Assembly (NCBI GenBank): GCA_041652735.1
Contig: JBAZGT010000009.1
Coordinates: 4,563-68,562, forward strand
Length of the DNA: 64,000 bases
Reading direction: 5' to 3'
Source of the DNA: Dehalococcoidales bacterium
Lineage (GTDB): Bacteria; Chloroflexota; Dehalococcoidia; Dehalococcoidales; RBG-16-60-22
Shown: positions 1-64,000 of the stretch, one piece after another
Numbering within the stretch: the stretch's first letter is position 1
How the letters are laid out: each line of letters opens with the position of its first letter
Translations under genes and position numbers: made by a program
The notes under the pieces: model-generated
Told to the model about the DNA's origin: nothing
The model's database searches: none
The model's input: the letters and a program-made list of their open reading frames with translations, nothing else

Positions 1-794
1 CCGGCGGCATCGCCCACCGCCACTATTCTTTCACCGTAAGTGCGCGCCGGCGGCTTAAGCGGGATCGCCCCGTAGTGTAATTTAACGTCGGCGGAAGTTA
101 CTTTACCCTGCTCCGCCAGGCGTTCCAGCCACTTTTTCAGTTTTCGCCCCGCTTCCCGCCGTGCTAAAAGCCCCACTTTACCCCGGCCCGGCGTAGTAGG
201 CACCAGCCAGCCGAAGAACCCCGGCGCCATGTCCCCGAACCAGACCTCTGTCTCTTCCAGTCCCGGAGTCTCCGTTTCCACCTGCACGCCGATAACGTAG
301 TCTTTAGATACTCCCAGCCCCACCCGCTCGCTCAAGCCGGGCGTAAAGCCGGCGGCCAGTACGGCCGCCCTCCCCTGTATTGTCGATGCTTTGTTGTTAT
401 AAGAGACGGTAACGGCGGCATGCCCGCCTGTAACATTTATACCGGTTACCCGGGTCATAAACTGGTATTCCGCTCCGGCGCGCCGGGCCTGTTCCGCCAT
501 GGAAATGTCAAAAGCCGACCGGTCCAGCACCACGGCCTGCATTTCTGGCCGGTACACGCGCAGGCTGCCGCCGGAAGGTGAAAAAAGGGTGGCGCTGTTG
601 AGACGGCGGAGGATAACCCTGTCATCTATATTAAAGGTAGCCACGCACTCCATGCCGACCAGCCCCGTACAGCAGGACTTCTCCCCCGGACGGGGCTTCT
701 TTTCCAGCACCAGTACCTTGTAACCGTTTTCCGCCAGGCGGCGGGCAACCTCGCTCCCGGCTGGTCCGCCGCCGATAATTATCGCATCGTGCAT
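1..794 (-). CDS. FAD-dependent oxidoreductase, geranylgeranyl reductase family (C-terminal part runs off the window start)
   Basis: My own translation of the minus strand from the ATG at 794..792 gives MHDAIIIGGGPAGSEVARRLAENGYKVLVLEKK (GxGxxG fold) ... GAIPLKPP ... IVAVGDAAG. The frame is open to position 1. It is absent from the ORF track because there is no stop in the window. Confidence 0.7.
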   Translation of the reverse strand, partial: MHDAIIIGGGPAGSEVARRLAENGYKVLVLEKKPRPGEKSCCTGLVGMECVATFNIDDRVILRRLNSATLFSPSGGSLRVYRPEMQAVVLDRSAFDISMAEQARRAGAEYQFMTRVTGINVTGGHAAVTVSYNNKASTIQGRAAVLAAGFTPGLSERVGLGVSKDYVIGVQVETETPGLEETEVWFGDMAPGFFGWLVPTTPGRGKVGLLARREAGRKLKKWLERLAEQGKVTSADVKLHYGAIPLKPPARTYGERIVAVGDAA

Positions 795-1163
795 TTACTC
801 TCCGCCGGGTATCTTTGGGCCGCGCCGCCGGTATCTCTGGAAAAGGTAAATTCCCCCGGGGATGACCGTCAGCACGGCGATGGTAATCAAAGAGTTGGTC
901 AGGTTGATATCCAGGTCGAAAATAATGTTCAGGACTACCAGGGATAAAGTAATCAGGGCGATGGAAAAGCCGATAGACAGGGCAATCCTCTCCAGGAGGT
1001 GTATTTTTTTAAAGATAACCAGCGTCCAGGCAAATCCCGGCACGAAAAATACCAGTATCCCCCCGCCCACCGCCCGCAGGATTTGCAGCGGCTCGGAAAA
1101 CGTCATGGCGTATACCGGGCTCAAATCCATGTCACTATCCCACTTCCCCCAAGGATATCTCAC
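795..1163 (-). CDS. small integral membrane protein, unknown function
   Basis: 122-aa ORF with about 3 hydrophobic helices (ILVFFVPGFAWTLVIF, IALSIGFSIALITLSLVVL, LITIAVLTVIPGGIYLF). Its stop abuts the start of the downstream gene. Confidence 0.5.
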   Translation of the reverse strand: MRYPWGKWDSDMDLSPVYAMTFSEPLQILRAVGGGILVFFVPGFAWTLVIFKKIHLLERIALSIGFSIALITLSLVVLNIIFDLDINLTNSLITIAVLTVIPGGIYLFQRYRRRGPKIPGGE

Positions 1164-1189
1164 TCTAGTATAACATGATGGATACCGCG

Positions 1190-2230
1190 CTATCCGGCGA
1201 CCGGCCAGGGTAAGGTTACGGTAACCACCGTCCCTTTGCCTGGAGTGGACTTTATCTGCAAGTTGCCGTTCAGCAGCCTGGCCCGCTCATGCATGCCCAT
1301 CAGCCCCAGCCGGCCCTCGCTGACCATGCCCTCTATTTTACCGGGCATCTCAAAGCCCTGCCCGTTATCGCTAACCGTCATCTTGATGTTCTTTAACCCG
1401 CCGTCCACCTTAATGTTCACGTTGTCCGCCCCGGCGTGCTTGCGGATGTTGTTCAGGGCTTCCTGGGCGATGCGGAAAAGCAATATCTGCGTTTCCGGCG
1501 GCAGCGTCCGCTCCATATTCCTGGTTTCCACCCTGGTGCGGATGTGCTGGTCTCTCTCCAGTTCCTCGGCAATCCACTCGAGAGCGGCCACCAGTCCCAG
1601 GTCATCGATAACGCGGGGGCGCAGACCCTGGGCCGTGGCGCGCAGTCCTTCCAGCGCTTTTTCCGCCTGGTTGCGGATATCTTTCAGGTTTTCTTTGACC
1701 TTAACCAGGCTCAAGCGCTGCGCCGCGGACAGCTTGTCCAGCTTTTGAATGAGGATAATCAGGTCCGGGGAGACGTCATCGTGGAGGTCTCTGGAGATGC
1801 GCTTGCGCTCTTCCTCCTGGGCGCGGGTAATTTGCTGGAGATAGGCACGCACATTTTCCTGAGCCTGTTTTTCCTGGGTCACGTCCCGGGCAACGTGCTC
1901 AAAACCGGTTATCTTGCCATTGGATATGATGGCGTTGGTGGACATTTTGACCGTTTTGATAGAGCCGTCCTTGATGTAGAACTGCTGCTCGTAAGGCTGG
2001 TTGAGCTCCTCGCCCCGGGCCAGCCTGTTGCGCACTTCCCGGGCCAGCGCCAGCGACTCGTTGCTGAGGAATTTAGCCAGGTGGACGCCCTTGACCTCCT
2101 CCACGCTATAGCCGGTCAGTTTGTGCCACGCCTGGTTGCCGTCCATGAAAAGCCCGTTAACGTCCTGAACCCAGATAGCGTCCGAGGCGTTCTCAAACAA
2201 ATGGCGGTATTTCTGTTCGGATTCATCCAT
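1190..2230 (-). CDS. PAS-domain sensor histidine kinase (HisKA_3/NarX-DegS type)
   Basis: N-terminal PAS (FENASDAIWVQDVNG...DVTQEKQAQE), H-box RISRDLHDDVSPDL, and an HATPase_c G-boxes region (SDNGQGF, GLMGMHERA). Confidence 0.85.
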   Translation of the reverse strand: MDESEQKYRHLFENASDAIWVQDVNGLFMDGNQAWHKLTGYSVEEVKGVHLAKFLSNESLALAREVRNRLARGEELNQPYEQQFYIKDGSIKTVKMSTNAIISNGKITGFEHVARDVTQEKQAQENVRAYLQQITRAQEEERKRISRDLHDDVSPDLIILIQKLDKLSAAQRLSLVKVKENLKDIRNQAEKALEGLRATAQGLRPRVIDDLGLVAALEWIAEELERDQHIRTRVETRNMERTLPPETQILLFRIAQEALNNIRKHAGADNVNIKVDGGLKNIKMTVSDNGQGFEMPGKIEGMVSEGRLGLMGMHERARLLNGNLQIKSTPGKGTVVTVTLPWPVAG

Positions 2231-2265
2231 GGTTCGTATGGATTCTTTTGTAGAGGAAAAAGAGG

Positions 2266-2928
2266 TTACTGTATATCATCAAGGTCGATGTATCCCTGCT
2301 TAAGTCCTTTGATGATGGCGTCGGTGCGGCTACTGCAGCCGAGCTTATTGAAGATATTGGTCATGTGGGCTTTGACGGTACGCAGGCTGATAAACAGTTT
2401 TTCAGACATTTCCTTATTGCTTAGCCCGCGTGAAGCCCATTTCAGGATTTCCATCTCCCGCGAGGTCAACTGCCCGCCGGTATCGCGCTCGTCCTGGTTT
2501 TTGGAAAGGTTGGCCAGCCGTTGCACCAGCTTGCGTGTCACCTCGGGGTCGAGCACGGACTCGCCGGAGCGCACGGCGCGGATGGCTTTCACCACGTCCT
2601 TGCCGGGGGAGTTCTTTAAAAGGTAGCCGCAGGAGCCGGCTTCCAGCAGGCCGATGATATAGCGGATATCGCTGTAGGCGGTGAGTATGAGCAGGGCGGT
2701 GGATGGGCTGACCTGTTTAATTTGCTTGGTGGCTTCAACGCCGTTGAGCCGCGGCATCACGATATCCATGATAACGATATCCGGTTTCAGCTCTTTAGCC
2801 AGCCGGACGGCTTCCTCGCCGTCGGTAGCTTCTCCCACCAGTTCAAAGTCTTTTTCCTGCTCCAGGAGATTGCGCATGCCCTCTCTTAACATAGCATGGT
2901 CATCAGCGATTAATATCCTCGTTTTCAT
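2266..2928 (-). CDS. LuxR/NarL-family response regulator
   Basis: Receiver domain (ILIADDH...PDIVIMDIVMP...LTAY) plus a C-terminal HTH (LTSREMEILKWASRGLSNKEMSEKLFISLRTVKAHMTNIFNKL). It lies directly upstream of the kinase gene. Confidence 0.9.
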   Translation of the reverse strand: MKTRILIADDHAMLREGMRNLLEQEKDFELVGEATDGEEAVRLAKELKPDIVIMDIVMPRLNGVEATKQIKQVSPSTALLILTAYSDIRYIIGLLEAGSCGYLLKNSPGKDVVKAIRAVRSGESVLDPEVTRKLVQRLANLSKNQDERDTGGQLTSREMEILKWASRGLSNKEMSEKLFISLRTVKAHMTNIFNKLGCSSRTDAIIKGLKQGYIDLDDIQ

Positions 2929-3149
2929 GCCGCTCCTGTTGCCTGAGATTGCCCGGTAACTCGCTTATATTGTAGAACGTTCCGGGGAAAAGCGCAATTT
3001 TCAAAGACATAAGACTCCGGCATTAGTACTAAAGGTCGTATTTGAGTAAGACTTTAGGATTCATAATATAAGACGGCAGGGCGGTTTGGTAGATTCTCAG
3101 TAGTGTTAGCATTAAAATAGCTGAAGGTGCGCGAAACCGGGGAGGCAGC

Positions 3150-3431
3150 GTGGGGCGCAGAAAAGATAGCAAACAGGCAAACCAGGAAGACCGCCAGGAG
3201 AAGAGGAAAGCCATTCTGGCCGCCCTGGCTAGAGTCTCCGATGACGGTCAGTTGCCGGAAAGTACCGCCGATGTCTCCACGTTAGAGCCGTACGATTATT
3301 ACACCATGTCCCGCGAAGAGATAGCCGCGCTAATCAACGGCGACATGGAAAAACTGGAAAGCTGGGTAAGCAATATGGATAGAAACCACGCCACCCGGCT
3401 TTTGCGCTGGCTGATAAAAGAAAGGTGGTAA
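3150..3431 (+). CDS. hypothetical protein (93 aa, basic N-terminus)
   Basis: ORF only; I recognise no family. It sits in the gap between the two-component pair and acs. Confidence 0.35.
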   Translation: MGRRKDSKQANQEDRQEKRKAILAALARVSDDGQLPESTADVSTLEPYDYYTMSREEIAALINGDMEKLESWVSNMDRNHATRLLRWLIKERW

Positions 3432-3473
3432 TTTTAGTGCTATACTTATCATGAAACCCTGTAAGGGGAGTCA

Positions 3474-5546
<2,073 letters not shown>

Positions 5547-5556
5547 AATACGAGAT

Positions 5557-5590
5557 AAACGGCCGGGGCGGATTTTCTCTCCGGCCGTTT
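5557..5590 (+). terminator. hairpin downstream of acs (AAACGGCCGG ... CCGGCCGTTT)
   Basis: 10-bp perfect stem with a 14-nt loop, 10 nt after the acs stop. There is no clean T-run, so it is either a weak intrinsic terminator or a stabiliser. Confidence 0.35.
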
Positions 5591-5617
5591 ACTATATAAA
5601 AAGAATGGAGGATTTTC

Positions 5618-6193
5618 GTGTCACAAATCTCGACCAAGGAAGAACCATTGTGGGCAAATCCTGGCGCCCTGGGACTCGCTGCCTTCGGGTTCAACACTAT
5701 CCTGCTGCAGATACACAATCTGGGCTGGATAGCCAGCACCATGCCTCTTATTTACGGCTTTTTCTGGGGGGGCGTGGCCCAGGTTATCGCCGGCATCATC
5801 GATGGGCGGCGCGGTGATACTTTCGGCCTGACAGCCTTTACTTCTTACGGCCTGTTCTGGCTGGGTCTCAGCCTGAGTTTTCTCCTGCAATGGACGGGCG
5901 TAGTCACGCTCGATAACGCAGGACTTGGGTGGACGTTTGTCATGTGGGGTATGTTCACCGGTTTCATGACCTTCGGCACGTTCAAGATGACCAAGATTCA
6001 CATTACCATTTTCTCTACTTTAACGCTGCTTTTCTTCCTGCTGGCAGCCCACTTCTTCTGGGGCTTATCAGCAGTGGTGCCCGGCGTTGAAGGTATAATC
6101 TGCGGTCTGTCCGCGGTTTACGGAGCCGCGGCGATTGTCCTCAACAACAAATGGGGACGCACGGTTTGCCCGATGGGCGTCTGCAAAATGTAG
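5618..6193 (+). CDS. satP: GPR1/FUN34/YaaH-family acetate (succinate-acetate) channel
   Basis: Signature NPGALGLAAFGFNT at the N-terminus, 6 hydrophobic helices, GGAGG SD before the GTG start, and a position adjacent to acs. Confidence 0.8.
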   Translation: MSQISTKEEPLWANPGALGLAAFGFNTILLQIHNLGWIASTMPLIYGFFWGGVAQVIAGIIDGRRGDTFGLTAFTSYGLFWLGLSLSFLLQWTGVVTLDNAGLGWTFVMWGMFTGFMTFGTFKMTKIHITIFSTLTLLFFLLAAHFFWGLSAVVPGVEGIICGLSAVYGAAAIVLNNKWGRTVCPMGVCKM

Positions 6194-6211
6194 AGATAAG
6201 TTTTGTGTAAA

Positions 6212-6251
6212 AAAAGGGGGAGGGCAATCAAAAACCCTCCCCTTATTTTTT
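6212..6251. terminator. bidirectional rho-independent terminator between convergent satP and HIT genes
   Basis: AAGGGGGAGGG - loop - CCCTCCCCTT, flanked by an A-run upstream and a TTTTTT run downstream. Confidence 0.6.
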
Positions 6252-6272
6252 ATCCGGAGTCCGGTATAGCAG

Positions 6273-6626
6273 CTAACCCATGGTATCCAGCGGGCGCCCG
6301 CCCAGGATGTGTATATGGAAGTGGGGCACCACCTGGCCGGCCTCTTTGCCGTTATTGATGATCAGGCGGTAGCCTTTATCCGCCAGTCCCTGCTCTTTAG
6401 CCGCCCGGTTGGCCGCCATGATCATGCTGCCCGCCAGCGGGGCGTCCGCCGCCGTCAAGGCCGCTACGGACGCGATGTGCTTGACCGGGATAACCAGCAG
6501 GTGCACCGGCGCCGCCGGAGCTATATCCTCAAAGACCACGATTTCCTCGTCACGGTAGGTTATCCGCGCCGGTATTTGGCCGGCGACTATTTTACAGAAA
6601 ATACAGTCGGGATTTTTTATAGTCAT
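6273..6626 (-). CDS. HIT-family (HinT-like) nucleotide hydrolase
   Basis: CIFCKI zinc motif and histidine triad HFHIHILGG. Confidence 0.9.
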   Translation of the reverse strand: MTIKNPDCIFCKIVAGQIPARITYRDEEIVVFEDIAPAAPVHLLVIPVKHIASVAALTAADAPLAGSMIMAANRAAKEQGLADKGYRLIINNGKEAGQVVPHFHIHILGGRPLDTMG

Positions 6627-6718
6627 GATTTAAGTCTTTTCTTTAAGGGAAAATCCCTCTCTTGCGTAAAGAGGGGAAAGGGGAGATTTAGCCTTTCCCT
6701 TTTCCCCTCAACCAATAG

Positions 6719-7147
6719 CTACAGCGTCACCCACTCCTTGTGGGCAGCGGGGTCAACCGGCTTGCTCATATCCAGCACGGTGGCCTTGGCGTTCTTCAGC
6801 GTCATGACCTTAACGTAGTCCCAGCCGTTGGCGTCTACCTGGGGCTTGAGGAAGGGGCGGATTTTCAGCATTTCTTCTTTCTGGGCGTCCGTCATCTGCT
6901 TCCAGACATCGAACTTGCCGGCCACTCTCACCTGCACGCCGTTGGCGAAGTAGCAGAGCTCGACCTCCGGGTTCTTGGCAATCTGCTTGTAAACGTCCTT
7001 GACGGCCTGCATGGAAAAGATGATGCCGTCTTTCTCATTCGCTTTGTACGTGCCCATGGCGCGCACATGCGGCTTGGAACCTTCGGTCGTGGCCATGTAG
7101 GCCACCGGGTTCTTGGTGATGAATTCCAGGATTTCTTTTTTATCCAA
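6719..7147 (-). CDS. pyridoxamine 5'-phosphate oxidase-like FMN-binding protein
   Basis: 142 aa. MDKKEILEFITKNPVAYMATTEGSKPHVRAM... is a typical split-barrel PNPOx-like N-terminus. It is a tandem paralog of 7162..7566. Confidence 0.7.
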   Translation of the reverse strand: MDKKEILEFITKNPVAYMATTEGSKPHVRAMGTYKANEKDGIIFSMQAVKDVYKQIAKNPEVELCYFANGVQVRVAGKFDVWKQMTDAQKEEMLKIRPFLKPQVDANGWDYVKVMTLKNAKATVLDMSKPVDPAAHKEWVTL

Positions 7148-7161
7148 CGTAATACTCCTTC

Positions 7162-7566
7162 TTATAAATCAATAAAGGTGGTGGGGGCGGCCATATCCTG
7201 CATGCTCCAGGTGGTGGCCCGGCCCTTGAGGCGGCAGACCGCCATGCCTTCGTAGCTGTTTTCATAGGCGCCCTGCAAGAACGGCCGTTTGTTCACGATT
7301 TCCTTTTTCAGCGCCAGGTCTTCCAGTACTTCCATTTTGCCTCTCACCCTTACCTGGACGCCCTTGGCGAAGTAGCAGACCTCGACGTTAGGGTTGTCCG
7401 CAATCTGCTGGAAGACGTTTTTCATCTTGCCGGTATAGAAAATCAGGCCTTTTTCATCAGCGCGGAAGGTATCCATGCCGCGGACCCGGCCGGCTTTGCC
7501 TTCCACCGTAGCCAGGAAGCCGATGGGGTTTTCGGAGATGAACTGGAAAATCTCTTTTTTGTCCAT
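7162..7566 (-). CDS. pyridoxamine 5'-phosphate oxidase-like FMN-binding protein (paralog)
   Basis: 134 aa. MDKKEIFQFISENPIGFLATVEGKAGRVRGM... is collinear with the neighbouring ORF. Confidence 0.7.
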   Translation of the reverse strand: MDKKEIFQFISENPIGFLATVEGKAGRVRGMDTFRADEKGLIFYTGKMKNVFQQIADNPNVEVCYFAKGVQVRVRGKMEVLEDLALKKEIVNKRPFLQGAYENSYEGMAVCRLKGRATTWSMQDMAAPTTFIDL

Positions 7567-7674
7567 TTGAACACTCCTTTGAATAAATTACCGCAGGGGC
7601 ATTTTAGCATATACCGGATTTTACTTCAATGCGGGGGCGGGGGTTAAAGAAAGAAAAACCCAGTTAATCCCTGG

Positions 7675-7880
7675 TACCGACCCCTTTTCCTCTTATCCCC
7701 ACCTGCGCTAAAGCTCCGGCGGACAAGCCTCTCCTCGCTGGCAGGGAGAGGGAGGATGTATTACACAGTCGGGGACGACGGTGTGTACCCGGTACTGACC
7801 CCTTTTCCTCTTATCCCCACCTGCGCTAAAGCTCCGGCGGACAAGCCTCTCCCCGCTGGCAGGGAGAGGGAGGGAGGATG
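7675..7880 (+). repeat. composite intergenic repeat: element A - 41-nt linker - element A
   Basis: Element A is CCCCTTTTCCTCTTATCCCCACCTGCGCTAAAGCTCCGGCGGACAAGCCTCTCC(C/T)CGCTGGCAGGGAGAGGGAGG, present at 7681..7755 and 7799..7877. It contains the hairpin CCTCTCCC-CGCTGGCA-GGGAGAGG. The same composite recurs at 9549..9740. Confidence 0.9.
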
Positions 7881-7999
7881 AGTAATTTGTAGTTGGTAAT
7901 TAGTAGTTGGGGGTACTTGACCTGACCCCTTCGAAGACGACCAGGGCAGGCTTTTAACAAGGGGGAGGCGGGAAGGGGAAAAGCAGGAATACCGCCGCG

Positions 8000-8190
8000 T
8001 CACTTTGGTTCGACAGGTCCCGATTCGCTACGGTCATGCGGGATGGCGATAAAATCGCTCACTCACCATGAGCGGTTCGACAGGTCCCGATTCCCTATGG
8101 TCATGCGGGACACCGGATGAGGTGCGAATCGGTGCGGGATGGCGGTAAAATCGCTCACTCACCATGGGTTCGACAGGCTCACCATGAGCG
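8000..8190 (+). repeat. three tandem copies of element B (GGTTCGACAGG...CGCTCACTCACCATGAGCG)
   Basis: Copies start at 8007, 8074 and 8167. Each carries a CGCTCA/TGAGCG hairpin. Related copies occur at 9846, 15286, 49677 and 58404. Confidence 0.85.
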
Positions 8191-8195
8191 GATAA

Positions 8196-9281
8196 TTATT
8201 TCAGATGCCGGATGACGGCATCGGCGACCTGCGAGGTGCCCACGGCGGAGGGGTCATCGCGGGAGGGTTTCATATCGTAGGTGACGCTCTTACCCTCTTT
8301 AATGACGGCGGCGATAGCGCTTTCCAGTCGGTCCGCGGCTTCGACTTCCCCGAGGTGCCGCAGCATCAGCACGCCGGAGAGCATCATGGCCATGGGGTTG
8401 ACCTTGTTCTGGCCGGTGTATTTGGGCGCGGAGCCGTGGGTGGGCTCGAAGAGGGCGATGCCTTCCCCGATGTTGGCGCCCGGCGCCAGCCCAAGGCCGC
8501 CCACCAGCCCGGCGCAGAGGTCTGAGATAATGTCCCCGTACAGGTTGGGCGCCACGATGATATCAAACTCACCGGGACGGCGCACCAGCTGCATGCAGAG
8601 GTTATCGATAAGGACTTCATTTAGCTCAATGTCCGGGTAGTCTTTGGCGACATCCCGCGCCACGGCCAGGAAAAGCCCGTCCGAGAACTTCATGATATTG
8701 GCCTTGGTGGTGGCCGTGACTTTCCGGCGCTTGTATTTGCGGGCGTACTCGAAGGCGTATTTGACGATGCGCCGGGTGCCGAACTCCGTAATCATCTTGA
8801 TGCTGATGCCGGCGTCCGACCGGATAACGTCGCCTTTTTGCCGGTTAATAAAAGCAATAAGGTCGGCGGTTTCTTTAGTGCCCTTCTCGAACTCCACGCC
8901 GGCGTAGAGGTCTTCCGTATTTTCCCGGACGATGACGATATCCACGTCCCGGTAGGGGGTGGGGGCGCCGGGATAGGTCTTGCAGGGCCGCACGCAGGCG
9001 TAGAGGTCTAAAGCCTTGCGCAGGGCGACGTTAACGCTGCGGAAACCGGTGCCGATGGGGGTGGTTACCGGGCCCTTGATGGCCACTTTATTTTTTTTGA
9101 TGGAGGTCAGGACGCTTTCGGGGAGGGGGGTGCCTTCTTTGGCCATGACGTCCGCGCCGGCATAGGCCAATTCCCAGTTAAACTTAACGCCGGCGGCTTC
9201 CAGCACGCGGCGGGTGGCCTGCGATATTTCCGGCCCCACGCCGTCCCCCGGTATGAGTGTGATGTTATACGGCAATGTCAA
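8196..9281 (-). CDS. icd: isocitrate dehydrogenase (isocitrate/isopropylmalate dehydrogenase family)
   Basis: LIPGDGVGPE, VRENTEDLY and NLYGDIISDL blocks; 361 aa. The likely true start is the TTG two codons in (9275), which gives proper AGGAG spacing. Confidence 0.88.
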   Translation of the reverse strand: MTLPYNITLIPGDGVGPEISQATRRVLEAAGVKFNWELAYAGADVMAKEGTPLPESVLTSIKKNKVAIKGPVTTPIGTGFRSVNVALRKALDLYACVRPCKTYPGAPTPYRDVDIVIVRENTEDLYAGVEFEKGTKETADLIAFINRQKGDVIRSDAGISIKMITEFGTRRIVKYAFEYARKYKRRKVTATTKANIMKFSDGLFLAVARDVAKDYPDIELNEVLIDNLCMQLVRRPGEFDIIVAPNLYGDIISDLCAGLVGGLGLAPGANIGEGIALFEPTHGSAPKYTGQNKVNPMAMMLSGVLMLRHLGEVEAADRLESAIAAVIKEGKSVTYDMKPSRDDPSAVGTSQVADAVIRHLK

Positions 9282-9291
9282 ACTCCTGAAT

Positions 9292-9398
9292 AATTGTTTT
9301 TTATATTTTTTTTAGGGCGGCTTACGAGTGATTTGTACGTAAGCAATTGTTTTTTAATTTATGGTAAGTCAGCTATAAAATCCGGGCAATTGTTTTTT
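9292..9398 (-). promoter_or_regulatory. three direct copies of AATTGTTTTTT in the AT-rich icd upstream region
   Basis: Copies at 9292..9302, 9345..9355 and 9388..9398, with spacing of 53 and 43 bp. Function unknown. Confidence 0.25.
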
Positions 9399-9548
9399 GT
9401 TATATGTTAAGTTGCCATAATGTACGGGCGGTGTTTTAACCCGGACAGTAAAGAGTGTAGCGTAAAAGGGGGGCGGGAGGCAACAGGGGGATGTCGCGGG
9501 GAAGAGGGATGAGAGAAGGGGGAAGTAGTTGGTAGTTGGGAGTACGGA

Positions 9549-9740
9549 CCCCTTTTCCTCTTATCCCCACCTGCGCTAAAGCTCCGGCGGACAAGCCTCT
9601 CCCCGTTGACAGGGAGAGGGACGATAGATTACACAGTCAGGGACGATGGTGTGTACCCGGTACTGACCCCTTTTCCTCTTATCCCCACCTGCGCTAAAGC
9701 TCCGGCGGACAAGCCTCTCCCCGCTGGCAAGGAGAGGGAC
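9549..9740 (+). repeat. composite repeat A-linker-A (second locus)
   Basis: Element A at 9549..9621 and 9667..9740. The linker ATTACACAGTCAGGGACGATGGTGTGTACCCGGTACTG is nearly identical to that at 7760..7797. Confidence 0.9.
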
Positions 9741-9845
9741 GATAGATGGATGGCTAATTTGGGGTCAGGGTTCAAGGCAAAGGGTGAGATTGCCACGCCT
9801 GCATGCCTTAACGCACTTCGGCGTGCGGGCACGTCACTAGATTTC

Positions 9846-9975
9846 CCGTAATGACCCTTCGACAAGTCCCGATTCCTGCGTCATGCGGGATGGCGACAAA
9901 GTCGCTCACTCAGGGTGAGCGGGAGAAAAAGCGGTGAGATTGCTTCGTTACTGCGTTCCTCGCAATGACAGTTAA
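9846..9975 (+). repeat. element B-like repeat plus CCTCGCAATGACAG motif
   Basis: CCCTTCGACAAGTCCCGATTCCTGCGTCATGCGGGATGGCGACAAAGTCGCTCACTCAGGGTGAGCGG. The CCTCGCAATGACAG motif also occurs near 15310, near 36485, and inverted near 56210. Confidence 0.8.
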
Positions 9976-9976
9976 A

Positions 9977-10471
9977 CTACACCTTGATGTCCCCGTACTT
10001 TTTCACGTAGTCGATGAGGCCGCCCTCGTTGAGGATTTTGAGCATAACCGCCGGTATTTTGCCGGTGGCCAGCACGGCGCCGCTGGTAAGGTCTTTTACC
10101 GTGCCCGCCGTGAGGTCGATTTCAAGCTCATCGCCGTCATTGATTTTATCCGTATCGCAAATCAAGACGGGCAGGCCCAGGTTGATAGCGTTGCGGAAGA
10201 AAATACGGGCCACGCTCTTGGCTAAAATAGCGCTGACGCCGGCCATCTTGATGACCAGAGGGGCATGCTCGCGGCTGGAGCCCAAGCCAAAGTTATTGCC
10301 CCCCACCACGAAGTCGCCCGGTTTGACCTGCTTGGCAAAATTCACGTCCGCGTCTTCCAGAACGTGCTTGGCCAACTCCGGCAGGTTGCTGCGTAAAGAT
10401 GCATACCGCCCCGGTATGATATGGTCAGTGGAAATGCTGTCACCGAATTTATGCGCTTTGCCAATAAGCAT
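9977..10471 (-). CDS. aconitase-superfamily dehydratase small subunit (LeuD/HacB type)
   Basis: 164 aa; GDSISTDHIIPGRY and GGNNFGLGSSREHA motifs. Confidence 0.88.
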   Translation of the reverse strand: MLIGKAHKFGDSISTDHIIPGRYASLRSNLPELAKHVLEDADVNFAKQVKPGDFVVGGNNFGLGSSREHAPLVIKMAGVSAILAKSVARIFFRNAINLGLPVLICDTDKINDGDELEIDLTAGTVKDLTSGAVLATGKIPAVMLKILNEGGLIDYVKKYGDIKV

Positions 10472-10472
10472 T

Positions 10473-11726
10473 TTATAAAACCTCCCGGGGATCGGTAATA
10501 AAGCCCTTGATAGCGGTGGCCGCGGCCGTGGCCGGGCTGGCTAAGTAAATAAAGCTCTTGGGGTTGCCCATGCGGCCTTCAAAGTTGCGGTTGGCGGTGG
10601 AGAGGCAGCTTTCGCCGTCGCCCAGCGCCCCCTGGTGCAGACCGAGGCAGGGGCCGCAGCCGGGCGGTAAAATAATAGCGCCGGACTCCACCAGCGTTTT
10701 GATATAGCCCTGCTGAATGGCCGCCAGCAGGACGGAACGGGAGGCCGGGGCAATAATCAGCCGGACAGTTTTAGCGGGTCTCTTGCCCTTTAAGATGCTT
10801 GTGGCGAGGGCCAGGTCTTCCAGCCGGCCGTTGGTGCAGGTGCCGATAACCACCTGCTGGATTTTCACGCCTTTCAAATCTTTAGCCAGGGCGGTATTGT
10901 CCACCGTGTGGGGCTTGGAAACAGTAGGCTCTAATTTACCGGCATCTATGGCTATCGTCTTTTCATATACAGCGGAGGGGTCGGCGGCGAGGGGCTTATA
11001 GTCTTTGCCCCGCCCCTGCGACTCCAGGAAGCGGCGGGTGGTCTCGTCCGAGGCGAAAAGCCCCACCTTGGCGCCGGCCTCCACGGCCATATTGGCGATA
11101 GTGAAGCGGCCGCTCATGCTCATTTTTTTAACGGTATCGCCGTGAAATTCCAGCGACTTGTAGGTAGCGCCGTCCGCGCCGATAAGCCCGATGAGGTGCA
11201 GAATCAGGTCCTTGGCGCCGACGCCCTTTTGAAAATCGCCGTTGACTTCAACCTTGAACGATTCCGGCACGCGTAACCAGTTCTTGCCCAGGCCCATGGC
11301 CACCGCCACGTCCGAGGAACCCATGCCGGTCCCGAAAGCGCCCAGGCCGCCGGCGGTCACGGTGTGGGAGTCCGCGCCGACCACCACGTCCCCCGGGCGG
11401 GCGTAGGCCTCCTGCACAATCTGGTGGCAGACGCCGTCCCCCGCTTCAGACAGGATGCAGCCGCTCTGCCGGGAAAAGTCCCGCAGGGTAATATGGTCGT
11501 TGGAGAGGTTGGCGTTGGGGGAGGGGGCGGCGTGGTCGATGAACAGCACCGTCCTATCAGCGTCCGCCAGCCGGCCCATGCCGCTGCTCTGGTAGAGACG
11601 CACGGTTAGCGGGCCGGTGGTATCCTGGACGAAAGCGAGGTCCACTTTAGCGATGACGATGTCCCCGGCTTTAGCGTCCGTGCCGCTCTTTTCACTTAAG
11701 ATTTTTTCCGCTAGTGTTTTGGGCAT
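10473..11726 (-). CDS. aconitase-superfamily dehydratase large subunit (LeuC/HacA type)
   Basis: 417 aa; VGADSHTVTAGGLGAFGTGMG, IGTCTNGR and the Fe-S ligand region PGCGPCLG. It abuts the small-subunit gene by 1 nt. Substrate (isopropylmalate, homoaconitate or aconitate) cannot be decided from the sequence. Confidence 0.88.
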   Translation of the reverse strand: MPKTLAEKILSEKSGTDAKAGDIVIAKVDLAFVQDTTGPLTVRLYQSSGMGRLADADRTVLFIDHAAPSPNANLSNDHITLRDFSRQSGCILSEAGDGVCHQIVQEAYARPGDVVVGADSHTVTAGGLGAFGTGMGSSDVAVAMGLGKNWLRVPESFKVEVNGDFQKGVGAKDLILHLIGLIGADGATYKSLEFHGDTVKKMSMSGRFTIANMAVEAGAKVGLFASDETTRRFLESQGRGKDYKPLAADPSAVYEKTIAIDAGKLEPTVSKPHTVDNTALAKDLKGVKIQQVVIGTCTNGRLEDLALATSILKGKRPAKTVRLIIAPASRSVLLAAIQQGYIKTLVESGAIILPPGCGPCLGLHQGALGDGESCLSTANRNFEGRMGNPKSFIYLASPATAAATAIKGFITDPREVL

Positions 11727-11797
11727 GTGTTAAAAACCCTCTCTAGCTCTCCCTTTATGAAAGGGAGAGGATATATTGTACTGACTCCTTTTCCTTT

Positions 11798-12035
11798 ACT
11801 GACCCCTTTTCCTCTTATCCCCGCCTGTGCTAAAGCTCCGGCGGACAAGCCTCTCCCCGCTGGCAGGGAGAGGGAGGATTCTAAAAACTCCCTATTATCC
11901 CTCTTTACGAAAGAGGGATGGTGATGTGTGGGGTACGCGGTGTTTCACCCACTTTACGGTTTATATTATACGTTAATTCCGGTCAAGGCTGAAATACCCG
12001 GATCCCGACCCCGTATCGCGGCCCCGATTCATTTC
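11798..12035 (+). repeat. 238-bp direct repeat, left copy (contains one element A plus CCCTCTTT-ACG-AAAGAGGG hairpin)
   Basis: Base-by-base comparison with 13258..13495 shows only 2 mismatches (11806, 11881). The offset is exactly 1460 bp. Confidence 0.95.
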
Positions 12036-12076
12036 ACCCTCAGGTTTCGCTCAGATAGGGAGGGGAATAGGGGGGA

Positions 12077-13030
12077 TTAGCTTAGTTTCTCCCGCATTTT
12101 TTCTACAAAAAAGTCGAACTCCGCTTTGCTTTCATAGGGGGGCGGGAATATTTTAGCGTAGTCTATGGATGTTCCGGCGTAGGGGTCGTCCAAATACCGG
12201 GGGAAAAGGTGGGCGTGGAGGTGGGGGAGGGTGTTGCCGTGAATTTCCATGTTAATTTTTGTGGCTCCGGTGACCTCCTTGAGCGCTTTGGAGACCTTCT
12301 GCACGTCCGTCATATAGCCGATAAAGTCCGGAAGGGGCATATCTTCCAGCGTAACGTAATGCTTTTTACACACGACCTCGCACTTGCCCCAGAGTCGGCC
12401 CTGGGCGGCGAGCTGTGATGCCTCGACCCGGGAATACTCCAACTCTTTTATTACCAGAGTATCCGGGGGACCTTTTTCACCGTAGGAACAGACCGGGCAT
12501 TTTTCCGCGTCCTGCCAGTCCAGGTAGGCGGCGTAGTGGTGGTGAAAGGAGGCGGGGCGGGGGATAGCGACGGGCGGGCGTTTCATCTGGATGGCCGGGA
12601 CGCCGTTCTCCACGATGGTATTATCATATTCGACGAAGCTGAACCGCTCGTAGAGGACGCGTTCCTGCCGGATGGTCGCCTCGTCCGATTTTAAAATATT
12701 GGCGGTTATTTCTGTAGTGTTATCCAGTTGGTTGAGAGCGATTTCCATGAGCTTGCCGCCGACTATCTGAAAATCCGCCCCCTTGGTCACCCCCAGAAAG
12801 GTTATGCGGCTGTTGTTCCCGGAGAAAGCGATTATCCCCAGGCAGCGGCCGGAGATGCGGTCCACCGCGATGAAGGCCTCGCGCTGCTCTATCTTGGCCG
12901 CCATATAGTCGTCAAAGCCCTCATAGAACTTATCGATGTCCGGGATAAGCTCGCCGACTATATCGTCGGCTTCATAAGCCAGGGCCAGCCAGGCCGGAAT
13001 ATCGTCGGTGGTTACCGCTCTAATTAGCAT
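12077..13030 (-). CDS. GNAT acetyltransferase - HIT hydrolase fusion protein
   Basis: The N-terminal ~150 aa are GNAT-like (IAVDRISGRCLGIIAF...GGKLMEIAL). The C-terminal half has a CPVC zinc motif and histidine triad HLHAHLFPRY. Confidence 0.7.
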   Translation of the reverse strand: MLIRAVTTDDIPAWLALAYEADDIVGELIPDIDKFYEGFDDYMAAKIEQREAFIAVDRISGRCLGIIAFSGNNSRITFLGVTKGADFQIVGGKLMEIALNQLDNTTEITANILKSDEATIRQERVLYERFSFVEYDNTIVENGVPAIQMKRPPVAIPRPASFHHHYAAYLDWQDAEKCPVCSYGEKGPPDTLVIKELEYSRVEASQLAAQGRLWGKCEVVCKKHYVTLEDMPLPDFIGYMTDVQKVSKALKEVTGATKINMEIHGNTLPHLHAHLFPRYLDDPYAGTSIDYAKIFPPPYESKAEFDFFVEKMREKLS

Positions 13031-13240
13031 CTATCTGCCTCTGATATACCGCATGACCGCCTTGCGGTGGTAGATGATGTGCCGCAGGCAGGCCACGGTA
13101 AAAATTACCGCCGCGATGATGTGTATTTCCATGGGGTCGCTGTCATGGGTGGCGATGGCCGAGACAACCAGCGCCACGCCGGAAATCATCATGACCCAGA
13201 TATTTACGCGGTTGGCGATTTCTTTACGGTTAACGGTCAT
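13031..13240 (-). CDS. small membrane protein (69 aa, 2 TM)
   Basis: Its stop abuts the start of the GNAT-HIT gene. Hydrophobic helices: IWVMMISGVALVVSAIA and IIAAVIFTVACL. Confidence 0.45.
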   Translation of the reverse strand: MTVNRKEIANRVNIWVMMISGVALVVSAIATHDSDPMEIHIIAAVIFTVACLRHIIYHRKAVMRYIRGR

Positions 13241-13257
13241 TTTACGCTCACCTTTAA

Positions 13258-13495
13258 ACTGACCCTTTTTCCTCTTATCCCCGCCTGTGCTAAAGCTCCG
13301 GCGGACAAGCCTCTCCCCGCTGGCAGGGAGAGGGAGGATTTTAAAAACTCCCTATTATCCCTCTTTACGAAAGAGGGATGGTGATGTGTGGGGTACGCGG
13401 TGTTTCACCCACTTTACGGTTTATATTATACGTTAATTCCGGTCAAGGCTGAAATACCCGGATCCCGACCCCGTATCGCGGCCCCGATTCATTTC
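13258..13495 (+). repeat. 238-bp direct repeat, right copy
   Basis: See 11798..12035. Confidence 0.95.
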
Positions 13496-13614
13496 TTCAT
13501 ACGGGATGGCGACAAAGTCGCTCATACGGGGCAAGCTTGCGTAGGGATGATTTACATTTGGTACTCTGTTTTAAATATTTATTGTTACTTGCCCCTGGCT
13601 ACCTGTTACTTACC

Positions 13615-15159
13615 CTACATGGGTATATTGCCGTGCTTGCGGGCGGGGCGGGTCTCTTTTTTATTCCGTAAAGCCTCTAAAGCGGCGATGATGCGGGGTC
13701 GGGTTTCTGCCGGCGGTATGACGGCGTTGATGTAGCCCATTTTGGCGGCCACGTAGGGATTATAGAGCAGGTCGCGGTACTCTTCGACTTTTGCCTGCTT
13801 GGCCGCAGCCGGGTCGGCCGCCGCCTGGATTTCCTTGTTGAAAATGATGTCCGAGGCCGCTTCCGCTCCCATGACCGCTATCTCCGCCTGCGGCCAGGCC
13901 AGGGTGTAGTCCGCCCCCAGCCCCTGGCTGCACATGGCGATGTAAGCACCGCCGTAAGCCTTGCGGGTGATGAGGGTTATCTTGGGCACGGTGGCTTCAG
14001 CGTAGCACCAGAGCAGCTTGGCGCCGTGCCGGATGATGCCGCCCCACTCCTGGTGGCTGCCGGGCAGAAAGCCGGGCACGTCCGCAATGGTGAGCAGGGG
14101 GATATTAAAGGCATCACAGAAGCGGATAAAGCGGGTGGCTTTATCGGACGCGTTGATATCCAGACAGCCGGCTAAATAGCTGGGCTGGTTGGCGATGATG
14201 CCCACCACCTGCCCGTTCATCCGGGCGAAGGCGGTAATCATGTTCATGGCGTACTGGCGGGAAGGCTCCATAAATTCCCCGTTATCCACGATAGCCTTGA
14301 TAATGTCCTTCATGTTATAGGTCTTGTTGGAGTTAGGGGGGAGGATATCGTTTAAAGACGCATCGGCGCGGGTGGGGGAATCGGTGGCGACCGCGCAAGG
14401 CGGCTGTTCCCCGTTGGAGGAAGGGAGATAGCCCAAGAGCTTCTTGATTTCCTCGACGGCCTGTTGGTCATTATCGCAGGCGAACTGGGTGACGCCGCTC
14501 CTGGTCATGTGGGTCACCGCCCCGCCCAGCTCCTCGTTGCCGATTTCCTCCCCGGTAACGCTCTTGACCACCGCCGGGCCGGTGATGAACATATAGCTGG
14601 TCTTTTTCACCATAAAGACGAAGTCCGTCATGGCCGGGGAATAGACCGCGCCCCCCGCCGCCGGGCCCATGATGGCGGATATCTGCGGGATGACGCCGGA
14701 AGCGCCGGAGTTGCGGTAAAAGATATTGCTGTAGCCGTCCAGGGCGTTAATACCCTCCTGGATGCGGGCGCCGCCGCTATCGATAAACCCGACCATCGGG
14801 GCTTTGATTTTCATGGCCGTATCCATGATGCGGCAAATCTTCTTGGCGTGCATCTCCCCCAGGGTGCCGCCGCGGGCGGTGAAGTCCTGGGCGAAGGCGC
14901 AGACGGTGCGCCCGTTCACCTTACCGAAGCCGGTGATAACGCCGTCCGCCGGTATGGCTACCTTGTCCAGCCCGAAGTTGACGGAGCGGTGCTGCACGAA
15001 AAGGTCCATCTCCTGGAAGGTGCCCGCGTCAAAGAAAAGGTCCAGTCTTTCCCGGGCGGTGAGCTTGCCGGAGTCATGCTGTTTCTGGACGCTTTTTTCC
15101 CCGCCCCCCGCCTTAAGTTCACCGGTAAGCTTTACCAGCTTTTCATTTTCCTGTCTCAA
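13615..15159 (-). CDS. acyl-CoA carboxylase carboxyltransferase subunit (propionyl-CoA carboxylase beta / methylmalonyl-CoA decarboxylase alpha family)
   Basis: 514 aa; FDAGTFQE, AQDFTARGGTLGE, and a C-terminal half with ANQPSYLAGCLD...KAYGGAYIAM. No biotin carboxylase or BCCP gene is present in the window. Confidence 0.9.
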   Translation of the reverse strand: MRQENEKLVKLTGELKAGGGEKSVQKQHDSGKLTARERLDLFFDAGTFQEMDLFVQHRSVNFGLDKVAIPADGVITGFGKVNGRTVCAFAQDFTARGGTLGEMHAKKICRIMDTAMKIKAPMVGFIDSGGARIQEGINALDGYSNIFYRNSGASGVIPQISAIMGPAAGGAVYSPAMTDFVFMVKKTSYMFITGPAVVKSVTGEEIGNEELGGAVTHMTRSGVTQFACDNDQQAVEEIKKLLGYLPSSNGEQPPCAVATDSPTRADASLNDILPPNSNKTYNMKDIIKAIVDNGEFMEPSRQYAMNMITAFARMNGQVVGIIANQPSYLAGCLDINASDKATRFIRFCDAFNIPLLTIADVPGFLPGSHQEWGGIIRHGAKLLWCYAEATVPKITLITRKAYGGAYIAMCSQGLGADYTLAWPQAEIAVMGAEAASDIIFNKEIQAAADPAAAKQAKVEEYRDLLYNPYVAAKMGYINAVIPPAETRPRIIAALEALRNKKETRPARKHGNIPM

Positions 15160-15610
15160 GTTGATATCACCTCAACAATGCGGTTAAAAACAAGTAAATG
15201 ATAACATAAGGTGTGTGAAGGGGCAACATGGGGACAAGACCGGGCGGATACTCAGGCGGAAATAGAGACTGCCACGTCACTTTGGTTCGACAAGCTCACC
15301 ACGGGCGTTCCTCGCAATGACAGTAGGGCGGAGAGGGAGGGGCACGAACCTCTCCCTCTGTTTCTCCCTCTCCGTTGACAGAGAGGGAGAGGATTAATTA
15401 TTAAGACCTGCGCTGCTGGCTAAAGCTTATTTACCCCTCACCTGACCTCTCCCACAAGGGGAGAGGAAAGTGTGGATTCCGGCCCCCGATTGTCATACGG
15501 GGCAAGGCTGCGCGGGAATGACAGTATAGCGTTTTGACCTTTAGGTTATGGTTTTGTGCCGATTCCTCATCTCATACGGCATCCCGCATGCAATCGGGAA
15601 GTTTAGATTT

Positions 15611-15700
15611 TTACCTTCCCCCGTAGCGCTCCTCCGTCCAGGGGTCGCCGTTGATAAAAATCCTCCTCTCATCAAAAAAGTCGGATAGCGGCGAAAGAGA
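15611..15700 (-). pseudogene. internally deleted remnant of a sulfite-oxidase-like Moco oxidoreductase gene (paralog of 30402..31004)
   Basis: TTACCTTCCCCCGTAGCGCTCCTCCGTCCAGGGGTCGCCGT matches 30402..30442 at about 36 of 41 positions. CATCAAAAAAGTCGGATAGCGGC matches 30617..30642. The roughly 200 bp in between are missing. Confidence 0.55.
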
Positions 15701-15742
15701 TTGAGAGCGGTAATCCAGTGCCGGTTAACCGCCCCGGTTTGT

Positions 15743-16003
15743 TTATAATGAGCTTTTATTTTTCAGCGGCTTCAGGAGATATTCCAGTCCATTAATTTTT
15801 ATTTCATATATTGCGGCCAATTGCGCCAGGCGGTCGCGCACCCGGGTGATTACTACTTCGTCCAGAGAGCCGGTCTGTTCCTTCCGGTAGCGGGCAATAA
15901 AAGGAACGGTGGCGCCTTCGGCCATAAGCGACTCGATAGAACGTATTTGCCAGAGCTTGACCCCCAGTTCATCAGCGACCCGCGCAGTATTTAGTCCGGT
16001 CAT
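15743..16003 (-). pseudogene. N-terminal fragment of Tex (transcription accessory protein)
   Basis: ARVADELGVKLWQIRSIESLMAEGATVPFIARYRKEQTGSLDEVVITRVRDRL is the conserved Tex N-terminus. The ORF stops after 86 aa, whereas Tex proteins are about 700 aa. Confidence 0.6.
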
Positions 16004-16228
16004 AAATCTTTAGCTTCTTCTCATAAATTGATTATTTACCAACTTCCCCCTATCATTGAAGCATTATCCAAGAGTAATATTCAAGCGATGTAACCGGCGC
16101 AAGGGTATTTATTCCCCGGGAGGCTTTGCGGGTGCAGGCAGTTCTGGGGAAGACCGCCGGTATAAAGTAAAGTGTTAGTGGATTCGAGAATTATTTTACT
16201 GTTGGTTATCATCACCGGCTGGCTGCCG

Positions 16229-16993
16229 TCAGGGGCGCAGGAAATAGCCAAAGCCGCGGGCGGTCAACAGGTGCTGCGGATTCACCGGGTCGGTTTCTAT
16301 CTTCTGGCGCAGTGACCATATGTGGGTATCGATAGTTCTTTCGTTGCCTTCATAGTTGAATCCCCATAGCCCTTGCACGATATCGTTCCTCTGGAATATT
16401 TTCCCGGCGTTTTTCGCCAGTAATGAAAGTATGGCGGATTCTCTCGGTGTAATGGGCACTACGCTGCCGTCCTGGCGTTTTAGCTGCTTGTTGGCGGTGT
16501 CAAGCTGATATTGCCCGATTTTTATCTTGACCGGCTCATCCGGATTTTTCACGGGTGCGGCGTGGCTGGAACGCCGGAGGTGATTCCAGATGCGGGCTAA
16601 TAATTCCCGACTGTAAAAAGGCTTGGCGATAAAATCATCCGCCCCGAGTTTGAAACAGGCAATCTTGTCATCTTCAGCGGTGTCGGTGGAAATGATGATA
16701 ATGGGAATATATGATTTTTTACGCATCATTTTGCAGATTGAATGTCCGTGAATATCCGGAAGCTGGATGTCCATAATTACAGCATCGGGATAACAGGCAT
16801 CGAACAGCATTAGTCCGTCTTTACCGTTTAAAGCGGGAATTACCTTAAAGTATTCCTCGGCCAGCGTCATCTTTATCTGTGACAGTGAAGGCTCGTCGCC
16901 GTCGATACAGAGTATTTTCTTCCGCTCTATGGTCGCGCTCATACGCTTAAGACCATCCGGTCCCCGCTGTAGCTGTCCGGTGCTTCGTGCCAT
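16229..16993 (-). CDS. OmpR/PhoB-family response regulator (last gene of the pst unit)
   Basis: Receiver domain (ILCIDGDE...VIMDIQLPD...) plus a winged-helix region (LTPRESAILSLLAKNAG...IDTHIWSLRQKIE). The start may be the internal M (MSATIERKK, 16942). There is no sensor kinase gene in the window. Confidence 0.85.
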   Translation of the reverse strand: MARSTGQLQRGPDGLKRMSATIERKKILCIDGDEPSLSQIKMTLAEEYFKVIPALNGKDGLMLFDACYPDAVIMDIQLPDIHGHSICKMMRKKSYIPIIIISTDTAEDDKIACFKLGADDFIAKPFYSRELLARIWNHLRRSSHAAPVKNPDEPVKIKIGQYQLDTANKQLKRQDGSVVPITPRESAILSLLAKNAGKIFQRNDIVQGLWGFNYEGNERTIDTHIWSLRQKIETDPVNPQHLLTARGFGYFLRP

Positions 16994-17007
16994 GAATTCA
17001 TTTTTCT

Positions 17008-17769
17008 TTATTCTCCAAGAATCCAGTTGCGCCTGTTTTTCAGATATTCTTTTGTTTCCGGCTGTTGCGGGTTTTTAAAAACCTGTTTCGTTTCTCCGTA
17101 CTCGACCACCCTGCCGTCGGCCATAAAGACCAGAAAGTCGGAGATATTCAGGGCGTCGCTCATATTATGCGTGACCAGTACCTGCGTGTACTCGGTTTTC
17201 ATCTTTAAAATAGTGGACTCCAGCTGGGCGGTGGACACGGGGTCCAGGGAAGAAGAGGGTTCATCGAGCAGTATTACTTCAGGCGAAACGGACAGGGTAC
17301 GCGCGATGCACAAACGCTGCTGTTGCCCCAGTGAAAGCTCCAGCGCGCTGTCTTTAAGCCTTCCGCACAGTTCGTCCCACAGGGCGGCTTTCATCAGGCT
17401 GCTTTTCACGATTTCCTTGTGGTCGTATTTCCGGTTTCTGTCCGCTTTAAGGCCGTATACAACGTTGGACTGGATAGACATTGGAAACGGGTTCGGTCTC
17501 TGAAAAACCATCCCCACCCGCCGCCGCAGCAGAATAGGGTCAATCTGACGGATATCCATGCCGTCCAGCAGGATACTGCCCTTCACTTTACAGGAATTAC
17601 TCATCTCATTGAGGCGGTTTAGACAGCGCAATAAGGTGGTCTTGCCGCAACCGGATGGGCCGATGATGGCGGTAACCGCGCCCTTTTCTATATTAAGGTT
17701 GATGCCCTTGATTACGGCGGTGCCGCCATAATACACGTAAAGGTCCTTAATCGTTATACAAGCGGTCAT
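17008..17769 (-). CDS. pstB: phosphate ABC transporter ATP-binding protein
   Basis: Walker A GPSGCGKTT, LSLGQQQRLCIAR signature, Walker B ILLDEPSSSLD, and a PstB-typical length of 253 aa. Confidence 0.93.
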   Translation of the reverse strand: MTACITIKDLYVYYGGTAVIKGINLNIEKGAVTAIIGPSGCGKTTLLRCLNRLNEMSNSCKVKGSILLDGMDIRQIDPILLRRRVGMVFQRPNPFPMSIQSNVVYGLKADRNRKYDHKEIVKSSLMKAALWDELCGRLKDSALELSLGQQQRLCIARTLSVSPEVILLDEPSSSLDPVSTAQLESTILKMKTEYTQVLVTHNMSDALNISDFLVFMADGRVVEYGETKQVFKNPQQPETKEYLKNRRNWILGE

Positions 17770-17823
17770 ATTATACCTTCCCGGTTTTACTCTTATAGCT
17801 TCATCAGGGCATCCGCCATCACG

Positions 17824-19179
17824 CTACGCCTGATACCTTTTGGAGTAAGCGCGTTTAAGTATCAGCGAAGCCACGCCGAAGCTGAGGGTAATGATTATCA
17901 GCAACAAAGCCGCTGAATATTCGTAGCCCACCATCGTATCACGGAAAGACTTGGGCCCGCCGAAGTTTACATTGAAAATCAAATGGGAAAGTGATATTAC
18001 TTCAGAAAAAGGCCCGACCCCCGCTTCCCCGGTTGTAGCCATGAAGATCAATATAGATACGCTTCCGGCAGCCTCAGCGCATCCCAGCAGCCATCCCGTA
18101 ATGATGTTGGGCATACTCCACGGTAATAAGATATGAGTAAAAGTGTATCCCTGGGAAGCTCCCATCGCCAGCGAGCCTTCCTTCAGATGCAGCGGCACGG
18201 AGCGCAGGCCTTCTTCCGTGGCGCTGGCTATTAGCGGGATGACCAGCATGGATAGAAATATGGCCGAAAGGATAAACGACCCGTGGGCGATATGCTCGTA
18301 GCCGTTGGCATCCCGGTAATAGCCGGTAATAAATTTGGCGAGGGGGAAATCGTAATTATTCTCGGCCACTCTCACCAGGCTGTAAGCCGTGATGCCCAGA
18401 ATAAAAACAGAAACACCGCGCAGCGCCGTGGTACAAAAGCGTATTATCCCGGCGCTTTTTCCGGCATACTCGCTGATAAAGGCGCCGGTCCCGATACCCA
18501 CCGGGAGAGAAATTATGGACACCAGTATTATCAGCAATAATGTACCCAGGATATGGTTGCTCATCCCGACCTGCTTGCTGGCCTGGTCGTATGAGCTGGT
18601 GATAACCTGCCAATCAAGCTGCGGAACGCCTTCTATCATTAACCGGATTAACACCAGCAGATAACAAATGAGAACGATTAATACCGGGAAGACAATCACC
18701 GGGTATCTCGCTAAATCTTTCGCGCTTGGCGTCGCTCCCTTCAGAAAGAACAGCGCGTAGCTGAAAACAGGCAGCGCTGAAGCTAAAATAAAAACGGCGG
18801 AAACCACCGAACGATTTATGACGGCCTGACCGAGATTATAGTTTCCCACGCCCACCCCGCCCATGTTGAATGTCTCCGGTATCAGGCTGATGATAACGGG
18901 ATATATCACCGCTAAACCCGTTAAGAACATCATCTTTTTTGATATAGTATTTCTGATAATCCGGCTGGTAAACATTAACAGCAGATTGGCTGACGCCAGG
19001 ATTATCAGCAGCGGAATAGTGTACATATCAATTGTGTTTAGACTGATTGACAGGAAACCTATAACCAGGGCGGCTGAAGACACCAGCAAAACCATGCCGG
19101 GGATGATTTTATGCCATAACCCGTTCATTCCGTTTTTAAAATGCGGAGCCGTGGCGGTTGGGGATATTGTCGTGCTCAC
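17824..19179 (-). CDS. pstA: phosphate ABC transporter permease PstA (long form with N-terminal extra TM helices)
   Basis: 451 aa, polytopic. It carries an EAA-like loop (ATEEGLRSVPLHLKEGSLAMGAS). It overlaps pstC by 4 nt. Confidence 0.85.
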   Translation of the reverse strand: MSTTISPTATAPHFKNGMNGLWHKIIPGMVLLVSSAALVIGFLSISLNTIDMYTIPLLIILASANLLLMFTSRIIRNTISKKMMFLTGLAVIYPVIISLIPETFNMGGVGVGNYNLGQAVINRSVVSAVFILASALPVFSYALFFLKGATPSAKDLARYPVIVFPVLIVLICYLLVLIRLMIEGVPQLDWQVITSSYDQASKQVGMSNHILGTLLLIILVSIISLPVGIGTGAFISEYAGKSAGIIRFCTTALRGVSVFILGITAYSLVRVAENNYDFPLAKFITGYYRDANGYEHIAHGSFILSAIFLSMLVIPLIASATEEGLRSVPLHLKEGSLAMGASQGYTFTHILLPWSMPNIITGWLLGCAEAAGSVSILIFMATTGEAGVGPFSEVISLSHLIFNVNFGGPKSFRDTMVGYEYSAALLLIIITLSFGVASLILKRAYSKRYQA

Positions 19180-20117
19180 TTGATTGAAACCTTTTTAAGT
19201 CTTGAAGTTATTATCGTCAGCAGTATCATGATGCCGAAGGCTATTATCAGCAGAAAAAGCGCCGTAAGATAAGCGACCGCGCAGTCATAACCTTCACATG
19301 ACCCGCGTACCTGGAAACCGCCCGCCAGGTTGGCGGCGCTGGATGTCAGGGTGGGTGTTGATTCCAGGATGTCCCATAACGGATTGGTCATGTCCGGCGC
19401 GGCCGCCGGTCTTTCATAGCCGATGGCGAAGGTGACGATAATCAGGTCGCCGATTGCTTTTAAAGACCCCAGGCTTATGGCGGAAATAATGCCCGCCATT
19501 GAATTAGGAAGAGTAATGTGCCATAAGGTATGCCACCGGGACATACCCAGGGCCAGGGAGCCTTCTTTAAGCTCACGGGGGACGTTCTTTATCGCGTCAT
19601 CGATCAGCGGCGCCATAAATGGAATAATCATCAATGCCACCATGAGGCCGCCGAGGAGGGTGTTGTTATTGAGCGAGAACTTGGGCTTCATAATCAGCTC
19701 CACGAATACCACCATCAGCAGGGCGTACACTATCGGCGGTATTCCGGATAGCAGCGTGAGCGCGTTCCGTATGGAGCGGCTGACAACACCGAGGCGGAAC
19801 TCGGATGATATTACGGCCAGCGCCAGGGAAGCCGGCAGGGCGATCCCCAGGGCAAGTATTACCACCATGACCGTGCCCCAGATAGCCGGCAGCATGCCGT
19901 AGACATGAGTGGAAGCGGTGAATTTTCCCACGAACTCCGTGGAGAATATTTCTCCTATCCCGATACCTTTGATGGCCGGCATACTCTGCCAAACCGTCAG
20001 GCTGATAACCGCCAGCAGCATCAGGACGGGTACCGCGGTCAGCAGAAAAGAGATGCCTTTGGGCCAGGACCTCATCCAGGGCCTGGTCTCGCCGAATATG
20101 GAGTTCAGGTGAGGCAT
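19176..20117 (-). CDS. pstC: phosphate ABC transporter permease PstC
   Basis: 313 aa, 6 TM, EAA loop DDAIKNVPRELKEGSLALGMSRW. It starts 6 nt after the preceding cohesin-anchor gene. Confidence 0.85.
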   Translation of the reverse strand: MPHLNSIFGETRPWMRSWPKGISFLLTAVPVLMLLAVISLTVWQSMPAIKGIGIGEIFSTEFVGKFTASTHVYGMLPAIWGTVMVVILALGIALPASLALAVISSEFRLGVVSRSIRNALTLLSGIPPIVYALLMVVFVELIMKPKFSLNNNTLLGGLMVALMIIPFMAPLIDDAIKNVPRELKEGSLALGMSRWHTLWHITLPNSMAGIISAISLGSLKAIGDLIIVTFAIGYERPAAAPDMTNPLWDILESTPTLTSSAANLAGGFQVRGSCEGYDCAVAYLTALFLLIIAFGIMILLTIITSRLKKVSIK

Positions 20118-20123
20118 GCCGTC

Positions 20124-20903
20124 CTAAGACCGCTTTCCTTTTCTTACCACGATAGCGATTACCACCCCGACCACCACCACGCCGGCCACTACGCCGATGA
20201 CGATGCCGGTGGGGAATGAAGAGTCTTTTTCCGCCTGGCTATCAGTTCCCGGCTGGCTGGTTCCCGGCTGACTATCGGTAGCCCCGGACGCGGAACCCGC
20301 CGTGATTACGGCATCGCTTATGACCAGCTCCGGCGCTTTTACGCTATTATAGCCATCCAGATCATAGACGCTGGCGGTGATATCGACTGACCCCGTGCTG
20401 TCTTTAAGATTGCTCGTAGCTATGCTTATATCGGCCTGTCCGTTAGCTATTACTTCAAAAGAATAACGGGCTATAACGCCGCTCCCTTTTACCCCGCTGA
20501 AAGAGGCGATGCCGATGATATCCACATAACCTATATCATTGTATATACCGGACTCGATTGACGGCAGGTCCGGCATGCTGGGCCCGGTTATCATGCTGTC
20601 CGGGGGGAAAAGAGCGTCCGCCGGCATTTCCACGGCTTTACACTTTAGTATTTTAGAGCTGAAACTCAGGGCGAACTGTACGCCGGAGCAGTCATAGTCG
20701 CTGGGAAGCTGCAAATAGACATCGACATCGAATTTGTCTCCCTTGGAAACCTGTAAATCGGATTGAATGCCCGCGGCTGCTGTGTCCGTATCAACACTTA
20801 ATTGAAATCCTGTTTCCGCCATTACCGGCTGGGAGAGCAGTCCCAAGCCCAGCAGGATTACACCCATAAGGCTGATTACTTTTATCTTTATTTTTCCTGG
20901 CAT
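20124..20903 (-). CDS. membrane-anchored cohesin-like protein (signal peptide, one cohesin-like module, S/T/Q/P linker, C-terminal TM anchor)
   Basis: SP LLGLGLLSQPVMA. Module: KGDKFDVDVYLQLPSDYDCSGVQFALSFSSKILKCKAVEM...GVIARYSFEVIANGQADISI. Linker: GSASGATDSQPGTSQPGTDSQ. TM: GIVIGVVAGVVVVGVVIAIVV followed by RKGKRS. Confidence 0.65.
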   Translation of the reverse strand: MPGKIKIKVISLMGVILLGLGLLSQPVMAETGFQLSVDTDTAAAGIQSDLQVSKGDKFDVDVYLQLPSDYDCSGVQFALSFSSKILKCKAVEMPADALFPPDSMITGPSMPDLPSIESGIYNDIGYVDIIGIASFSGVKGSGVIARYSFEVIANGQADISIATSNLKDSTGSVDITASVYDLDGYNSVKAPELVISDAVITAGSASGATDSQPGTSQPGTDSQAEKDSSFPTGIVIGVVAGVVVVGVVIAIVVRKGKRS

Positions 20904-20945
20904 TTCTTTTTTCCTTTCTAACTTTTTTCCCCTGTTTGCTTACCG

Positions 20946-21548
20946 CTATCTCGCCTTTTTCCTGCAGGCCAGCAATAAATACATCACGATTCCCGCTCCG
21001 AATATCGACACCAGAATCAGCATCAGCGTAGACCAGGGAAATGCTTTTATTGCTGCCGCGAGCGCCGGCGGAGCCGCCACCGTATAGTAGACCTTGGTGG
21101 TGGCATCCAGGTCAAAAAACGCCCCCTGTACTCCGGTGACCCGGTGAGCGCTGATATATGCCAGATAAGTGCCCGGCTCGGTATCGGGCGGTAATTCCAG
21201 CGTCAGCTGTATGGATTGTTCTCCGCTGGGTTTCAGCAGGAACGGTTCTTGCGGATTAATGCGTAAATAATCGCCTGATTTGTATTTAGCGGCGTTTGTT
21301 TCCGATATTTCAGCGATGAAATAGCCGTCTACCTTTCCGGGATTCAGGACGATAATATTGGGTAACCTGTATATTTTGCCGCTTTCGAGCGGCTCATCGA
21401 CACGCACTATGCCGGGCACGATGCCTACGCCCATTTCAGTCCCGCCCCTGGCCGGGAACGGGCTCATCTGTATACTTATAATCACCAGTAAAATGGCCGC
21501 GGCCGCCTGGATAAATTTGCCCGCTATGTTCTTCTTATGGGTTTTCAT
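20946..21548 (-). CDS. secreted single-domain protein with C-terminal TM anchor
   Basis: 200 aa. Signal/anchor AAAAILLVIISIQ, an Ig-like body ending in the PPDTEPGTYLAYISAH motif, then TM LMLILVSIFGAGIVMYLLL plus CRKKAR. Confidence 0.6.
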   Translation of the reverse strand: MKTHKKNIAGKFIQAAAAILLVIISIQMSPFPARGGTEMGVGIVPGIVRVDEPLESGKIYRLPNIIVLNPGKVDGYFIAEISETNAAKYKSGDYLRINPQEPFLLKPSGEQSIQLTLELPPDTEPGTYLAYISAHRVTGVQGAFFDLDATTKVYYTVAAPPALAAAIKAFPWSTLMLILVSIFGAGIVMYLLLACRKKAR

Positions 21549-23262
21549 GGGTGGTCGCCTGCAAAGAAATACGTATATTGTGTGGATTGGGGTCTACCGA
21601 GTAGGTAGGCATGAAGATTTTTAGGTCGAAGGTTGCGGTCTGGTCCGGCTTCAGGGCCTGAATCAGCGGCTGATAATCACGCTTCAGGTTAATCCACGTG
21701 GTATTACTGTTCAGGCGCACCTGGTGAGAATACTGTTCATCGCCCGGCGTATCGGCGAGGTACCAGGTGATGCCGTTGTCCCTGGTAGCGTCGGAGCTTT
21801 TTATATCGATATCGATGGTAACTTCGCCGGTATTCTTGACCGTTTGCGTGTCCCACATATCCACGGTACTGCGGGAACCGCCGAATTCTATCGTGCCGTA
21901 TTCTATTAACCCGTCATCGACGGAAAAACTGATGATAACGGCGGCGGCGACGGTGCAATTGATATTCACTTCAGCGGCCATATACGGGTCGCTGACGGAG
22001 CCGGTGTTATTATTTTCCAGGGCTTCCGTAACGGCATCTTCATAATCTACGTAGATTTCCACGATATCTGAATCGCCGGAAACCGTAAATACATAATTCT
22101 GGAAGTTGCCTTCCAGTTCAGCGCCGATACCGAGACTACTGACCGTCTCGGTAATCTGCGGAGAGCTCGAACCGTCCACAAAAGCGCCCACTTTAAAGGC
22201 AGGCGCTTCAAGACTGCCCTGGTTCTTGACCGTGTAATTTATCCGGTAGGCCAGCTGGCCTTCATCCAGTTCCTTGGCTTCAAAATCGGTCAAAACCAGG
22301 TCGGCCATCTGGGGCCATATATAGACGGCCGTGTTATTGTTTTCCGATGACTCTTCCACGATGCCCGTGCCGTCACACTTCAAGGTTATCGCGTCCACGG
22401 TATCTGATAGCGTCACCTCCAGGCCGTTGAAATTCCCCTGGTAGGAATCGCCGGCTGCCAGCACAGGTACCGTCTCGGTGGCCAGCGCCTGGGTCTGGTT
22501 ATCGATAAATAATTGGGCCTGTGATGCCGCCGCATCGGCATCGCCCTGGTTGGTGATGGTGTAATCAATTGAGTACAGACCCGTTTCCTGGTCCAGCCAG
22601 GCAGCCGCCAGGTGGGTAATGGCCAGGTCCGGCATCGGCTCGCCGGTGCCTACCGTCACGGTCCCGTTTTGAATGGTCATTTGCGATTCCGGGGGCAGGG
22701 GCGGCGGCGGCGACTGCAATAGCGCATCGGAACCATCCTGATTGGATATGCTGCTGCCGACGATATTGATATCCGTGGTACCGTTGGTGATGGCTTTGAA
22801 CGTATAACGCGCCATCACACCGCTGCCGTGAGCGGTAGTGGTAAAGGAACTGGGGCCGGTATTATTCGTCTGGCCGGGTGTGCTTACGTCAAAAGCTACA
22901 AAAACCTGGAATGAGGGGGCGGGATAAAGGTAGAAGCTATCGCTCCCCACGTTCACGGCCTGGCATTGGATTATGCTTGGGTCCCAGGTTAGCTGGGCGC
23001 AGGCGCCGCATGACTCATAGCCGCCGGCCAGTTTTATCCAGAGGTCCACATTAAAAGTGGTCCCGGCGGTGATAATAGTACTGGATTGGATATCGCCATC
23101 GCCGGAGGCGACGCAATCGATACTGATACTGGGAGCCGGAGGGGCGGCATCGGCCAAAACAGGCTCCGCTTTACGGCTGACGCCCAGTCCCAGGCTTAAA
23201 ACCGTTACCAGTATCAGGCCTATTTGAAAAACAAGTCTTATTTGCGTCCTGGTCAATAACAT
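21535..23262 (-). CDS. secreted cohesin-like / 2x CARDB-like / C-terminal beta-domain protein
   Basis: SP. Cohesin-like module (TAGTTFNVDLWIKLAGGYESCGACAQLTWDPSIIQCQAVNVG...GVMARYTFKAITNGTTDINI). Two CARDB-like repeats (PDLAITHL...ITNQGDADA...ESSENNNTA and ADLVLTDF...VKNQGSLEA...ALENNNTG). An unclassified 150-aa C-terminal domain. No TM anchor. Confidence 0.7.
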   Translation of the reverse strand: MLLTRTQIRLVFQIGLILVTVLSLGLGVSRKAEPVLADAAPPAPSISIDCVASGDGDIQSSTIITAGTTFNVDLWIKLAGGYESCGACAQLTWDPSIIQCQAVNVGSDSFYLYPAPSFQVFVAFDVSTPGQTNNTGPSSFTTTAHGSGVMARYTFKAITNGTTDINIVGSSISNQDGSDALLQSPPPPLPPESQMTIQNGTVTVGTGEPMPDLAITHLAAAWLDQETGLYSIDYTITNQGDADAAASQAQLFIDNQTQALATETVPVLAAGDSYQGNFNGLEVTLSDTVDAITLKCDGTGIVEESSENNNTAVYIWPQMADLVLTDFEAKELDEGQLAYRINYTVKNQGSLEAPAFKVGAFVDGSSSPQITETVSSLGIGAELEGNFQNYVFTVSGDSDIVEIYVDYEDAVTEALENNNTGSVSDPYMAAEVNINCTVAAAVIISFSVDDGLIEYGTIEFGGSRSTVDMWDTQTVKNTGEVTIDIDIKSSDATRDNGITWYLADTPGDEQYSHQVRLNSNTTWINLKRDYQPLIQALKPDQTATFDLKIFMPTYSVDPNPHNIRISLQATTHENP

Positions 23263-23278
23263 ACTCTACTCCGATTGT

Positions 23279-24343
23279 TTATCTTCCCCGCCTACGGGAA
23301 ACGATTATAAATATTGTCATGCCCACGGTTACTACGGAGGCGAAGACCGCTATCATGGTATACCACGGGAAAGCCAAGACCTTTTCCTGTTCCATGTCGC
23401 CCAGCACTGCGGTGTTGCCGTAATCACGGAGCAGCCTTTCCTGCTCATCCGGCGGCAGGGTTGGCGTTGCCTCTTCTTTTAAAGGCTCCAGCACTTCAAA
23501 TTCAGCTTCCCGGCTGTCTATAAGCTCATCTACCGTATTTCCGCTAGCATCGGCGGCGGGATGGTATACGCTGGATTTCATCCTGTATTTCCCGGCCGGC
23601 AGTCCTTCCTGTAATGTCTGGGTAAAGCGGAAGGAGAACTCGGGAACGATTGAACTCGTGGTGAGTGAAGTATTGCTGGAGATTACCATTTCCCCGCTGG
23701 AATTACGTATCTCTAACGCGTTATAAGCTTTATAATGATGGTTTCCCGTGTTTTTTACGATTGTCTGAATCGGTATAGGCTCACCGGATGGCACGGTTTC
23801 CGCCATCAGGTCGGTTATCTCGCCTTGATGTGTGAGCCCGGCGTTTACCGGCGTTAAGATAACCGGGACCTTTATTCCCTGAGCGAAATCCATGCTTTCC
23901 ATGGAGCTTTCCGGGTAAGCCAGGACGTAAATAAGGGCATACAACGTGCCGTCTTCATTAAAATCATCCGGTATTTTTATGGTGAATTTGGCCTCTTGTT
24001 CCTCGCCGCCCTTCAGGGTGAAAGAGGCGTTTTCTATGTTGCTTATATAAGGAAGGGCGGTAAAGGGGGAAATATCGTGGATTTCGTCCAGTACTTCGTA
24101 GATGCCGTCCAGGTTTTGCCCGAAACCGGCTGATAAGATATTGACTATCAGCGCCGGGTCATTGGCCTTACTTGAAACGAATATCTCGTGGGTGTATGAC
24201 TGCCCGGCCTGGACATCGATATCACAGATGCCGTTGCGGACACGCAGCGACGGGCCATCCGCCTGGACCGGAATGACGCCCAGGAGCTGTAGCCCCAAGC
24301 CCAGTAATAATACGATAATTGGCGATATTATTTTCTTCATCAA
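23279..24343 (-). CDS. secreted two-module protein with C-terminal TM anchor
   Basis: 354 aa. SP LLLGLGLQLLGVIPVQA, two Ig-like modules, an acidic linker, then TM YTMIAVFASVVTVGMTIFIIV plus SRRRGR. It is the first gene after the Pho-type promoter. Confidence 0.65.
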   Translation of the reverse strand: MMKKIISPIIVLLLGLGLQLLGVIPVQADGPSLRVRNGICDIDVQAGQSYTHEIFVSSKANDPALIVNILSAGFGQNLDGIYEVLDEIHDISPFTALPYISNIENASFTLKGGEEQEAKFTIKIPDDFNEDGTLYALIYVLAYPESSMESMDFAQGIKVPVILTPVNAGLTHQGEITDLMAETVPSGEPIPIQTIVKNTGNHHYKAYNALEIRNSSGEMVISSNTSLTTSSIVPEFSFRFTQTLQEGLPAGKYRMKSSVYHPAADASGNTVDELIDSREAEFEVLEPLKEEATPTLPPDEQERLLRDYGNTAVLGDMEQEKVLAFPWYTMIAVFASVVTVGMTIFIIVSRRRGR

Positions 24344-24348
24344 TACTG

Positions 24349-24402
24349 ATTATACCGGTATGTTGTTAAGGTTCTATCAATACGCCGTTAAAACGTAGTT
24401 AA
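24349..24402 (-). promoter_or_regulatory. Pho-box-type promoter: four TTAACA-like hexamers at exact 11-bp phasing plus consensus -10
   Basis: The minus strand reads TTAACT-acgtt-TTAACG-gcgta-TTGATA-gaacc-TTAACA-acataccgg-TATAAT-cagtattg-ATG. Boxes lie at 24397, 24386, 24375 and 24364; the -10 is at 24349..24354. There is no SD, which implies a leaderless or near-leaderless mRNA. Confidence 0.6.
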
Positions 24403-24466
24403 GAGTTTTTAAAATATTTGTTAGGTATATAGTAAGGTGTCCCGGGGTGATACAGGATTTTCTCCC

Positions 24467-24505
24467 CAAAAAAGAAGGAGGGATGGACTGAAATAGTCCA
24501 CCCCC
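24467..24505 (-). terminator. rho-independent terminator after the 828-aa scaffold gene
   Basis: The minus strand reads GGGGTGGACT-atttc-AGTCCATCCC (one mismatch), followed by TCCTTCTTTTTTGG. Confidence 0.6.
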
Positions 24506-24532
24506 CCCCGCGTTATACGGAATTGCCGGTGT

Positions 24533-27019
24533 TTAGAAAACTACCCCGGCGTTGAAGGTTACGCATATGTAGTAAACGTTACCGTTGGTTAGCATGGCGT
24601 CAGCCCACTCCACTTCCTGGCTGAAAGTAATCTGGAAATTTTCGCCCAGATTGCCGTTTTGCCCGTCAGTGTCGCCTTCGCAAATCATCCCCGGCCCCGC
24701 CAGTATCACGGTGAAACTGCCGCACTTGATGATCATGGCATGGTTCAATTTTTCCGGGTTATCAGCGAAAGTGCTGCCGTTCCATTCGGTCATAAAGCCG
24801 TTGGAAATGGAATCTGCATCGCTGACATCTACCTGCCAGGGAACGTTGCTCTTGATGTTCAGTGTGCCGCTAGCCGTGTTGATGCCGATGGTAAGGTGCC
24901 AGGAATCGATATCACTCGGACTGGTAAGCTCGATATCGGCCATGACATTACCGTTGATATCCGTCGTGTCGGAATCGCTTTCATAGGATATCAGGTTGGT
25001 TTTGATGTTGTTGCCCTCATTGGACTCAACAACCAGGCCGGTGCTGTCCGCGGTGATGGTGATGATATCGTAAATACCCACCAGGTTGAAAGGCCCGACG
25101 GCGGTATAGGTCTTCTTCTGTCCGGCCGCCAGGCCGCCGGTTACCGTCACGTTTTTGGTCTGGGCGGGGTCGCCATTGCTCACGGAAACGATGAATTCCG
25201 GGGCGGCCAGGTCGCCGATGTTTTCCACCGTGAAATTAACCCGGTAAGAAACTCCATCGGATATCCAGGTCTCCGCCTTGTAGTTGACGACGATGTCAGG
25301 AAGACCGAACAGGTCGGTGGCGGTGTTGTTGTTTTCGTTCGACTCCGTGATATCCATGATGTAGTCGGCGATGACGGTTATTTCATCGGAGCCGTCGGAT
25401 AGGGTGAAGGGGCCCTTGGTGATATTGGCGCTCGCGCCGCCCACCAGGTTGTTGGGGAACTGGGCGAGAGTAATGAAAGCGCCGTCAATCAGGATACCGC
25501 ACTGGTTGGCTTCGTGCGCGGTAGCCGTGCCGCCGCCGATGTTCTTCACGGTGAAAGAGATGTTGTAGGTCCCGCTACCCTGGTCTACCCACGTTTCATT
25601 AAGGTTTTCGATGGTCAGGTCAGGCAGGGTGGAGGCGGTGATGTTTACGCTGTCGTTATAAACATTCAGGTCAGGTTCGGTAATGGGATTGCCCACATCA
25701 TCGGAGAGGCTGGGGGTGATGAGGCTGATGGCGGCAACGCCGGCGGCCTTCGCTTTGAACTCGTATCTCATGAAGACCTTATTGGTGGAGCTGTCGCCGG
25801 GCAGGTAAAGCAGACCGGTGATAGCTACCTGGCCGGTAGTGTTATTGATGCCGCCGTTGGCAATGGTCGGAAGCTCCGCCAGGGGGCCTACCACGAGGGA
25901 CGGAGGGACCGGATATTTGTAAGGAGCCCCGCTCCCCACGGTTACGGATTTGCATTCCAGTTTATTCTGGTCAAAAGAGAGCGCCGCCGCGGCGCCGGAA
26001 GAAACGAAGCCGCTGGGTACGGTCACCTCGACATCTACGTTGAAGGTAGAGTAAAGGTCGGCGTTGGTCGGGGCGTTGACCGTCATGGCATAAGCGGCGA
26101 AGATGCTGGTCATGGTGTTGTTGGTCTCGTTTTCTTCGGTGATGTCTTCATTACTATCCGCGAAGACGATGATAGTGTCCGTGCCGCCGGTCATGGTAAT
26201 GGGCCCGACGGTCTGTACGGGAGTGCTGGCGCCAGCCGCCAGGTTGCCCAGGGTTACGGAGCCGGCAGCCGGGGTGATGTCCGGGTCGCTGTCCGGGTAA
26301 ACGCCGGTTATCCAGCTGCTGGTGATATCGGCCGCGCCCTGGTTCTTGACGACGAACTTGACCTGGTAGGTGCCCGCATCCGGGTTTATCCATTCCGCGT
26401 ACTGCTGGGTGACGATCAGGTCCGGTCTAGGCTGGGCCACGGTGATGGAACCGCCCTGCACGTTCAGGCCGGATCCCTGGAGAATAGGAGATTCGCCACT
26501 AGGGTCCGACACGCTGGCGCCGACGATGTTGATGTTGGTGCTGCCCGCGCCGATGGCATGGAAGGTGTACCGGGCCATCACGCCGCTGCCCTGGGCGGTG
26601 GCGGAAGAGGAGCTGGGGCCGGTATTATTCGTTTGCCCCGGGGTGGTCAGGTTGAAGGCAACGGCTAAGGAGAATGGCGGAGACGGGAAAAGATAGGGGG
26701 CGGCGCTGCCTATAGTCGCTGCCGTGCACTCCAGCACAGCCGGGTCCCAGGTGAGCTGGGCGGCCGCGCCGGCGGACTCAAAGCCGCTTTCAAGTGATAC
26801 CCATGCGTCTACATCAAAAGACTCACCGATAGCTACCGTTCTGGTCTGCTGTATGTTTCCATCGCCTGAGACGGTGCAATCAATGCTCATGCTCGGCGCC
26901 GCTGGCGGTGCGTCAGCGTAGGCGGCGGCGGCGGGGAGCAAAAATGCAGTGAGAGTCACTATCCCGGCGGCAGCTAAACTGATAGCTTTTGCCCTTATTT
27001 TTTTAAGAGAGCTATTCAA
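24533..27019 (-). CDS. large secreted scaffold protein: cohesin-like / CARDB / cohesin-like / CARDB / CARDB / C-terminal beta-domain
   Basis: 828 aa. SP LTAFLLPAAAAYA. Cohesin-like 1 (IGESFDVDAWVSLESGFESAGAAAQLTWDPAVLECTAATIG...). Cohesin-like 2 (YSTFNVDVEVTVPSGFVSSGAAAALSFDQNKLECKSVTVG...). Three CARDB-like repeats, each starting PDL/PDI and ending E(E/S)NE(T/N/G)NN. The C-terminal domain has SWHL and PWQVDV motifs. No TM anchor. Confidence 0.75.
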   Translation of the reverse strand: MNSSLKKIRAKAISLAAAGIVTLTAFLLPAAAAYADAPPAAPSMSIDCTVSGDGNIQQTRTVAIGESFDVDAWVSLESGFESAGAAAQLTWDPAVLECTAATIGSAAPYLFPSPPFSLAVAFNLTTPGQTNNTGPSSSSATAQGSGVMARYTFHAIGAGSTNINIVGASVSDPSGESPILQGSGLNVQGGSITVAQPRPDLIVTQQYAEWINPDAGTYQVKFVVKNQGAADITSSWITGVYPDSDPDITPAAGSVTLGNLAAGASTPVQTVGPITMTGGTDTIIVFADSNEDITEENETNNTMTSIFAAYAMTVNAPTNADLYSTFNVDVEVTVPSGFVSSGAAAALSFDQNKLECKSVTVGSGAPYKYPVPPSLVVGPLAELPTIANGGINNTTGQVAITGLLYLPGDSSTNKVFMRYEFKAKAAGVAAISLITPSLSDDVGNPITEPDLNVYNDSVNITASTLPDLTIENLNETWVDQGSGTYNISFTVKNIGGGTATAHEANQCGILIDGAFITLAQFPNNLVGGASANITKGPFTLSDGSDEITVIADYIMDITESNENNNTATDLFGLPDIVVNYKAETWISDGVSYRVNFTVENIGDLAAPEFIVSVSNGDPAQTKNVTVTGGLAAGQKKTYTAVGPFNLVGIYDIITITADSTGLVVESNEGNNIKTNLISYESDSDTTDINGNVMADIELTSPSDIDSWHLTIGINTASGTLNIKSNVPWQVDVSDADSISNGFMTEWNGSTFADNPEKLNHAMIIKCGSFTVILAGPGMICEGDTDGQNGNLGENFQITFSQEVEWADAMLTNGNVYYICVTFNAGVVF

Positions 27020-27079
27020 TTTGTTCCCTCCATTATTTTTTCTTGTTCTGGTTGTCAGTTTGATAAGCCCAAATTATTT

Positions 27080-28264
27080 TTACTGGGGGGCGATCCACGA
27101 GCGCCCGAGTCTCTTGCCGACGACGACGACATCACCGATATCCACGGCGCCGTTGCCGTTAGCGTCCTTGTGATTGGTGGGATACCAGCCGGACTGCCCG
27201 AGCGCGCGTCCGACGACGACGACGTCACCGATGTCGCAAGCCCTGTTATTGTTCTGGTCCCAGTACAGGGTCTGGGTTACGGCGGTTATGGCATCGTTGG
27301 TGGGTAGTTTGACATACCCCTCGTCAACAACGATAGCCTGGCCCTCGGAGCTAAGTATCCAGTTGACGTAATCAAGGGCTTCAAGCTTGTAGGTGTTGCC
27401 GCCGGTCCTGTCAAAATCCGGGTGCCGGGTGTATAAGTAAAGGAGACGTGACAGCGGGTAGGTGCCGTTACCCACGGTGGTCTGGCTGCACTGTATGGGA
27501 GTGCCGCTGCTGTTCTGGACGGGAATAGTGGTAATTCCGGGAGTAGTGAGGAAACCGAGACCGCAGTAACCTATCTGCGATTCCTCGTGCGTGGGCGCCG
27601 GTGATTCTACCATGCCGGCGATGGCGCTCGCCATGGTGTCATTGCTTTCCAGCCTGTTAAGGCCGGTAGCATCCACCGCTAGCTCTTCTCCCGCTTCGGT
27701 GGCGGAGCCTATCAGGCTCAGGAATGAAGACCGGGTGCCGGAATCTGTAATCCTGGCGCGCGGGATGATGGGATATAGAGACCCGTGAGTACCGGTATAC
27801 CCTGAAAGGCTGTCCCAGTATACTATATCGTTGCCCTGGTAGATATTGTAAAGTTCCACCTTGGTAATGGAAGTGACGCTGCCGTGGATATAAGCGGAAA
27901 GTCCGTCGTTTACGATGACGGCGATTCCGTCCCAGGCTATCTTGGTTTCAAAGACCTTGTTGATATCGTAGCTTGATTCCAGTACTTTGGAACGCATGGC
28001 GATATCGCACTGGGCGGGTTCGGTGAAGAGGGCTACGGAGCCCTGGCCGGAACCGCCGCCCTGGTATTGCAGGTCGATGTTGGGGAAGTCGGACTCGAAT
28101 TGAATTTCGCTGCCGTTTACAATGGGATAAACGGTGGTGGAACCTTTTAGTAGTATACCGACCGGGGCGGCCAGCGCCGGGATAGAGGTTACGAGGATGA
28201 CACCGAGCATCAAGAGGACGCCCAACAGTGCCAATAAAGACTTCTTGCCTTTCAATTTAATCAA
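27080..28264 (-). CDS. PstS-family phosphate-binding protein with C-terminal dockerin-like module
   Basis: SP ending PALA-AP with no lipobox Cys. PstS blocks GSTTVYP, GGGSGQG, DIAMRS, GIAVIVN, DSGTRSSF, GTYPLSRLLYLY. A C-terminal duplicated Ca-loop segment. TTG start with a GGAGGAG SD. Confidence 0.8.
   Translation of the reverse strand: MIKLKGKKSLLALLGVLLMLGVILVTSIPALAAPVGILLKGSTTVYPIVNGSEIQFESDFPNIDLQYQGGGSGQGSVALFTEPAQCDIAMRSKVLESSYDINKVFETKIAWDGIAVIVNDGLSAYIHGSVTSITKVELYNIYQGNDIVYWDSLSGYTGTHGSLYPIIPRARITDSGTRSSFLSLIGSATEAGEELAVDATGLNRLESNDTMASAIAGMVESPAPTHEESQIGYCGLGFLTTPGITTIPVQNSSGTPIQCSQTTVGNGTYPLSRLLYLYTRHPDFDRTGGNTYKLEALDYVNWILSSEGQAIVVDEGYVKLPTNDAITAVTQTLYWDQNNNRACDIGDVVVVGRALGQSGWYPTNHKDANGNGAVDIGDVVVVGKRLGRSWIAPQ
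27083..27259 (-). other. dockerin-like module (two 21-22 aa Ca-loop/helix repeats)
   Basis: DQNNNRACDIGDVVVVGRALG - 10-aa linker - DANGNGAVDIGDVVVVGKRLG. Both follow D-x-N-x-N-x3-D-x-x-D plus a hydrophobic helix. Confidence 0.7.
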
Positions 28265-28429
28265 TTTTCTCCTCCATATTGTTTTATCGGATATTCTCTT
28301 TGCTGAAAAATAACATTAGCAACTCCGCTGAACTATCACCCCCTTTACATAATCACGCTCCAGTATTTTCTTCCCCTCTTGAGCATAAATAATTGTTGTT
28401 AGGGCATCATCTAGACGCCGTGAAAATTG

Positions 28430-28470
28430 TGTAAAGAATGGGTTAATTTTTAGTTAATATTCCGGGTTAA
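28430..28470 (-). promoter_or_regulatory. second set of four Pho-box-like hexamers upstream of the dockerin-PstS unit
   Basis: The minus strand reads TTAACC-N7-TTAACT-N5-TTAACC-N5-TTTACA. The -10 is unclear (TAGATG or GATGAT, 15-17 nt downstream). Confidence 0.45.
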
Positions 28471-28523
28471 TGAATACTTGAGTCTGGTTATTTGGCGTTG
28501 ACCAAAAGCGTGATATTCTAGAT

Positions 28524-28557
28524 AAAAAAACGCCCCGGTCTTTTTACTGACGGGGCG
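28524..28557 (-). terminator. rho-independent terminator after lipoprotein pstS
   Basis: The minus strand reads CGCCCCGTC-loop-GAC(C)GGGGCG followed by TTTTTTT. Confidence 0.65.
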
Positions 28558-28584
28558 CTGGATATGCCGGGTGAACGGGCTGTT

Positions 28585-29385
28585 TTAGCCTAACCTGAAA
28601 TAGCCTTCCCTTTCCGCGATGGCCTGCCCTTCCGGCCCCTGGCAAAAGTCCAGGAAATCACGGACACAAGACTTGACATTACCGCGGGTCAGTAATAAAA
28701 GCCTTCTGGTTATGGGATAGGTGCCGTCCTGGAGGGTTTCCAGTGAAGGCTTTATGCCGTTCAGCGTCAGCACTTTGACCGAATCATCCGCGTAAGCCAG
28801 GGATACATAGCCTATCGCCCGCAGGTCTTCAGCGATAACGGTACGCAACGCGCCGTTGCTGGCCTGCAGGATGGCGGTATCCGCGAAATAGGTGCCCGGC
28901 AAGACCGTCTCCAGGAAAGTCTGCTGCGTGCCGGAGCCTTCCTCGCGGGAGACCACGGTAATCTTACCGGACATGCCGCTGACTTCACTCCAGTCCGTAA
29001 TTACCCCGGAGAATATATCCCGCAGCTGCTCCATGGTCAGTCCCGTTATCTGGTTTCCCGGGTTGACGATAACGGCGATGGAGTCTATGGCGATAGGGTA
29101 CTGCTTGACCGGCTTGGCCTCGCTTTCCGTCAACTCCCGTGAGGAGGCCCCTATGTCCACGATGCCGTTGCATACCGAAGAAATACCGCTGCTGGAACCG
29201 CCCCCGGCGACAGTGATTTTTACGTCCGGGTGCAGTCCCATGTATTCTTCTGCCATCACTTCCATCAGCGGCTGGACCGTCGTCGACCCGCTCTCATGTA
29301 TTGTTGTTTCCCCGCTGCTGCATCCGGGCGCCGCCAGCATCAGGCAAATAATGACGATGGCGACTATCGACTTTAGATTTTTCAT
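28585..29385 (-). CDS. pstS: phosphate ABC transporter substrate-binding lipoprotein
   Basis: Lipobox MLAAPGC; PstS blocks GSTTVQP, GGGSSSG, DIGASSR, GSGTQQTF, GTYPITRRLLLL; 266 aa. Confidence 0.9.
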   Translation of the reverse strand: MKNLKSIVAIVIICLMLAAPGCSSGETTIHESGSTTVQPLMEVMAEEYMGLHPDVKITVAGGGSSSGISSVCNGIVDIGASSRELTESEAKPVKQYPIAIDSIAVIVNPGNQITGLTMEQLRDIFSGVITDWSEVSGMSGKITVVSREEGSGTQQTFLETVLPGTYFADTAILQASNGALRTVIAEDLRAIGYVSLAYADDSVKVLTLNGIKPSLETLQDGTYPITRRLLLLTRGNVKSCVRDFLDFCQGPEGQAIAEREGYFRLG

Positions 29386-29489
29386 TGGCAGTCCCCTTTT
29401 TGGCTATTAATACACATTAACCGGTGATGCGCTTGACGCTTCTCTGGTTTATAGCGTGCCGTTTCCCGGACCATAAAGCCACGCCGTTT

Positions 29490-29729
29490 TCAGCCGTTAT
29501 CCGGTGTATCGCCCAATTTCCAGATACAATTCCAGATACGCTGATGCTCATTGATATAAGCAAGCGGGATATTGCTGATTTGTGTCACCTTCAAGGCATA
29601 GGCGCAGCTGCGGGCGATATCACAGAGTTTTTCGCCCTCTTTCTTCGGGCCTTCCACGGACAAAGTAGAGCCGATTTTCCTTATAACCCAGGTGCGGCCA
29701 GCCTCGTCCTTAAATACTTTTACTCTCAT
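29490..29729 (-). CDS. hypothetical protein (79 aa)
   Basis: ORF only, in an AT-richer segment upstream of pstS. I recognise no family. Confidence 0.3.
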   Translation of the reverse strand: MRVKVFKDEAGRTWVIRKIGSTLSVEGPKKEGEKLCDIARSCAYALKVTQISNIPLAYINEHQRIWNCIWKLGDTPDNG

Positions 29730-29915
29730 TCGCGGATATATTTACACCATTTTCTTATCTAAGCATAAGGCCGGGAGTTTAAGGATGGGTCAGGGTTTTG
29801 TTATAAGATTATTATATTTTTTTAAATATTTGGTTAAAGCACGGCGGGCGGTAAAAATCCCTTGCCGGATGTCTCCCCTCCCCGCGCTGGACATAAGCCT
29901 GAAGAATCAACCGGT

Positions 29916-29964
29916 TTGTTAGCTAATTGTTACTTTTGCGCCCCCCTTGTTTACTAATTTGTTA
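29916..29964. promoter_or_regulatory. four TTGTTA (minus strand: xTAACA) direct repeats in two 11-12-bp-spaced pairs
   Basis: TTGTTA at 29916 and 29927, TTGTTTA at 29947, TTGTTA at 29959. They lie between divergent small ORFs and upstream of the pstS unit. Confidence 0.3.
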
Positions 29965-30034
29965 CGTAGTCTGAATACAATTAGGTTATGGGTTGAACAA
30001 CTAGAGCAATTTGTAGCTGTGAGGTCCTGAGAAT

Positions 30035-30247
30035 ATGAGCATCAGAGTTTACTTTCTGGCGTTATCAGCCCTGGGTATGTCGGCTTTCCTGCTGCTGCAT
30101 TTCGGTTTGATACTGATTTACGGACAATTCTTGATATTTGAATCTAACCTGCCGGTACTGATACTGGAAATAGGTTTAACCGCGGCTATCATGATATTTG
30201 GATTTTACTGCGTGATTTCTGAGCTGAAAAAAGGCCGGAATATATAA
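30035..30247 (+). CDS. small membrane protein (70 aa, 2 TM)
   Basis: ATG start and two long hydrophobic helices. I recognise no family. Confidence 0.4.
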   Translation: MSIRVYFLALSALGMSAFLLLHFGLILIYGQFLIFESNLPVLILEIGLTAAIMIFGFYCVISELKKGRNI

Positions 30248-30401
30248 ATATATAATAGGTAACAACCGCGGTATTCAGCCGGTTGCATGGCCGCCTCCCG
30301 GCGTTAACGGCGCCAGGCATGATTGACCGGCGGTAAAAGATGTTTTCCGCGCCTTTCCCCCCCGCCCCTTTTCAGGTACGGGCCAGGTTTTGCGCTTTGA
30401 G

Positions 30402-31004
30402 TTACCGCCCCCCGTAACGCTCTTCCGTCCAGGGGTCGCCGTGCATGTGGTAACCGGCTTTTTCCCAGAATCCCGGCTCGTTCTTGGCCTGGAACTTGAG
30501 GCCGGTAAGCCACTTGGCGCTTTTCCAGAAGTACAGCCGCGGCACCACCAGGCGCACCGGGCCGCCGTGCTCGTCGGAAACCGGCTGGCCGTCATGCTTG
30601 AGGGCGAAGAGCGCGTCATCCGCAAAAAAGTCGGACAGCGGCAGGTTGGTGGTAAAGCCACCCTCCCCCTGCACCATGACGTATTTGGCGTCCGGCTTTA
30701 TCGCCACCAGGTCTTTAATAGCGGAGGTGGCTACCCCTTCCCAGGTGTTGTTATAGCGCGACCAGGTGGTAACGCAGTGGATATCGGAAAAGACTTCAAC
30801 GCGCGGCAGGGCGGCGAGCTCGCTGTAGGTGACGGCGCGCTCCCGCGCCACCAGCCCGGTGATTTTAAGCGTCCAGTCCTCCGGTTTGATATGATACACC
30901 TTGCCGTAGTGCAGCACCGGCCATTTTTCCGTGAGGCGCTGCCCCGGGGGGAGGCGGTTTTCCCTTAAGGTATCCGGGCTGATAATTTTAATAATATCGC
31001 TCAT
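30402..31004 (-). CDS. sulfite-oxidase-like molybdopterin oxidoreductase (catalytic-domain-only, MsrP/YedY-related)
   Basis: 200 aa. The Moco Cys context is SDIHCVTTWS; also GGPVRLVVPRLYFWKSAKWL. Confidence 0.8.
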   Translation of the reverse strand: MSDIIKIISPDTLRENRLPPGQRLTEKWPVLHYGKVYHIKPEDWTLKITGLVARERAVTYSELAALPRVEVFSDIHCVTTWSRYNNTWEGVATSAIKDLVAIKPDAKYVMVQGEGGFTTNLPLSDFFADDALFALKHDGQPVSDEHGGPVRLVVPRLYFWKSAKWLTGLKFQAKNEPGFWEKAGYHMHGDPWTEERYGGR

Positions 31005-31153
31005 AATTTAATGATAGCACTCCTTCACATAAAGTAAATCCACCCGGCATGAAGTTTTTATGACACTTTGAGGCTGACAGGAGAGGATTTTATTTAAGGC
31101 GGGGAAAAGAAGAGGGGGGTAAGGGGAGGCTTTTTTATAGCTTGGCGGCGTTA

Positions 31154-31162
31154 TGCTATAAT
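31154..31162 (+). promoter_or_regulatory. extended -10 promoter element TGcTATAAT upstream of nusB
   Basis: TG at 31154..31155 and TATAAT at 31157..31162, 25 nt upstream of the nusB ATG. The -35 (TTTATA at 17-nt spacing) is weak. Confidence 0.35.
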
Positions 31163-31186
31163 ACATACTCAGGACGTTAATAAAAC

Positions 31187-31597
31187 ATGGCAGGAACAAG
31201 ACACAAGGCCAGGACGCTCGCCCTACAGGCGCTATACGAGGTGGACGCCGTAGCCCGCCCGCCGGAAGCGGTAACGGAACGCCTCATCGCCGACACCACG
31301 CTATCCGCGGAAAACGCGGACTTCGTCCGGGAGCTGGTAAACGGTGCCGTAAGCAACCGGGAAGAGATAGACGGCAATATCCGCAAGTTCGCCCCGGCCT
31401 GGCCGCTGGAGCAGATGGCCGTCATTGACAGGAACGTCCTCAGACTTGCAATCTTTGAAATATTATATAATAATAAAGTACCGGTCAAAGTAGTGGTAAA
31501 TGAAGCGGTTGAGCTGGCCAAGACCTTTGGCAGTGAAAATTCGGCCAAGTTCATCAATGGTGTTCTGGGGTCGGTTAGCGCCCTCACCAGCCGCTAG
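31187..31597 (+). CDS. nusB: transcription antitermination factor NusB
   Basis: ARTLALQALYEVD...DRNVLRLAIFEIL...INEAVELAK...FINGVL pattern; 136 aa. Confidence 0.9.
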   Translation: MAGTRHKARTLALQALYEVDAVARPPEAVTERLIADTTLSAENADFVRELVNGAVSNREEIDGNIRKFAPAWPLEQMAVIDRNVLRLAIFEILYNNKVPVKVVVNEAVELAKTFGSENSAKFINGVLGSVSALTSR

Positions 31598-31621
31598 CAA
31601 GCTCAAAAAAAGGGGGGAAAT

Positions 31622-31876
31622 GTGGCAAGTGTCTTTGAAAAAATAAAGGCGATGGTAGTGGAGCAGCTCGGTGTCGATGAAAAGGACGTCGTGCCCACAG
31701 CCAGCTTTGTTGAAGATTTAGGCGCCGATTCTCTGGACCTGGTGGAACTGATTATGTCCCTGGAAGAAGCCTTCAGCACTCCGGAAAAGAAAGTGGAAAT
31801 ACCGGATGAAGCCGCGGAAAAAATCATCACGATCCAGGACGCCATCGACTACATCAAGGAACAGGGAGTAGAGTAA
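31622..31876 (+). CDS. acpP: acyl carrier protein
   Basis: [18 protein letters not shown] phosphopantetheine-attachment motif; 84 aa. Confidence 0.9.
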
Positions 31877-31888
31877 AACCCGACTGTC

Positions 31889-31918
31889 ACGGCGAGTCCA
31901 GCGACGCGCCGTTTTTTT
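31889..31918 (+). terminator. rho-independent terminator after acpP
   Basis: ACGGCG-loop-CGCCGT followed by TTTTTTT. Confidence 0.6.
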
Positions 31919-31931
31919 ATACCAGTAAAGT

Positions 31932-32702
31932 TTAAATCCCCCTGGCCCAGGCCACGGCGTTGGTGAATATCTGCAAGCCGTAAAGGTCCGGCCGCTCTTT
32001 CTCCCGCGTCCAGCGGGGGTGCTGCGTCCAGCGGATAAAGTCCTCCGGGTGGGGCATCAAGCCGAAAATGCGGCCCGTGGCATCACAGATACCGGCGATG
32101 TCACTGACCGAGCCGTTGGGGTTGGCGGGATAGCCGGGGGCCAGCTCTCCCTTTTCATTAACGTACTGCACCACGATATTGAGCTTTTCCAGCACGCCCG
32201 GCGCCGCCGCCAGCTTACCCTCCCCGTGAGCGATGGGCACGTACATACTCTTTATCCCCCTGGTAAAAACGCAGGGGCTTTTCTTGTTCACCTTGAGATA
32301 GACCCAGCGGCACTCGAACTTGCCGGAATCGTTATTGGTAAGCGTTACCGGCTGGGGGCCCTGCCCCTCGATGCCGGGGAGGATGCCGGTCTTCACCAGC
32401 ACCTGGAAGCCGTTGCAAATGCCCAGCAGCAGCCGCCCGTCCGCGACGAATTTCTTAATGTCCTCCCCCAGGCGCAGCCGTATCTCGTTAGCCATAATGC
32501 GCCCGGCGGAGATATCATCGCCGTAGGTAAAGCCGCCGGGAATGACGGCGATGTGGTAATCAGACAGGGATTTTTCTTTGCGGAAAAGCTCGGTGACCAG
32601 CGCCGCGTCCACTGATGCGCCGACCATCTCTAAAGCGATCCGGGTATCCACATCACGGTTGGTACCGGGCGCCCGCAGCATTAAGACTTTAACTGTATTC
32701 AT
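31932..32702 (-). CDS. purQ: phosphoribosylformylglycinamidine synthase, glutaminase subunit
   Basis: Class I GATase triad context GICNGFQ and MPHPE; 256 aa. Confidence 0.93.
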   Translation of the reverse strand: MNTVKVLMLRAPGTNRDVDTRIALEMVGASVDAALVTELFRKEKSLSDYHIAVIPGGFTYGDDISAGRIMANEIRLRLGEDIKKFVADGRLLLGICNGFQVLVKTGILPGIEGQGPQPVTLTNNDSGKFECRWVYLKVNKKSPCVFTRGIKSMYVPIAHGEGKLAAAPGVLEKLNIVVQYVNEKGELAPGYPANPNGSVSDIAGICDATGRIFGLMPHPEDFIRWTQHPRWTREKERPDLYGLQIFTNAVAWARGI

Positions 32703-32761
32703 ATTAGTTCCTCACCGTATCGAGTTACTACTCAGCCGATGCCTGCCTTAGCATCAAATAC

Positions 32762-32790
32762 TTGACATATTAGTGATATTTTAGTATAAT
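32762..32790 (+). promoter_or_regulatory. perfect sigma-70 consensus promoter TTGACA-N17-TATAAT firing antisense into the NYN gene
   Basis: TTGACA at 32762..32767, an exactly 17-nt spacer, and TATAAT at 32785..32790. The hairpin TCATAAGG-ttccgt-CCTTATGA (32819..32840) plus a T-rich tract follows about 25 nt after the predicted start site. Confidence 0.5.
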
Positions 32791-32818
32791 AATTAATGAA
32801 TTTCGATGGAAGGGTACG

Positions 32819-33340
32819 TCATAAGGTTCCGTCCTTATGAAGTCCCCTTTCTTTTTTATATTCCAGATTACTCCGGCAATTATCAATAAAATATACTCTT
32901 TCTCTGCCAGCCTTTCTTAACAATTTTGAGCACAAAGCCAGGCGCGGGGCTAACACGCATCCCAGCTTTCCTTCTTCACGCAAGTAGTTGACCAGACAAT
33001 AAAAATCGCCATCACTGCTCACGATTATCGCTTTTTCGTAGTTGTTAAAGTCTATCATCGCCTGTAATACCAACTCGGCGTCACAATTGCCTTTAACTCT
33101 TCCATCCGGTGTTTGCAGGATAGGTTTGAAAATCAGGATAAATCCCGCGGACTGTAAAAAAGTATAAAGCGCCGTGTTTTCCGGTATGTATCCAAAAAAG
33201 TAATAGGCCTTACCAACTCCATAATGTTCACTCAGGTAGATTCTGAAACGGCGGTAGTCCAAATCCCAGCCAATCCTTTTCATGGTCTGGTGAATATTGG
33301 TGCCGTCAATAAACGCGTAGTTAACCTGCGGCTTTTTCAA
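32819..33340 (-). CDS. NYN-domain (LabA/DUF88-like, PIN-related) protein
   Basis: AFIDGTNIHQ...GNCDAELVLQAM...IIVSSDGDF acidic-residue pattern of NYN nucleases. 173 aa, visibly AT-richer than both flanking pur genes. Confidence 0.75.
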   Translation of the reverse strand: MKKPQVNYAFIDGTNIHQTMKRIGWDLDYRRFRIYLSEHYGVGKAYYFFGYIPENTALYTFLQSAGFILIFKPILQTPDGRVKGNCDAELVLQAMIDFNNYEKAIIVSSDGDFYCLVNYLREEGKLGCVLAPRLALCSKLLRKAGRERVYFIDNCRSNLEYKKERGLHKDGTL

Positions 33341-33346
33341 TCCCGC

Positions 33347-36196
33347 CTACCATCTCAGGGGTTTCTGCCAGGCTTCTTTAAGCTCGGCGATATCCGCGGT
33401 CAGGATAATTTTACCTTTGCGGCCGGTTATCTCCAGCTTTTTATCCTTCATCACCCGCCCGATTTCCGCGCAGGCCACGCCGGAGAGGGCGCTTTCAAAG
33501 TCTTTTTTGTCTTTGGGGGCTACTTCCACCAGGAAACGGGTGTTGGATTCCGAGAACAGAAGATAGTCGTCACGGGCAACGGTTTCACCCAGCGGCACGT
33601 CTTTCAGTTTTAAAGCCATACCCAGCCCGCCGGCAAAGGCCATTTCCGCCGCCGCCACGCCTAATCCCCCCTCGGAAAGGTCATGGCAGGCTTTGACCAG
33701 CCCGTGCTGCATCGCGCCGGAAAGGGCATTCATTAATATCTTGCCTTTGGCCGCATCGACTTTGGGCACGCTGTTGCCGATGAAGCCGTGCGCGGCGTAG
33801 TAATGCGAGCCGCCCAGCTCGTTATAGGTAGCGCCGACGATGTAAATAAGGTCGCCGGCGTTTTTGCAGTCCATGGTGACCGCCTTGCTGACGTCTTCCA
33901 TGACGCCCATGGCGGAGATGAGCAGGGTGTGGGGGATGCAGATGGTGCCGGCGCCGGTATCGTACTCGTTATAGAGGCTGTCCTTGCCGGAGATGAAGGG
34001 CGTGCCGTAAACGGTGCCGATATCATAGCAGGCCTGGGCCGCCCGCACCAGCGCGCCGAGGCGGTCCGGCTTTTCCGGGTTGCCCCAGCAGAAGTTGTCC
34101 AGCAGGGCGAGCTCGTCCAGGGTGCCGCCCACGGCGATGACCTGCCGCAGCGCCTCGTCAATGGCGGAGGCCGCCATCCAGTAGGTATCGATATCGCCGT
34201 ATTTGGGGTTGATGCCGTTGGAGACAACGATGCCTTTAGGGGAATCGGCCAGGGGCTTGATGATAGCCGCATCGCCGGGGCCGTCGTTAGTGACGCCCAC
34301 CAGCGGCTTGAGCACGCTGGTGCCCTGCACCTCATGGTCGTACTGGCGGATGACCCACTCCTTGCTGCACACGTTCCAGGAGCCTAAAATTTGCTTTAAA
34401 TCGTCCTTCAGGTCCAGCGGCGCGGGGAAGTCCGGCTCCGGGCGCTCGACCGGCTGCCAGAGGGCGTCCCGCTCCAGCTGGGGCAGGCCGCCGTGCAGGA
34501 AGGCCATATCCAAATCGCACACCAGATTGCCGTCGTAATAAAGCTGGAGTCGCTTATTATCCGTGAACTCGCCGATGACGGTGGCCTCCGCGTCCTCTTT
34601 GCGCATGATGGCCATGAGCTGTTCCAGCTTGTCCGGCGGCACGGCCAGCAGCATGCGCTCCTGGGACTCCGATACCCAAATTTCCGTATAAGAAAGCCCC
34701 GCGTATTTCAGGGGCACTTTTTCCAGATTCACTTTAACGCCGGTCTCCTCCGCCATTTCCCCCACCGCCGAGGAAAGCCCGCCGCCGCCGCAGTCCGTGA
34801 TACGGCGGTACAGACCGAGGTCGCGCGCCTGGATAATAGCGTCCAGAGCTTTCTTTTCCACGATGGCGTTACCGATTTGCACCGAGCTCTGGGAGAGCGT
34901 TTCCGACTCCTTATCCAGGTCACCGGAGGCAAAGGTGACGCCGTGAATGCCGTCCCGCCCGGTCTTGCCGCCCACCACCACCACCAAATCGCCGGGCTTT
35001 TGCATACCTTTCTGGCTCATATTAACCGGCATGATGCCCACGGTGCCGCAATAGACCAGCGGGTTGCCTACGTAACGCCGGTCAAAGCAGATGGCGCCGT
35101 TGGAGGTGGGAATGCCCATGCGGTTGCCGTAATCGGCCACGCCGGAGCGCACGCCCTTGAAGAGGCGGCGGGGATGGAGAACGCCCCGGGGCAGGTCCGC
35201 GTGGGGCAAATCCGGCGGGCCGAAGCAGAAGACATCCGTATTCAAAACGGGGAAAGCGCCCAGCCCGGTGCCGAGGGGGTCGCGGATGACGCCGCCGATG
35301 CCGGTGGCCGCCCCGCCGTAAGGCTCCACGGCGGAGGGGTGGTTGTGCGTCTCCACCTTAAAGCAGACGGCGTACCGGCCATCGAAGTCGATAACGCCGG
35401 CGTTGTCCTTGAAAACGGAAAGGCACCAGGGCTTGTCCATCTCCCGGGTGGCTTTCATCAGGGTGCTTTTCATCAGGTTATCAATGGCTTTTTTGCCGAG
35501 GGTGATTTTGGCCTTGAAGGTCTTGTGGATGCAGTGCTCCGACCAGGTCTGGGCGATGGTCTCCAGCTCTACATCGGTGGGTTTTTGGCCCAGCTTTTTA
35601 AAATAGTCCCGGATGATGCGCATCTCCTCGATGTTCAGCCAGAAACGGTTCTTGCTTAATTCCATCAAAGCGGCATCGTTCATGGCGGCGATGTCTATCT
35701 TTTGCAGGTTGAATTTATAGGTGGCCGAGGGCAGCGCCACCGCCTCTTTATGGGCGACGACGTGCTGGACGATGCTGTTGACCAGCAGCTTATCAGAAAC
35801 CGACTGCAAGGTGGCATCGTCAAAATCGCCCCAGAAGAGGTACTTTTTGGCGGTGCGTACGGCGGTGACGGCGGCAATACCGAGGTCGCGGATGCCCTTT
35901 TTCACGCTCTCTTCCACGGGGTCCATGACGCCGGGGTTATAGGCCACCTCCACCAGGCGGGTGCCGGGCGGGGCGGGGACATCCTCGACAGCGTAGTCCT
36001 CCACAATGGGGTCGGCGAGAAGCTCCCGGCAGATAGTCTCCAGCTCTTTGGCGGTCAGCTTGCCTTCCAGGAGATAGATGCTGCTGACGCGGACGCGTTT
36101 GACCGTTTTGACGCCGAGGTCCAGAATGTCTTTTTGCAGTCCTTCAGAACGGGGGTCGGCAAACCCTTCTTTGACCGATACCTCAATGCGATACAC
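33347..36196 (-). CDS. purL: phosphoribosylformylglycinamidine synthase II with two fused N-terminal PurS-like modules
   Basis: 949 aa. The N-terminus MYRIEVSVKEGFADPRSEGLQKDILDLG... and a second VEVAYNPGVMDPVEESVKKGIRDLG... are PurS-like. They are followed by PurL blocks ETHNHPS, GGVIRD and GGGLSSA. Confidence 0.93.
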   Translation of the reverse strand: MYRIEVSVKEGFADPRSEGLQKDILDLGVKTVKRVRVSSIYLLEGKLTAKELETICRELLADPIVEDYAVEDVPAPPGTRLVEVAYNPGVMDPVEESVKKGIRDLGIAAVTAVRTAKKYLFWGDFDDATLQSVSDKLLVNSIVQHVVAHKEAVALPSATYKFNLQKIDIAAMNDAALMELSKNRFWLNIEEMRIIRDYFKKLGQKPTDVELETIAQTWSEHCIHKTFKAKITLGKKAIDNLMKSTLMKATREMDKPWCLSVFKDNAGVIDFDGRYAVCFKVETHNHPSAVEPYGGAATGIGGVIRDPLGTGLGAFPVLNTDVFCFGPPDLPHADLPRGVLHPRRLFKGVRSGVADYGNRMGIPTSNGAICFDRRYVGNPLVYCGTVGIMPVNMSQKGMQKPGDLVVVVGGKTGRDGIHGVTFASGDLDKESETLSQSSVQIGNAIVEKKALDAIIQARDLGLYRRITDCGGGGLSSAVGEMAEETGVKVNLEKVPLKYAGLSYTEIWVSESQERMLLAVPPDKLEQLMAIMRKEDAEATVIGEFTDNKRLQLYYDGNLVCDLDMAFLHGGLPQLERDALWQPVERPEPDFPAPLDLKDDLKQILGSWNVCSKEWVIRQYDHEVQGTSVLKPLVGVTNDGPGDAAIIKPLADSPKGIVVSNGINPKYGDIDTYWMAASAIDEALRQVIAVGGTLDELALLDNFCWGNPEKPDRLGALVRAAQACYDIGTVYGTPFISGKDSLYNEYDTGAGTICIPHTLLISAMGVMEDVSKAVTMDCKNAGDLIYIVGATYNELGGSHYYAAHGFIGNSVPKVDAAKGKILMNALSGAMQHGLVKACHDLSEGGLGVAAAEMAFAGGLGMALKLKDVPLGETVARDDYLLFSESNTRFLVEVAPKDKKDFESALSGVACAEIGRVMKDKKLEITGRKGKIILTADIAELKEAWQKPLRW

Positions 36197-36498
36197 AGCG
36201 TGCCCCCTTTATGTAGTTTACCGTAGACAGTAAACAGTTTTCCGTTGCCCCGAACCACCCCTTAACGCAAAAATACAGCGTAAAAATAATTACTATTTAT
36301 CAAGTTTAAAGCGTCCATTTTACGGGAGTATTACAAATCCTATGATATTGCGAGAACCCGATGGAATCAGGGCGAGATTGAAGCGGATGGACTCGTAATG
36401 ACAGTGGAAAAACCCCCTGAGTCCCCTTCCGATTTCATCGGAATCTTCGACTTTACTAAATGGGGATTGTATTGTTGCCCCACTCCTCGCAATGACAG

Positions 36499-37407
36499 CT
36501 ATGGTTGCGCTCTCTTTTCCACCCGGTCCACCAGAAAGGTTATCCAGCGGCTGGGCTGCGCCGTCTGGCTGAAGTCGAAATCAGGATAAGCCGTCTCGGC
36601 GCTTTCCGCAAAATACCGCCCGTCCTTAGCTTTGGCGCGGACGAAGTCCAGCATGCTCCGGAAACCGCTGGTCCGCAGGGCGTAAGGGAACAGGGAAAGT
36701 ACGTCCAGGACACGCAGGATGCCGTACTTAACGGCGGGGTAGGTGAGGGCCTTGAAGCGTTTCCCCACCCCGAAGCCGTAAAGGTGGGTCTCCATCACCC
36801 AGTGCGTGGTCAGGTTCTTGATAGCGCCTTCCAGCTTAGGGCTTTCCCGGTAGTCCAGGTACTGGCCCAGTAGCATCAGGATATTCATATCGTCCATGGG
36901 GCAGGAGCCGCCGGGGCTATCGAAGCTGTCCCCGTAGCAGTCCCAGCCGCCGCCGGACATCTGCTCGCCCAGGGCCATACGGGCGTATTTGATAACCCGG
37001 GGGTCGTCCCGGTAGCCCATTTTAGCCAGGGAAGCGATGAGAATGGCGGACATGCAGAGGTAGTTGTCCTTGACGTTGGGGGGCATGGTAAAGGAGCCGT
37101 CCCGCGACTGGTATTTGAAAATCTCTTCCACCTCCGCCTCCAGCCCCAGGTCGGCCACGGTGAGGCCGATATCCGCCAGGAAAAAGAGGTCCCAGTAAGC
37201 TTTGCCGGAATCGGTGTAATGCACCTTGCCTGTCTTTATAGCGGGGATGCCGGCGGTGTTGCCCTTGAGCCGGGCGACCAGTTTTTGAATGGAGGCGTCT
37301 TTAAGGACGGGTGAGATATCCGGCTTTAAATCCAATAGCTGGAGCTCCACGGCGTACTTGAGCCAGGCGGGGCCTTCCCGCAGCCATTCCAGGGTTTTTT
37401 TATCCAA
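36499..37407 (-). CDS. hypothetical protein (302 aa), possibly alpha/alpha-toroid (prenyltransferase/terpene-cyclase-like) fold
   Basis: Long ORF with coding-like composition. Repeats such as QSRDGSF and GGGWDC resemble the QW-type repeats of that fold. The assignment is weak. Confidence 0.55.
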   Translation of the reverse strand: MDKKTLEWLREGPAWLKYAVELQLLDLKPDISPVLKDASIQKLVARLKGNTAGIPAIKTGKVHYTDSGKAYWDLFFLADIGLTVADLGLEAEVEEIFKYQSRDGSFTMPPNVKDNYLCMSAILIASLAKMGYRDDPRVIKYARMALGEQMSGGGWDCYGDSFDSPGGSCPMDDMNILMLLGQYLDYRESPKLEGAIKNLTTHWVMETHLYGFGVGKRFKALTYPAVKYGILRVLDVLSLFPYALRTSGFRSMLDFVRAKAKDGRYFAESAETAYPDFDFSQTAQPSRWITFLVDRVEKRAQP

Positions 37408-37499
37408 GATTCATGCCTGCTAATCCAAGATTTTCCGGCACCGGGTGAGGATGTGCTGACACTTAGTATTTTAGCGTTTTTTGGCGGGGAGGTAAAGGG

Positions 37500-37745
37500 G
37501 AAGGGGGAATAGTGGTAAAAAAATCCCTCTCGCTCTCCCTTTGACAAAGGGAGACGAAATACCCCGGATAAGTTGCTTTCAAGAAATGGATTCCCGATCA
37601 GGTCGGGAATGACAGTGGGGCAAGGTGAGGTGGAGTGCTTACCTCTCCCCCCTAGCCCCCTCCCCGCTGGCAGGGAGGGGGGCGGGCTTCAAAGATACGG
37701 AGGGGCACCCCTGCAAGGCCTTGGCGGGGGCCCCTCCGCAAGAAC
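37500..37745. repeat. cluster of REP-like hairpin elements
   Basis: TCTCCCTTT-GAC-AAAGGGAGA, ATTCCCGA-TCAG-GTCGGGAAT, CCCTCCC-CGCTGGCA-GGGAGGG (a variant of element A) and GGAGGGGC...GCCCCTCC. Confidence 0.8.
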
Positions 37746-37763
37746 GATATTTAATGAGAGCGG

Positions 37764-38375
37764 CTAATCATCAAACGCCTGCCGGACCTGCCACACCTTC
37801 CACACGTTGCCCACCAGTTCCGGCGACGGCTTTAAAGTAGGTTTACCGGGTTTCCAGCCGGAGGGAGTGGCTTCCGTGCCCTGGGAATTACGCACCAGCT
37901 GGAAGGCCTTGATTTGCCTGAGAGACTCGCTGACATTACGGCCGACCGACGGTGTCAGGACCTCAAAGCCCTGGATTTTACCGTCCGGGTCAATGATGAA
38001 CCTGCCGCGGGTTTCCACGCCGGTATCATCATCGTATATCCCGTAAAGTTTACCGATACTTCCATCCTGGTCCGACAGCATAGCGAAGGGGATGTCCTTA
38101 TTAATCATCTTCGACAGCTCGTGTTCATTCCACATCTTGTGGACGTAAATGCTGTCAACGCTGACGGACAGCACCTCAACGCCCAGGCTCTGAAGCTCAG
38201 CATGTTTTTCAGCAACCGCTGAAATTTCCGTAGCTCACACAAAGGTGAAATCTCCCGGGTAAAAACACAGCAGCACCCATTTCCCTTTGTATTCGGAAAG
38301 GCCGATGTTCATGAATTTGCCGTTGTGAAACGAGGGGGCTGTAAAATCCGGCGCCGGTTTTCCAACTTGTACCAT
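37764..38375 (-). CDS. 2-Cys-type peroxiredoxin (AhpC/Prx1 family) with in-frame TGA at the peroxidatic Cys position - candidate selenoprotein
   Basis: Track ORFs 38235..38480 and 37764..38174 share one frame and are separated only by the TGA at 38235..38237. Read-through gives GKWVLLCFYPGDFTFV-U-ATEISAVAEKHAELQSLGVEVLSVSVD. The likely start is ATG 38375 (MVQVGKPAPDF), preceded by GGGAGG. The track start at 38480 is less likely. Confidence 0.7.
38207..38224 (-). promoter_or_regulatory. SECIS-like hairpin 10 nt downstream of the in-frame UGA
   Basis: The mRNA reads UGA-GCUACGGAAA-UUUCAGC-GGUU-GCUGAAA: a 7-bp perfect stem with a GGUU apical loop. Confidence 0.55.
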
Positions 38376-38553
38376 AGCTTGTTTTACCTCCCTTTCAATT
38401 GTTGCGGCAACAGTAGCGGCCGCAATCGCCGGTTTTTTAATCGGCGGTCTCTGGCAGCCAGGCTTGAACTCTTCAGGCATAAAACAGTCCTCCTCCGTGA
38501 ATATTTTTTAATGCCGCATGTTTGGCCTATATTCAGTTATCGGGCGATGCCGT

Positions 38554-40068
38554 TTATTTTTCCGCGGTGGCTTTGGCGCGCTCTTCCGTGGTCATTTCCG
38601 CCAGGCTCTTGACCTGTTTGACGTCCAGCTTGAGACCCTTGGCGACGCGGGTGCCGTAATCGGGGTCGGATTTATAGAAGACGGCCGCCTGCCTGAGCTG
38701 GATGCGCTTTTGCGCGTTGCAGAGGTGGGTGGTGATATTGCCGATAAGGTGGTCGCGGTCAACATCCGTCATGACGCGGCGGTAAAGCTCGCCGGCCTGG
38801 AAGGCATCGTCGTTGGGATGGGTATAAGGCTGCCGCGCCGCCTGGCCGGAAACCTCGAAAGGCGGCTCGCCGGAGCCGGCGTCCGGCTCCGGCCCGCCGA
38901 AGCTGTTGGGGTAGTAGTTGGGCCCGCCGCCGCCGTTATCGCCAAAGGCCATGGGAGCGTCCCGCTGGTAGTTTTCCACTTTAGCATTCTTGGGACGGTT
39001 GATGGGTAAAAGCTGGTAGTTGGGGCCAAGGCGGTGGAGGTGGGTATCGTGATAGGAAAAGAGGCGGCCCTGGAGCAGCTTGTCCGGGGAAGCGGCGATG
39101 CCGGGGACGAAGTTGGCGGGGGAGAAAGCGGCCTGCTCCACCTCCGCGAAGTAGTTCTCCGGGTTTTTATTCAGCACCAGCCGCCCGATGGTGACAGGCT
39201 TGACGTCCGCATGGAACCAGACCTTGGTGACATCAAAAGAGTCAAAGCGGTACTTGTCCACCTGCTCCGGGGTCATGATCTGCATTTCAAGTCGCCAGGA
39301 GGGATAGTCTTTCTTCTCGATGGCCTGATGGAGGTCACGGGTGGCGTGGTCGGGGTCTTTGCCCTTCATTTCGGTGGCCTCGTCACGGGTGAGATTTTTA
39401 ATGCCCTGCTCCGTCTTGAAGTGGTATTTCACCCAGAAGTACTTGCCCCTGGCGTTGTACCACTTATAGGTATGGGAGCTATAGCCGTTCATGTGCCGGA
39501 AATTAAACGGCGTGCCGCGGTCGGAGAAGAGGATGGTAACCTGGTGGACGGACTCCGGCGTCAGGGAAAGAAAGTCCCAGAACATGGTTGCGTCCTTGAG
39601 GTTATTGCCCGGGTGGCGTTTCTGGGTGTGGATGAAGTCCGGGAACTTCAGCGGGTCGCGGATAAAGAATACCGGCGTATTGTTGCCGGTCATATCGTAG
39701 TTGCCCTCTTCCGTGTAGAACTTGAGGGCGAAGCCGCGGGGGTCGCGTTCGGCATCGGCGGAACCCCTTTCCCCGCCCACGGTGGAAAAGCGGGCGAAGA
39801 CCTCGGTGCGCTTGCCGATTTCCGAAAGGAATTTGGCCCGGGTGTACTTAGTGACATCCGCGGTCACCTCGAAGTAGCCGTGCGCGCCGGCGCCCTTGGC
39901 GTGAACGACGCGTTCCGGGATGCGCTCGCGGTCAAAGTGCCCCAGCTTTTCCAGCAGGTGGGTATCCTGCATGAGGATAGGGCCGGGATTGCCGGCGGTG
40001 CGGGAATTCTGGTCGTTGTCCACGGGCGCGCCGAAGCCGGTGGTATAGGTCTTTTTGTTTTTAGCCAT
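38554..40068 (-). CDS. monofunctional heme catalase
   Basis: [18 protein letters not shown] (distal His), RFSTVGGE, proximal Tyr region RLFSYHDTH; 504 aa. Confidence 0.93.
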
Positions 40069-40109
40069 TAGCTACCTCCCTTTATGAACCAGGTAAAACT
40101 CAGGTTATA

Positions 40110-40688
40110 CTAATAGTTTTCCGTCAGCAGCTCGTAGTAAGCCTGGGGGTGCTGGCAGGCGGGACATATCTTGGGCGGCTCGGTGCCTTCATGGATGTAG
40201 CCGCAGTTGGTGCAGTGCCAGCGCACCGGGGTCTTTCTCTTGAAGACCTCGCCGTTGACCACGTTTTTGTGCAGCTTGCGGTAGCGTTTTTCGTGGAACT
40301 CTTCCACTTCCGAGATTTCTTTAAAGGACGTGGCTATCTTGATAAAGCCTTCCGCGCGGGCGGTCTTGCCCATGTCCGCGTAAATCTGGCTCCACTCCAT
40401 CTTTTCCCCGTTGGCGGCCGCTTCCAGGTTGGCGGCGGTGTCCCCGATGACCCCGGCCGGATAAGACGCGGTGATTTCCACGTCCCCGCCCTCCAGGTAT
40501 TTAAAGAATATCTCCGCGTGCTCTTTCTCATTGCCGGCCGTCTCCGTGAAGACGTTGGCAATCTGCTCGTAGCCCTCTTTGCGGGCGGCGCTGGCAAAGA
40601 AAGTGTAGCGGTTGCGCGCCTGGGACTCCCCGGCGAACGCCGTTAAAAGGTTTTTCTCCGTCTGTGTTCCCTTGACCGATTTACTCAA
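40110..40688 (-). CDS. rbr: rubrerythrin
   Basis: Ferritin-like diiron domain (EKEHAEIF...EEFHEKRY) plus a C-terminal rubredoxin-like CTNCG...CPAC. Confidence 0.9.
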   Translation of the reverse strand: MSKSVKGTQTEKNLLTAFAGESQARNRYTFFASAARKEGYEQIANVFTETAGNEKEHAEIFFKYLEGGDVEITASYPAGVIGDTAANLEAAANGEKMEWSQIYADMGKTARAEGFIKIATSFKEISEVEEFHEKRYRKLHKNVVNGEVFKRKTPVRWHCTNCGYIHEGTEPPKICPACQHPQAYYELLTENY

Positions 40689-40699
40689 TGTTATTTCCT

Positions 40700-40713
40700 C
40701 CTAATAATTATTA
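40700..40713. promoter_or_regulatory. perfect 14-bp palindrome CTAATAATTATTAG (Fur/PerR-box-like) between perR and rbr
   Basis: Self-complementary over all 14 nt. It sits in the 27-nt gap, just upstream of the rbr SD. Confidence 0.4.
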
Positions 40714-40715
40714 GT

Positions 40716-41102
40716 TTATGGCTTGTCCCGGCAATCACGGCAGAGGCCGCGGAACTCCAGCTGGTGGTGGGTAACCTGAAAGCCCGTCCTGGCCGCCACG
40801 CGCCGGTCCAAAGCGGTATCCACCGGCTCGTCAATATCAAAGACCTTGCCGCAGCTCTCGCAGCGGAAGTGGTAATGGCTGTCCTTCTTGGCCTCGTACC
40901 GGGTGACGGTGCCCTTGAGATTAAGCTCGGCCACCAGTCCGCTTTCCCGGAGCACCTTGAGGTTACGGTAAACCGTCCCCTGGCTGATACGGGGAATTTC
41001 TTTTTTTACCGCCTCATAGACCATATCCGCGGTGGGGTGGGAGGCGGCGCGCCGCAGATAGCTTAAGATGCTTTCCCTTTGTCTGGTCTCTCTTCTCATC
41101 AT
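40716..41102 (-). CDS. Fur-family transcriptional regulator (PerR-like by context)
   Basis: Winged helix (RISQGTVYRNLKVL), HYHFRCESCGKVFD...CRDC zinc motifs; 128 aa. Confidence 0.85.
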   Translation of the reverse strand: MMRRETRQRESILSYLRRAASHPTADMVYEAVKKEIPRISQGTVYRNLKVLRESGLVAELNLKGTVTRYEAKKDSHYHFRCESCGKVFDIDEPVDTALDRRVAARTGFQVTHHQLEFRGLCRDCRDKP

Positions 41103-41326
41103 AATTAATAATAGTTCTCAATATTGATTATCCGCCACCTGAAAGAGTTTGTCAACATACGGGGCGCCAACCAGATTTATAATAAATCGTACCTCAGCCA
41201 TCAATCTGTGACTTTTCTCATATTTTGCCGCCCGCTTTTTGTTGCATGCTGTTAAATGTAATGCTTTAATGGGACTGTTACACGGCGGGGAAGACAGTGG
41301 CCGCGAATTTCTCAAGGAGGAAGTTC

Positions 41327-42514
41327 ATGACGAAACCGAGACAGATCAAGAAAGATATTTATTACGTGGGCGCGGTGGACTGGGACCGGCGCTTGTTCGA
41401 CTCCCTTATCCCCCTCCCGGACGGCACCAGCTACAATGCCTATTTAGTCAAAGGCGCGGAAAAGACGGCCCTGATAGATACGGTGAACCCCCCGATGAAG
41501 CAGGTATTGCTGGACAACCTGGACCAGCTGGGGGTTAAAAAAATCGACTACGTTATTTTCAACCACGCCGAGCCCGACCATTCCGGCTCCATCCGCGAGG
41601 TGCTGGCCAAATACCCCTCCGCCAAGGCCATCTGCACCCCCAAGTGCAAGGCGATGCTGATGGACCGCTTCATGGCGGCCGAGGACAGGTTCCAGACGGT
41701 GGAGGACGGGGACACCATAAACCTGGGGGGGCGGACGCTAAAGTTTATCCATTTGCCCTGGGTGCATTGGCCGGAGACCATGGTCACCTACCTGGAGGAA
41801 GACAAGGTGCTTTTCTCCTGTGATTTCTTCGGGTCTCACATCGCCACCACGGATATGTTCGTTAAAGACTACGGGCAGGAGCACGAGGCCGCCAAGCGGT
41901 ACTGGGCGGAAATCATGATGCCTTTCAGGTCCCAGATTCAGAAGAACCTGGAGAAAATCAAGGACTACGAGGTAGACATTATCGCCCCCAGCCACGGCCC
42001 CCTGCACGATAAACCGCAGTTCATTAAAGACGCCTATCACGGCTGGGCTTTCAACGAGCCGGGCAACATCGCCGTGATTCCCTATATCTCCATGCACGGC
42101 AGCACCCGCGCCATGGTGGCCTACCTGGCGGAAGCCCTGGCCCGCCGCGGCGTGACCGTCCGGCAGTTCGACCTGGCGGGGAGCGATATCGGCAAGCTGG
42201 CCATGGCGCTGGTGGACGCCGCCACCATTATCATCGGCACACCGACGGTGCTGACCGGGCCGCACCCCAATATTGCCCACGCGGCTTTCCTGGCTAACGC
42301 CCTCCGGCCCAAGGCCAAATTCGCCAGCATCATCGGCTCTTACGGCTGGGGCACCAGGGTGGTGGAGGCCACGGCGGCCATGATTCCCAACCTCAAGGTG
42401 GAGATTATCCCGCCCATCATTATCAAGGGCTATCCCAAGGAAGCGGACTTCCAGGCGCTGGATAAACTGGCGGAAACCATCGCCGGCAAACATAAAGAGG
42501 CCGGCCTGGTCTGA
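41327..42514 (+). CDS. flavodiiron protein (metallo-beta-lactamase-like plus flavodoxin domains), O2/NO reductase type
   Basis: NHAEPDHSG diiron motif and a C-terminal flavodoxin-like domain. The ATG at 41327 is preceded by GGAGG; the track start 41297 (GTG) is less likely. Confidence 0.9.
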   Translation: MTKPRQIKKDIYYVGAVDWDRRLFDSLIPLPDGTSYNAYLVKGAEKTALIDTVNPPMKQVLLDNLDQLGVKKIDYVIFNHAEPDHSGSIREVLAKYPSAKAICTPKCKAMLMDRFMAAEDRFQTVEDGDTINLGGRTLKFIHLPWVHWPETMVTYLEEDKVLFSCDFFGSHIATTDMFVKDYGQEHEAAKRYWAEIMMPFRSQIQKNLEKIKDYEVDIIAPSHGPLHDKPQFIKDAYHGWAFNEPGNIAVIPYISMHGSTRAMVAYLAEALARRGVTVRQFDLAGSDIGKLAMALVDAATIIIGTPTVLTGPHPNIAHAAFLANALRPKAKFASIIGSYGWGTRVVEATAAMIPNLKVEIIPPIIIKGYPKEADFQALDKLAETIAGKHKEAGLV

Positions 42515-42537
42515 TATTCCCACGAGGAAGGAGCGAC

Positions 42538-42783
42538 ATGCTAAAAATCAGCAGGGAATCCAAAATCAAGCCGGAGGAGGCCATTAAACGCGCGGTGGCT
42601 TTCTTCGGGCCGGAGGGTTACGGGCTGGAGGTCAAGGATGAAGGCGGCTGCTGCGTATCCTTCGAGGGGGGCGGCGGCGGCATAGATATCAGCGCCGCGG
42701 CCAGCCAGAAGGGGAGCGTGGTGGATATAGAGTCGCGCGAATGGGACTACCAGGCGCAGCAGTTCCTGGATAAACTAAAGTAA
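42538..42783 (+). CDS. hypothetical protein (81 aa)
   Basis: AGGAAGGAG SD and ATG start. It lies between the flavodiiron and SOD genes. I recognise no family. Confidence 0.5.
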   Translation: MLKISRESKIKPEEAIKRAVAFFGPEGYGLEVKDEGGCCVSFEGGGGGIDISAAASQKGSVVDIESREWDYQAQQFLDKLK

Positions 42784-42811
42784 TAAAAAACGGCACAAGA
42801 GGAGGCATATC

Positions 42812-43390
42812 ATGGCTTATACGGCTAAAGACTACGGCAAACTGATAGGCATGGAGGGGTTCAGCGAGACCCTGCTGAAAAATCACTTCACCCTGTACCA
42901 GGGGTATGTGACCAATACCAACAAGGTATCCGATGCGCTCAAGGCCATGCTCAAGGACGGTAAGACCGGCACCCCGGAGTACGCCGAGCTGAAGCGGCGC
43001 TTCGGCTGGGAGTTCGACGGCATGCGCCTGCACGAGCTTTATTTCGAGAATCTGGGCGGCAAGACGCCGCTGGTCAAGGGGGCAGTCCTGGGTAAGCTGA
43101 TGGAAGGCAGCTTCGGCAGCTGCGAGGCCTGGGAGCAGGACTTCCGCGCTACCGGCGCCATGCGGGGCATAGGCTGGGTGGTGCTTTACTATGACACGGC
43201 GGCCTGCGTGCTTTTCAACCAGTGGATTAACGAGCATGACGCGGGGCACCCGGCCGGCTGCCAGCCCATCCTGGTGATGGATGTCTTCGAGCACGCTTAC
43301 ATGACCGACTACGGCCTGAAGCGCGCCGACTATATCAACGCGTTTTTCAAGAACATCAACTGGAAAGCGGCGGAAAGCCGCATAAAATAG
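42812..43390 (+). CDS. Fe/Mn-family superoxide dismutase
   Basis: Metal-ligand contexts LLKNHFTLYQGYV, MRLHELYF and DVFEHAYMTDYG; 192 aa. Confidence 0.85.
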   Translation: MAYTAKDYGKLIGMEGFSETLLKNHFTLYQGYVTNTNKVSDALKAMLKDGKTGTPEYAELKRRFGWEFDGMRLHELYFENLGGKTPLVKGAVLGKLMEGSFGSCEAWEQDFRATGAMRGIGWVVLYYDTAACVLFNQWINEHDAGHPAGCQPILVMDVFEHAYMTDYGLKRADYINAFFKNINWKAAESRIK

Positions 43391-43535
43391 CGGATTCCTT
43401 TTCTTCACGGTTTTGAACAGAGAACAAGGTATGAAAAGAGCATTGTACCCGGTTTTAGCGGGTATCCTGTTGACGGCGGGGCTGCCGGCGGTTAATTCCC
43501 GCAGCGCCGCCGCCGCAGGTATTTATATTGCGCGC

Positions 43536-46500
43536 TTAGTTGTTTTTCCTCCGGGGGACCATGCTTAAAGATTCCTGAAGCTGTTTCACGCTGTACGGCT
43601 TGGCGATAACCGCCTTGAAGCCGTACTTTTTGAACTCCGACATAATGGGGTCGGTGGCATACCCGCTGGAGACGATGACGGCCGCCTTGGGGTCGATTTC
43701 CAACAGCTTTTTAATGGTCTCTTTGCCCCCCATCCCCCCGGGAATGGTGAGGTCCATGATAACGGCGTCAAAGGGGTCCTGGCGCAACATAGCCTGGCTG
43801 TATTTTTCCAGGGCTTCCCGGCCATCGGCGGAGAGCTCCACCTCATAGCCGGACAGGCTAAGCATATTTTTAAGCATTTTGCGGATGATTTCCTCATCGT
43901 CCATCACCAGCACCTTACCCCCCACCCGGCGCGAGTTAGCTATTACCATTTTCCTGCCTCCTTTTCCCGTCTTTTTAGAAGCCGGCAGATAAATGTGGAA
44001 GGTCGAACCTTCATTCTGTACGGATTCGGCGGTGATATCGCCGCCGTGATTTCTGACGATGGAATAGGCGGTGGCCAGGCCGAGCCCGCTCCCTTTCTGC
44101 TTGGTGGTAAAATAAGGCTCGAAAATCCTTATCAGGTGCTCCTGGGCGATGCCCATCCCCGAATCTTTTATCACGATATTCACATAGTCGCCGCCGGGCA
44201 GGGGCAGCCCGCTGGACCGGTTTACAGTAACATTAACGGCGGTAATTTTAAGGATACCGCCCTGGGGCATAGCTTCATCGGCGTTGATGACCAGGTTGTT
44301 GATAACCTGCCCTATTTGCCCCTCGTCCGCCTCCACCGACCATAGTTCCGGCGGGAAGGAGAGCTCAAGCCGGGCAGCGGAGCCGCGCAGGGCAAACTCG
44401 GCCGATTCTTTAACCACGTCGGCGATGTTCACCAGTTTTTTAACCGGTTTGCCGCCCCTGGCAAAGGTGAGCAACTGCTGGGTCAAATCCCTAGCGCGCA
44501 CGGCCGCCTTTTCCGCTTCGTCCAGTATTTCAAAGGCGGGGTTGGGGGAGGTTATGGTGGTTTTAGCCAGGCCGATATTCCCCATGATGCCGGTCAGCAG
44601 GTTATTGAAGTCGTGGGCGATGCCGCCGGCCAGGGTGCCGATGGACTCCAGCTTAGCCGAGCGTACCTGCTCCTGCTCCAGGACCTCGTTTCTTATGCCC
44701 AGCTCGATATCCCGCAGGGCGAAGGCGATGTCCATGGCGACCTCGGTAAACAGGGACACCTCGTCTTTATCGGTCAACAGTATGCGCTCCATCGAGGCGC
44801 AAAGCACCCCGTAAGTCTTCCCTTCAATTTCCAGGCGTATGGTCATACTGCCGATTTCCTCGAGCGCGCCTATCACCGGGCACTCCGGGCACATGGTACG
44901 CGGGTCTTCCGTCACGACTACCTGCGGCTGCCGCAAGGCCTGCTGCACGCAGCGGGGGAATATGCCGCGCTGGAAGGCTTTGATTAATGCGGGGAAGTTG
45001 CCGGTATTATTAGCGGCCCAGGTCACCGGCTGCCCGGCATCGTCAAACAAGACAATCCAGGCGCTGGCGAAGCTGTGGTTTTCCACCAGGTTATCACAGA
45101 TGCCCCGGATAAGCTTATCACGGTTTTTCTCCCGGGTTATCAGCTGGTTCACATTGCGGATGGAGCGCAGCGCCAGGTTGAGATGTTGAATCCTTTCCTC
45201 CGCCTGCTTGCGTTCAGTGATATCCAGGGAGAGGATAAAGACCCCCTCCGGCACCGGCTGCAAATCAAGCGCGAACCACCCCTTGTCGCCGTCCGGGAAG
45301 AAGAACTCATTTTCCATCCGGTGAGCGGTGCCTTTTTCCATGCACTCCCGCAGGCGGGGAAACAGGCCCGTTTTTTCAATGCCCGGGAAGACTTCCATCA
45401 TGGTATGGCCCAGGAGGTCTTCCCTTTTCAGGCGGCTCTGCCGTACCGCGGCATCATTGACATAGATATAGCGGTAGTCCCGCCCGATAATCTGGCAGCC
45501 TTCCATCATGTTATCCAGCGTGCTCCGGTAGCGCTCCCCGCTTTCCCGCAGTAATTCCTGCGCCTCTTTACGCTCGGTGATATTAGAAAAGACGGACACC
45601 ACCCCGAGTGCATTACCCTGCGCATCTTTAATCGTGGAGACGGAGATCAGTACGGATAATTCCACGCCGTCTTTCCGGTGATGAACAGCCTCACCCTGCC
45701 AGTAGCCGTCCTTTATCAGCCGTTTCTCAATATCGGCAATAGTGCTGTTGGAGAACACCGGTTTAACAAGTTTCATGAGGTTTTTGCCCAATACTTCATC
45801 CTCGCGCCAGCCGTAAATTTCTTCGGCGGCTTTATTCCAGCTGATCAGCTTGAAAGCCATATCACAGGAGACAATTGCGTCCGATACGTTCTCAATAAGG
45901 CTGGCATGATAGCGGATGCTTTCTTCCAGCCGCCGGCGTTCGGTAATATCCTCAATCATCGCCAGGAAACCCAGCGGCTGGCCGGAGCTGTCACGGAGCA
46001 GCGTGGCCGTGACACTGCCCCAAATGGTGTCTCCATTTTTCCTAATATAGCGTTTTTCCGTTTTGTAGTATGTTAATTCACCGGTTACCAGCTTCTGCAG
46101 GTTGGGAACATTTGCGGCGATGTCTTCCGGGAGCGAAATATCCTTGAAAGTCATGGACATAAGTTCTGCCTCAGAATAGCCGAACATCTGGCAGAAACGG
46201 CTGTTCACCATGGTGTATCGATATTCCAGGTTGGAAAGAATGATACCGAGAGGTCCCTCCTGAAAGATGCGGCGGAAACGCTCTTCACTCTGGTGGATGG
46301 CAATCTCCGCCTGCTTGCGTTCCGTAATATTGCGGCAGACACAGAAAATCAGCTTTTGCCCCGCAAATACCGCGCCGTTGGTGCTGATTTCCACGTCATA
46401 AATGCTGCCGTCTTTGCGGCGGTGCCGTGTTTCAAAATGGTCGCCGGCTTCATCCACGGTACTTAGCATCTCTAGCACCTGCTCGCGGGGAAGGAGGAAT

Positions 46501-48026
46501 TCCCAGTCCCACACGGTAAGCTCCCGGAGCTCTTCCGGGGAGTAGCCGAGCATTTCCGCGAAGCGCCGGTTGGCTTCATATACCTTGCCCTGCTGGTCCA
46601 GAACGACGATGCCGTCCCGGGACTGCTCGATGAGAATACGCCGGCGGGTGATTTCATCGGCCAGTTTTTCTTCTATATGCCGGCGTTCGGTAACGTCCTG
46701 CCCCACCGCCAGCAACCCCACCACTTCTCCATCCAGGCCTTTGAGTGTCTTGTCATACCACTCGATATCTTTTTCATGCCCGTCTTTGGTGATGATTTTG
46801 TTAATCACGCCCCGCGTCCGGACATCATCTATGGCCCGGTCAAACAAACGCTTGATAGAGCTGCGCGCTTCTTCCGGAATAAAGACATCAAACCAGAAGC
46901 GGCCCTTTACCTCCTCCAGTTTATAGCCGGATATTTCCTGCATATACGGGTTGAAGGTACGGATGCGGCCGTCCGGCTCCAGCACCAGCATGATGACCTG
47001 GGCGGTATCAAACATGCTCTGGTTGAAGTCCCGCTGGAAAACGAGTGCTTCCTCCGCTTGTTTACGCTCGGTGATATCACGGATAATAGCCATATCCGCC
47101 TTTTCACCCTTATAGTTGAAAATGCTGGCGCTTACTTCCGCGTAGACCCTGCGGCCGCCTTTGGCCATTAAAATAAGCTCGTATCTTTCCGGCACTTTCT
47201 CGCCGGCCACGCGGCGGCGGTAGATATCCGCCACTTTATCCCTGTTTTCCGGCGCGACGAAATCAAGGAAGGACCTGCCGGCAATCTCCTCCGCGGTATA
47301 ATCGCTGATATCCATCATCTTGGAGTTGAAGTAAGTGACCCGGCCGTTCTGGATGAAGATAATACCGTCATTGCCGTGTTCCACCAGGCTGTAGTATTTT
47401 TCCTCGCTCTCCATGAGCGCTTCCCGGGCCCGCTTACACTCGGTAATGTCAAGGTACATGGCCAGGTACTGACGCGCGCCGCCCCAGAGTATTTCCTTGC
47501 GGAATACCTGGAGATTTCTCACGGCGCCGTCCGGACGCCGGATATCTATTTCATATTCCGGGGGGAGGTGTTCGCCCTGCTGCCGCCGCTTTTTCCTGAT
47601 GAGGTGCCCGGCATAGCTTTCCGGGGTGTACAGCCGCTCTTTGGGCACGGCTTCCAGCTCTGCGGCGGTGGCGTAGCCGCAGATATCGAGGATAGCCTGG
47701 TTGGCATAGATGAGGCGGCCGTCTTCCGTGACGATGCGCACGCCCAGGGGACAGCCGTCAATGGAGTTGCGGAAGTTTTGTTCTGACGCCGCATAGGCTA
47801 CTGCCATTTGGCGTGAGTCCGGCAGGGCGCTGCCGCCGGCCCGCCCCGGTTCACTGGATTCAGAGGCGGCGGCGTGCCCGGAAGTAATTTTATCACCATC
47901 AACACCGCGCAGCCGGTTAAGCTGCGCTTCAGTCTCCCGCAGCTTTTGATGCAGCTCTTTATAGGTAGGTCTTTTTCCGCTCATCGGACACCCCCATTGT
48001 ACCGCGGGTGATGTTACCGGCATCAA
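43536..48026 (-). CDS. hybrid sensor histidine kinase with about 7 PAS/PAC modules, a GAF-like module, HisKA, HATPase and C-terminal receiver
   Basis: Seven (D/N)(I/V)TE(R/C)(K/R) PAC-end motifs, H-box GIAHDFNNLL, G-boxes DSGMGI and GSGLGLA, and a receiver VLVMDDEE...VIMDLTIPG. Confidence 0.9.
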   Translation of the reverse strand: MMPVTSPAVQWGCPMSGKRPTYKELHQKLRETEAQLNRLRGVDGDKITSGHAAASESSEPGRAGGSALPDSRQMAVAYAASEQNFRNSIDGCPLGVRIVTEDGRLIYANQAILDICGYATAAELEAVPKERLYTPESYAGHLIRKKRRQQGEHLPPEYEIDIRRPDGAVRNLQVFRKEILWGGARQYLAMYLDITECKRAREALMESEEKYYSLVEHGNDGIIFIQNGRVTYFNSKMMDISDYTAEEIAGRSFLDFVAPENRDKVADIYRRRVAGEKVPERYELILMAKGGRRVYAEVSASIFNYKGEKADMAIIRDITERKQAEEALVFQRDFNQSMFDTAQVIMLVLEPDGRIRTFNPYMQEISGYKLEEVKGRFWFDVFIPEEARSSIKRLFDRAIDDVRTRGVINKIITKDGHEKDIEWYDKTLKGLDGEVVGLLAVGQDVTERRHIEEKLADEITRRRILIEQSRDGIVVLDQQGKVYEANRRFAEMLGYSPEELRELTVWDWEFLLPREQVLEMLSTVDEAGDHFETRHRRKDGSIYDVEISTNGAVFAGQKLIFCVCRNITERKQAEIAIHQSEERFRRIFQEGPLGIILSNLEYRYTMVNSRFCQMFGYSEAELMSMTFKDISLPEDIAANVPNLQKLVTGELTYYKTEKRYIRKNGDTIWGSVTATLLRDSSGQPLGFLAMIEDITERRRLEESIRYHASLIENVSDAIVSCDMAFKLISWNKAAEEIYGWREDEVLGKNLMKLVKPVFSNSTIADIEKRLIKDGYWQGEAVHHRKDGVELSVLISVSTIKDAQGNALGVVSVFSNITERKEAQELLRESGERYRSTLDNMMEGCQIIGRDYRYIYVNDAAVRQSRLKREDLLGHTMMEVFPGIEKTGLFPRLRECMEKGTAHRMENEFFFPDGDKGWFALDLQPVPEGVFILSLDITERKQAEERIQHLNLALRSIRNVNQLITREKNRDKLIRGICDNLVENHSFASAWIVLFDDAGQPVTWAANNTGNFPALIKAFQRGIFPRCVQQALRQPQVVVTEDPRTMCPECPVIGALEEIGSMTIRLEIEGKTYGVLCASMERILLTDKDEVSLFTEVAMDIAFALRDIELGIRNEVLEQEQVRSAKLESIGTLAGGIAHDFNNLLTGIMGNIGLAKTTITSPNPAFEILDEAEKAAVRARDLTQQLLTFARGGKPVKKLVNIADVVKESAEFALRGSAARLELSFPPELWSVEADEGQIGQVINNLVINADEAMPQGGILKITAVNVTVNRSSGLPLPGGDYVNIVIKDSGMGIAQEHLIRIFEPYFTTKQKGSGLGLATAYSIVRNHGGDITAESVQNEGSTFHIYLPASKKTGKGGRKMVIANSRRVGGKVLVMDDEEIIRKMLKNMLSLSGYEVELSADGREALEKYSQAMLRQDPFDAVIMDLTIPGGMGGKETIKKLLEIDPKAAVIVSSGYATDPIMSEFKKYGFKAVIAKPYSVKQLQESLSMVPRRKNN

Positions 48027-48323
48027 GATATAAAAAAAGCGCCGCGTACCGCTACCGGATGGTTTTTATCGCAAGCGATACCGTCACCGTTTTTAACACT
48101 CTTTGACCTTTAATGCAGACGGAAAATATGTTAGGTGTGCCCAGGGGGCATTAAATAAGGGCAATTTTCAAGTTTACCTTTTAGGCGATGTATTGTCAAG
48201 TGGCAAAGAAAATATATAAAACATAGCCAGGTGACAGCACCAAATAAAACGCCGGGCGGGATAAATATGAAGGGCTGTCTAGCCAAGTCCGTTTTGGCGG
48301 GGAAAAGGGGCGGGGGCTTTGGA

Positions 48324-49607
48324 TTACTCGAAAAGCTCCATGATGTGCCGGATGTTTTGCGTCATACCGTTGCGGGTGGTGCTATCGATAAGCTGTATCT
48401 GGCAGCCAGGGCAATCGGTCACCACCACGTCCGCCCCGGTGGACTTGATAGCGGCGGCTTTTTTATCCCCGATTTTCCTGGACAGCTCATAGAAGTGGAT
48501 GCTGAAAGTCCCGGCCATGCCGCAGCAGCGGTCGGCGTCCGGCAGCTCCACGTATTTGATGTCCGGCAGAGACTTGAGGATTTGGCGCGGCTGCTCCTTG
48601 ACGCCGAGATAGCGCCCCAGGTGGCAGGGCTCGTGGAAGGTGACGGTCTTGCCGCGGAACTCCGGGGCGACGGTGTAGGCGGCGGGGGGCAGCTTTAAAA
48701 TGTCCACCAGGAACTCGGTGATGTCCTTGATTTTGGCGGCGAACTCCGTGTACCGCTGCTTTCTTTCCGGCGTATCCGCCAGGAACTTGGCGTAGTCCTT
48801 CATCGACGAGGCGCAGGTAGCGCAGTCGGTAATAATATAGTCGAGGTCTTGAAACGCTTTGACGTTGGCGTCCGCCATTTTCCTCCCCGTTTTAAAGTCG
48901 CCCGCGCCCAGGAAAACGGGCGCGCCGCAGCAGCCCTGGCCCCGCGGCATGATGACCGCCACGCCGTTTTTGTTTAAAAAACGTATAATTTGCTTGCCCA
49001 GCTCCGGGAAAACGTAGTCCGTCATGCAGCCGGTGAAATAGCCCACCGTGAATTTGGTTGCCACTCCGGGCGGGGGGCTATTGACCTCCGGCACGGACCG
49101 GCGGAGGAAGCGGGGGGCTATCTGGGGTATGTGCCGGCCCTTGCCCAGCGCGCTGAGGAACAGGGAAAGATGGCGGATGCTGCCCTGCGTTTTGGGGAGG
49201 AAAATGCCCTGGAACCAAGAGGCGAAACGCACCGTGTACCCGAAGAGCCGCCGCCGCGGCAGTAGCCAGCGGAAGATAAAGTTGTAGGGGAAGGACACGC
49301 CCCGCTGCCGCGCCTTATCCGCCCGGGCGGCGGTGATAAGCTCCGGCACGTGGGTGCCGGCCGGGCACTTTTGCTCGCAGGTCATGCAGAGCGTGCACTG
49401 GTCCAGCATTTCCGCCGCTTCCTTACTGGCCTTGCGCCCGCCGTCCAGCAGCGACCGCGCCAGCATTATTTTGCCCCGCGCTACCGCCGTTTCTATCTTT
49501 TGCTCGCGGTAAACGGGGCAGGCGGACATGCAGAAGCCACACTTGGTGCATTTATCAAGGTCGTCCTTGAATTTGGCGAGCTCCGGGTAATCATTTTTAG
49601 CGGTCAT
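48324..49607 (-). CDS. (Fe-S)-binding oxidoreductase subunit, GlcF/HdrD-like (2x4Fe-4S plus two CCG domains)
   Basis: CTKCGFCMSACP, CTLCMTCEQKCP, and CCG motifs CCGAP and CCGMAG...CPGC. Confidence 0.85.
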   Translation of the reverse strand: MTAKNDYPELAKFKDDLDKCTKCGFCMSACPVYREQKIETAVARGKIMLARSLLDGGRKASKEAAEMLDQCTLCMTCEQKCPAGTHVPELITAARADKARQRGVSFPYNFIFRWLLPRRRLFGYTVRFASWFQGIFLPKTQGSIRHLSLFLSALGKGRHIPQIAPRFLRRSVPEVNSPPPGVATKFTVGYFTGCMTDYVFPELGKQIIRFLNKNGVAVIMPRGQGCCGAPVFLGAGDFKTGRKMADANVKAFQDLDYIITDCATCASSMKDYAKFLADTPERKQRYTEFAAKIKDITEFLVDILKLPPAAYTVAPEFRGKTVTFHEPCHLGRYLGVKEQPRQILKSLPDIKYVELPDADRCCGMAGTFSIHFYELSRKIGDKKAAAIKSTGADVVVTDCPGCQIQLIDSTTRNGMTQNIRHIMELFE

Positions 49608-49782
49608 AATACCAATTACTGCTGCTAATATCCATTACCTGACCTTTCCTCCTCTTCGACTCCGGCTTTCGCCGGACCCTTCGACAAGCTCAGGGTGAGC
49701 GGGGGGGATAAGGGGGGGATGGCCGCGCCGTCCCGATTCGAGGGTAATAAGGGGCTCAACGGGACTCCTGGCAATGACATGC

Positions 49783-51168
49783 TTATTCTTCCTCCCAAAT
49801 CTTACCCGGATTGAGAATGTGCTGCGGGTCCAGCACGTTCTTGATTTGTTTCATCAGCTCGATAGCCCGGGGGTCCATGGCTTTTTTAAGGAAACGCTGC
49901 TTTTCCAGTCCGATGCCGTGCTCCCCGGAAAGCACGCCCCCCAGATTGAGGGCGATTTCTATGATTTCCTCCACGCACTGTAAAGCGCGCTGGTAATGCT
50001 CTTTATCCCGGCTGTCCGTAAGCACGGCCGGGTGAAAATTGCCGTCCCCCACGTGCCCCGCGAAGCTGACGGGCACGTCATGGCGCTTGGCGCTGGCCCG
50101 GCCCAGCCGGATAAACTCGGCGATTTTATCGCGCGGCACGCAGACGTCCTCGTTGACGATAGTGTGGGCGCGACTGGAGATATCGGAGAAGTGCGCCCGC
50201 CGCGCCGCCCAGTATTTTTCCGCTTCCGCCGCGTCCGCCGCCACCCTGACCTCCCGCGCTGTTTGCTTACAGACGGCCGCCACCTGCTCCGCCTCCGCCG
50301 CCACCGTCTGCGGCAGGCCGTCCACCTGTATCAGCAGGATAACCTGCGAGGTGTCCAGGACGTTATCCGGGATGACGCCGCGGAACTTCTCGAAGGTCCA
50401 GTTGTCCATGAACTCCACCTTGGAGGGCAGGACGCTGCCGGCGATAATGGAGGTCACCGTTTCCCCCGCCACCGCCGCGTCATCGAACACGGCCACGATA
50501 GTCTTTTCCGCTTTGGGCGCCGGAAGCAGGCGCAGTGAGATTTTAGTGATAATGCCTAAAGTCCCCTCCGACCCGGTGAAAAGCATCATCAGCTCATAGC
50601 CGGTGCGGTTCTTGGGCGTGAGGCCGCCCAGCTTGATGATATGCCCGTCCGCCAGGGCCACCTCCAGGCCGAGCACGTACTGCTTGGTGACGCCGTACTT
50701 GAGGCAGGAAGGGCCGCCGGCGTTTTCCGCCACCACCCCGCCCATGGTACACCCGGCGAAGCTCTGGGGGTCCGGGGGGAAGAAAAGCCCTTCTTTGGCC
50801 AGGGCCGCCTGGAAGTCCTGAAGCACCACGCCCGGCTCCACGGTGGCGTTCAGGTTGGTCTTGTTAATCTCTAAAATACGGTCGAGGCGGGTGGTGCAGA
50901 GCACAATGCCGCCTTTTATCGGGATGGAGCCGCCGCTGACGTTGGTGCCGCCGCCGCGCGGCGTGACCGGGATATTATTCTCACCGGCGAACCCGAGGAT
51001 GGCGGCTACCTGGGCGGCCTGCGTGGGCAGCACCACCACATCCGGCAGGTGCGACCACATGGCGGTGCCGTCGTAAGAATAGGCCCGGGTCTCTTCCAGG
51101 GAGGCCAGCACGTTGGTGCGGCCGACGATTTGGCGCAGGGCTTCGATGTGTTTTTGGTTAATGGTCAT
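49783..51168 (-). CDS. FAD-linked oxidase, GlcD (glycolate/D-lactate dehydrogenase) family
   Basis: FAD-binding PCMH domain (PRGGGTNVSGG) and C-terminal SGEHGIGLEK. Confidence 0.88.
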   Translation of the reverse strand: MTINQKHIEALRQIVGRTNVLASLEETRAYSYDGTAMWSHLPDVVVLPTQAAQVAAILGFAGENNIPVTPRGGGTNVSGGSIPIKGGIVLCTTRLDRILEINKTNLNATVEPGVVLQDFQAALAKEGLFFPPDPQSFAGCTMGGVVAENAGGPSCLKYGVTKQYVLGLEVALADGHIIKLGGLTPKNRTGYELMMLFTGSEGTLGIITKISLRLLPAPKAEKTIVAVFDDAAVAGETVTSIIAGSVLPSKVEFMDNWTFEKFRGVIPDNVLDTSQVILLIQVDGLPQTVAAEAEQVAAVCKQTAREVRVAADAAEAEKYWAARRAHFSDISSRAHTIVNEDVCVPRDKIAEFIRLGRASAKRHDVPVSFAGHVGDGNFHPAVLTDSRDKEHYQRALQCVEEIIEIALNLGGVLSGEHGIGLEKQRFLKKAMDPRAIELMKQIKNVLDPQHILNPGKIWEEE

Positions 51169-51230
51169 AAAGGTTTCCCTAACTAATACTTTAGCGCGTC
51201 AGGACGGGCGGTTCAAGATAAGCCCGATAT

Positions 51231-52145
51231 TCAGTGTTTATCCGGCCGCGGCAGCTGGCAGACAAAGCCGTTGGGGCAGGAATCGCACTCCAGCTGGAGG
51301 GTGGTGTGGGTGATATCGAACTCCGCCGCCAGGGCCGCGTTCACCTGTGTAACGATATCGCAGCTCTGGCTCACCGTCTGGTCGGTAATGCGCAGGTGGG
51401 CGCTCAGGGCGTAAATGCCGGTGGTTATCGTCCAGATATGGATATCGTGCAGGTCTTCCACGCCGGGGACGTTTTTCACGGAGGCTATCACTTTCTCTAT
51501 CGCCACGTGGCCGGGGACGGACTCCAGCAGGATGTCTGAGGACTCCCGCACGATGCGCACCGCACCCCAGAGGATGATAACGCCGATAACGACGGCGAGA
51601 ATGGGGTCGGCGATGTTCCAGCCGGTAAAGTAGATTATAGCGCCGGCGATGATGACGCCCACGGAAGAAAGCGTGTCCCCGATGACGTGCCAGAAGGCGG
51701 CCTTGACGTTGATGCTTTGGCGGCTGCCCCGGCGCAGCAGGAACAGCCCGATGACGTTAGCCACCAGGCCGATGGCCGCCACCGCCAGCATCAGGGGGCT
51801 TTTGACCGCCGGCAGCTCGGTGAAGCGGCGGTAGGCCTCGTAAAAAATGAAGATGGAGAGGACGACCAGGATGGCGCCGTTGGTCAGCGCGGCCATGATT
51901 TCAGCGCGGTGGTAGCCGTAGGTGCGGGTGGGGGTGGCGGGGCGCCGCGCCAGGCGCATGGCGAAGAGGCTCAAGCCCAGCGCCAGGGCGTCCGTGAGCA
52001 TGTGGGCGGCGTCGCTGATCAGGGCGAGACTGTTGCTCAGGATGCCGCCGACTATTTCCGCGACCATGATGAGCAGCACCAGCCCCAGCGTTATCTGGAG
52101 GGGCCGTCTGGCGGCAGCGTTATTGTGCCCTGCGTGACTGTGCAT
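51231..52145 (-). CDS. cation diffusion facilitator family metal efflux transporter
   Basis: SDAAHMLTDALALGLS and HVIGDTLSSVGVI motifs, 6 TM, and a C-terminal cytoplasmic domain. Confidence 0.88.
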   Translation of the reverse strand: MHSHAGHNNAAARRPLQITLGLVLLIMVAEIVGGILSNSLALISDAAHMLTDALALGLSLFAMRLARRPATPTRTYGYHRAEIMAALTNGAILVVLSIFIFYEAYRRFTELPAVKSPLMLAVAAIGLVANVIGLFLLRRGSRQSINVKAAFWHVIGDTLSSVGVIIAGAIIYFTGWNIADPILAVVIGVIILWGAVRIVRESSDILLESVPGHVAIEKVIASVKNVPGVEDLHDIHIWTITTGIYALSAHLRITDQTVSQSCDIVTQVNAALAAEFDITHTTLQLECDSCPNGFVCQLPRPDKH

Positions 52146-52652
52146 GGTTACTCCGGTATTACTTTAACGCGTTGGGGCGGTTTAGTAAAATCCCCCGCCT
52201 TGGTTCAATCTAATTTTCCCTTGGTAAAAGGGGGATTTTCCCGGCGACGCCCTGAAATTCAGCCGGTTTGAATACCTGGATACCGGCTTGCGCCGGTATG
52301 GTTAGCAGGTGAAAAGCTATGAAAGCTAATCCTTTATTCCTCCCGCCGTATGATGATGCCGGAGATATATACCCGGTTCTGAAACTCCCCGATTATCTTT
52401 AGGATGGTCGATGACTATTTCCGAAGTCCTTATCAATTCGTCCAGCCGCTGCCAGAATAGTGTTTTCATGGCGCCTCCAGAAAGATTTGAGTTATTATAG
52501 CACTATTACGGCCATCCGGATGAAAAACTGGAATCCGGTCTGCTTTTTCTGCCCACCGGCAGCTCATCACTCCGGTAAATAGACTTTCCGGCATAAAATT
52601 GATAGCGTTGCCTGATTATCTGTTGTATACTTAACAATAAGGAGTCTGCATC

Positions 52653-52871
52653 ATGGAACAAACTTTTGAAGCTACCATTGAAAAGTGCGACAAATGGTAT
52701 GTAGGATGGGTGGATGCCGTGCCGGGGGCTTTCAGCCAGGGTAAGACGGTCAGGGAGGTCGAGAACAACTTAAAGGAAGCGGTGCAGCTCATACTGGAAA
52801 GCCAGCGGGAAATAGTAGACCAAAAAGCACACGGTGAAATCCTGAAAAGGAAAATCCAGGTCAAAGTTTAA
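52653..52871 (+). CDS. hicB: HicB-like (UPF0150) antitoxin
   Basis: 72 aa. The EKCDKWYVGWVDAVPGAFSQGKTVREVENNLKEAV pattern is typical of short HicB proteins. Confidence 0.75.
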   Translation: MEQTFEATIEKCDKWYVGWVDAVPGAFSQGKTVREVENNLKEAVQLILESQREIVDQKAHGEILKRKIQVKV

Positions 52872-52875
52872 TCCC

Positions 52876-53073
52876 ATGAAGCGCCGCGACTTCATCAGCC
52901 ATTTAAGAAGTGAAGGTTGCGTAATGCACCGTGAAGGCGCCAAACACACGGTGTTCTACAATCCAGGAAACGGACACCTTGCCGCCGTCCCCCGCCACAG
53001 AGAAATAGTAATTACCCTGGCAAAGAAAATTTGCTGTCAACTGGACATCCCTCTGCCAACCGAAAAAGCTTAG
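52876..53073 (+). CDS. hicA: HicA mRNA interferase toxin
   Basis: 65 aa; REGAKHTVFYNP...AAVPRHREI motif (HicA/YcfA family). It starts 4 nt after hicB. Confidence 0.78.
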   Translation: MKRRDFISHLRSEGCVMHREGAKHTVFYNPGNGHLAAVPRHREIVITLAKKICCQLDIPLPTEKA

Positions 53074-53146
53074 GCATATTCCCCCTTTCCCCAACTTGCC
53101 ATCCCGCCTGCAACCCTGTATCATGAGTTACTGGAGCGTGTTAAAC

Positions 53147-54151
53147 ATGGATGCAGACTTGGTCCCCCCCGGCCTTACCTACCTGGCGGACAACATTACC
53201 ACCCGGCAGAATATCCTGGGCGTGAGCAAGGAGCAGGGCGCGCGCTGGGCGCAAAAGCTCAACCTCCCCGCCCGGGCGGATACGCTGTTCTTCGCCGGCT
53301 GCGGCTACCAGTATTCCGCCCAGCTGGAGGTATTGATGTCCCTGGCCCGGGGCACGGACAAAAGCGTCATAGGGTCGGAGCTGCCGATGCGCTTCGCCAG
53401 ATTTCAGAAAAAGCTGGGGCTGAACCTGCCCGGCATCTACAGCAACGCCCTGTCCCGCGGCGGCGAGGCGGAGGTCAAGCCGCTGGAGGCCGCGGTGAAA
53501 GTACTGCGCAAGATGGGCATCCAGCCCGGCTACCTGGCGGAAAACGAGCCCTGCTGCGGCGCGCCGCTGCACCATGCCGGACTGGAAACCAAGTTCGCGG
53601 AAAACGCCCGCCGCGCTTACGGCACGCTGAAAAACGCGGAAGCCAAAAGAGTAATCAGCATCGTGCCGTACTGCACACACGCGCTGCAAAAGCTTTTCCC
53701 GCAGTACGTGGACGGCTACAATATAGAGGTCAGGCACTTCCTGGAAATAGTCGCCGAAAAAATATCGCTTTTCAAGCTGAAGTATCCCCGCAAGGTGCGG
53801 GTGACCTACCACGACCCCTGCCAGCTGGTGCGCTATTTGAGCCTGGTGGAGGAGCCGCGCCGCATCCTCAGAGCTATCGAGGGGGTGGAGCTGGTAGAGA
53901 CGGACTGGACTAAAGGCGAGTGGGCCACCTGCTGCGGGGGAGGGGGCGGCTTCGAGACCGTTTTCCCGGCGCTGAGCGAGGTGCTGGCGGTCAACCGCGT
54001 TACCGAGCTGATGGAGACCAAACCGGACATTATCGTGACGCACTGCCCCGGCTGCATCATGCAGCTCAAGGACGGGCTGCGCCAGCTTAAGGTGGAGGGC
54101 GTGGAGGTGCTGGACCTGTCACAGGTAGTGGCGGCGGCCATGGAACTATGA
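53147..54151 (+). CDS. (Fe-S)-binding protein with two CCG domains (LutA/GlpC/HdrB-like)
   Basis: CCGAPLHHAG...YC and CCGGGGG...HCPGC. The track start is TTG 53096; I prefer ATG 53147 because of its GGAG SD. Confidence 0.8.
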   Translation: MDADLVPPGLTYLADNITTRQNILGVSKEQGARWAQKLNLPARADTLFFAGCGYQYSAQLEVLMSLARGTDKSVIGSELPMRFARFQKKLGLNLPGIYSNALSRGGEAEVKPLEAAVKVLRKMGIQPGYLAENEPCCGAPLHHAGLETKFAENARRAYGTLKNAEAKRVISIVPYCTHALQKLFPQYVDGYNIEVRHFLEIVAEKISLFKLKYPRKVRVTYHDPCQLVRYLSLVEEPRRILRAIEGVELVETDWTKGEWATCCGGGGGFETVFPALSEVLAVNRVTELMETKPDIIVTHCPGCIMQLKDGLRQLKVEGVEVLDLSQVVAAAMEL

Positions 54152-55353
54152 AAAAATCATCCGAATTTAAAGACTACAAAAAAGAAATCATGGACGCGGC
54201 GCATAACGACCGGCTGCGGCTGGCTTTATCCCGCGCCGTCAAGAGCTTCCGGGGCAACGTGAAAAACGCCCTGGAGAAATTCCCCCATACCATCCCCCTG
54301 GCGGACGAAGTCCGGACAATCAAGGAAAAAGCCATCCCGGACATGGAAAAACTCACCCGCCAGGCCATCGCCGCCATAGAGGAGAACAAAGGTAAAGGGT
54401 ATATCGCCCGGACGACGGAAGAAGCCCTGCAAATTATCGGCGACCTTGTAGGCACCAAAAAGCTCATCGTCAAGGGCAAGAGCATGACCAGCGAGGAAAT
54501 CGGCCTGCGCGAATACCTGGAGGAAACCGGCAACGAGGTGTACGAGACCGACCTCGGCGAGTTTATTATTCAAAAGCTGGGCGACCGCCCGATGCACATA
54601 CTATCGCCGTCCATCCACGTTCCCCGCGAGGACGTGGCGCGGCTTTTCTCCAAGATTATGGGGCAGGAAATAGCCCCGGACGCGGAGATAGCGGACATGG
54701 TGGCCGCCGCCCGCGAGTACCTGCGGGACAAGTTCTTCCGCGCGGACATCGGCATCAGCGGGGCCAACGTGGTCGCCGCGGAGACCGGCACCCTTTTCAT
54801 TATCGAGAACGAGGGCAATATCCGCCTGGCTACCAGCGCCCCGCCCGTCCACATCGCCCTGGTGGGCATGGAAAAGCTCGTCCCCACCCTCAACGACGCC
54901 TATAAAGTCAGCGAGGTCACCTGGCGCTACGCCAACTACACCATCCCCTCCTATGTCAGCATGGTATCCGGTCCCAGCAAGACCGGCGATATCGAGAAAG
55001 TTACCACCTACGGCGCTCACGGCCCCAAGGAGTTCCATGTCATCTTCCTGGACGGGGGCCGGACGCGACTGGCCAAGTACCCCAGGCTGCGCCAGGCGCT
55101 TTACTGTCTGCGCTGCGGCGGCTGCCTTTACGAGTGCCCCGTCTTCGCGGTGACGGCCGGGCACTTCGGCGACAAGTATTTTACCGGCATCGGCGCGGTG
55201 TGGGCGGCTATCGTCAACGAGGATAAAGAGAAGGCGGCTTCCCTGGCCTACACCTGCCTCACCTGCGGGCGCTGCCGCCAGCGCTGCCCGGTAAAGATAG
55301 ACGTGCCGGAAATGGTGCTCGAACTGCGCAAGATGCTGGCCGAGGGCGAATAG
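54148..55353 (+). CDS. LUD-domain iron-sulfur protein (LutB-like)
   Basis: LUD/DUF162 core (GISGANVVAAETGTLFIIENEGN) plus CLRCGGCLYECP and CLTCGRCRQRCP. It overlaps the upstream gene by 4 nt. Confidence 0.82.
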   Translation: MKKSSEFKDYKKEIMDAAHNDRLRLALSRAVKSFRGNVKNALEKFPHTIPLADEVRTIKEKAIPDMEKLTRQAIAAIEENKGKGYIARTTEEALQIIGDLVGTKKLIVKGKSMTSEEIGLREYLEETGNEVYETDLGEFIIQKLGDRPMHILSPSIHVPREDVARLFSKIMGQEIAPDAEIADMVAAAREYLRDKFFRADIGISGANVVAAETGTLFIIENEGNIRLATSAPPVHIALVGMEKLVPTLNDAYKVSEVTWRYANYTIPSYVSMVSGPSKTGDIEKVTTYGAHGPKEFHVIFLDGGRTRLAKYPRLRQALYCLRCGGCLYECPVFAVTAGHFGDKYFTGIGAVWAAIVNEDKEKAASLAYTCLTCGRCRQRCPVKIDVPEMVLELRKMLAEGE

Positions 55354-55357
55354 CGCC

Positions 55358-56203
55358 ATGCGTGTAATCAATGCCGCGGATATTACCGGGGCCGTTGCCG
55401 ATCTCTTCAGGCAGGCCAACTACGAGCTGGGCGAGGATGTCCTGGCCGCGCTGGAAAAGGCGCGCCGCGAGGAAGAGTCCCCGGCCGGACGCGAGGCTTT
55501 GAACGCCATCCTGGAGAACGCCCGCGCAGCTTCCGCAGATAAAATCCCGCTCTGTCAGGACTGCGGCGCCGCCGTGGTCTTCCTGGAGATAGGGCAGGAC
55601 GTCCATGTAGCGGGCGGCGACCTTGCTGCCGCCATTAATGAAGGCGTGCGGCAGGCTTACCAGGAAGGCTACCTCCGGAAGTCGATGGTCGACCGCCCCT
55701 TTTCCGACCGTAAGAATACCGGGGATAACACCCCCGCCGTCATCCATACGGATATCGTCCCCGGCGATAAGCTCAAGATTACCGTGCTGCCCAAGGGCGG
55801 CGGCGCGGAAAATATGGCCAGGCTTGGTATGCTGCTGCCGGCTGCCGGCAGAAAGGGCGTGGTAGACTTTGTGGTCAACGCCGTGAGCGAGGCGTGGAGC
55901 AACCCCTGTCCCCCCATAATCATCGGTGTTGGCATCGGCGGCACGGCGGAAAAAGCCATGCTGCTGGCCAAGCACGCCCTGGTGAGAAAAGTAGGGGAAC
56001 CCGGCCCCGATAAAGAAAACGCCGATCTCGAACGGGAGATTTTGCATAAAGTGAATGACCTGGGCATCGGCCCGATGGGTTACGGCGGACGGGTTACCGC
56101 CCTCGCCGTGCATGTGGAGAGCTTTCCCGCCCACCTTACCGCCCTGCCCGTGGCGGTTAATTTACAGTGCCATTCCGCAAGGCACCGGGAGATAGTGCTG
56201 TGA
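55358..56203 (+). CDS. class I (Fe-S) fumarate/tartrate hydratase, alpha subunit
   Basis: PLCQDCG cluster motif, GGGAENM, 281 aa. Confidence 0.88.
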   Translation: MRVINAADITGAVADLFRQANYELGEDVLAALEKARREEESPAGREALNAILENARAASADKIPLCQDCGAAVVFLEIGQDVHVAGGDLAAAINEGVRQAYQEGYLRKSMVDRPFSDRKNTGDNTPAVIHTDIVPGDKLKITVLPKGGGAENMARLGMLLPAAGRKGVVDFVVNAVSEAWSNPCPPIIIGVGIGGTAEKAMLLAKHALVRKVGEPGPDKENADLEREILHKVNDLGIGPMGYGGRVTALAVHVESFPAHLTALPVAVNLQCHSARHREIVL

Positions 56204-56330
56204 TAGTGTTATTGCGAGGAGTATAAAACTCCCTTATTCCCTCTTTACGAAAGAGGGACAAAATGTTGGACTTAAAAAGAATATCATCTCCCTTTCGTAA
56301 AGGGAGATAAGAGAGGGTTTTAAGACGCCT
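56204..56330. repeat. REP-like hairpin pair inserted between fumarase alpha and beta genes
   Basis: CCCTCTTT-ACG-AAAGAGGG (56239..56257) and TCTCCCTTT-CGT-AAAGGGAGA (56287..56307), plus TATTGCGAGGAG. Confidence 0.8.
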
Positions 56331-56405
56331 AATAACATCAACCTTCCCTTAACGGAAAAAACCATCGCCGGACTCAAAGCCGGGGACAACCTGCTGCTTT
56401 CCGGC

Positions 56406-56882
56406 GTGCTTTACACAGCGCGGGACGCGGCGCATAAAAAGATGATAGAGTCGCTGGACAAAGGAGAGCCTTTGCCCTTCGATATCAAGGGACAGACGCT
56501 CTACTACATGGGGCCGTCCCCCGCCCCGCCCGGCAGAGTTATAGGGTCGGCCGGGCCTACTACCAGCGCCCGGATGGACGCCTACACGCCCCGTCTCCTG
56601 GCCGAAGGGCTAAAGGGGATGATAGGGAAGGGGGTGCGCTCTCAAGCGGTCAAAGACGCCCTGAAAAAGCATAAAGCGGTGTACCTGGCGGCGGTGGGGG
56701 GCACGGGCGCGCTCATTTCCAGGACCATCGTGAAAGCGGAGGCGGTGGCCTACCCGGAGCTGGGGCCGGAAGCCGTGCTGCGGCTGGAGGTTAAAGATTT
56801 CCCCGCCACCGTCATCAATGACGTCCACGGCGGCGACTTGTACGTAACGGGGAAAAAGCAGTATAGTTTGCCTGGTAAGTAA
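56406..56882 (+). CDS. class I fumarate/tartrate hydratase, beta subunit (start uncertain)
   Basis: LYTARDAAHKKM...YYMGPSP...GKG block. The frame is open back to 56301 and encodes the conserved LPLTEKTIAGLKAGDNLLLSG, but there is no ATG/GTG/TTG there. Confidence 0.8.
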   Translation: MLYTARDAAHKKMIESLDKGEPLPFDIKGQTLYYMGPSPAPPGRVIGSAGPTTSARMDAYTPRLLAEGLKGMIGKGVRSQAVKDALKKHKAVYLAAVGGTGALISRTIVKAEAVAYPELGPEAVLRLEVKDFPATVINDVHGGDLYVTGKKQYSLPGK

Positions 56883-56902
56883 CGCTTCCGGAGGTTTTTG
56901 TC

Positions 56903-57583
56903 ATGGCTAAAACATACCAGTATTATGATATTTCCCTGCCTTTAAACCAAATGGTCCGTGTCCTGCCCGATATGAAGCTCCCACCGAACCTGAAGCCCCC
57001 GCCGTCGAATCCCCCCTCCTCCGTCTACCGCATCCAGGATGTGAATAAGGGCGACCCGGTCACCATGGCCCGCCTTGAGTTGATTTCCCATGACGGTACG
57101 CACATCGACGCTCCGCTCCACTTTATCCCCGGCGGCACGACCATAGACGCGATGCCTATCGAGACGGCCAATGGCCCTTGTCGCGTTATCGAGATTAAAG
57201 ACGAAAAGGATATTACGATTAAGGAGATTGAGCCTTATAATATCAAAGCCGGCGAACGTATTCTTTTCAAGACGAAGAACTCGCCCCACGTTTATGACGT
57301 CCGCCAGTACACCGGCCCTTACGTCGCTATTACGCCGGCAACAGCCGATTACCTCGTGGCGAAAAAGATAAGGATAGTAGGATTGGATTACCTGACTATC
57401 GGGCACATGGACCCGCCGGATGACATCAATAAAGTCCACCGGGCGTTCCTGGGCAACGGCATCTATATTTTAGAGGCTATTAACCTGGACGGCGTGCCGG
57501 CCGGTGAGTATGAGCTTATGTGCCTGCCGCTCCGCATAGAAAACGGCGACGCCGGCCCCTGCCGCGTTATCCTGAGAAAATAA
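56903..57583 (+). CDS. cyclase-family protein (kynurenine formamidase-like metal hydrolase)
   Basis: HDGTHIDAPLHF motif; 226 aa. Confidence 0.8.
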   Translation: MAKTYQYYDISLPLNQMVRVLPDMKLPPNLKPPPSNPPSSVYRIQDVNKGDPVTMARLELISHDGTHIDAPLHFIPGGTTIDAMPIETANGPCRVIEIKDEKDITIKEIEPYNIKAGERILFKTKNSPHVYDVRQYTGPYVAITPATADYLVAKKIRIVGLDYLTIGHMDPPDDINKVHRAFLGNGIYILEAINLDGVPAGEYELMCLPLRIENGDAGPCRVILRK

Positions 57584-57698
57584 AAAAATGCCGTGCTCTC
57601 TTAAGTATCGATAGCCGCCGCGGAACGTATTTGTCCGCCGGGGGAAAAAGCGGTATAGTTTAGCCAAGCTAATTTTACCATTTACAGGAGGTTTGGCT

Positions 57699-58364
57699 GT
57701 GGCTAAAACGTACCGGTATTTCGACGTTACCCTGCCCCTCGGTAAAGACATTCCCTGCCTGCCCATCGGCACGCCGGAAAATCCCGCCGTCCCCATCCCC
57801 GTGGTCGAGCGTTTCCAGGACGTGGAGAAGGGGGATAGAGTCACCCAGTCCCGCATCGCCATGATTTCCCATGACGGCACGCACATCGATGCCCCGCTGC
57901 ACTTTATCCCCGGCGGCACGACCATCGACGCCATGCCATACGATACCACCATCGGTCCCTGCCGCGTGCTGGAAATCAAGGACGAGAAATTCGTGAAGGT
58001 GGAGGAGCTGGAGCCTTATAAAATCAAGGCCGGGGAGCGCATCCTGTTCAAGACCAGGAACTCGCCGGGGGTCTATGACGTGTGGTGGTACACCGGCCCG
58101 TTTGTCACCGTCTCCCCGGAAGCCGCCAGGTATTTAGCGGAGAGAAAGATACGGCTGGTGGGCATCGACTACCTCACGATTGCCGGCAACGACCCGCCGG
58201 AAAACATCGGCACCGTGCATGAGGCGTTTTTACGCAACGGCATTTTCATCATCGAGGGGCTGAACCTGGCGGGCATCGAGCCGGGCGACTACGAGATTAT
58301 CTGCCTGCCGCTGCGCCTGGCCAAAGGCGACGCCGGCCCCTGCCGGGTGCTGTTGAGGAAGTAG
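57699..58364 (+). CDS. cyclase-family protein (tandem paralog)
   Basis: The same HDGTHIDAPLHF motif, collinear with 56903..57583. The GTG at 57699 has AGGAGG at good spacing; the track start is 57693. Confidence 0.8.
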   Translation: MAKTYRYFDVTLPLGKDIPCLPIGTPENPAVPIPVVERFQDVEKGDRVTQSRIAMISHDGTHIDAPLHFIPGGTTIDAMPYDTTIGPCRVLEIKDEKFVKVEELEPYKIKAGERILFKTRNSPGVYDVWWYTGPFVTVSPEAARYLAERKIRLVGIDYLTIAGNDPPENIGTVHEAFLRNGIFIIEGLNLAGIEPGDYEIICLPLRLAKGDAGPCRVLLRK

Positions 58365-58384
58365 TCGAAGGGGAAAGCAGCGAG

Positions 58385-58690
58385 TAACCCGCCTGCGCTG
58401 GACCCTTCGACAAGCTCAGGGTGAGCGGAGAGAAAGGCGGTGAGATTGCCGTGCCTCCCGATTTACTAAGGGAAAAGGGAGTTCATCGGGACTCCCTCAG
58501 AATGACATTGCTTCGTTGTCATTGCGAGGCCGCAGGTCGTGGCAATCTCATTGACTTATTGCGTTGTCATTCTGGCGAAGGCCAGAATCCATCCTCTTTT
58601 CCCCGCCGCTGGATTCCGTATCAAGTACGGAATGACAATATTATTATTGGTGGGATTGCTTCACCGGCAGTGCCCACTGACAGGACAAAC
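58385..58690. repeat. cluster of REP-like elements
   Basis: CCCTTCGACAAGCTCAGGGTGAGCGG (element B family), GTCATTGCGAGGCCGCAGGTCGTGGCAATCTC, CATTCTGGC...GCCAGAATC, ATTCCGTA-TCAAG-TACGGAAT. Confidence 0.8.
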
Positions 58691-58692
58691 CG

Positions 58693-59250
58693 TTAACTAT
58701 CAACTGTAAACTTCAGCCAGTAAAGCAGCCCGGCCAGGCTCTTGCCGTCCTCTATTTTGCCGGAGGTCAGCAGCGCCGGTATTGCCGCCGCCGGCACGCG
58801 CACCAGCTCGATGCCCGCCGTGTCCTCGGCGTGGAGTTGGGAGGGGGTTAAATCCTCGGCCAGGTAGAGGTGCATGTACTCCGTGCTGAAGCCCGGCGAA
58901 AGATAAAAACCGCCCAGCCGCGTCACTTTACCGGGCTTGAAGCCGGTCTCTTCCTGCATTTCCCGGACCACCGCCGTGTCCGCGTCCTCTCCCTCATCGA
59001 TGCCCCCGGCCGGTATCTCCAAAAGATTTTTCCCCACCGGCGTGCGGTACTGGTTGACCAGCAGGACGTTGTTAGCCGCGTCCACGGGTATGACGCCGAT
59101 GCAGTCGCCATGTTCGATGATTTCCCGGGTGCTCTGGTGCCCATCGGCGGTGAGTACCGTATCGATGCGCAGGGTCAGCAGTCGCCCCTTGAAAACGTAC
59201 TCGCGGGCCAGCAACTGCTCGGCGGCGGGCTCTTGTTTATTATGCAGCAT
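58693..59250 (-). CDS. NUDIX hydrolase (ADP-ribose pyrophosphatase-like)
   Basis: Nudix box GGIDEGEDADTAVVREMQEETGF. Confidence 0.88.
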   Translation of the reverse strand: MLHNKQEPAAEQLLAREYVFKGRLLTLRIDTVLTADGHQSTREIIEHGDCIGVIPVDAANNVLLVNQYRTPVGKNLLEIPAGGIDEGEDADTAVVREMQEETGFKPGKVTRLGGFYLSPGFSTEYMHLYLAEDLTPSQLHAEDTAGIELVRVPAAAIPALLTSGKIEDGKSLAGLLYWLKFTVDS

Positions 59251-59698
59251 GATAAATCAGCGCGATTTCATCGCAGTTGGGGAACTTGGGACAGCGGAAA
59301 CAGTCCGTCCAGACCTTCCGCGGCAGCTCCATTTTATCCACATCAGCGAATTTCTGGTGCTTGAAGAACTCCGGCTGATAGGTAAAGCAGAACACCGTCT
59401 TGATGCCCAGCTCCGCCGCTTCCTTGAGGCAGGCGTTCACCAGCGTGGCGCCCAGCCCCTTTTTCTGGTTGACCTCCGCCACCGCCACCGACCTTATTTC
59501 CGCCAGGTCCGACCAGCTTACGTGCAAGGCGGCGCAGCCGACTATTTTCCCCCCGTCCCGGATAACAAAAAAGTCGCGAATGCTTTCGTATATTTCACTC
59601 AGCGGGCGCGCCAGCATCTGGCCCCTATCGGCGAAGCCGTTAATCAGCTTGTGCATCTGCGGCACGTCCGAGATTTTAGCTTTTTCTACCTGAATCAC
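59240..59698 (-). CDS. GNAT-family N-acetyltransferase
   Basis: 152 aa; acetyl-CoA site VNQKKGLGATLV. Confidence 0.8.
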   Translation of the reverse strand: MIQVEKAKISDVPQMHKLINGFADRGQMLARPLSEIYESIRDFFVIRDGGKIVGCAALHVSWSDLAEIRSVAVAEVNQKKGLGATLVNACLKEAAELGIKTVFCFTYQPEFFKHQKFADVDKMELPRKVWTDCFRCPKFPNCDEIALIYHAA

Positions 59699-60533
59699 CT
59701 TGTTTTCCTTTCAATTTATCTTCCAGCGAGCCATAAAACGATGCTTCCGGGCGGAGTCGCCGGAAACGGGTGAAGTGCCGGCTGCGCCGGATGACAACGG
59801 TATCCCCGTTAGCCAGGGTCATATTGATATGCCCGTCCACGCTCAGGGTGGCATTGTGGTAGGTATTCAAACGCAGCACTACCTCCGCCTCGCCGGAAAG
59901 CACCAGCGGGTAGGCAGGACTCAGGTGCGGCGCCACCGGCAGCAGCAGAAAGTCCAAGGAGGCGGGGTATAAAATTGGGCCTCCGGCCGCCAGCGCGTAG
60001 CCGGTGCTGCCCGTGGCCGTGGCCGCGATAACCGCGTCCGTTTTATAGGTGGGCATCGCCTGCCCGTCGATAGTTATATCCACCCTTATCAGCCTGGCTA
60101 TCTCGCCCCGCCCCACCACCACATCGTTCAGGGCGTGAAAGACCACCGCGTCCTGCCCGGCGGACTTTACCTCCGCCTGGAGCATAGCCCGCTCGTCCAG
60201 CCAGCCGCCGCCCCGTAAAATTTCCGGCAGCTTTTGCAGCGCTTCGCCGGCGTCCAGCTCGGTCATAAAGCCGAGCTTCCCCTGGTTGATACCGGTGATG
60301 GGCGTCCGGCTGGCCAGCACCACCTGCGCCGCCCGCAGAATCGTGCCGTCACCGCCTACCGTTAACACCAGCTCGGTACCGTTTAGAAGGTCGCAGGCCT
60401 CCTCCGTCTCCCAGGCGGAGCACTGCCACACGGCTACCCCCTGGGTCTTGAGGAACGCTTCCAGCTCCCGGGCTTTGGCGCGGGTTATTTCAACCTTGGG
60501 ATGGTACAGTATGCCGACTTTATTAATAGACAT
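59676..60533 (-). CDS. nadK: NAD kinase
   Basis: GGDGTILRAA motif, NDVVV, and ATGSTGYALAAGGPI. Confidence 0.9.
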   Translation of the reverse strand: MSINKVGILYHPKVEITRAKARELEAFLKTQGVAVWQCSAWETEEACDLLNGTELVLTVGGDGTILRAAQVVLASRTPITGINQGKLGFMTELDAGEALQKLPEILRGGGWLDERAMLQAEVKSAGQDAVVFHALNDVVVGRGEIARLIRVDITIDGQAMPTYKTDAVIAATATGSTGYALAAGGPILYPASLDFLLLPVAPHLSPAYPLVLSGEAEVVLRLNTYHNATLSVDGHINMTLANGDTVVIRRSRHFTRFRRLRPEASFYGSLEDKLKGKQGDSGRKS

Positions 60534-60835
60534 TTTTTAGTTCATCGGTCAGGATTTATACAGGGAAACAATGAAAAGTGTAGCAATTCCGTGTGTAAAG
60601 GTCAAGGAAGGACGCCCCGCTGTGAGCGCGAGGAGTAAACGACGAAGCAATCTTGCCGATACTGGTGAGTGGTATTTCCGTACCTGATAAGACAGGTAAG
60701 GCTGAGTTCTGGATTCCCCCGCCTCCACCCGGGGGAATATCGTTTCACTGAAAACTGAAAACTCATAACTTATAACTAACTACTCCCACTTACCTCTCAG
60801 CCCGGCAACTGTGTTAAAATGTTGGTTGAAAAACT

Positions 60836-61690
60836 ATGAAAAACACTTTAGCGCCCACCCGCTGCCGCGATACGGAGTTCCGCTGGGGAGAAAAGACCTA
60901 CGTGATGGGTATCGTGAACCTGTCACCGGACTCTTTTTCCGGCGACGGCATCGGCGAAGATTTGGAGCGGGCGGCGGCGCAGGCGCGGCGCATGGTGGAC
61001 GAGGGGGCGGACATTATCGACGTGGGGGGGGAATCGACGCGCCCCGGCACCAGGCCCCTATCTATAGAGGACGTGGAGAATGAGATAAAGCTGGTGGTCC
61101 CGGTCATCGCGCGACTGGCTAAAGAAATCAAGGTACCCATCAGCGTGGATACCTATAAGGCCCGCGTGGCGGAACGCGCCCTGGAGGCCGGGGCCAACAT
61201 GATTAACGATATCTGGGGCCTGAAGAAAGACCCCGCCCTGGCCCGGCTGGCCGCACGGGCTAAAGTGCCTATCATCCTCATGGCTAACGAGCGGGACGCC
61301 CCGCCTAAAGCGGGCATCGTGGCCAGAGTGATGGCGGACCTGGAGGGGGGCATCAATATCGCCCTGGAGGCCGGTGTCCCGGCGCAGGATATCATCGTCG
61401 ACCCGGGCTGCGGGTTCGGCAAGACTTTAGAGCAAAACCTGGAGCTGGTCAACCGCCTCAGCGAGCTTAAAGCGCTGGGCAAGCCCATTTTGCTGGGCAC
61501 ATCGCGCAAGAGCATGATAGGCTTGGTGCTGGACGCGCCCGCGGACCAACGCCTGGAGGGCAACCTGGCGGTGACGGCTATCGGCATCGCCAACGGGGCG
61601 GATATGGTGCGGGTGCATGACGTCAAACAGACGGCGCTGGTCTGCCGCATGAGTGATGCTATCATCAGAAGGGGGGCTATCGGTGAATGA
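60836..61690 (+). CDS. folP: dihydropteroate synthase
   Basis: GADIIDVGGESTRPG, DTYKA, and INDIWG blocks. Confidence 0.92.
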   Translation: MKNTLAPTRCRDTEFRWGEKTYVMGIVNLSPDSFSGDGIGEDLERAAAQARRMVDEGADIIDVGGESTRPGTRPLSIEDVENEIKLVVPVIARLAKEIKVPISVDTYKARVAERALEAGANMINDIWGLKKDPALARLAARAKVPIILMANERDAPPKAGIVARVMADLEGGINIALEAGVPAQDIIVDPGCGFGKTLEQNLELVNRLSELKALGKPILLGTSRKSMIGLVLDAPADQRLEGNLAVTAIGIANGADMVRVHDVKQTALVCRMSDAIIRRGAIGE

Positions 61691-62171
61691 AACTGTAACG
61701 GTTTACTTTTCTTTAGGCTCCAATCTGGGCAACCGGCAGGAAAACCTGGACCGCGCCCTGAAGCTGCTTTCCGAGCGCATGAGGATGGGCAAGGTCTCCG
61801 GCATTTACGATACCGAGCCTATCGGCCCCGTCAGCCAGCCGCGCTTTTTGAACCTCGCCTGCGAGGCGTTCACCCGCCTGACCCCGGAGGGCCTGCTGGC
61901 TTTAGTGAAGGGCATCGAGCTCAAGATGGGGCGGTATAGTCGCTCCGGCGAGCCGCGCATCATCGACATCGACATCCTGCTCTACGGGGATAAGGAGGTC
62001 AATACCAAAGACCTGGTGATTCCCCACCCGAGCATGGCGGAGCGCTCCTTCGTGCTCATTCCGCTGGCGGAAATAGCCCCGGACGTGGAGCACCCGGTGC
62101 TGAAGAAGAAAATCAGGGAGCTGAACAAGGCCATTAAAGAGGTTCAAGGGGTGATGAAGCTGGAGGGGTGA
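61653..62171 (+). CDS. folK: 2-amino-4-hydroxy-6-hydroxymethyldihydropterin pyrophosphokinase
   Basis: YFSLGSNLGNR, IDIDILLYG and HPSMAERSFVLIPL. The true start may be the GTG at 61683, which overlaps the folP stop. Confidence 0.88.
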   Translation: MMLSSEGGLSVNETVTVYFSLGSNLGNRQENLDRALKLLSERMRMGKVSGIYDTEPIGPVSQPRFLNLACEAFTRLTPEGLLALVKGIELKMGRYSRSGEPRIIDIDILLYGDKEVNTKDLVIPHPSMAERSFVLIPLAEIAPDVEHPVLKKKIRELNKAIKEVQGVMKLEG

Positions 62172-62277
62172 GGGATTAGGGAGTTTTGGGGAAAGGGGGA
62201 AGTTAACAGTAGACGGTAAACGGTGGGGGGAAAAGGGGAGGGGACGGTACACTCTAAACTGTTAACTATCAACTAAT

Positions 62278-62646
62278 ATGTACGAAATCACCGTGGAAAA
62301 ACACTTTGACGCCGCCCACTATTTACGCGACTACAAGGGTAAGTGCGAGAACCTGCACGGCCACCGCTATACGGTACGCGTGAAGGTGGCGGCGGACAAG
62401 CTGAACGAGATAGGCCTGGCCTATGATTTTACGGATTTAAAGGCGCATTTGAACCAGATTCTGGACCGCTACGACCACACCTGCCTCAATGACGTCCCCC
62501 CGTATGATAAAATCAACCCCTCCTCCGAGAACATAGCGGCGACGATATATAAGGAGCTTAAGGGGAAGCTGGAGAAAGAGCCTATCACCCTGACGGCGGT
62601 GGAGGCGTGGGAAACGCCGGAGCAGGGGGTTACCTATACCCCTTAA
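62278..62646 (+). CDS. 6-carboxytetrahydropterin / 6-pyruvoyl-tetrahydropterin synthase family (COG0720)
   Basis: FDAAHYL, CENLHGHRY (Cx3HGH) and LND motifs; 122 aa. Confidence 0.88.
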   Translation: MYEITVEKHFDAAHYLRDYKGKCENLHGHRYTVRVKVAADKLNEIGLAYDFTDLKAHLNQILDRYDHTCLNDVPPYDKINPSSENIAATIYKELKGKLEKEPITLTAVEAWETPEQGVTYTP

Positions 62647-62700
62647 CCCCCACCCCCCAGCAGGGGTGGGTGGTATTGGGAGTAGAAGAAAGGATACGAA

Positions 62701-63420
62701 TTATTTCTTAACCTTTTTGACCATCAAGTTATTCAAAGTCTTAATCAAACCAAGGTGAGTATCGGAGTCAAAAGGTGAAGAAGTAACGAACCGTTTTTCT
62801 TCTATTGGAACTCCTGACCTAGGGGTGATAGTAAATTGCTTTGGATTCATGCCTATTGCGTTTTTTATAAGAGTTTCATCCTTAATTTGATAACTTATTT
62901 GAGTTAATATCCCAATAGGTTCTACAATACCAGAAGCCAATTGAGTCGAAGCTTTATTCTTAACATCATTGTTGAGAAAGCTCATGAAAGATTTGCTAAA
63001 TAATTCACTAATATGAAAATCAAGAGTAACAACACATCTCGTATTTTCAGCATTGAGTAAAGGCTGTCGCAATCTTCCTACCTCTATATTGACAGCTTCA
63101 GATATTGATATCAGTAATGAATCATATACTTCGTTAGCTTGCTGGGAAGTTCCTGTTACTTCCAGTATTATTCGTCTAGGTTCTATTTCTATTTTATTTA
63201 TTATTATTATTTGTTTATTGGATTTAAACTCTCCTTTTTGAAACATAATAGAATTAATATTGTCTAGAAATGGCGGTGACTCAACTACCGTCAAAGAGAA
63301 AGACTCCTTAATTTTTTGAACGCAAGATTGAGTTGATATTATATTAAAAGGAATAACATCTACTGGAAATAACCTGATCTGAATAACAGTTATATCTGTA
63401 ATATCCTTCAATGTTGTCAT
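62701..63420 (-). CDS. hypothetical protein (239 aa) in AT-rich island
   Basis: A long ORF in a strongly AT-rich segment, 10 nt downstream of the HicB-like gene. I recognise no motif. Confidence 0.6.
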   Translation of the reverse strand: MTTLKDITDITVIQIRLFPVDVIPFNIISTQSCVQKIKESFSLTVVESPPFLDNINSIMFQKGEFKSNKQIIIINKIEIEPRRIILEVTGTSQQANEVYDSLLISISEAVNIEVGRLRQPLLNAENTRCVVTLDFHISELFSKSFMSFLNNDVKNKASTQLASGIVEPIGILTQISYQIKDETLIKNAIGMNPKQFTITPRSGVPIEEKRFVTSSPFDSDTHLGLIKTLNNLMVKKVKK

Positions 63421-63430
63421 CTCCTTTCAT

Positions 63431-64000
63431 TTATTTTTCTGCCACAGTTACAATATTAGTGTCGTTTATTGTTTCTATTGAATCCGGGGGAAAAAACTCA
63501 AAAATGCTAGTATTTTCAAGGTCTACAGCATTGTACCCCCAAGTATTCCCCAAATTAGGAGTAGTACCGGTGAAAGCTGGTATAGCAGCACCAATATGAA
63601 CGTTTGCTCCACTTATATGCATGTGTCGTCTTTGTAGACCGGTACTGGTAAGAGCTTCTCTAGAATATTGATGATATGCATTTTCACACAACCGACATTG
63701 TGTAGCGGAGCTTAGTATCAACGTTTGCTCTGTCTGTTCCATGTTTTTCTCCAATTTTACTAGTAAACTATCTAGTTTTTCCTCAACCCTATTTAGAACA
63801 CCTAAACGCCCAACTTCTTTGGCTAAAATTGTTACTATTAGCTGGTTTAAGCTTAATTTTTCGGTTTCTGCTATTAGTGATAAAGCTCGATGTAGAGAAC
63901 GTGACATGCGTAACAAAGTACGGCCGCTGAATTTCTCCCTTTCTATTGGTGTAGGAATTTCCTCGCCATCTTCTAAGCTATCTAGTACCCAGTCTTTTTT
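63431..64000 (-). CDS. HicB-family/ribbon-helix-helix protein with about 110-aa unknown C-terminal extension (N-terminus outside window)
   Basis: The frame is open to position 64000: KKDWVLDSLEDGEEIPTPIEREKFSGRTLLRMSRSLHRALSLIAETEKLSLNQLIVTILAKEVG is the HicB C-terminal RHH signature. The track start at 63916 is only an internal TTG. Confidence 0.65.
   Translation of the reverse strand, partial: KKDWVLDSLEDGEEIPTPIEREKFSGRTLLRMSRSLHRALSLIAETEKLSLNQLIVTILAKEVGRLGVLNRVEEKLDSLLVKLEKNMEQTEQTLILSSATQCRLCENAYHQYSREALTSTGLQRRHMHISGANVHIGAAIPAFTGTTPNLGNTWGYNAVDLENTSIFEFFPPDSIETINDTNIVTVAEK

Follow-up and report, generated by a model that had tools for sequence, protein, structure and literature searches.

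A predicted cohesin–dockerin tether for a PstS-type binding protein, encoded with a dedicated Pst-type transporter on a putative island of a Dehalococcoidales bacterium

The window analysed here is a 64,000-nt stretch of DNA from a Dehalococcoidales bacterium (assembly GCA_041652735.1, contig JBAZGT010000009.1, positions 4,563–68,562); positions are numbered from its first letter, and L-numbers (L002, L003, etc.) denote loci of relatives. Between 16229 and 29385 it contains eleven open reading frames, all on the minus strand, which in the 5′ to 3′ direction encode pstS, dockerin-PstS, the 828-aa scaffold, the 354-, 575-, 200- and 259-aa proteins, pstC, pstA, pstB and a response regulator (Table 1), as an earlier note on this DNA had described. 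The intergenic spacings from the 354-aa gene through the regulator, as calculated from the coordinates, are 16, −14, 42, 6, −4, 54 and 14 nt, the start of the 200-aa gene overlapping the 575-aa gene by 14 nt. The range of −14 to 54 nt given in the note for this last unit is thus reproduced, as are the 6 nt between the end of the 259-aa cohesin anchor gene and pstC and the two terminators, located after pstS and after the 828-aa gene. The latter hairpin is present in five lineages, being strong and identically placed in L002, L003, L006 and L010. The window contains no gene for PhoU or a cognate kinase.

Table 1. Positions and assignments of the features at the locus (window numbering; bit scores are given with the model cut-off)
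Feature	Position	Strand	Description
Border repeat, second copy	15611–15651	−	Copy of the final ~40 nt of the Oxidored_molyb gene, with its stop codon; 32/34 identical to 30409–30442, E = 3e-10
Tex-like fragment, 86 aa	15743–16003	−	N-terminal domain only; Pfam Tex_N E = 4.2e-22
OmpR/PhoB-family response regulator	16229–16993	−	Last gene of unit; Response_reg + Trans_reg_C
PstB-type ATPase	17008–17769	−	TIGR00972 324 bits, cut-off 343
Long PstA-like permease	17824–19179	−	TIGR00974 145 bits, cut-off 193
PstC-like permease	19176–20117	−	TIGR02138 157 bits, cut-off 196
Single-cohesin anchor, 259 aa	20124–20903	−	Signal peptide, cohesin, Ser/Thr/Gly/Pro-rich linker, C-terminal TM helix
200-aa protein	20946–21548	−	Signal peptide, C-terminal TM anchor (residues 175–193)
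Secreted scaffold 2, 575 aa	21535–23262	−	One cohesin, two CARDB domains (E = 2.5e-27), unique C-terminal domain
354-aa protein	23279–24343	−	Signal peptide, DUF916/WxLIP_PGBD-like domain, second Ig-like domain, C-terminal TM anchor
Promoter 2 (candidate)	24349–24402	−	TTAAC, TTAAC, TTGAT, TTAAC, 11-bp spacing; starts 24402, 24391, 24380, 24369
Intrinsic terminator or attenuator after 828-aa scaffold gene	24475–24509	−	15-bp stem + U-tract, −30.8 kcal/mol
Secreted scaffold 1, 828 aa	24533–27019	−	Cohesin, CARDB, cohesin, CARDB, CARDB, ~150-aa C-terminal domain
Dockerin-PstS, 394 aa	27080–28264	−	Sec signal peptide, PstS-type binding domain, C-terminal two-segment dockerin (~residues 335–390)
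Promoter 1 (candidate)	28406–28470	−	TTAAC, TTAAC, TTAAC, TTTAC, TTCAC; starts 28470, 28457, 28446, 28435, 28424
Intrinsic terminator after pstS	28522–28559	−	GC-rich hairpin then U7, −21.1 kcal/mol, z −3.6
Canonical-type PstS	28585–29385	−	Lipoprotein-like signal (...LAAPGC); TIGR02136 234.6 bits, cut-off 206.6
Border repeat, true 3′ end of Oxidored_molyb gene (gene 30402–31004)	30402–30442	−	

In promoter 1 the last four repeats are spaced by exactly 11 bp, and a −10-like GATGAT is found at 28411–28406. Promoter 2 has a TATAAT at 24354–24349, 8 nt ahead of the ATG at 24340, and the transcript of the 354-aa gene that would start from it is possibly a leaderless mRNA. The tight gaps, the sole strong terminator lying upstream of the unit, and the promoter-like TATAAT with four 11-bp-spaced repeats before the 354-aa gene are consistent with the proposal that pstCAB and the four surface genes are transcribed together. 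The exact form TTAAC-N6-TTAAC, a motif defined post hoc from inspection of these same promoter regions, occurs just twice in the 64 kb against 0.10 expected, both times in the cassette promoters and on the coding strand. Similar repeats lie upstream of pstS in L210, L026 and L006 and of dockerin-PstS in L198 (6 matches vs ~0.6 expected); upstream of the genes of several other relatives they were not found. A regulator of the OmpR/PhoB type would fit the 11-bp-spaced TTAAC-like direct repeats, of which both promoters have four. The "PhoB-like response regulator" of the earlier note does have OmpR/PhoB-type domains, but it is not identifiable as PhoB, since no NCBIfam equivalog reaches its cut-off (PhoB TIGR02154, 139 vs 296 bits).

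The signal peptide of dockerin-PstS has no lipobox Cys, and the binding domain matches Pfam PBP_like_2 with E = 3.7e-20. The anion-binding motifs of PstS, namely GSTT, GGGS, the Asp of IAxD, and R...SGT, are invariant across the family. The dockerin, the only one encoded in the window, is not called by Pfam Dockerin_1 (19.6 bits vs a threshold of 22.9); this model is matched by 42 of the 73 family members, among which the Ca-loop residues D336, D347, D367 and D378 are near-invariant. The AF2 model of the dockerin (pLDDT 83.6) finds dockerins in all of its top 19 PDB matches, with a best TM of 0.70/0.84 and an rmsd of 1.5 Å. The assignment of a dockerin to the C-terminus of the 394-aa PstS is thus borne out by the predicted fold and by the family members that pass Pfam, although the window protein itself is sub-threshold. 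The best matches of the window pstS are the pstS genes of relatives' canonical pstSCAB operons (2e-75 to that of L214).

Four cohesins are encoded in the island: the 828-aa scaffold has two, and the 575-aa scaffold and the 259-aa anchor have one each. Pfam Cohesin makes no call on the window proteins (16 bits vs a threshold of 24.1; E ~ 0.01 for both modules of the 828-aa scaffold), while scaffolds of relatives exceed the threshold (42 bits in L002, 77 bits in L024). For the cohesin of the 259-aa anchor, the AF2 model (pLDDT 69) returns exclusively cohesins among the top 50 Foldseek matches in the PDB (E down to 1e-7, TM up to 0.64/0.76), and this predicted fold, together with the relatives that pass Pfam, supports the cohesin previously recognized there despite the sub-threshold score. 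Hydropathy places the TM segment of this protein at residues 234–252. The cohesins form two subtypes, Coh1 of the 828-aa scaffold pairing with the module of the 575-aa protein (55% identity) and Coh2 with that of the anchor (35%), with 28–37% between the pairs. As the window encodes two cohesin subtypes and a single dockerin, some of the cohesins may bind something else.

The 828-aa scaffold, the three CARDB domains of which are detected with E = 7e-39, aligns over its full length with the 809-aa scaffold of L002 at 31% identity. Its C-terminal domain is kept in nine lineages and matches no Pfam family, WxL included. Neither this scaffold nor the 575-aa one contains a membrane anchor. The 354-aa protein (TM at residues 330–348 by hydropathy) belongs to a family in which 7 of 12 members match Pfam WxLIP_PGBD (best 5e-6; window protein E = 0.038) and whose gene comes after the scaffold gene in relatives too; we propose it as the membrane anchor of the 828-aa scaffold. 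The hhalign alignment of the 200-aa protein with this family (probability 91.7%, E = 7.9e-7) indicates that it is a short paralogue corresponding to the N-domain of the 354-aa protein. WxL/DUF916 proteins (CscA-D) form cell-surface complexes of Firmicutes. The 354- and 200-aa proteins share with them the signal peptide, the WxLIP_PGBD-like domain, the C-terminal TM anchor, and a gene position right after that of a secreted anchorless protein with a conserved C-terminal domain. However, the similarity is remote, the scaffold domain does not match WxL as stated above, and the pairing is a proposed one.

PstC, PstA and PstB each score below the NCBIfam equivalog cut-off, and dockerin-PstS likewise falls under the curated phosphate-transporter cut-off. 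The E-values of the window PstC are far better to module-linked than to canonical PstC of the same genomes. With respect to the relative L003, PstA shares 40% identity with the module-linked and 30% with the canonical copy, the corresponding values for PstB being 59 and 48%. By these comparisons, the window PstCAB is assigned to a dedicated, cassette-specific paralogous lineage. A complete canonical pstSCAB is additionally present in L003, L013, L022, L026, L028 and L198. According to hydropathy, PstA has ~10 hydrophobic segments, ~4 of which constitute an N-terminal extension; records of the long-PstA family (424–484 aa) are limited to Chloroflexota/Dehalococcoidia.

Among 19 independent Chloroflexota loci, found via long PstA or dockerin-PstS, 17 have dockerin-PstS and/or cohesin/CARDB/p354 genes directly upstream of PstC, long PstA and PstB. 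The PstA identity across these loci is just 36–48%, and at this divergence the linkage upholds the view that the cohesin/dockerin proteins are more than chance neighbours of the transporter. In relatives, a membrane-anchored protein with a single cohesin is usually encoded upstream of the transporter genes; the anchor is a lipobox in L008, L010, L013, L021, L026 and L203 and a C-terminal TM helix in L006, as in the window. Most relatives have a lipoprotein solute-binding protein (SBP) beside pstC, and CYTH-CHAD, Ppx or alkaline phosphatase genes adjoin the cassette in L005, L006 and L008.

Compared with the closest relatives, a 14.8-kb block that includes pstS and the regulator is an indel, with direct repeats at both sides (alignment: ACGGCGACCCCTGGACGGAGGAGCGCTACGGGGGAAGGTAA). 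In L114, 28 nt separate the homologous flanks, compared with 15.2 kb in the window. Full-length Tex proteins are much longer than 86 aa, and the Tex-like fragment is probably a remnant within the island. From its borders and its GC3, which is low throughout, we take the 15.6–30.4 kb segment to be a horizontally acquired island.

We consider it probable that this island provides a cellulosome-like non-covalent tether, by which a cell lacking an outer membrane would display PstS and supply a dedicated importer. The domain folds, gene order, conserved synteny, transporter paralogy, island borders and shared promoter repeats are observed here; binding between cohesin and dockerin, the pairing of scaffolds with anchors, regulation by Pi, and transport are inferred. 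The secreted PstS, bearing a C-terminal Ca2+-type dockerin in place of a lipid anchor, would bind the four cohesin modules of the island. The 259-aa cohesin protein would have its own membrane anchor and lie beside the permease, while the anchorless 828- and 575-aa scaffolds would probably be held by the DUF916-like TM proteins encoded right after each (354 and 200 aa, respectively). PstS would thus be kept at high local density, and the tethered and the lipid-anchored PstS would serve the PstC/long-PstA/PstB importer. The regulator at the end of the operon would probably drive both internal promoters via the TTAAC-like repeats, and the post-scaffold hairpin could allow the binding protein and the scaffold to be made in excess of the membrane parts. 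The cell-surface "phosphate antenna" suggested in the earlier note is a possible form of this model. Docking on the permease is not easy for a PstS that sits on a distal scaffold, and the lipoprotein SBP encoded beside pstC in most relatives may be the true transport partner. No prior description of a dockerin-PstS/cohesin/Pst-type cassette was found in the searchable literature.

The proposed tether resembles the cellulosome of Clostridium thermocellum (CipA and the anchoring scaffoldins OlpB/SdbA). In both, secreted cargo ends in a dockerin with two Ca-loop segments, multi-cohesin scaffolds contain Ig-like spacers, a further cohesin protein is anchored to the cell, and the genes are clustered; the predicted folds match solved cohesins and dockerins. 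The proposed tether differs in that the cargo is a solute-binding protein rather than a glycoside hydrolase, that no CBM, SLH, sortase anchoring or CAZyme is seen in the cassette, the anchors being TM helices or lipoboxes, and that the host belongs to the Dehalococcoidales and the cassette is linked to an ABC importer. With canonical PstSCAB-PhoU/PhoBR it has in common a PstS-type domain whose anion-binding residues are conserved, the C-A-B order of the two permeases and the ATPase, a regulator of the OmpR family, and 11-bp-periodic direct repeats in the promoters, as in Pho boxes. Unlike in that system, the SBP is on a predicted dockerin tether instead of being periplasmic or lipid-anchored, PstA has ~4 extra TM helices, the island lacks PhoU and a kinase, all transporter subunits are under the equivalog cut-offs, and relatives own a canonical pst operon as well. 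Monoderm bacteria and archaea use lipoprotein SBPs, or binding domains fused to the permease as in GlnPQ and OpuA. The binding protein is there also kept at the membrane without an outer membrane, which raises its local concentration, but the attachment in the cassette would be non-covalent, modular and multivalent, via a separate scaffold.

Alternatively, the cohesin/CARDB proteins could be a general display or adhesion platform with PstS as one cargo (an adhesin, phosphate sensor or buffer), uptake proceeding through the lipid-anchored SBP alone. L280, L284, L195 and L003 encode, beside dockerin-PstS, other dockerin cargo that has Ig, β-propeller or RCC1 domains and none related to phosphate, so the platform is not exclusive to PstS; a lipoprotein SBP by pstC in nearly all relatives and the lipoprotein PstS of the window point the same way. 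Surface appendages containing PstS/DING proteins have moreover been documented in Pseudomonas aeruginosa under phosphate limitation, with a role in adhesion and virulence (PMC2242829, PMC3949141). These also display PstS outside the cell, but in a Gram-negative host, with no cohesin–dockerin and no dedicated gene cassette. We nevertheless find this alternative unlikely: it is to a dedicated Pst-type transporter that the genes are tightly and recurrently linked, the gene for the membrane-proximal single cohesin usually lies a short way upstream of SBP/pstC, and the anion-binding residues of dockerin-PstS are conserved.

The sub-cut-off scores of PstC, PstA, PstB and dockerin-PstS make it conceivable that the transporter and the dockerin-SBP handle another oxyanion, e.g., arsenate or a phosphorus compound, the Pst likeness being at the family level only, and the unusual N-terminal extension of PstA would agree with this. 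Such a substrate is nonetheless improbable, as the best matches are always Pst families, the PstS binding motifs are conserved, and phosphate-metabolism genes and a canonical pstS adjoin the cassette.

The earlier note had read the physical order of pstS, surface genes and pstCAB as a display module inserted into the pst operon, and had suggested a mosaic origin. Its observation that the pstCAB and small-anchor part is AT-richer than the 828-aa gene is correct (GC3 0.58–0.68 in the downstream unit vs 0.725, the first unit spanning 0.69–0.725), but the contrast is modest, and the GC3 of the whole cassette lies below that of the flanking genes (0.70–0.81, mostly 0.75–0.81). The insertion of a foreign module into an older canonical operon, giving a mosaic, we regard as very improbable: the block from pstS to the regulator is a single indel with flanking repeats, the surface genes and cassette PstCAB occur together in 17 of the 19 loci, and several genomes keep a separate canonical pstSCAB. 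In addition, pstS is of the canonical type and pstCAB of the cassette lineage, so they do not represent a single operon that has been split. Finally, that the genes merely arrived together on one island, with no functional link, is hardly credible, as the same combination recurs in many lineages and different genomic contexts at the low PstA identities given above.

The eleven minus-strand open reading frames of the cassette encode, in order, a 266-aa PstS lipoprotein, a 394-aa dockerin-PstS, an 828-aa scaffold, a 354-aa protein, a 575-aa scaffold, a 200-aa protein, and a 259-aa cohesin anchor, followed by PstC-, PstA-, and PstB-like proteins and, from the final gene, an OmpR-family response regulator. 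This arrangement, described in the earlier note, was borne out by ORF and domain checks, as were the two intrinsic-terminator-like hairpins, one after pstS and one after the 828-aa gene, and the gaps of the downstream unit, which measure 16, -14, 42, 6, -4, 54, and 14 nt. The 394-aa protein has a PstS-type PBP_like_2 domain, and CARDB domains are found three times in the 828-aa protein and twice in the 575-aa protein.

Positions of the features discussed, in the window and in related loci used for comparison (L-numbers)
Feature	Record	Positions	Strand
Eleven-gene cassette	window	16229-29385	-
End of the Oxidored_molyb gene, including its stop codon	window	30402-30442	
Repeat of that gene end	window	15611-15651	
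Ends of the homologous flanks	window	15227 and 30419	
86-aa Tex_N fragment	window	15743-16003	
TATAAT and start of the 354-aa gene	window	24340-24354	
79-aa ORF	window	29490-29729	-
70-aa ORF	window	30035-30247	+
Unrelated kinase domain	window	43968-44360	
Phosphate/polyphosphate metabolism genes	L006	1-802	
Phosphate/polyphosphate metabolism genes	L008	18542-21404	
Phosphate/polyphosphate metabolism genes	L005	848-2383	
Additional dockerin-bearing proteins	L280	315-6395	
Additional dockerin-bearing proteins	L284	1-4822	
996-aa DUF7901/GEVED/CARDB protein with terminal dockerin	L003	14274-17264	
278-aa dockerin protein	L195	250-1086	
Leader element	L002	8466-8630	
Leader element	L003	9768-9925	
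Leader element	L005	3484-3645	
Leader element (possible)	L006	2372-2510	

The Pfam signals of the dockerin and cohesin modules of the window are below threshold, and the folds were therefore tested. The dockerin consists of two duplicated Ca-binding loop-helix segments of the form DxNxDxxxxxxD (DQNNNRACDIGD...DANGNGAVDIGD), which are ~70% identical to each other and whose D336, D347, D367, and D378 residues are near-invariant among 73 family members. It scores 19.6 bits against Dockerin_1 (PF00404; cut-off 22.9); 42 of the 73 members match this model at E ≤ 0.01 (best 1.5e-9), and a cassette protein of a relative exceeds the Pfam threshold with 27 bits. The AlphaFold2 model, obtained from the C-terminal 73 residues of the 394-aa protein and 20 family sequences, has two helices and a pLDDT of 83.6, and all of its top 19 PDB matches are dockerins, the best being 2y3n_B (TM 0.70/0.84, rmsd 1.5 Å). 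In an exhaustive HMMER search, the PstS proteins that extend through the dockerin formed at least 73 clusters at 50% identity, and the protein thus belongs to a family rather than being a single oddity. A genome scan with the single dockerin-PstS sequence returned no close relative, and related loci were reached with alignments.

The cohesin modules of the window reach ~16 bits against PF00963, below the gathering threshold of 24.1, and the 259-aa protein gives no match to this family; the proteins occupying the same cassette position in the related loci L002 and L024 pass the Pfam Cohesin model with 42 and 77 bits, respectively. The AlphaFold2 model of the extracellular module of the 259-aa protein, based on an alignment of the four window paralogues, is of moderate confidence (pLDDT 69) and adopts a cohesin-type beta-sandwich fold, with cohesins making up 50 of the top 50 Foldseek matches in the PDB (E 1e-7 to 4e-4; TM up to 0.64/0.76). 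The fold search was needed here, as a profile of the four window cohesins found no match among PDB sequences. A homologue search with the 259-aa anchor retrieved only the protein itself; these modules change too quickly for a word-seeded search to pick up their relatives. The window holds four cohesins of two subtypes and one encoded dockerin, the sole dockerin found there being that on PstS.

Neither of the two scaffolds has an anchor of its own. The gene directly after each scaffold gene encodes a protein with a signal peptide and a C-terminal transmembrane helix (the 354-aa and the 200-aa protein, respectively), and we infer that these neighbors may hold the scaffolds at the membrane. In the family of the TM-anchored 354-aa protein, 7 of 12 members match Pfam WxLIP_PGBD (DUF916, PF06030), the best at 5e-6 and the window protein at E=0.038, and the N-domain of the 354-aa protein has a remote paralogue in the 200-aa protein (hhalign 91.7%). 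The C-terminal domain of the scaffold is conserved in nine lineages and contains a W-x-L motif; the C-terminal domains of the 828-aa and 575-aa proteins match no Pfam family and show no homology to each other. The pairing of the scaffolds with the 354- and 200-aa proteins resembles the WxL/DUF916 surface complexes of Firmicutes, the similarity being remote.

Full-length relatives of the dockerin-PstS (32-37% identity) stand in front of CARDB/cohesin proteins. A census was made of all loci found through dockerin-PstS or the long PstA, annotated with modules from the window proteins, and the same cassette is present in 17 of the 19 independent loci with enough flanking DNA. The recurrent parts are dockerin-PstS, a scaffold ending in the conserved domain of ~150 aa, a protein of 316-900 aa related to the 354-aa protein, additional cohesin/CARDB proteins, a small single-cohesin protein anchored in the membrane, in most cases a divergent lipoprotein substrate-binding protein (SBP), and PstC, long PstA, and PstB. 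A lipobox anchors the small cohesin protein in most lineages, and a C-terminal TM helix does so in L006 and the window; the cohesin at the membrane is the conserved function, while the anchor chemistry varies. This synteny strongly supports the functional coupling claimed previously, namely that the surface genes and the transporter genes are not random neighbors. Three short contigs with dockerin-PstS or long PstA (L196, L197, and L030) are labeled Bacillota (GPS1B09 / BS524), all other matches being Chloroflexota; the labels may reflect a binning error or transfer.

The 266-aa lipoprotein is a PstS by TIGR02136 (234.6 bits, cut-off 206.6) with an N-terminus resembling a lipoprotein signal, and it matches the pstS products of canonical operons at E 1e-67 to 1e-75. 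The dockerin-PstS scores 102 bits against the PstS models TIGR02136/TIGR00975, for which the cut-off is 206.6. It aligns with solved PstS structures (E~1e-12), and its anion-binding GSTT, S72, D112, R171, and SGT175-177 are invariant or near-invariant in the family. The window PstC, PstA, and PstB fall below the NCBIfam equivalog cut-offs (156.9 vs 196.45, 145.5 vs 193.45, and 324 vs 343.2, respectively), although their best-scoring families are still Pst. The PstA has 451 residues and about ten hydrophobic segments, of which roughly four form an N-terminal extension, and the long-PstA family (424-484 aa) comprises almost only Dehalococcoidia/Chloroflexota records. Complete canonical pstSCAB sets with a short PstA are also present in L003, L013, L022, L026, L028, and L198. 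Of the two copies in L003, the module-linked one is closer to the window, with 59% identity in PstB and 40% in PstA, compared to 48% and 30%, respectively, for the canonical one; the same bias toward module-linked copies is seen in L013, L022, L026, and L028. Judged by these sequence comparisons, the window PstCAB is a divergent paralogous lineage.

As the 266-aa PstS is of the canonical type while PstCAB is module-linked, the window pstS and pstCAB are of different lineages. They are hence not the halves of one split operon, and the proposal that the surface module had been inserted inside a pst operon is not supported. The insertion concerns instead the cassette as a whole. The organism belongs to the Dehalococcoidales, its PurL being up to 85-86% identical to that of Dehalococcoidales/Dehalococcoidaceae MAGs, and in the closest relatives the Oxidored_molyb gene directly adjoins the carboxyltransferase gene, the homologous flanks being 28 nt apart in the related locus L114 compared to 15.2 kb in the window. 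A second copy of the final ~40 nt of the Oxidored_molyb gene lies at the other end (32/34 identical, E=3e-10), such that a direct duplication brackets a 14.8-kb island; this duplication is the signature of a presumed insertion at the 3' end of the gene. No integrase was found within the island. The GC3 is 0.58-0.725 in all eleven cassette genes, compared to 0.70-0.81 (mostly 0.75-0.81) in the flanking genes. The compositional break thus separates island from genome rather than running inside the cluster, at odds with the mosaic origin suggested in the earlier note. Absence from the site in close relatives, direct repeats at the borders, and atypical composition together identify a genomic island. 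A separate cassette is present in SPRUCE 103, one of the nearest relatives by housekeeping genes (PurL 85%). It lies on another contig and its dockerin-PstS is only ~31% identical, a combination that points to horizontal exchange. The insertion and mosaic reading is therefore replaced by that of a conserved, mobile, dedicated cassette. Other small features of the island are a Tex_N fragment near one border and two ORFs between pstS and the other border, both lacking a Pfam match, of which the 79-aa one is a called gene on a Logan contig and the 70-aa one looks hydrophobic by eye.

The most economical reading of the cassette is a non-covalent tether that would keep a secreted PstS on a monoderm cell and serve a dedicated importer. 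Cultured Dehalococcoides have an S-layer-like envelope without peptidoglycan. A more far-reaching version is put forward tentatively, as something we consider possible rather than probable. In it, an SBP that is neither lipid-anchored nor fused would be plugged by its dockerin into a multivalent cohesin scaffold (a "cellulosome for phosphate"). An outer PstS array would capture and concentrate phosphate above the membrane and would then hand it to a membrane-proximal PstS, either cohesin-tethered or lipid-anchored, and to the specialized 10-TM PstA, and the unit would travel as a mobile island from one Dehalococcoidia genome to another. This would be an importer mode not described before. A lipid-anchored SBP is nearly always present in the relatives too, and the scaffold-bound PstS might therefore serve for outer capture, buffering, or adhesion instead of being a direct transport partner. 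A cellulosome proper differs in having dockerin-bearing carbohydrate-active enzymes and a CBM-bearing scaffoldin where the present cargo is an SBP, and the cassette proteins showed no CAZyme or CBM domains. Nor did the cassette proteins of relatives show a phosphatase or nuclease domain, which leaves a multi-enzyme "phosphate-scavenging complex" unsupported.

Genes of phosphate/polyphosphate metabolism adjoin the cassette in L005, L006, and L008 (CYTH-CHAD, Ppx-GppA, metallophosphatase, and alkaline phosphatase). The family also includes unusual architectures (P0212 with 1557 aa, P0216 with 1188 aa, P0132, and others, the P-numbers denoting proteins from the family search): some proteins have two to four tandem PstS domains, and some are very large polypeptides that end in the PstS-dockerin unit.

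Some relatives encode additional, non-phosphate dockerin cargo, and the scaffolds of some lineages probably display more than PstS. In L280 and L284, a tandem of two or three more genes for dockerin-bearing proteins lies immediately upstream of dockerin-PstS; the domains of these proteins are Big_3_5 Ig repeats with a YNCE-like beta-propeller, RCC1 repeats, and He_PIG. The dockerin of the 996-aa protein of L003 is 50% identical to that of the window, and the 278-aa protein of L195, directly before dockerin-PstS, has a Dockerin_1 match above the Pfam threshold.

Both kinds of system are known separately, and the cassette is a combination of a cohesin-dockerin assembly with an SBP-dependent ABC importer. 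Full-text literature searches turned up neither a PstS fused to a dockerin nor a cohesin-dockerin system from Dehalococcoidia. A 2017 review (PMC5244752), which cites Peer et al. 2009, states that cohesin/dockerin proteins outside cellulosomes have no known function, and the cassette gives a concrete candidate role, the tethering of the nutrient-binding protein of an ABC importer. Surface-exposed PstS is known on appendages of Pseudomonas aeruginosa (PMC2242829, PMC3949141), by a mechanism unrelated to that of the cassette. If the tether is real, modular non-covalent docking would be a third solution for keeping binding proteins on cells without an outer membrane, and would bear on the ways in which slow-growing Dehalococcoidia of subsurface and peat habitats compete for scarce phosphate. 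With a dockerin of 60 residues, cohesins of 150 residues, and Ig spacers, the parts are small and modular, which makes the system attractive for surface-display engineering.

The two promoter regions of the cassette have similar repeats. Upstream of the dockerin-PstS gene, TTAAC, TTAAC, TTAAC, TTTAC, and TTCAC, the last four at exactly 11-bp spacing, are followed by a -10-like GATGAT, while upstream of the 354-aa gene TTAAC, TTAAC, TTGAT, and TTAAC at 11-bp spacing precede TATAAT. The latter lies 8 nt upstream of the ATG with no Shine-Dalgarno sequence, which suggests a leaderless mRNA for the unit including pstCAB. In the 64 kb, TTAAC-N6-TTAAC has two exact matches, both at these promoters and on the coding strand, against an expectation of 0.10 and with two copies reached in 0 of 100 shuffles, a statistic that overstates the significance because the pattern was picked after inspecting the sites. 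A scan of 18 regions upstream of pstS or dockerin-PstS in other loci, which is partly independent of this choice, gave six near-matches (one inside a coding region) compared to ~0.6 expected, among them an exact triple repeat before the canonical pstS of L210. OmpR/PhoB-family regulators bind direct repeats at one-helical-turn spacing; the window regulator is OmpR-family and not assignable to PhoB. The PhoU of L003 had no tblastn match in the window, and the PhoR-like kinase of L002 matched only weakly, to an unrelated kinase domain.

Five loci (the window, L002, L003, L006, and L010) have a strong hairpin directly after the scaffold gene, although the hairpin sequences are unrelated. A clear U-tract and a second promoter follow the hairpin in the window alone. 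This hairpin and the second promoter would fit differential expression, with the binding protein and scaffold high and the membrane parts low. Rfam gave no matches in the window and none in four related loci at E ≤ 1. The long 5' leaders of the dockerin-PstS genes of L002, L003, and L005, and possibly L006, share a conserved ~150-nt element, which is not evident in the shorter leader of the window. It was without an Rfam match at E ≤ 1, nhmmer recovered only the three input sequences (L002, L003, and L005), and RNAalifold predicted no pairs from an alignment in which L006 is misaligned. The element contains a GGGAAG...CTTCCC helix (GGGAGC...GCTCCC in L006), followed by GGTCRARCC and then TCAAGTGGCTnGGG, and it may be a cis-regulatory RNA.

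Follow-up and report, generated by a model that had tools for sequence, protein, structure and literature searches.

A putative cohesin-dockerin system for tethering PstS, encoded within a phosphate ABC-transporter operon of a Dehalococcoidales bacterium

The closest described relatives of the PstS cassette presented here are the cellulosomes of Acetivibrio/Clostridium thermocellum (CipA-OlpB/SdbA) and Ruminococcus flavefaciens (the Sca cluster with ScaE), whose cohesin fold and two-repeat, calcium-loop dockerin are homologous to the modules of the cassette. Both kinds of system have several cohesins on secreted scaffolds, one cell-anchored cohesin protein, and scaffold and client encoded in one cluster. 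The client of a cellulosome is a glycoside hydrolase or a cellulose binder, and R. flavefaciens also has CttA, a non-enzymatic binding protein that docks by its C-terminal dockerin (PMC2930009); in the PstS cassette, the proposed client is the substrate-binding protein of an ABC transporter. Unlike cellulosomes, the cassette has no CAZymes or CBMs, is anchored by C-terminal transmembrane (TM) helices and not by SLH domains or sortase, uses CARDB repeats as spacers and is embedded in pstSCAB. Its large scaffolds lack dockerins, hence there is no cohesin-dockerin hierarchy in the window (the whole stretch of 64,000 nucleotides that was analysed).

Non-cellulosomal cohesins and dockerins were reportedly described by Peer et al. 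in 2009 (FEMS Microbiol Lett 291:1), an example being the Archaeoglobus fulgidus cohesin 2xdh. In these cases, as in the PstS cassette, both module types occur in non-cellulolytic organisms; the difference is that the client and the genomic context of the PstS cassette indicate a specific function. In monoderm bacteria and archaea, substrate-binding proteins are anchored by a lipoprotein anchor, by a TM anchor or by fusion to the permease. The problem is the same in the cassette, namely that a secreted binding protein has to be held on the cell surface beside its permease. Of the two binding proteins encoded here, PstS-1 appears to take the ordinary route (Cys after the signal peptide), whereas the tether proposed for PstS-2 would be a non-covalent plug of dockerin into cohesin, on separate scaffold proteins and with four sockets.

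Surface appendages rich in PstS, which are induced by phosphate limitation, are known from Pseudomonas aeruginosa (Zaborina et al., 2008; PMC2242829). They share with our reading of the cassette the presence of PstS on extracellular structures and the induction by phosphate limitation, and differ in that the organism is diderm, export depends on the Hxc type II system, cohesins and dockerins are absent, and the appendages are tied to adhesion and virulence. The clusters of WxL and WxL-interacting proteins (DUF916) of Firmicutes resemble the cassette in layout only, since they too place an anchorless secreted protein next to one with an ectodomain and a C-terminal TM helix. Membership in that group is a lead only: the 354-aa protein of the cassette matches WxLIP_PGBD faintly (15.5 bits, far under the cutoff of 27.3), over nearly the whole model, one orthologue scores 12.3 bits, and no WxL domain was detected in the scaffold C-termini.

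The phosphate-uptake operon of the Dehalococcoidales window houses three surface proteins with four cohesin modules and a neighbouring PstS with a dockerin (Table 1), the cohesin genes being sited between pstS-2 and pstC. It is chiefly this position between pstS and pstCAB that hints at the function. The intergenic gaps of the pst/cohesin cluster range from -14 to 60 nt, with the sole exception of one of 190 nt that contains a hairpin, and pstC starts 6 nt after the 259-aa gene; pstS-2 and the 828-aa gene are predicted to form one unit, with terminators on both sides. PstS-1 matches the NCBIfam PstS-family model (234.6 bits, cutoff 206.6) and Pfam PBP_like_2 (140.5 bits), and is possibly a lipoprotein, to judge from its N-terminus (...LMLAAPGCSSG). 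PstS-2, PstC, PstA (which has an N-terminal extension of ~160 aa) and PstB all fall below the NCBIfam equivalog cutoffs, and therefore the ligand could be another phosphorus oxyanion. The Pho-box-like array upstream of pstS-2, a candidate operator, is unique within the window (expected 0.00, from 100 shuffles) and overlaps a promoter-like site (28435-28406); another Dehalococcoidales locus (L066) has the same TTHAC pattern a short distance upstream of PstS. The gene immediately downstream of pstB encodes a response regulator, for which NCBIfam PhoB models score ~139-140 bits among several OmpR-family matches.

Table 1. Features of the PstS cassette and its surroundings, in the order of the minus strand; amino acid positions refer to the protein named.
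Feature	Coordinates	Strand	Description
pstS-1	28585..29385	-	canonical PstS, without dockerin; Cys directly after signal h-region
Intrinsic terminator after pstS-1	28524..28559	-	hairpin -18.1 kcal/mol, z -4.7, then U7
Pho-box-like array	28420..28457	-	4 phased TTHAC hexamers, 11-bp period, upstream of pstS-2
pstS-2	27080..28264	-	divergent PstS-family binding protein; SPase-I-type signal peptide; C-terminal dockerin
Dockerin module, PstS-2	27095..27271	-	two repeats, DQNNNRACDIGDVVVVGRALG and DANGNGAVDIGDVVVVGKRLG
828-aa secreted scaffold	24533..27019	-	cohesin A, CARDB, cohesin B, CARDB, CARDB, pilin-like C-terminal domain
Cohesin module A, 828-aa protein (aa 39-201)	26417..26905	-	Pfam Cohesin 16.1 bits, profile positions 8-128 of 139
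CARDB repeat 1, 828-aa protein	26117..26425	-	Pfam CARDB best stretch aa 198-304; motif boundaries
Cohesin module B, 828-aa protein (aa 306-468)	25616..26104	-	Pfam Cohesin 16.1 bits
CARDB repeat 2, 828-aa protein	25325..25624	-	Pfam CARDB; PDL...ESNENNN boundaries
CARDB repeat 3, 828-aa protein	25007..25300	-	Pfam CARDB; PDI...ESNEGNN boundaries
C-terminal domain, 828-aa protein (aa 677-828)	24536..24991	-	conserved family; pilin-like beta-sandwich model
Hairpin after 828-aa gene, strong terminator or attenuator	24468..24509	-	15-bp stem, U-run, -25.8 kcal/mol, z -5.5
354-aa protein	23279..24343	-	signal peptide, ~260-aa conserved ectodomain, AFPW motif, C-terminal TM helix, RRRGR tail
575-aa secreted scaffold	21535..23262	-	cohesin, two CARDB repeats, unassigned C-terminal domain
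Cohesin module, 575-aa protein (aa 41-213)	22624..23142	-	Pfam Cohesin 18.3 bits
Two CARDB repeats, 575-aa protein	22003..22632	-	Pfam CARDB, 2 stretches, best aa 211-312
200-aa protein	20946..21548	-	signal peptide, one domain, AFPW motif, C-terminal TM helix, CRKKAR tail
259-aa protein	20124..20903	-	signal peptide, cohesin, S/T/Q/P linker, TM helix, RKGKRS tail
Cohesin module, 259-aa protein (aa 29-214)	20262..20819	-	family and Pfam-validated HMMs
C-terminal TM helix, 259-aa protein	20145..20210	-	hydrophobic run aa 232-253, then RKGKRS
pstC permease	19176..20117	-	best NCBIfam match PstC, 156.9 bits, below equivalog cutoff
pstA permease	17824..19179	-	best NCBIfam match PstA, 145.5 bits over aa 161-445
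pstB ATPase	17008..17769	-	best NCBIfam match PstB, 324 bits
OmpR/PhoB-family response regulator	16229..16993	-	Pfam Response_reg and Trans_reg_C

The three ORFs (828, 575 and 259 aa), all on the minus strand and each with an N-terminal signal-peptide-like segment, carry four homologous modules of ~160 aa that the first-pass annotation had called cohesin-like. Their alignment bears this out, with 29-56% identity to the first module and 16 invariant columns, which include F-x-V-D, G...L...C and R-Y-x-F and so the motifs quoted at the time. A search with Cohesin and CARDB models had also been proposed; with Pfam, it recovered CARDB, and none of the four modules reaches the Cohesin cutoff of 24.1 bits (16.1, 16.1 and 18.3 bits, and no match for the module of the 259-aa protein). 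The assignment therefore rests on deeper profile and fold evidence. An HMM built solely from modules of Pfam-validated cohesin-bearing proteins, and containing no window sequences, gives all four modules 65-71 bits (65, 65.5 and 65.9 for module A, module B and the 259-aa protein), and a family HMM, likewise free of window sequences, gives the same three 95, 83 and 94.9 bits. At E<=1e-3, the profile of the four modules retrieves 219 proteins. Those that rank highest pass the Pfam Cohesin threshold: the stretch assigned by Pfam in P0010 is the region matched by the module profile, and P0007 and P0009 have several Cohesin stretches. Against solved structures, 21 cohesins rank first with the family profile (best E=8.9e-12), and within the whole window the cohesin profile has no match beyond the three ORFs. 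The structural comparison also suggested by the annotation agrees: for the AF2 model of the 575-aa protein's module (pLDDT 69.9, pTM 0.68), the top 50 Foldseek matches in the PDB are all cohesins (types I, II and III and non-cellulosomal, with A. fulgidus at rank 15), the best of them with a target-normalised TM of about 0.7-0.75. Taken together, these profiles and models place the four modules in the cohesin superfamily.

PstS-2 scores 73.3 bits with Pfam PBP_like_2 and 102 bits with the NCBIfam PstS-family model, under the cutoff of the latter, and its best solved relatives are, without exception, phosphate-binding proteins. Its signal peptide is of the A-x-A type with no lipobox Cys nearby, in contrast to PstS-1, and its sequence indicates neither a lipid nor a TM anchor of its own. 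The C-terminus reads as a dockerin: the Ca-loop pattern (D/N at positions 1, 3, 5, 9 and 12) is present twice, Pfam Dockerin_1 gives a subthreshold 19.6 bits (cutoff 22.9), and with a profile of 13 orthologous dockerins, the 21 top-ranking matches are all solved dockerins (best E=2.6e-7). There are full-length homologues with a dockerin (P0153-P0156), two of which, P0153 and P0155, have a precomputed PF00404 assignment. The two dockerin-type Ca-loops found by a six-frame scan of the window both belong to this C-terminus, and the dockerin profile matches nothing in the window outside PstS-2, even at E<=10, as expected from the earlier claim that the only dockerin is that of PstS.

Five CARDB repeats, all starting with PDL or PDI, had been described for the large scaffolds; Pfam finds five, three in the 828-aa protein (132.5 bits) and two in the 575-aa protein (95.5 bits), of which one begins with ADL and the other four with PD[LI]. 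Neither protein has a C-terminal hydrophobic stretch or TM helix, nor a dockerin, so that they are indeed anchorless. The 259-aa protein, ending in ...SQPGTSQPGTDSQAEKDSSFPTGIVIGVVAGVVVVGVVIAIVVRKGKRS, has the linker, helix and basic tail attributed to it and is the only one of the three cohesin proteins with a TM anchor of its own. The suggested layout of anchoring and extended scaffoldins is thus right about the one TM-anchored cohesin protein; a cellulosome-style hierarchy is unsupported, because neither of the large proteins has a dockerin that could engage the cohesin of the 259-aa protein. Since each of them is followed by a TM protein (of 354 and 200 aa, respectively), they are probably retained through those partners. 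The 200-aa protein has no family match in Pfam or NCBIfam, and is similar to the 354-aa protein in its juxtamembrane and TM segment (E=3e-5). The C-terminal domain of the 828-aa protein has no sequence match in Pfam or the PDB and is kept in orthologous scaffolds; its AF2 model (pLDDT 86, pTM 0.78) finds mostly donor-strand pilins as best Foldseek matches (CsuE, FimG/F, CfaB, PapA, cannulae, TasA; TM 0.45-0.55). A gene with this pilin-like domain precedes a 354-like gene in L002/L005, L007, L012, L086 and L087/L088; L015 is a weaker case, its C-terminus matching only in part. The gene right after the scaffold gene encodes an orthologue of the 354-aa protein in L001, L002, L007, L012, L015, L086 and L087. 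The 575-aa protein has a single homologue by word search, P0003, from a Dehalococcoidia MAG.

The same gene order (PstS-dockerin, cohesin scaffold, TM-anchored partner, TM-anchored cohesin, PstCAB) recurs in related genomes, and the linkage of the cohesin cassette to pst is seen in about a dozen related loci of three Chloroflexota classes. Among 80 PstS loci from species-representative genomes, PstS has a dockerin in 10; all eight dockerin-bearing loci with more than 10 kb of context have 2-6 cohesin modules beside PstS, and cohesins are present in none of the 70 dockerin-less loci, 18 of them from Chloroflexota to judge by the record titles. The association is strong (one-sided Fisher p = 4e-11), and it partly reflects shared ancestry, as the eight positive loci are related to each other. 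In the reverse direction, four cohesin proteins that have the 828-type C-terminal domain (P0003, P0017, P0013 and P0042) were looked up, and all four adjoin phosphate-transporter genes; a dockerin-bearing PstS is adjacent in three, and the contig of P0003 (L001) stops before the expected position of pstS. P0017 matches the 809-aa gene of L002 in length and C-terminus.

The co-occurrence suggests that the dockerin of PstS-2 pairs with the cohesins. It could also be proposed, with a rather low probability, that the scaffold serves phosphorus scavenging in general, as a surface platform for several clients (for instance phosphatases, nucleases or further binding proteins) that are encoded elsewhere, PstS-2 being merely the one encoded next door. 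Cohesins outnumber visible dockerins in the window by four to one, and the COH-DOC-COH-COH adaptor scaffoldin of L086, with its internal dockerin, implies higher-order assembly. Further dockerin proteins are encoded in related cassettes (L003, a DUF7901/GEVED protein of 996 aa; L007, the product of an upstream ORF; L018, a protein of 615 aa); therefore, PstS is not the sole client. However, only the PstS-dockerin is common to every cassette examined, always as the leading gene, and no dockerin-bearing phosphatase or nuclease was found at any examined locus. Being a conserved feature of the cassette, the PstS-dockerin is not an incidental link. Less probable still is the notion that the modules do not interact, the cohesin/CARDB proteins being adhesins or S-layer-like structural proteins of the envelope and the tail of PstS-2 a Ca-binding stabiliser or a binder of some other envelope component. 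CARDB domains have been linked to adhesion, cohesin-like folds are also found where no docking takes place (Clostridium perfringens glycosidases are among the Foldseek matches) and the Pfam scores of the cohesins and the dockerin are all subthreshold; nevertheless, both module types are homologous to proven binding partners, and the strict co-occurrence, with cohesins in none of the Chloroflexota pst loci that lack a dockerin, would hardly be expected of modules that do not interact. A true cellulosome or other polysaccharide-degrading complex, with enzymes encoded elsewhere and a coincidental pst neighbourhood, would account for the module types and the multi-cohesin scaffold, and is highly improbable given the recurrent pst linkage and the lack of glycoside hydrolases, CBMs, SLH and sortase anchors in the window and related cassettes.

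The reading that we prefer, and consider reasonably probable, is that of a non-cellulosomal cohesin-dockerin system that tethers and multiplies PstS at the cell surface. PstS-2 would be exported by its signal-peptidase-I-type signal peptide and, with no lipid or TM anchor, would therefore diffuse away; its dockerin most likely binds, in a Ca2+-dependent manner, the four cohesins of the three co-encoded surface proteins. A short linker would place the one cohesin of the 259-aa protein just above the membrane, beside PstCAB, and the 828- and 575-aa proteins would raise three more on CARDB spacers, the former probably being held by its TM partner through the pilin-like domain. Phosphate-binding proteins would thereby form a multivalent array attached to the cell, which would capture phosphate and deliver it to PstCAB and is probably induced by phosphate starvation via the Pho-box-like operator. 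A binding protein far out on the 828-aa scaffold cannot reach the permease unless it is released, and the outer cohesins may serve another purpose.

No description of a substrate-binding protein tethered by a cohesin-dockerin pair was found in the searchable literature, a search outside which the work of Peer et al. fell. The PstS cassette would assign a concrete, testable role to a non-cellulosomal cohesin-dockerin pair.

The PstS, PstC, PstA and PstB homologues of the window are encoded together, in a block of minus-strand genes that also encodes the cohesin-bearing proteins and two small transmembrane (TM) proteins of 354 and 200 residues (see the table). PstC, PstA and PstB are assigned by their best NCBIfam matches (156.9, 145.5 and 324 bits, respectively, each below its equivalog cutoff). 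PstA has an N-terminal extension of approximately 160 residues with extra hydrophobic segments, and the PstA model covers residues 161–445. Within the block the genes are separated by −14 to 60 nt, with the exception of a 190-nt gap 3′ of the 828-aa gene.

Features of the pst block and its transcription signals (positions in the window)
Feature	Positions	Strand	Remarks
pstS-1	28585–29385	−	canonical PstS gene; followed by a terminator
Intrinsic terminator after pstS-1	28524–28559	−	hairpin of −18.1 kcal/mol and U7 run
Spacer between pstS-1 and pstS-2			320 nt
TTHAC array	28420–28457	−	four hexamers in 11-bp phase; approximately 160–190 nt upstream of pstS-2
pstS-2	27080–28264	−	divergent PstS gene with dockerin
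828-aa ORF	24533–27019	−	followed by a hairpin
C-terminal domain of the 828-aa protein	24536–24991	−	residues 677–828 (152 residues); conserved
Very strong hairpin after the 828-aa gene	24468–24509	−	stem of 15 bp (−25.8 kcal/mol, z −5.5) and U-run
354-aa ORF	23279–24343	−	TM protein
575-aa ORF	21535–23262	−	cohesin/CARDB scaffold
200-aa ORF	20946–21548	−	TM protein
259-aa ORF	20124–20903	−	cohesin and TM helix; gene ends 6 nt before pstC
pstC	19176–20117	−
pstA	17824–19179	−
pstB	17008–17769	−
Response regulator gene	16229–16993	−	OmpR/PhoB family

The first-pass annotation had described three ORFs with signal-peptide-like N-termini and four cohesin-like modules, and these ORFs are present as described; in the 259-aa protein, the S/T/Q/P linker, the TM helix at the C-terminus and the tail RKGKRS are likewise confirmed. 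Its count of five CARDB repeats agrees with Pfam (three in the 828-aa and two in the 575-aa protein), although the proposed start motif does not hold throughout, since one repeat begins with ADL and not PDL. The four modules are mutually homologous, with 29–56% identity to the first of them and 16 invariant columns. The Pfam Cohesin model (PF00963, gathering score 24.1 bits) does not reach its threshold on any of them: taken in isolation, three of them align with most of the model (8–128 of its 139 positions, for instance) but stay at 16.1, 16.1 and 18.3 bits, that of the 259-aa protein gives no match, and in searches with the full-length proteins the only matches are to CARDB, none to Cohesin. 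A profile made of only the four window modules matched none of the solved structures.

It is with deeper profiles and with the fold that the cohesin identity emerges. The four-module profile, searched against 1.84 billion representative proteins, gave 219 matches at E ≤ 1e-3, many of them with 3–8 copies of the module, and the best of these proteins carry PF00963 at 42–165 bits (for example, 114 and 165 bits); in one of them the Pfam Cohesin match (46 bits, residues 616–737) coincides with that of the four-module profile (613–762). When the family profile (A2, 31 sequences) was compared with solved structures, the 21 best matches were all cohesins, headed by the cohesin dyad 3l8q of A. cellulolyticus (E = 8.9e-12) and ScaC of R. 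flavefaciens (4.6e-11). The window modules are also recovered by models from which they are absent: all four score 83–95 bits with an HMM that contains no window sequence, and 65–71 bits, that of the 259-aa protein included, with an HMM built, again without window sequences, from the modules of six Pfam-validated cohesin-bearing proteins. The module of the 575-aa protein, the single one of the four that was modelled with AF2 (pLDDT 69.9, pTM 0.68, with a low-confidence loop at residues 75–102), has exclusively cohesins among its 50 best Foldseek matches in the PDB, of types I, II and III as well as non-cellulosomal, with target-normalised TM scores of about 0.7–0.75 for the best and with the Archaeoglobus cohesin 2xdh among them. 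The assignment of the window modules to the cohesins is thus secure at the superfamily level, and they form a divergent subfamily that the Pfam model under-detects.

The putative counterpart of these modules is found at the C-terminus of PstS-2, where two dockerin repeats, DQNNNRACDIGD and DANGNGAVDIGD, lie at a distance of 31 residues, and VVVVG[RK]xLG comes after each of them; both repeats are kept in 12 orthologues. The tail has the two repeats of approximately 22 residues, each an EF-hand-like Ca loop followed by a helix, that characterize a dockerin, and in DQNNNRACDIGDVVVVGRALG and DANGNGAVDIGDVVVVGKRLG the Ca-loop positions 1, 3, 5, 9 and 12 are occupied by D or N. Here too the Pfam model falls short (Dockerin_1, PF00404, cutoff 22.9 bits), with 19.6 bits for the isolated tail and 14.9 bits for the whole protein; the orthologues P0153 and P0155 have a precomputed PF00404 assignment. 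The 21 top-ranked matches of the profile built from 13 orthologous tails (A4) are all solved dockerins (lowest E = 2.6e-7), and EF-hand proteins appear only among weaker ones. The tail is predicted to fold in a Ca2+-dependent manner and to bind cohesin. The earlier observation that the window holds no other dockerin is borne out by the six frames of the 64-kb stretch, which contain no further D/N Ca-loops, and by the dockerin profile, which finds nothing in the window beyond the PstS-2 tail even at E ≤ 10. A homologue search with the same profile returned short fragments only, which are uninformative on other cargoes of this subtype.

PstS-1, without a dockerin, scores 234.6 bits with the NCBIfam PstS-family model, above the cutoff, and has a Cys directly after the hydrophobic core of its signal. 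The body of PstS-2 matches PBP_like_2 at 73 bits and reaches 102 of the 206.6 bits required by the PstS-family model. Its signal peptide ends in ...IPALA/AP, with no cysteine, so that the dockerin is the only anchor that this secreted binding protein carries. PstS-2 is a divergent PstS-family protein whose solved relatives are all phosphate-binding proteins. The motifs S-T-T, G-S-G and R...S-G-T-R, which we take to be the PstS ligand site, are invariant across five dockerin-bearing PstS proteins, and phosphate is the candidate ligand.

The same association of modules is found in other genomes. In four database proteins the match to PstS-2 extends over the full length, dockerin included, and their contigs carry the same cassette; the nearest relatives of the cassette are all from Dehalococcoidia MAGs, at only 31–37% identity. 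It is by these relatives, and by the catalase cluster described below with its mixed labels, that the window is assigned to Chloroflexota/Dehalococcoidia. In a Dehalococcoidales MAG (locus L002), PstS-dockerin is followed by an 809-aa protein (two cohesins and CARDB), a 316-aa TM protein, a 960-aa protein (two cohesins), a 381-aa protein (cohesin, CARDB and TM), a 195-aa cohesin protein, a 345-aa protein and PstC. In a Dehalococcoidia MAG (L003) the order is PstS-dockerin, a 907-aa protein (three cohesins, CARDB and TM), a 996-aa protein with a C-terminal dockerin and a 340-aa cohesin protein. When the 575-aa protein was the query of a word-indexed search, a single outside homologue was returned, and on its contig, from a Dehalococcoidia MAG (L001), the same proteins lie directly upstream of a PstC-like permease. 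The conserved core order is PstS-dockerin, a cohesin scaffold with a C-terminal domain of the 828-aa type, a TM protein like that of 354 residues, cohesin proteins (one of these later proteins with its own TM helix) and PstCAB.

With the PstS-dockerin alignment as query, each species being represented by one genome, 80 PstS loci were returned, 10 of them with a dockerin on PstS. By label, the dockerin-bearing loci are from Dehalococcoidia/Dehalococcoidales (six), Chloroflexia, Anaerolineales and unclassified Chloroflexota (one each), together with two 1.5-kb contigs labelled Bacillota. Between two and six cohesin modules stand beside the gene in all eight dockerin-bearing loci with usable context, and none in the 70 dockerin-less PstS loci, 18 of which are Chloroflexota by their record titles (one-sided Fisher p = 4e-11, a value that overstates independence, given that the positives are inter-related). 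The reverse look-up, from the cohesin proteins P0003, P0013, P0042 and P0017 (the last a match to the 809-aa gene of L002), leads to phosphate-transporter genes in 4/4 cases, and in three of them to pst cassettes in which a dockerin-bearing PstS comes first; in the remaining case, L001, the contig ends before that position. It is from this strict genomic co-occurrence with a dockerin-bearing PstS that dockerin binding by the window cohesins is, indirectly, predicted.

The related cassettes hold further dockerin proteins: a 996-aa DUF7901/GEVED/CARDB protein (L003, 14274–17264), an unassigned ORF upstream of PstS (L007, 223–1083), a 615-aa protein with weak cohesin matches (L018, 9180–11024) and a 1050-aa adaptor scaffoldin of the arrangement COH-DOC-COH-COH (L086, 12366–15518). 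Given these extra proteins and the L086 adaptor, PstS is probably not the only client of the platform.

The first-pass annotation had seen in the three proteins an anchoring scaffoldin with extended scaffoldins, a proposal that holds only in part: the 828-aa and 575-aa proteins have neither a TM helix nor a dockerin, so a hierarchy of the cellulosome type is inapplicable here, and L086 alone among the related loci has an adaptor with an internal dockerin. The C-terminal domain of the 828-aa protein has no sequence match in Pfam or the PDB, and its AF2 model is confident (pLDDT 86). The 50 best Foldseek matches of this model are mostly donor-strand pilins and fibre subunits, with TM scores of only 0.45–0.55 and E values of about 1e-3 to 1e-2; CsuE, FimG/FimF, CfaB (CFA/I), PapA, the Pyrodictium cannulae and TasA are among its structural neighbours. 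A gene for a homologue of the 354-aa protein follows the gene with the 828-type domain in L002/L005, L007, L012, L086 and L087/L088, and the same order is seen in L015, where the match to the domain is partial. In the window, the 575-aa gene is likewise followed by that of the 200-aa TM protein. The 354- and 200-aa proteins have in common a juxtamembrane AFPW-x-T motif, a TM helix and a basic tail, and it is in this AFPW-x-T and TM end that the two resemble each other (E = 3e-5). On the basis of gene order and of the moderate fold match, we hypothesize that these TM proteins retain the scaffolds. The tail of the 354- and 200-aa proteins could alternatively be a C-terminal sorting signal and not a permanent anchor.

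Homology between the C-terminal domains of the 575-aa and 828-aa proteins is not established (hhalign E = 0.087, with a partial HMM match). The 354-aa protein was considered as a WxL-interacting protein (PF06030) and rejected, with 15.5 bits for WxLIP_PGBD against a cutoff of 27.3; one of four scanned orthologues gave 12.3 bits and the other three nothing. No WxL match and no PDB sequence matches appeared, and the WxL idea was dropped for the scaffold C-termini as well.

With terminator hairpins 3′ of pstS-1 and 3′ of the 828-aa gene, pstS-2 and the 828-aa gene look like a single transcription unit. Expression would be attenuated at the second hairpin, ahead of the genes for membrane components; attenuation at such a place is common for binding-protein genes. 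The pattern of the TTHAC array, a presumed Pho box that we liken to the PhoP/PhoB boxes, has no second occurrence in the window (0.00 occurrences in shuffled sequence) and recurs just upstream of PstS in a Dehalococcoidales locus (L066, 9692–9729). Rfam and tRNA scans of the window gave no matches.

A cohesin-dockerin tether for the binding protein of a transporter is the most economical reading of this arrangement. The 259-aa protein would offer one socket at the membrane, on a linker of approximately 30 residues beside PstCAB, and the 828-aa and 575-aa proteins three further sockets on CARDB stalks; in this way several PstS-2 molecules would stay attached to the cell and accumulate around PstCAB during phosphate starvation. 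A weak point of the tether is that PstS on the distal sockets would be unable to reach the permease without exchange. A more elaborate proposal, which we put forward tentatively and with rather less than even confidence, is that of a phosphate antenna in Chloroflexota, mainly Dehalococcoidia: a starvation-induced, cell-attached, multivalent cohesin scaffold that would gather many dockerin-tagged PstS molecules and a few other dockerin clients around PstCAB, its free scaffolds being fastened to TM partners through the pilin-like, possibly donor-strand, C-terminal domain.

The system would work as the cell-anchoring part of a cellulosome does, with modules that have their homologues in cellulosomes. 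It differs in having no CAZyme clients and no CBM (none above threshold in the cluster, the scanned neighbour genes or the related cassettes), and the window system has neither a dockerin on its scaffolds nor anchoring by SLH or sortase. We place it among the non-cellulosomal cohesin-dockerin systems, a loosely defined class. In the full-text literature, the coverage of which is incomplete, no dockerin linked as a tether to PstS, to phosphate-binding proteins or to the binding protein of any ABC transporter was found, nor any paper on Dehalococcoidia cohesins.

Several features elsewhere in the window are recorded here in their own right. The catalase gene (38554–40068) belongs to a cluster of 252 members at ≥90% identity, labelled as MAGs of Dehalococcoidales, Chloroflexota, Deltaproteobacteria and Acidobacteria, a mixture that suggests recent horizontal spread or mis-binning. 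A 949-aa protein (33347–36196) fuses one or more N-terminal PurS-like domains (Pfam PurS, two stretches) to PurL, and near its gene is that of PurQ (31932–32702), with an NYN-domain gene (32819–33340) between them. A 1496-aa hybrid sensor kinase (43536–48026) combines at least six PAS domains with GAF, HisKA/HATPase and receiver domains, and the stretch 62001–64000 has a GC content of 0.416, against about 0.55 in the rest of the window.

Outside cellulose degraders, cohesin and dockerin modules occur widely, and their role there has, to our knowledge, stayed open. With a defined client (PstS), a defined neighbour (PstCAB), phosphate starvation as the probable regulatory signal and natural variants numbering about a dozen, the cassette makes this role directly testable. 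If the proposal is true, this would be, as far as we have found, the first time that a physiological client is identified for a non-cellulosomal cohesin-dockerin system, and the pair would lend itself, as a natural plug and socket, to the immobilisation of phosphate-binding proteins. Beside lipidation and fusion to a TM segment or permease, monoderm cells would then have a third route by which to retain the binding protein of a transporter. The Dehalococcoidia are monoderm and often wall-less, slow-growing bacteria of the subsurface and of sediments; for them the tether would represent a new means of keeping and multiplying a binding protein on the cell surface, and it would bear on how such slow-growing bacteria compete for scarce phosphate.

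Follow-up and report, generated by a model that had tools for sequence, protein, structure and literature searches.

A PstS-type binding protein ending in a dockerin is encoded beside cohesin surface proteins in a pst gene string of a Dehalococcoidales bacterium

The gene string and the fusion gene

We analyzed a 64-kb stretch of DNA (the window) from an uncultured Dehalococcoidales bacterium, in which a minus-strand gene string leads from a canonical pstS gene through a second, dockerin-tailed pstS-type gene and genes for cohesin-bearing and other surface proteins to pstC, pstA, pstB and a response regulator gene (Table 1). The fusion ORF encodes 394 aa from a TTG start codon with the Shine-Dalgarno sequence GGAGGAG 4 nt 5' of it, and it contains all the PstS motifs listed for it in a preliminary description of this DNA, namely GSTTVYP (residues 41-47), GGGSGQG (69-75), DIAMRS (87-92), GIAVIVN and GTYPLSRLLYLY. 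The N-terminus of the fusion protein is that of a typical Sec signal, with a K-rich start, a hydrophobic stretch (residues 9-28) and the cleavage site PALA-AP, and it has no lipobox cysteine because the first cysteine is C86, just as the description had it; judged from this sequence, the fusion protein is secreted. A pseudogene or artefact was ruled out, as the ORF is intact, is preceded by a strong Shine-Dalgarno sequence and is kept in at least 10 genomes.

The PstS encoded 320 bp upstream had been described as a canonical lipoprotein. Its canonical identity and its distance were borne out by its score above the TIGR02136 cut-off and by its coordinates, whereas the lipid anchor is likely rather than certain because Pro occupies position -2 of the lipobox L-A-A-P-G-C, which makes it an atypical one. 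Two terminator-like hairpins flank the fusion gene and the 828-aa gene, themselves spaced by 60 nt, and these hairpins may leave the fusion gene outside the pstCAB transcript. The genes from that of the 354-aa protein through the response regulator are spaced by -14 to 54 nt. A scan for sigma-70 promoters returned 13 against 14.2 expected, not above chance. In-frame read-through from the dockerin into the first cohesin of the next gene is interrupted by two stop codons.

Table 1. Features of the gene string in the window (aa, amino acids; res, residues)
Feature	Position (nt)	Strand	Basis or remark
OmpR/PhoB-type response regulator, end of gene string	16229..16993	-	sequence; Response_reg + Trans_reg_C homologues in L001
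pstB ATPase	17008..17769	-	sequence; PstB homologues at same place in related cassettes
Long pstA-like permease, 451 aa, N-terminal extension	17824..19179	-	sequence, related cassettes
pstC permease	19176..20117	-	profile; starts 6 nt after 259-aa gene
259-aa membrane-anchored cohesin: signal peptide, cohesin (nt ~20295..20828), S/T/P/Q linker, TM helix	20124..20903	-	profile, model, sequence
TM helix of 259-aa protein, res 227-257, then basic tail RKGKRS	~20133..20225	-	sequence
200-aa protein: signal peptide, small ectodomain, C-terminal TM helix	20946..21548	-	sequence
575-aa secreted protein: cohesin (nt ~22648..23145), CARDB x2, C-terminal domain	21535..23262	-	profiles
354-aa protein: signal peptide, ectodomain, C-terminal TM helix; conserved cassette member	23279..24343	-	sequence, cassette comparison
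Terminator-like hairpin + U-run, after 828-aa gene	24475..24509	-	dG -25.8, z -4.14
828-aa secreted protein: cohesin 1, CARDB, cohesin 2, CARDB x2, conserved C-terminal domain; no TM helix	24533..27019	-	profiles, sequence
Cohesin 2 of 828-aa protein	~25637..26098	-	profile
Cohesin 1 of 828-aa protein	~26435..26902	-	profile
PstS-dockerin gene	27080..28264	-	signal peptide res 1-32, PstS-type domain res ~33-325, dockerin res ~334-390
Dockerin module, two Ca-loop + helix segments	27083..27259	-	Pfam, profile, orthologues, model, shuffle test
Dockerin segment 2, res 367-387, DANGNGAVDIGD	27104..27166	-	sequence
Dockerin segment 1, res 336-356, DQNNNRACDIGD	27197..27259	-	sequence
PstS-type (PBP_like_2) binding domain	27290..28168	-	Pfam 3.7e-20; solved PstS structures 1e-12; invariant columns
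Phosphate-site motifs S42-T43-T44, S72, D87/S92, R171, S175-G176-T177	within 27290..28168	-	alignment
Sec signal peptide, res 1-32, cleavage PALA-AP, no lipobox Cys	28169..28264	-	read from sequence by eye
Terminator-like hairpin + U7, after lipoprotein pstS	28529..28559	-	dG -18.1, z -4.19
Canonical PstS, probable lipoprotein (LAAPGC)	28585..29385	-	TIGR02136 234.6 bits, above cut-off; N-terminus

The PstS-type domain and its ligand

The N-terminal part of the fusion protein is a PstS-type binding domain, as had been proposed. It matched Pfam PBP_like_2 (PF12849) with 73.3 bits against a threshold of 27, and solved PstS structures, of which 4omb and 4pqj are the closest. The curated PstS-family models of NCBIfam were matched below their cut-offs (TIGR02136, 102.3 bits versus 206.6; TIGR00975, 30.6 bits versus 205), which indicates a divergent PstS-like subfamily and not a PstS at the curated level, and alignment with canonical PstS revealed insertions. 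The residues G41-S42-T43-T44, G71-S72, S92, R171 and S175-G176-T177 are invariant across the fusion and canonical PstS alignments. The conserved residues were assigned to ligand contacts by alignment only; they presumably correspond to the E. coli PstS phosphate contacts T10/F11, S38, D56, R135 and S139-T141.

The score below the TIGR02136 cut-off and the insertions leave room for a different ligand, such as phosphite, an organophosphate, arsenate or another oxyanion, taken up by a special route through a transporter with a long PstA. The PstA proteins of such cassettes are indeed unusually long (451-491 aa), and two of the related loci (L002 and L010) lie in genomes with a separate canonical pstSCAB operon besides the cassette. 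Nevertheless, all phosphate-contacting motif positions of PstS-type proteins are conserved and the best family and structure matches are phosphate-binding proteins throughout, which makes another ligand quite unlikely in our judgement. From these residues and matches we infer that the fusion domain binds phosphate.

The dockerin tail and the cohesin modules

Dockerins are defined by two tandem segments of about 22 residues, each consisting of a 12-residue EF-hand-like calcium loop (D1, N/D3, N/D5, D12) and a helix. The 59-aa tail of the fusion protein has this duplicated build, with D1/N3/N5/D9/D12 at the loop positions of both segments. The segments, noted earlier as near-identical, share 15 of 21 residues, compared with at most 10 of 21 in 200 shuffles of the fusion protein. 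The window tail itself scored below the gathering threshold of Pfam Dockerin_1 (PF00404; 19.6 bits versus 22.9, E=0.001, model positions 3-56 of 57). In the profile check, which had been proposed for the tail, 10 of 12 orthologous tails matched the model (best 3.2e-11), and a confident precomputed Dockerin_1 match exists for the orthologue P0004. When the single tail sequence was searched against the PDB, the best match was the C. perfringens NagH dockerin (E=1e-4), and with the tail profile the top ~20 matches were all dockerins (best 2.6e-7). The predicted structure of the 65-aa tail was confident (pLDDT 85.6) and displayed the two expected loop-helix units, with helices at positions 16-24 and 47-54, each after a loop. 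Foldseek returned dockerins for all of its top 20 matches with this model (2y3n_B, TM 0.77/0.82, rmsd 1.8 A), with E-values (0.025 or higher) that the short length of the domain keeps weak. By orthologue Pfam matches, tail profile and predicted fold, the tail is a dockerin, and the fusion ORF is the only one in the 64-kb window with repeats of this type.

A tail of another repeat class, which the preliminary description had named as the finding that would speak against a dockerin, was weighed as well. EF-hand models did match 3 of the 12 orthologous tails, and calmodulins appeared in the tail-profile PDB search from E~1e-3 onward; together with the window tail falling below the Pfam Dockerin cut-off, this could point to a generic EF-hand-like pair of calcium sites or to a repeat that arose by chance, in either case unrelated to docking. 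However, the E-values of dockerins were 3-4 orders of magnitude better than those of EF-hands, the tail model reached TM 0.6-0.8 with dockerins but only ~0.25 with calmodulin and troponin, the repeat is far beyond chance, and cohesin genes always accompany the tail. A generic EF-hand or thrombospondin-type repeat was rejected on the tail profile, the orthologue Pfam matches and the fold comparison (no thrombospondin-type match to the tail appeared), and a tail without a docking role is largely refuted and hardly to be expected.

The four neighbouring modules had been called cohesin-like from the sequence, and the designation can be strengthened. They share homology among themselves and with modules beside the fusion gene elsewhere. 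Taken alone, the window modules gave 16-18 bits with Pfam Cohesin (PF00963; cut-off 24.1) and the module of the 259-aa protein gave no match, whereas 13 of 17 homologous modules matched PF00963 (best 9.6e-12), and a profile of all 17 retrieved only cohesins among its top 12 PDB matches (best 4.6e-9). The module of the 259-aa protein was predicted with moderate confidence as an all-beta fold (pLDDT 67.8, pTM 0.69), whose top 49 PDB matches were all cohesins (E=1e-9, TM up to 0.77); the A. fulgidus cohesin 2xdh is one of its fold matches. The window tail and the window cohesins both score below the Pfam cut-offs and are assigned to their families through orthologues, profiles and models; by profile and predicted fold, the four modules are true cohesins.

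A conserved cassette and its proposed role

The cassette arrangement is kept in at least 10 Chloroflexota genomes. Cohesin ORFs were found at 8 of 8 fusion loci of at least 8 kb and at 0 of 59 plain PstS loci (p=1.5e-10), every cassette encodes at least one TM-anchored cohesin protein, and in six loci, the window and L001, L002, L010, L015 and L018, the cassette runs on into pstC, a long pstA and pstB. The pairing of a lipid-anchored binding protein with a putatively docked one, pointed out in the preliminary description, recurs in the related cassettes. Word-index homologue searches with the tail and cohesin profiles yielded short fragments or almost nothing, while an exhaustive search of representative proteins found 10,032 with a dockerin of the fusion-tail kind, including Dehalococcoidia metallophosphoesterases, PKD and beta-helix proteins. 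For one dockerin-tagged phosphoesterase (P0210, labelled 'Dehalococcoidia bacterium' at NCBI) no close relative was present in the genome collection searched.

This abundance of dockerin proteins, together with the further ones encoded in related cassettes (997 aa in L002, 287 aa in L007 and 615 aa in L018), raises the question of whether the dockerin is real but finds its partner in a cohesin or surface component encoded elsewhere, the neighbouring cohesins serving mainly to hold other dockerin proteins. Dockerin proteins from elsewhere in the genome could in fact be their real partners. We nonetheless regard this explanation as very unlikely, given that the cohesin genes occur next to the fusion gene without exception and only there (8 of 8 loci versus 0 of 59) and that the fusion gene and the gene for the two-cohesin 828-aa protein are paired between the hairpins.

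The presence of a dockerin tail and of cohesin surface proteins within one pst operon suggests that the fusion protein probably stays on the cell surface through protein-protein docking rather than a lipid anchor. The reading that we favour, as moderately probable, is that PstS-dockerin is held on the cell-surface cohesin proteins by docking and delivers phosphate to PstCAB. The fusion protein would be a secreted PstS-type phosphate-binding protein whose C-terminal dockerin binds, in a Ca2+-dependent manner, to cohesins on the co-encoded surface proteins. A candidate partner is the 259-aa protein, with its single cohesin, short linker and C-terminal membrane helix, encoded directly before pstC; the 828-aa protein (two cohesins) and the 575-aa protein (one cohesin) are further candidates and would offer long CARDB-rich stalks. 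Such a non-covalent tether would replace the lipid anchor for PstS-dockerin and retain a single copy or several of the binding protein on the cell surface close to PstCAB, where phosphate would be delivered, and the docked protein would work beside the conventional lipid-anchored PstS.

That a canonical lipid-anchored PstS is already encoded is also compatible with a docked domain that is no transporter receptor at all but the working head of the assembly, used for example for adhesion to phosphate-bearing minerals or polymers, as a surface phosphate store or as a sensor. The divergence of the domain (102 bits with TIGR02136) and its insertions fit such a use, as do the CARDB domains of the scaffolds, which are of an adhesion type, and the hairpins, which may uncouple the fusion and 828-aa genes from pstCAB. 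In addition, the closest structures, 4omb and 4pqj, are presumably those of P. aeruginosa PstS, which reportedly has a phosphate-independent role in biofilm formation. On the other hand, the cassette is joined to the permease and ATPase genes in the six loci, the phosphate-site motifs are invariant and the gene for the membrane-anchored cohesin abuts pstC, and we consider a working head unlikely.

Docking for phosphate uptake may be part of a larger arrangement, which we propose only tentatively. The cassette would then encode a cohesin-dockerin-assembled phosphate-harvesting surface machine, cellulosome-like and placed in a Pst importer operon, in which membrane-anchored and extended multi-cohesin scaffolds display several PstS-dockerin copies and, in some lineages, also dockerin-tagged phosphoesterases that free phosphate beside the transporter.

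The preliminary description knew of no dockerin on an ABC-transporter binding protein, which proved overstated, as Chadwick et al. 2022 (PMC9012536) report dockerin-bearing ABC substrate-binding proteins from ANME archaea. The main text of that study names the NikA/OppA and TroA types only; a PstS case is present as an uncommented row of its S4 Data (ANME-2a HOHHFJHI_01811, PstS at residues 2-279 and a type I dockerin at residues 284-339). Both systems, known from genome annotation alone, join a C-terminal dockerin to a secreted substrate-binding protein, and in both the host is a non-cellulolytic anaerobe with genes for cohesin proteins as well. They differ in that the ANME hosts are archaeal and the window host is bacterial, and in that no operon with cohesin genes between pstS and pstC is described in PMC9012536. 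The ANME PstS domain is moreover canonical (TIGR02136, 252.9 bits) whereas that of the window is divergent, so that the two fusions are probably independent. A cassette of this kind in bacteria, with cohesin genes set within a pst operon, seems to be undescribed so far.

The clostridial cellulosome (1ohz, 2ccl, 4fl4) likewise combines a duplicated calcium-loop/helix dockerin at the C-terminus of secreted proteins with proteins bearing one to three cohesins, some of them cell-anchored, and the near-identical halves of the window tail recall dual-binding-mode type I dockerins. In the window, however, the cargo is a transporter binding protein and the anchor is a C-terminal TM helix instead of an SLH or sortase anchor. 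The cassette contains no glycoside hydrolase or carbohydrate-binding module domains, only CARDB and cohesin domains, and the lone window dockerin is on PstS; membership in a cellulosome was rejected on these grounds. The assembly would work like one of cellulosome type and is not a cellulosome. The modules do not fall clearly into type I, II or III, as by sequence the best matches are dockerins of type I and cohesins of type II, and by fold the best matches differ again. Cohesin-dockerin modules outside cellulose degradation are also found in C. perfringens NagH/NagJ (2ozn, 2jnk) and as the A. fulgidus cohesin, but these belong to a toxin/glycosidase assembly or have no known function, and none is linked to an ABC importer.

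In single-membrane bacteria, binding proteins are tethered as lipoproteins (PstS) or fused to the permease (GlnPQ, OpuA), and the upstream window PstS probably uses the conventional lipid route. Docking would share the presumed purpose of keeping the receptor near the transporter where no outer membrane confines it. It would differ as a reversible protein-protein module on separate scaffolds, with several receptors per anchor and placement off the membrane. If the pairing is true, a reversible, multivalent docking tether would be a third solution besides the lipid anchor and permease fusion, and would bear on how slow-growing Dehalococcoidia compete for scarce phosphate in peat and sediments.

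Cohesin and dockerin modules occur widely in organisms other than cellulose degraders, and to our knowledge what they do there has been an open question for decades. The locus, in which a single dockerin and four cohesins share a gene string and both the biochemistry of the cargo (phosphate binding) and its destination (PstCAB) are known, is an unusually clean test case, and these long-unexplained non-cellulosomal modules would gain a defined function if the phosphate-harvesting machine is real. As PstS-dockerins are annotated publicly as substrate-binding proteins only, the feature is currently invisible in databases.

The PstS-like fusion protein and its tail

The fusion ORF has exactly the coordinates assigned to it in the preliminary description, and every PstS motif string quoted there was found in it. 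Its N-terminus, read from the sequence, is of the Sec type, K-rich with a hydrophobic core at residues 9-28 and a PALA-AP cleavage site, and it carries no lipobox since the first cysteine is C86, in agreement with the cleavable signal proposed earlier. Public names of its relatives omit the dockerin everywhere and nowhere flag it: at NCBI, MGB8214465.1 (P0217, encoded by the fusion gene of locus L010) is named only "substrate-binding domain-containing protein", and JGI names relatives "phosphate transport system substrate-binding protein".

Residues 33-307 matched Pfam PBP_like_2 (E=3.7e-20) and the nearest solved structures were all phosphate-binding proteins (4pqj/4omb at 1e-12, 1twy and 4gd5), bearing out a PstS-type N-terminal part, though the protein scored 102 bits with NCBIfam TIGR02136 (PstS family), under the cut-off of 206.6. 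The canonical PstS encoded upstream scored 234.6 bits, which upholds its identity; the fusion domain, by contrast, belongs to a divergent PstS-like subfamily. That the canonical protein is a lipoprotein, as described previously, is only likely; its presumed lipobox, L-A-A-P-G-C, is atypical, its Pro at -2 not fitting the L-[AS]-[GA]-C consensus. Columns G41-S42-T43-T44, G71-S72, S92, R171 and S175-G176-T177, invariant where the fusion protein is aligned with canonical PstS proteins, align with the phosphate-contacting positions of the E. coli PstS structure, so that phosphate is most likely the ligand; it is improbable that the fusion protein binds another.

The two near-identical tail segments reported earlier (residues 336-356 and 367-387) share 15 of 21 residues, versus a best 21-mer self-match of 10 in 200 shuffles of the fusion protein, and no dockerin-type repeats were detected in other ORFs of the 64-kb window. 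The window tail alone covered the whole Pfam Dockerin_1 model (PF00404) at 19.6 bits (cut-off 22.9), and its best single-sequence PDB match (E=1e-4) was a dockerin from outside cellulosomes, that of NagH from C. perfringens. Only four full-length relatives were present in an index of 5.8 billion proteins, all with the same tail and two with a precomputed PF00404 match; Dockerin_1 matched 10 of 12 fusion-protein tails (best 3.2e-11). A tail profile retrieved dockerins as all of the top ~20 PDB matches (best 2.6e-7), calmodulins appearing only from near 1e-3. Structure prediction, which the preliminary description had proposed, yielded two loop-helix units (AlphaFold2, 18-sequence alignment; pLDDT 85.6, pTM 0.71), for which Foldseek ranked dockerins in all of the first 20 places among PDB entries (2y3n_B, TM 0.77/0.82, rmsd 1.8 A), with weak E-values (0.025 or higher) because the domain has only 65 residues. 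EF-hand proteins reached a TM of ~0.25 at most, and a generic EF-hand tail was rejected on the profile and fold searches; the tail did not prove to be a TSP3 repeat either. Profile and modelled fold identify the tail as a predicted dockerin, as the preliminary description held, and that it does no docking is scarcely credible. Near-identical halves accompany a dual binding mode in cellulosomal type I dockerins, and by analogy those of the fusion protein may allow such a mode. Position 8 of the first dockerin loop is often Cys, as in the tails of the window (C343, window ~27236), P0002, L007, L012, P0100 and P0101 (alignment A4).

Cohesin proteins and gene order

Of the four neighbouring cohesin-like modules noted earlier, the 828-aa protein holds two, and the 575-aa and 259-aa proteins hold one apiece. 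In BLASTP comparisons the four proved homologous to one another (1e-11 to 1e-59), and they match modules encoded beside the fusion gene in other genomes. Singly they scored 16-18 bits against Pfam Cohesin (PF00963), below threshold, the 259-aa module giving no match. A profile of 17 modules had 12 matches among solved structures, cohesins only (best 4.6e-9), and 13 of the 17 matched PF00963 (best 9.6e-12). A model of the 259-aa module, of moderate confidence (pLDDT 67.8), had cohesins as its top 49 PDB matches (E=1e-9, TM up to 0.77), a non-cellulosomal A. fulgidus cohesin being among its fold matches. The profile and, for the 259-aa module, the fold support the prediction that all four are cohesins. 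The Cys of an L-x-C motif is invariant in 17/17 modules (alignment A3; in the 259-aa module it is C60, at window ~20670).

The 259-aa protein opens with a signal peptide, followed by the cohesin, a linker rich in S/T/P/Q, a TM helix (227-257) and RKGKRS, which makes it a cohesin anchored in the membrane. In the 828-aa and 575-aa proteins a signal peptide is present but no TM helix, and their C-terminal domains may attach these scaffolds to the cell, possibly via the 354-aa or 200-aa proteins, which end in TM helices. The 828-aa C-terminal domain is kept in cassette proteins of L001, L007, L012 and L015 (phmmer 1e-21 to 1e-47). For the 354-aa protein no family match was found beyond a faint Pfam WxL-interacting-protein domain (E=0.038).

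The minus-strand order is pstS (lipoprotein), PstS-dockerin, 828 aa, 354 aa, 575 aa, 200 aa, 259 aa, pstC, pstA (451 aa), pstB and response regulator, with gaps of -14 to 54 nt from the 354-aa gene through the regulator and 6 nt between the 259-aa cohesin gene and pstC. Two strong hairpins look like intrinsic terminators and would give three transcripts: one of the lipoprotein pstS alone, one of PstS-dockerin with the 828-aa gene, which encodes two cohesins, and one that runs from the 354-aa gene across pstCAB to the response regulator. In the cassettes PstA reaches an unusual 451-491 aa and bears a hydrophobic extension of ~190 aa at its N-terminus; this long form accompanies the cohesin cassette, PstA being of normal size in the canonical pst operons of L002 and L010.

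Positions of features in the window and in related loci (L numbers) of other genomes
Feature	Position	Strand	Remark
PstS-dockerin ORF, 394 aa, TTG start	27080..28264	-	GGAGGAG 4 nt before start
Canonical PstS N-terminus, presumed lipobox	29320..29385	-	
Terminator-like hairpin + U-run after lipoprotein pstS	28529..28559	-	dG -18.1, z about -4.2
Terminator-like hairpin + U-run after 828-aa gene	24475..24509	-	dG -25.8, z about -4.2
828-aa C-terminal domain, last ~215 aa	24533..~25180	-	no Pfam match
575-aa C-terminal domain, last ~160 aa	21535..~22015	-	no Pfam match
354-aa protein: ectodomain between signal peptide and C-terminal TM helix	23279..24343	-	conserved in cassettes
354-aa relatives	L001 12316-13284, L007 3797-5410, L012 12668-14212, L015 2409-5117		
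200-aa protein, topology as 354-aa	20946..21548	-	no Pfam match at all
Long pstA	17824..19179	-	likewise L002 19922-21178, L010 18493-19881, L018 13293-14765
Lipobox PstS-like proteins, 353-382 aa, divergent	L007 11294-12352, L010 16216-17361, L015 8599-9675		e.g. LATGCGS, FLAGCGP
DUF7901-GEVED-CARDB-dockerin protein (P0140), 997 aa	L002 14271-17261		
Dockerin protein, 287 aa	L007 223-1083		
Two cohesins + dockerin, 615 aa	L018 9180-11024		resembles adaptor scaffoldin
Alkaline phosphatase gene	L004 848-2383		1.3 kb from P0004 gene

Conservation of the cassette and a proposed tethering model

In a pattern-limited scan that took one genome for each species, at least 10 genomes carried the fusion. 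Almost all of them belong to Chloroflexota (Dehalococcoidia, Anaerolineales and one 'Chloroflexia' MAG), the others being two 1.5-kb contigs binned as Bacillota. The window itself is from an uncultured Dehalococcoidales bacterium, its PurL being 85% identical to that of peat MAG SPRUCE-103. HMM mapping revealed the same cassette everywhere, with the fusion gene abutting cohesin-module genes, followed in six loci by pstC, long pstA and pstB; at least one cohesin protein in every cassette has a C-terminal TM anchor. As a control, loci with a plain PstS were drawn from the pattern-limited scan (about 1 Mb): cohesin ORFs occurred in 0/59 of these and in 8/8 fusion loci of at least 8 kb (Fisher p=1.5e-10), and it is very improbable that the dockerin's partners are encoded elsewhere. 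Further dockerin proteins are encoded in the cassettes of L002, L007 and L018.

With the domain identities and the gene linkage in hand, the best-supported reading, which we consider probable, is that the dockerin would fasten the secreted binding protein to cohesins encoded with it, near the membrane on the 259-aa anchor or on extended CARDB-rich proteins, and that the tethered protein would serve PstCAB alongside the lipid-anchored PstS. Cohesin-dockerin pairing, phosphate as ligand and delivery to PstCAB are what we infer here. A lipobox PstS-like gene lies directly upstream of pstC in L007, L010 and L015, and the pairing of lipid-anchored and dockerin-tagged proteins therefore recurs, in a gene order unlike that of the window. 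L002 and L010 have an extra canonical pstSCAB operon. A docked PstS-like domain with a non-transport role is an unlikely alternative to service of PstCAB.

Precedent and the wider dockerin census

The interpretation in the preliminary description is supported, with cohesin-dockerin binding predicted; the novelty it suggested does not extend to the architecture. Dockerins on ABC substrate-binding proteins were reported in ANME archaea, and in an uncommented row of S4 Data in that study a PstS domain (residues 2-279) and a type I dockerin (residues 284-339) are given for one ANME-2a protein (Chadwick et al. 2022, PMC9012536). Its PstS domain scored 252.9 bits with TIGR02136. The architecture therefore has genomic precedent, whereas cohesin genes between pstS and pstCAB are a feature of the window cassette. 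A literature search outside subscription journals turned up no paper dealing with a PstS-dockerin protein or with a Chloroflexota cohesin-pst cassette. Novelty seems to lie in the bacterial lineage, in the divergent PstS subfamily and chiefly in a conserved operon whose cohesin scaffold genes, membrane anchor included, stand between pstS and pstCAB. The system is not a cellulosome because GH and CBM domains are absent. The fusion itself has precedent, but the locus is a compact system in which to test what cohesin-dockerin pairs do outside cellulosomes and to test a third way of tethering the receptors of ABC importers.

An exhaustive HMM search with the tail profile against 1.84 billion representatives matched 10,032 proteins at E <=1e-3 and 708 at <=1e-10, PstS fusions making up about 10 of the 150 closest tails. 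Among 74 single-dockerin proteins with the closest tails, Pfam assigned PKD to 16, PBP_like_2 to 6, beta-helix to 5 and purple-acid-phosphatase-like metallophosphoesterases to 5, besides others. Dockerin phosphoesterases, together with the alkaline phosphatase gene near that of P0004, hint at a phosphate-acquisition theme without establishing it, in which enzymes that release phosphate may share the type of scaffold on which the fusion protein would dock. Representatives from outside the window with the same dockerin subtype are the purple-acid-phosphatase-like metallophosphoesterases P0210, P0220 and P0205, the first from a Dehalococcoidia MAG according to its NCBI label.
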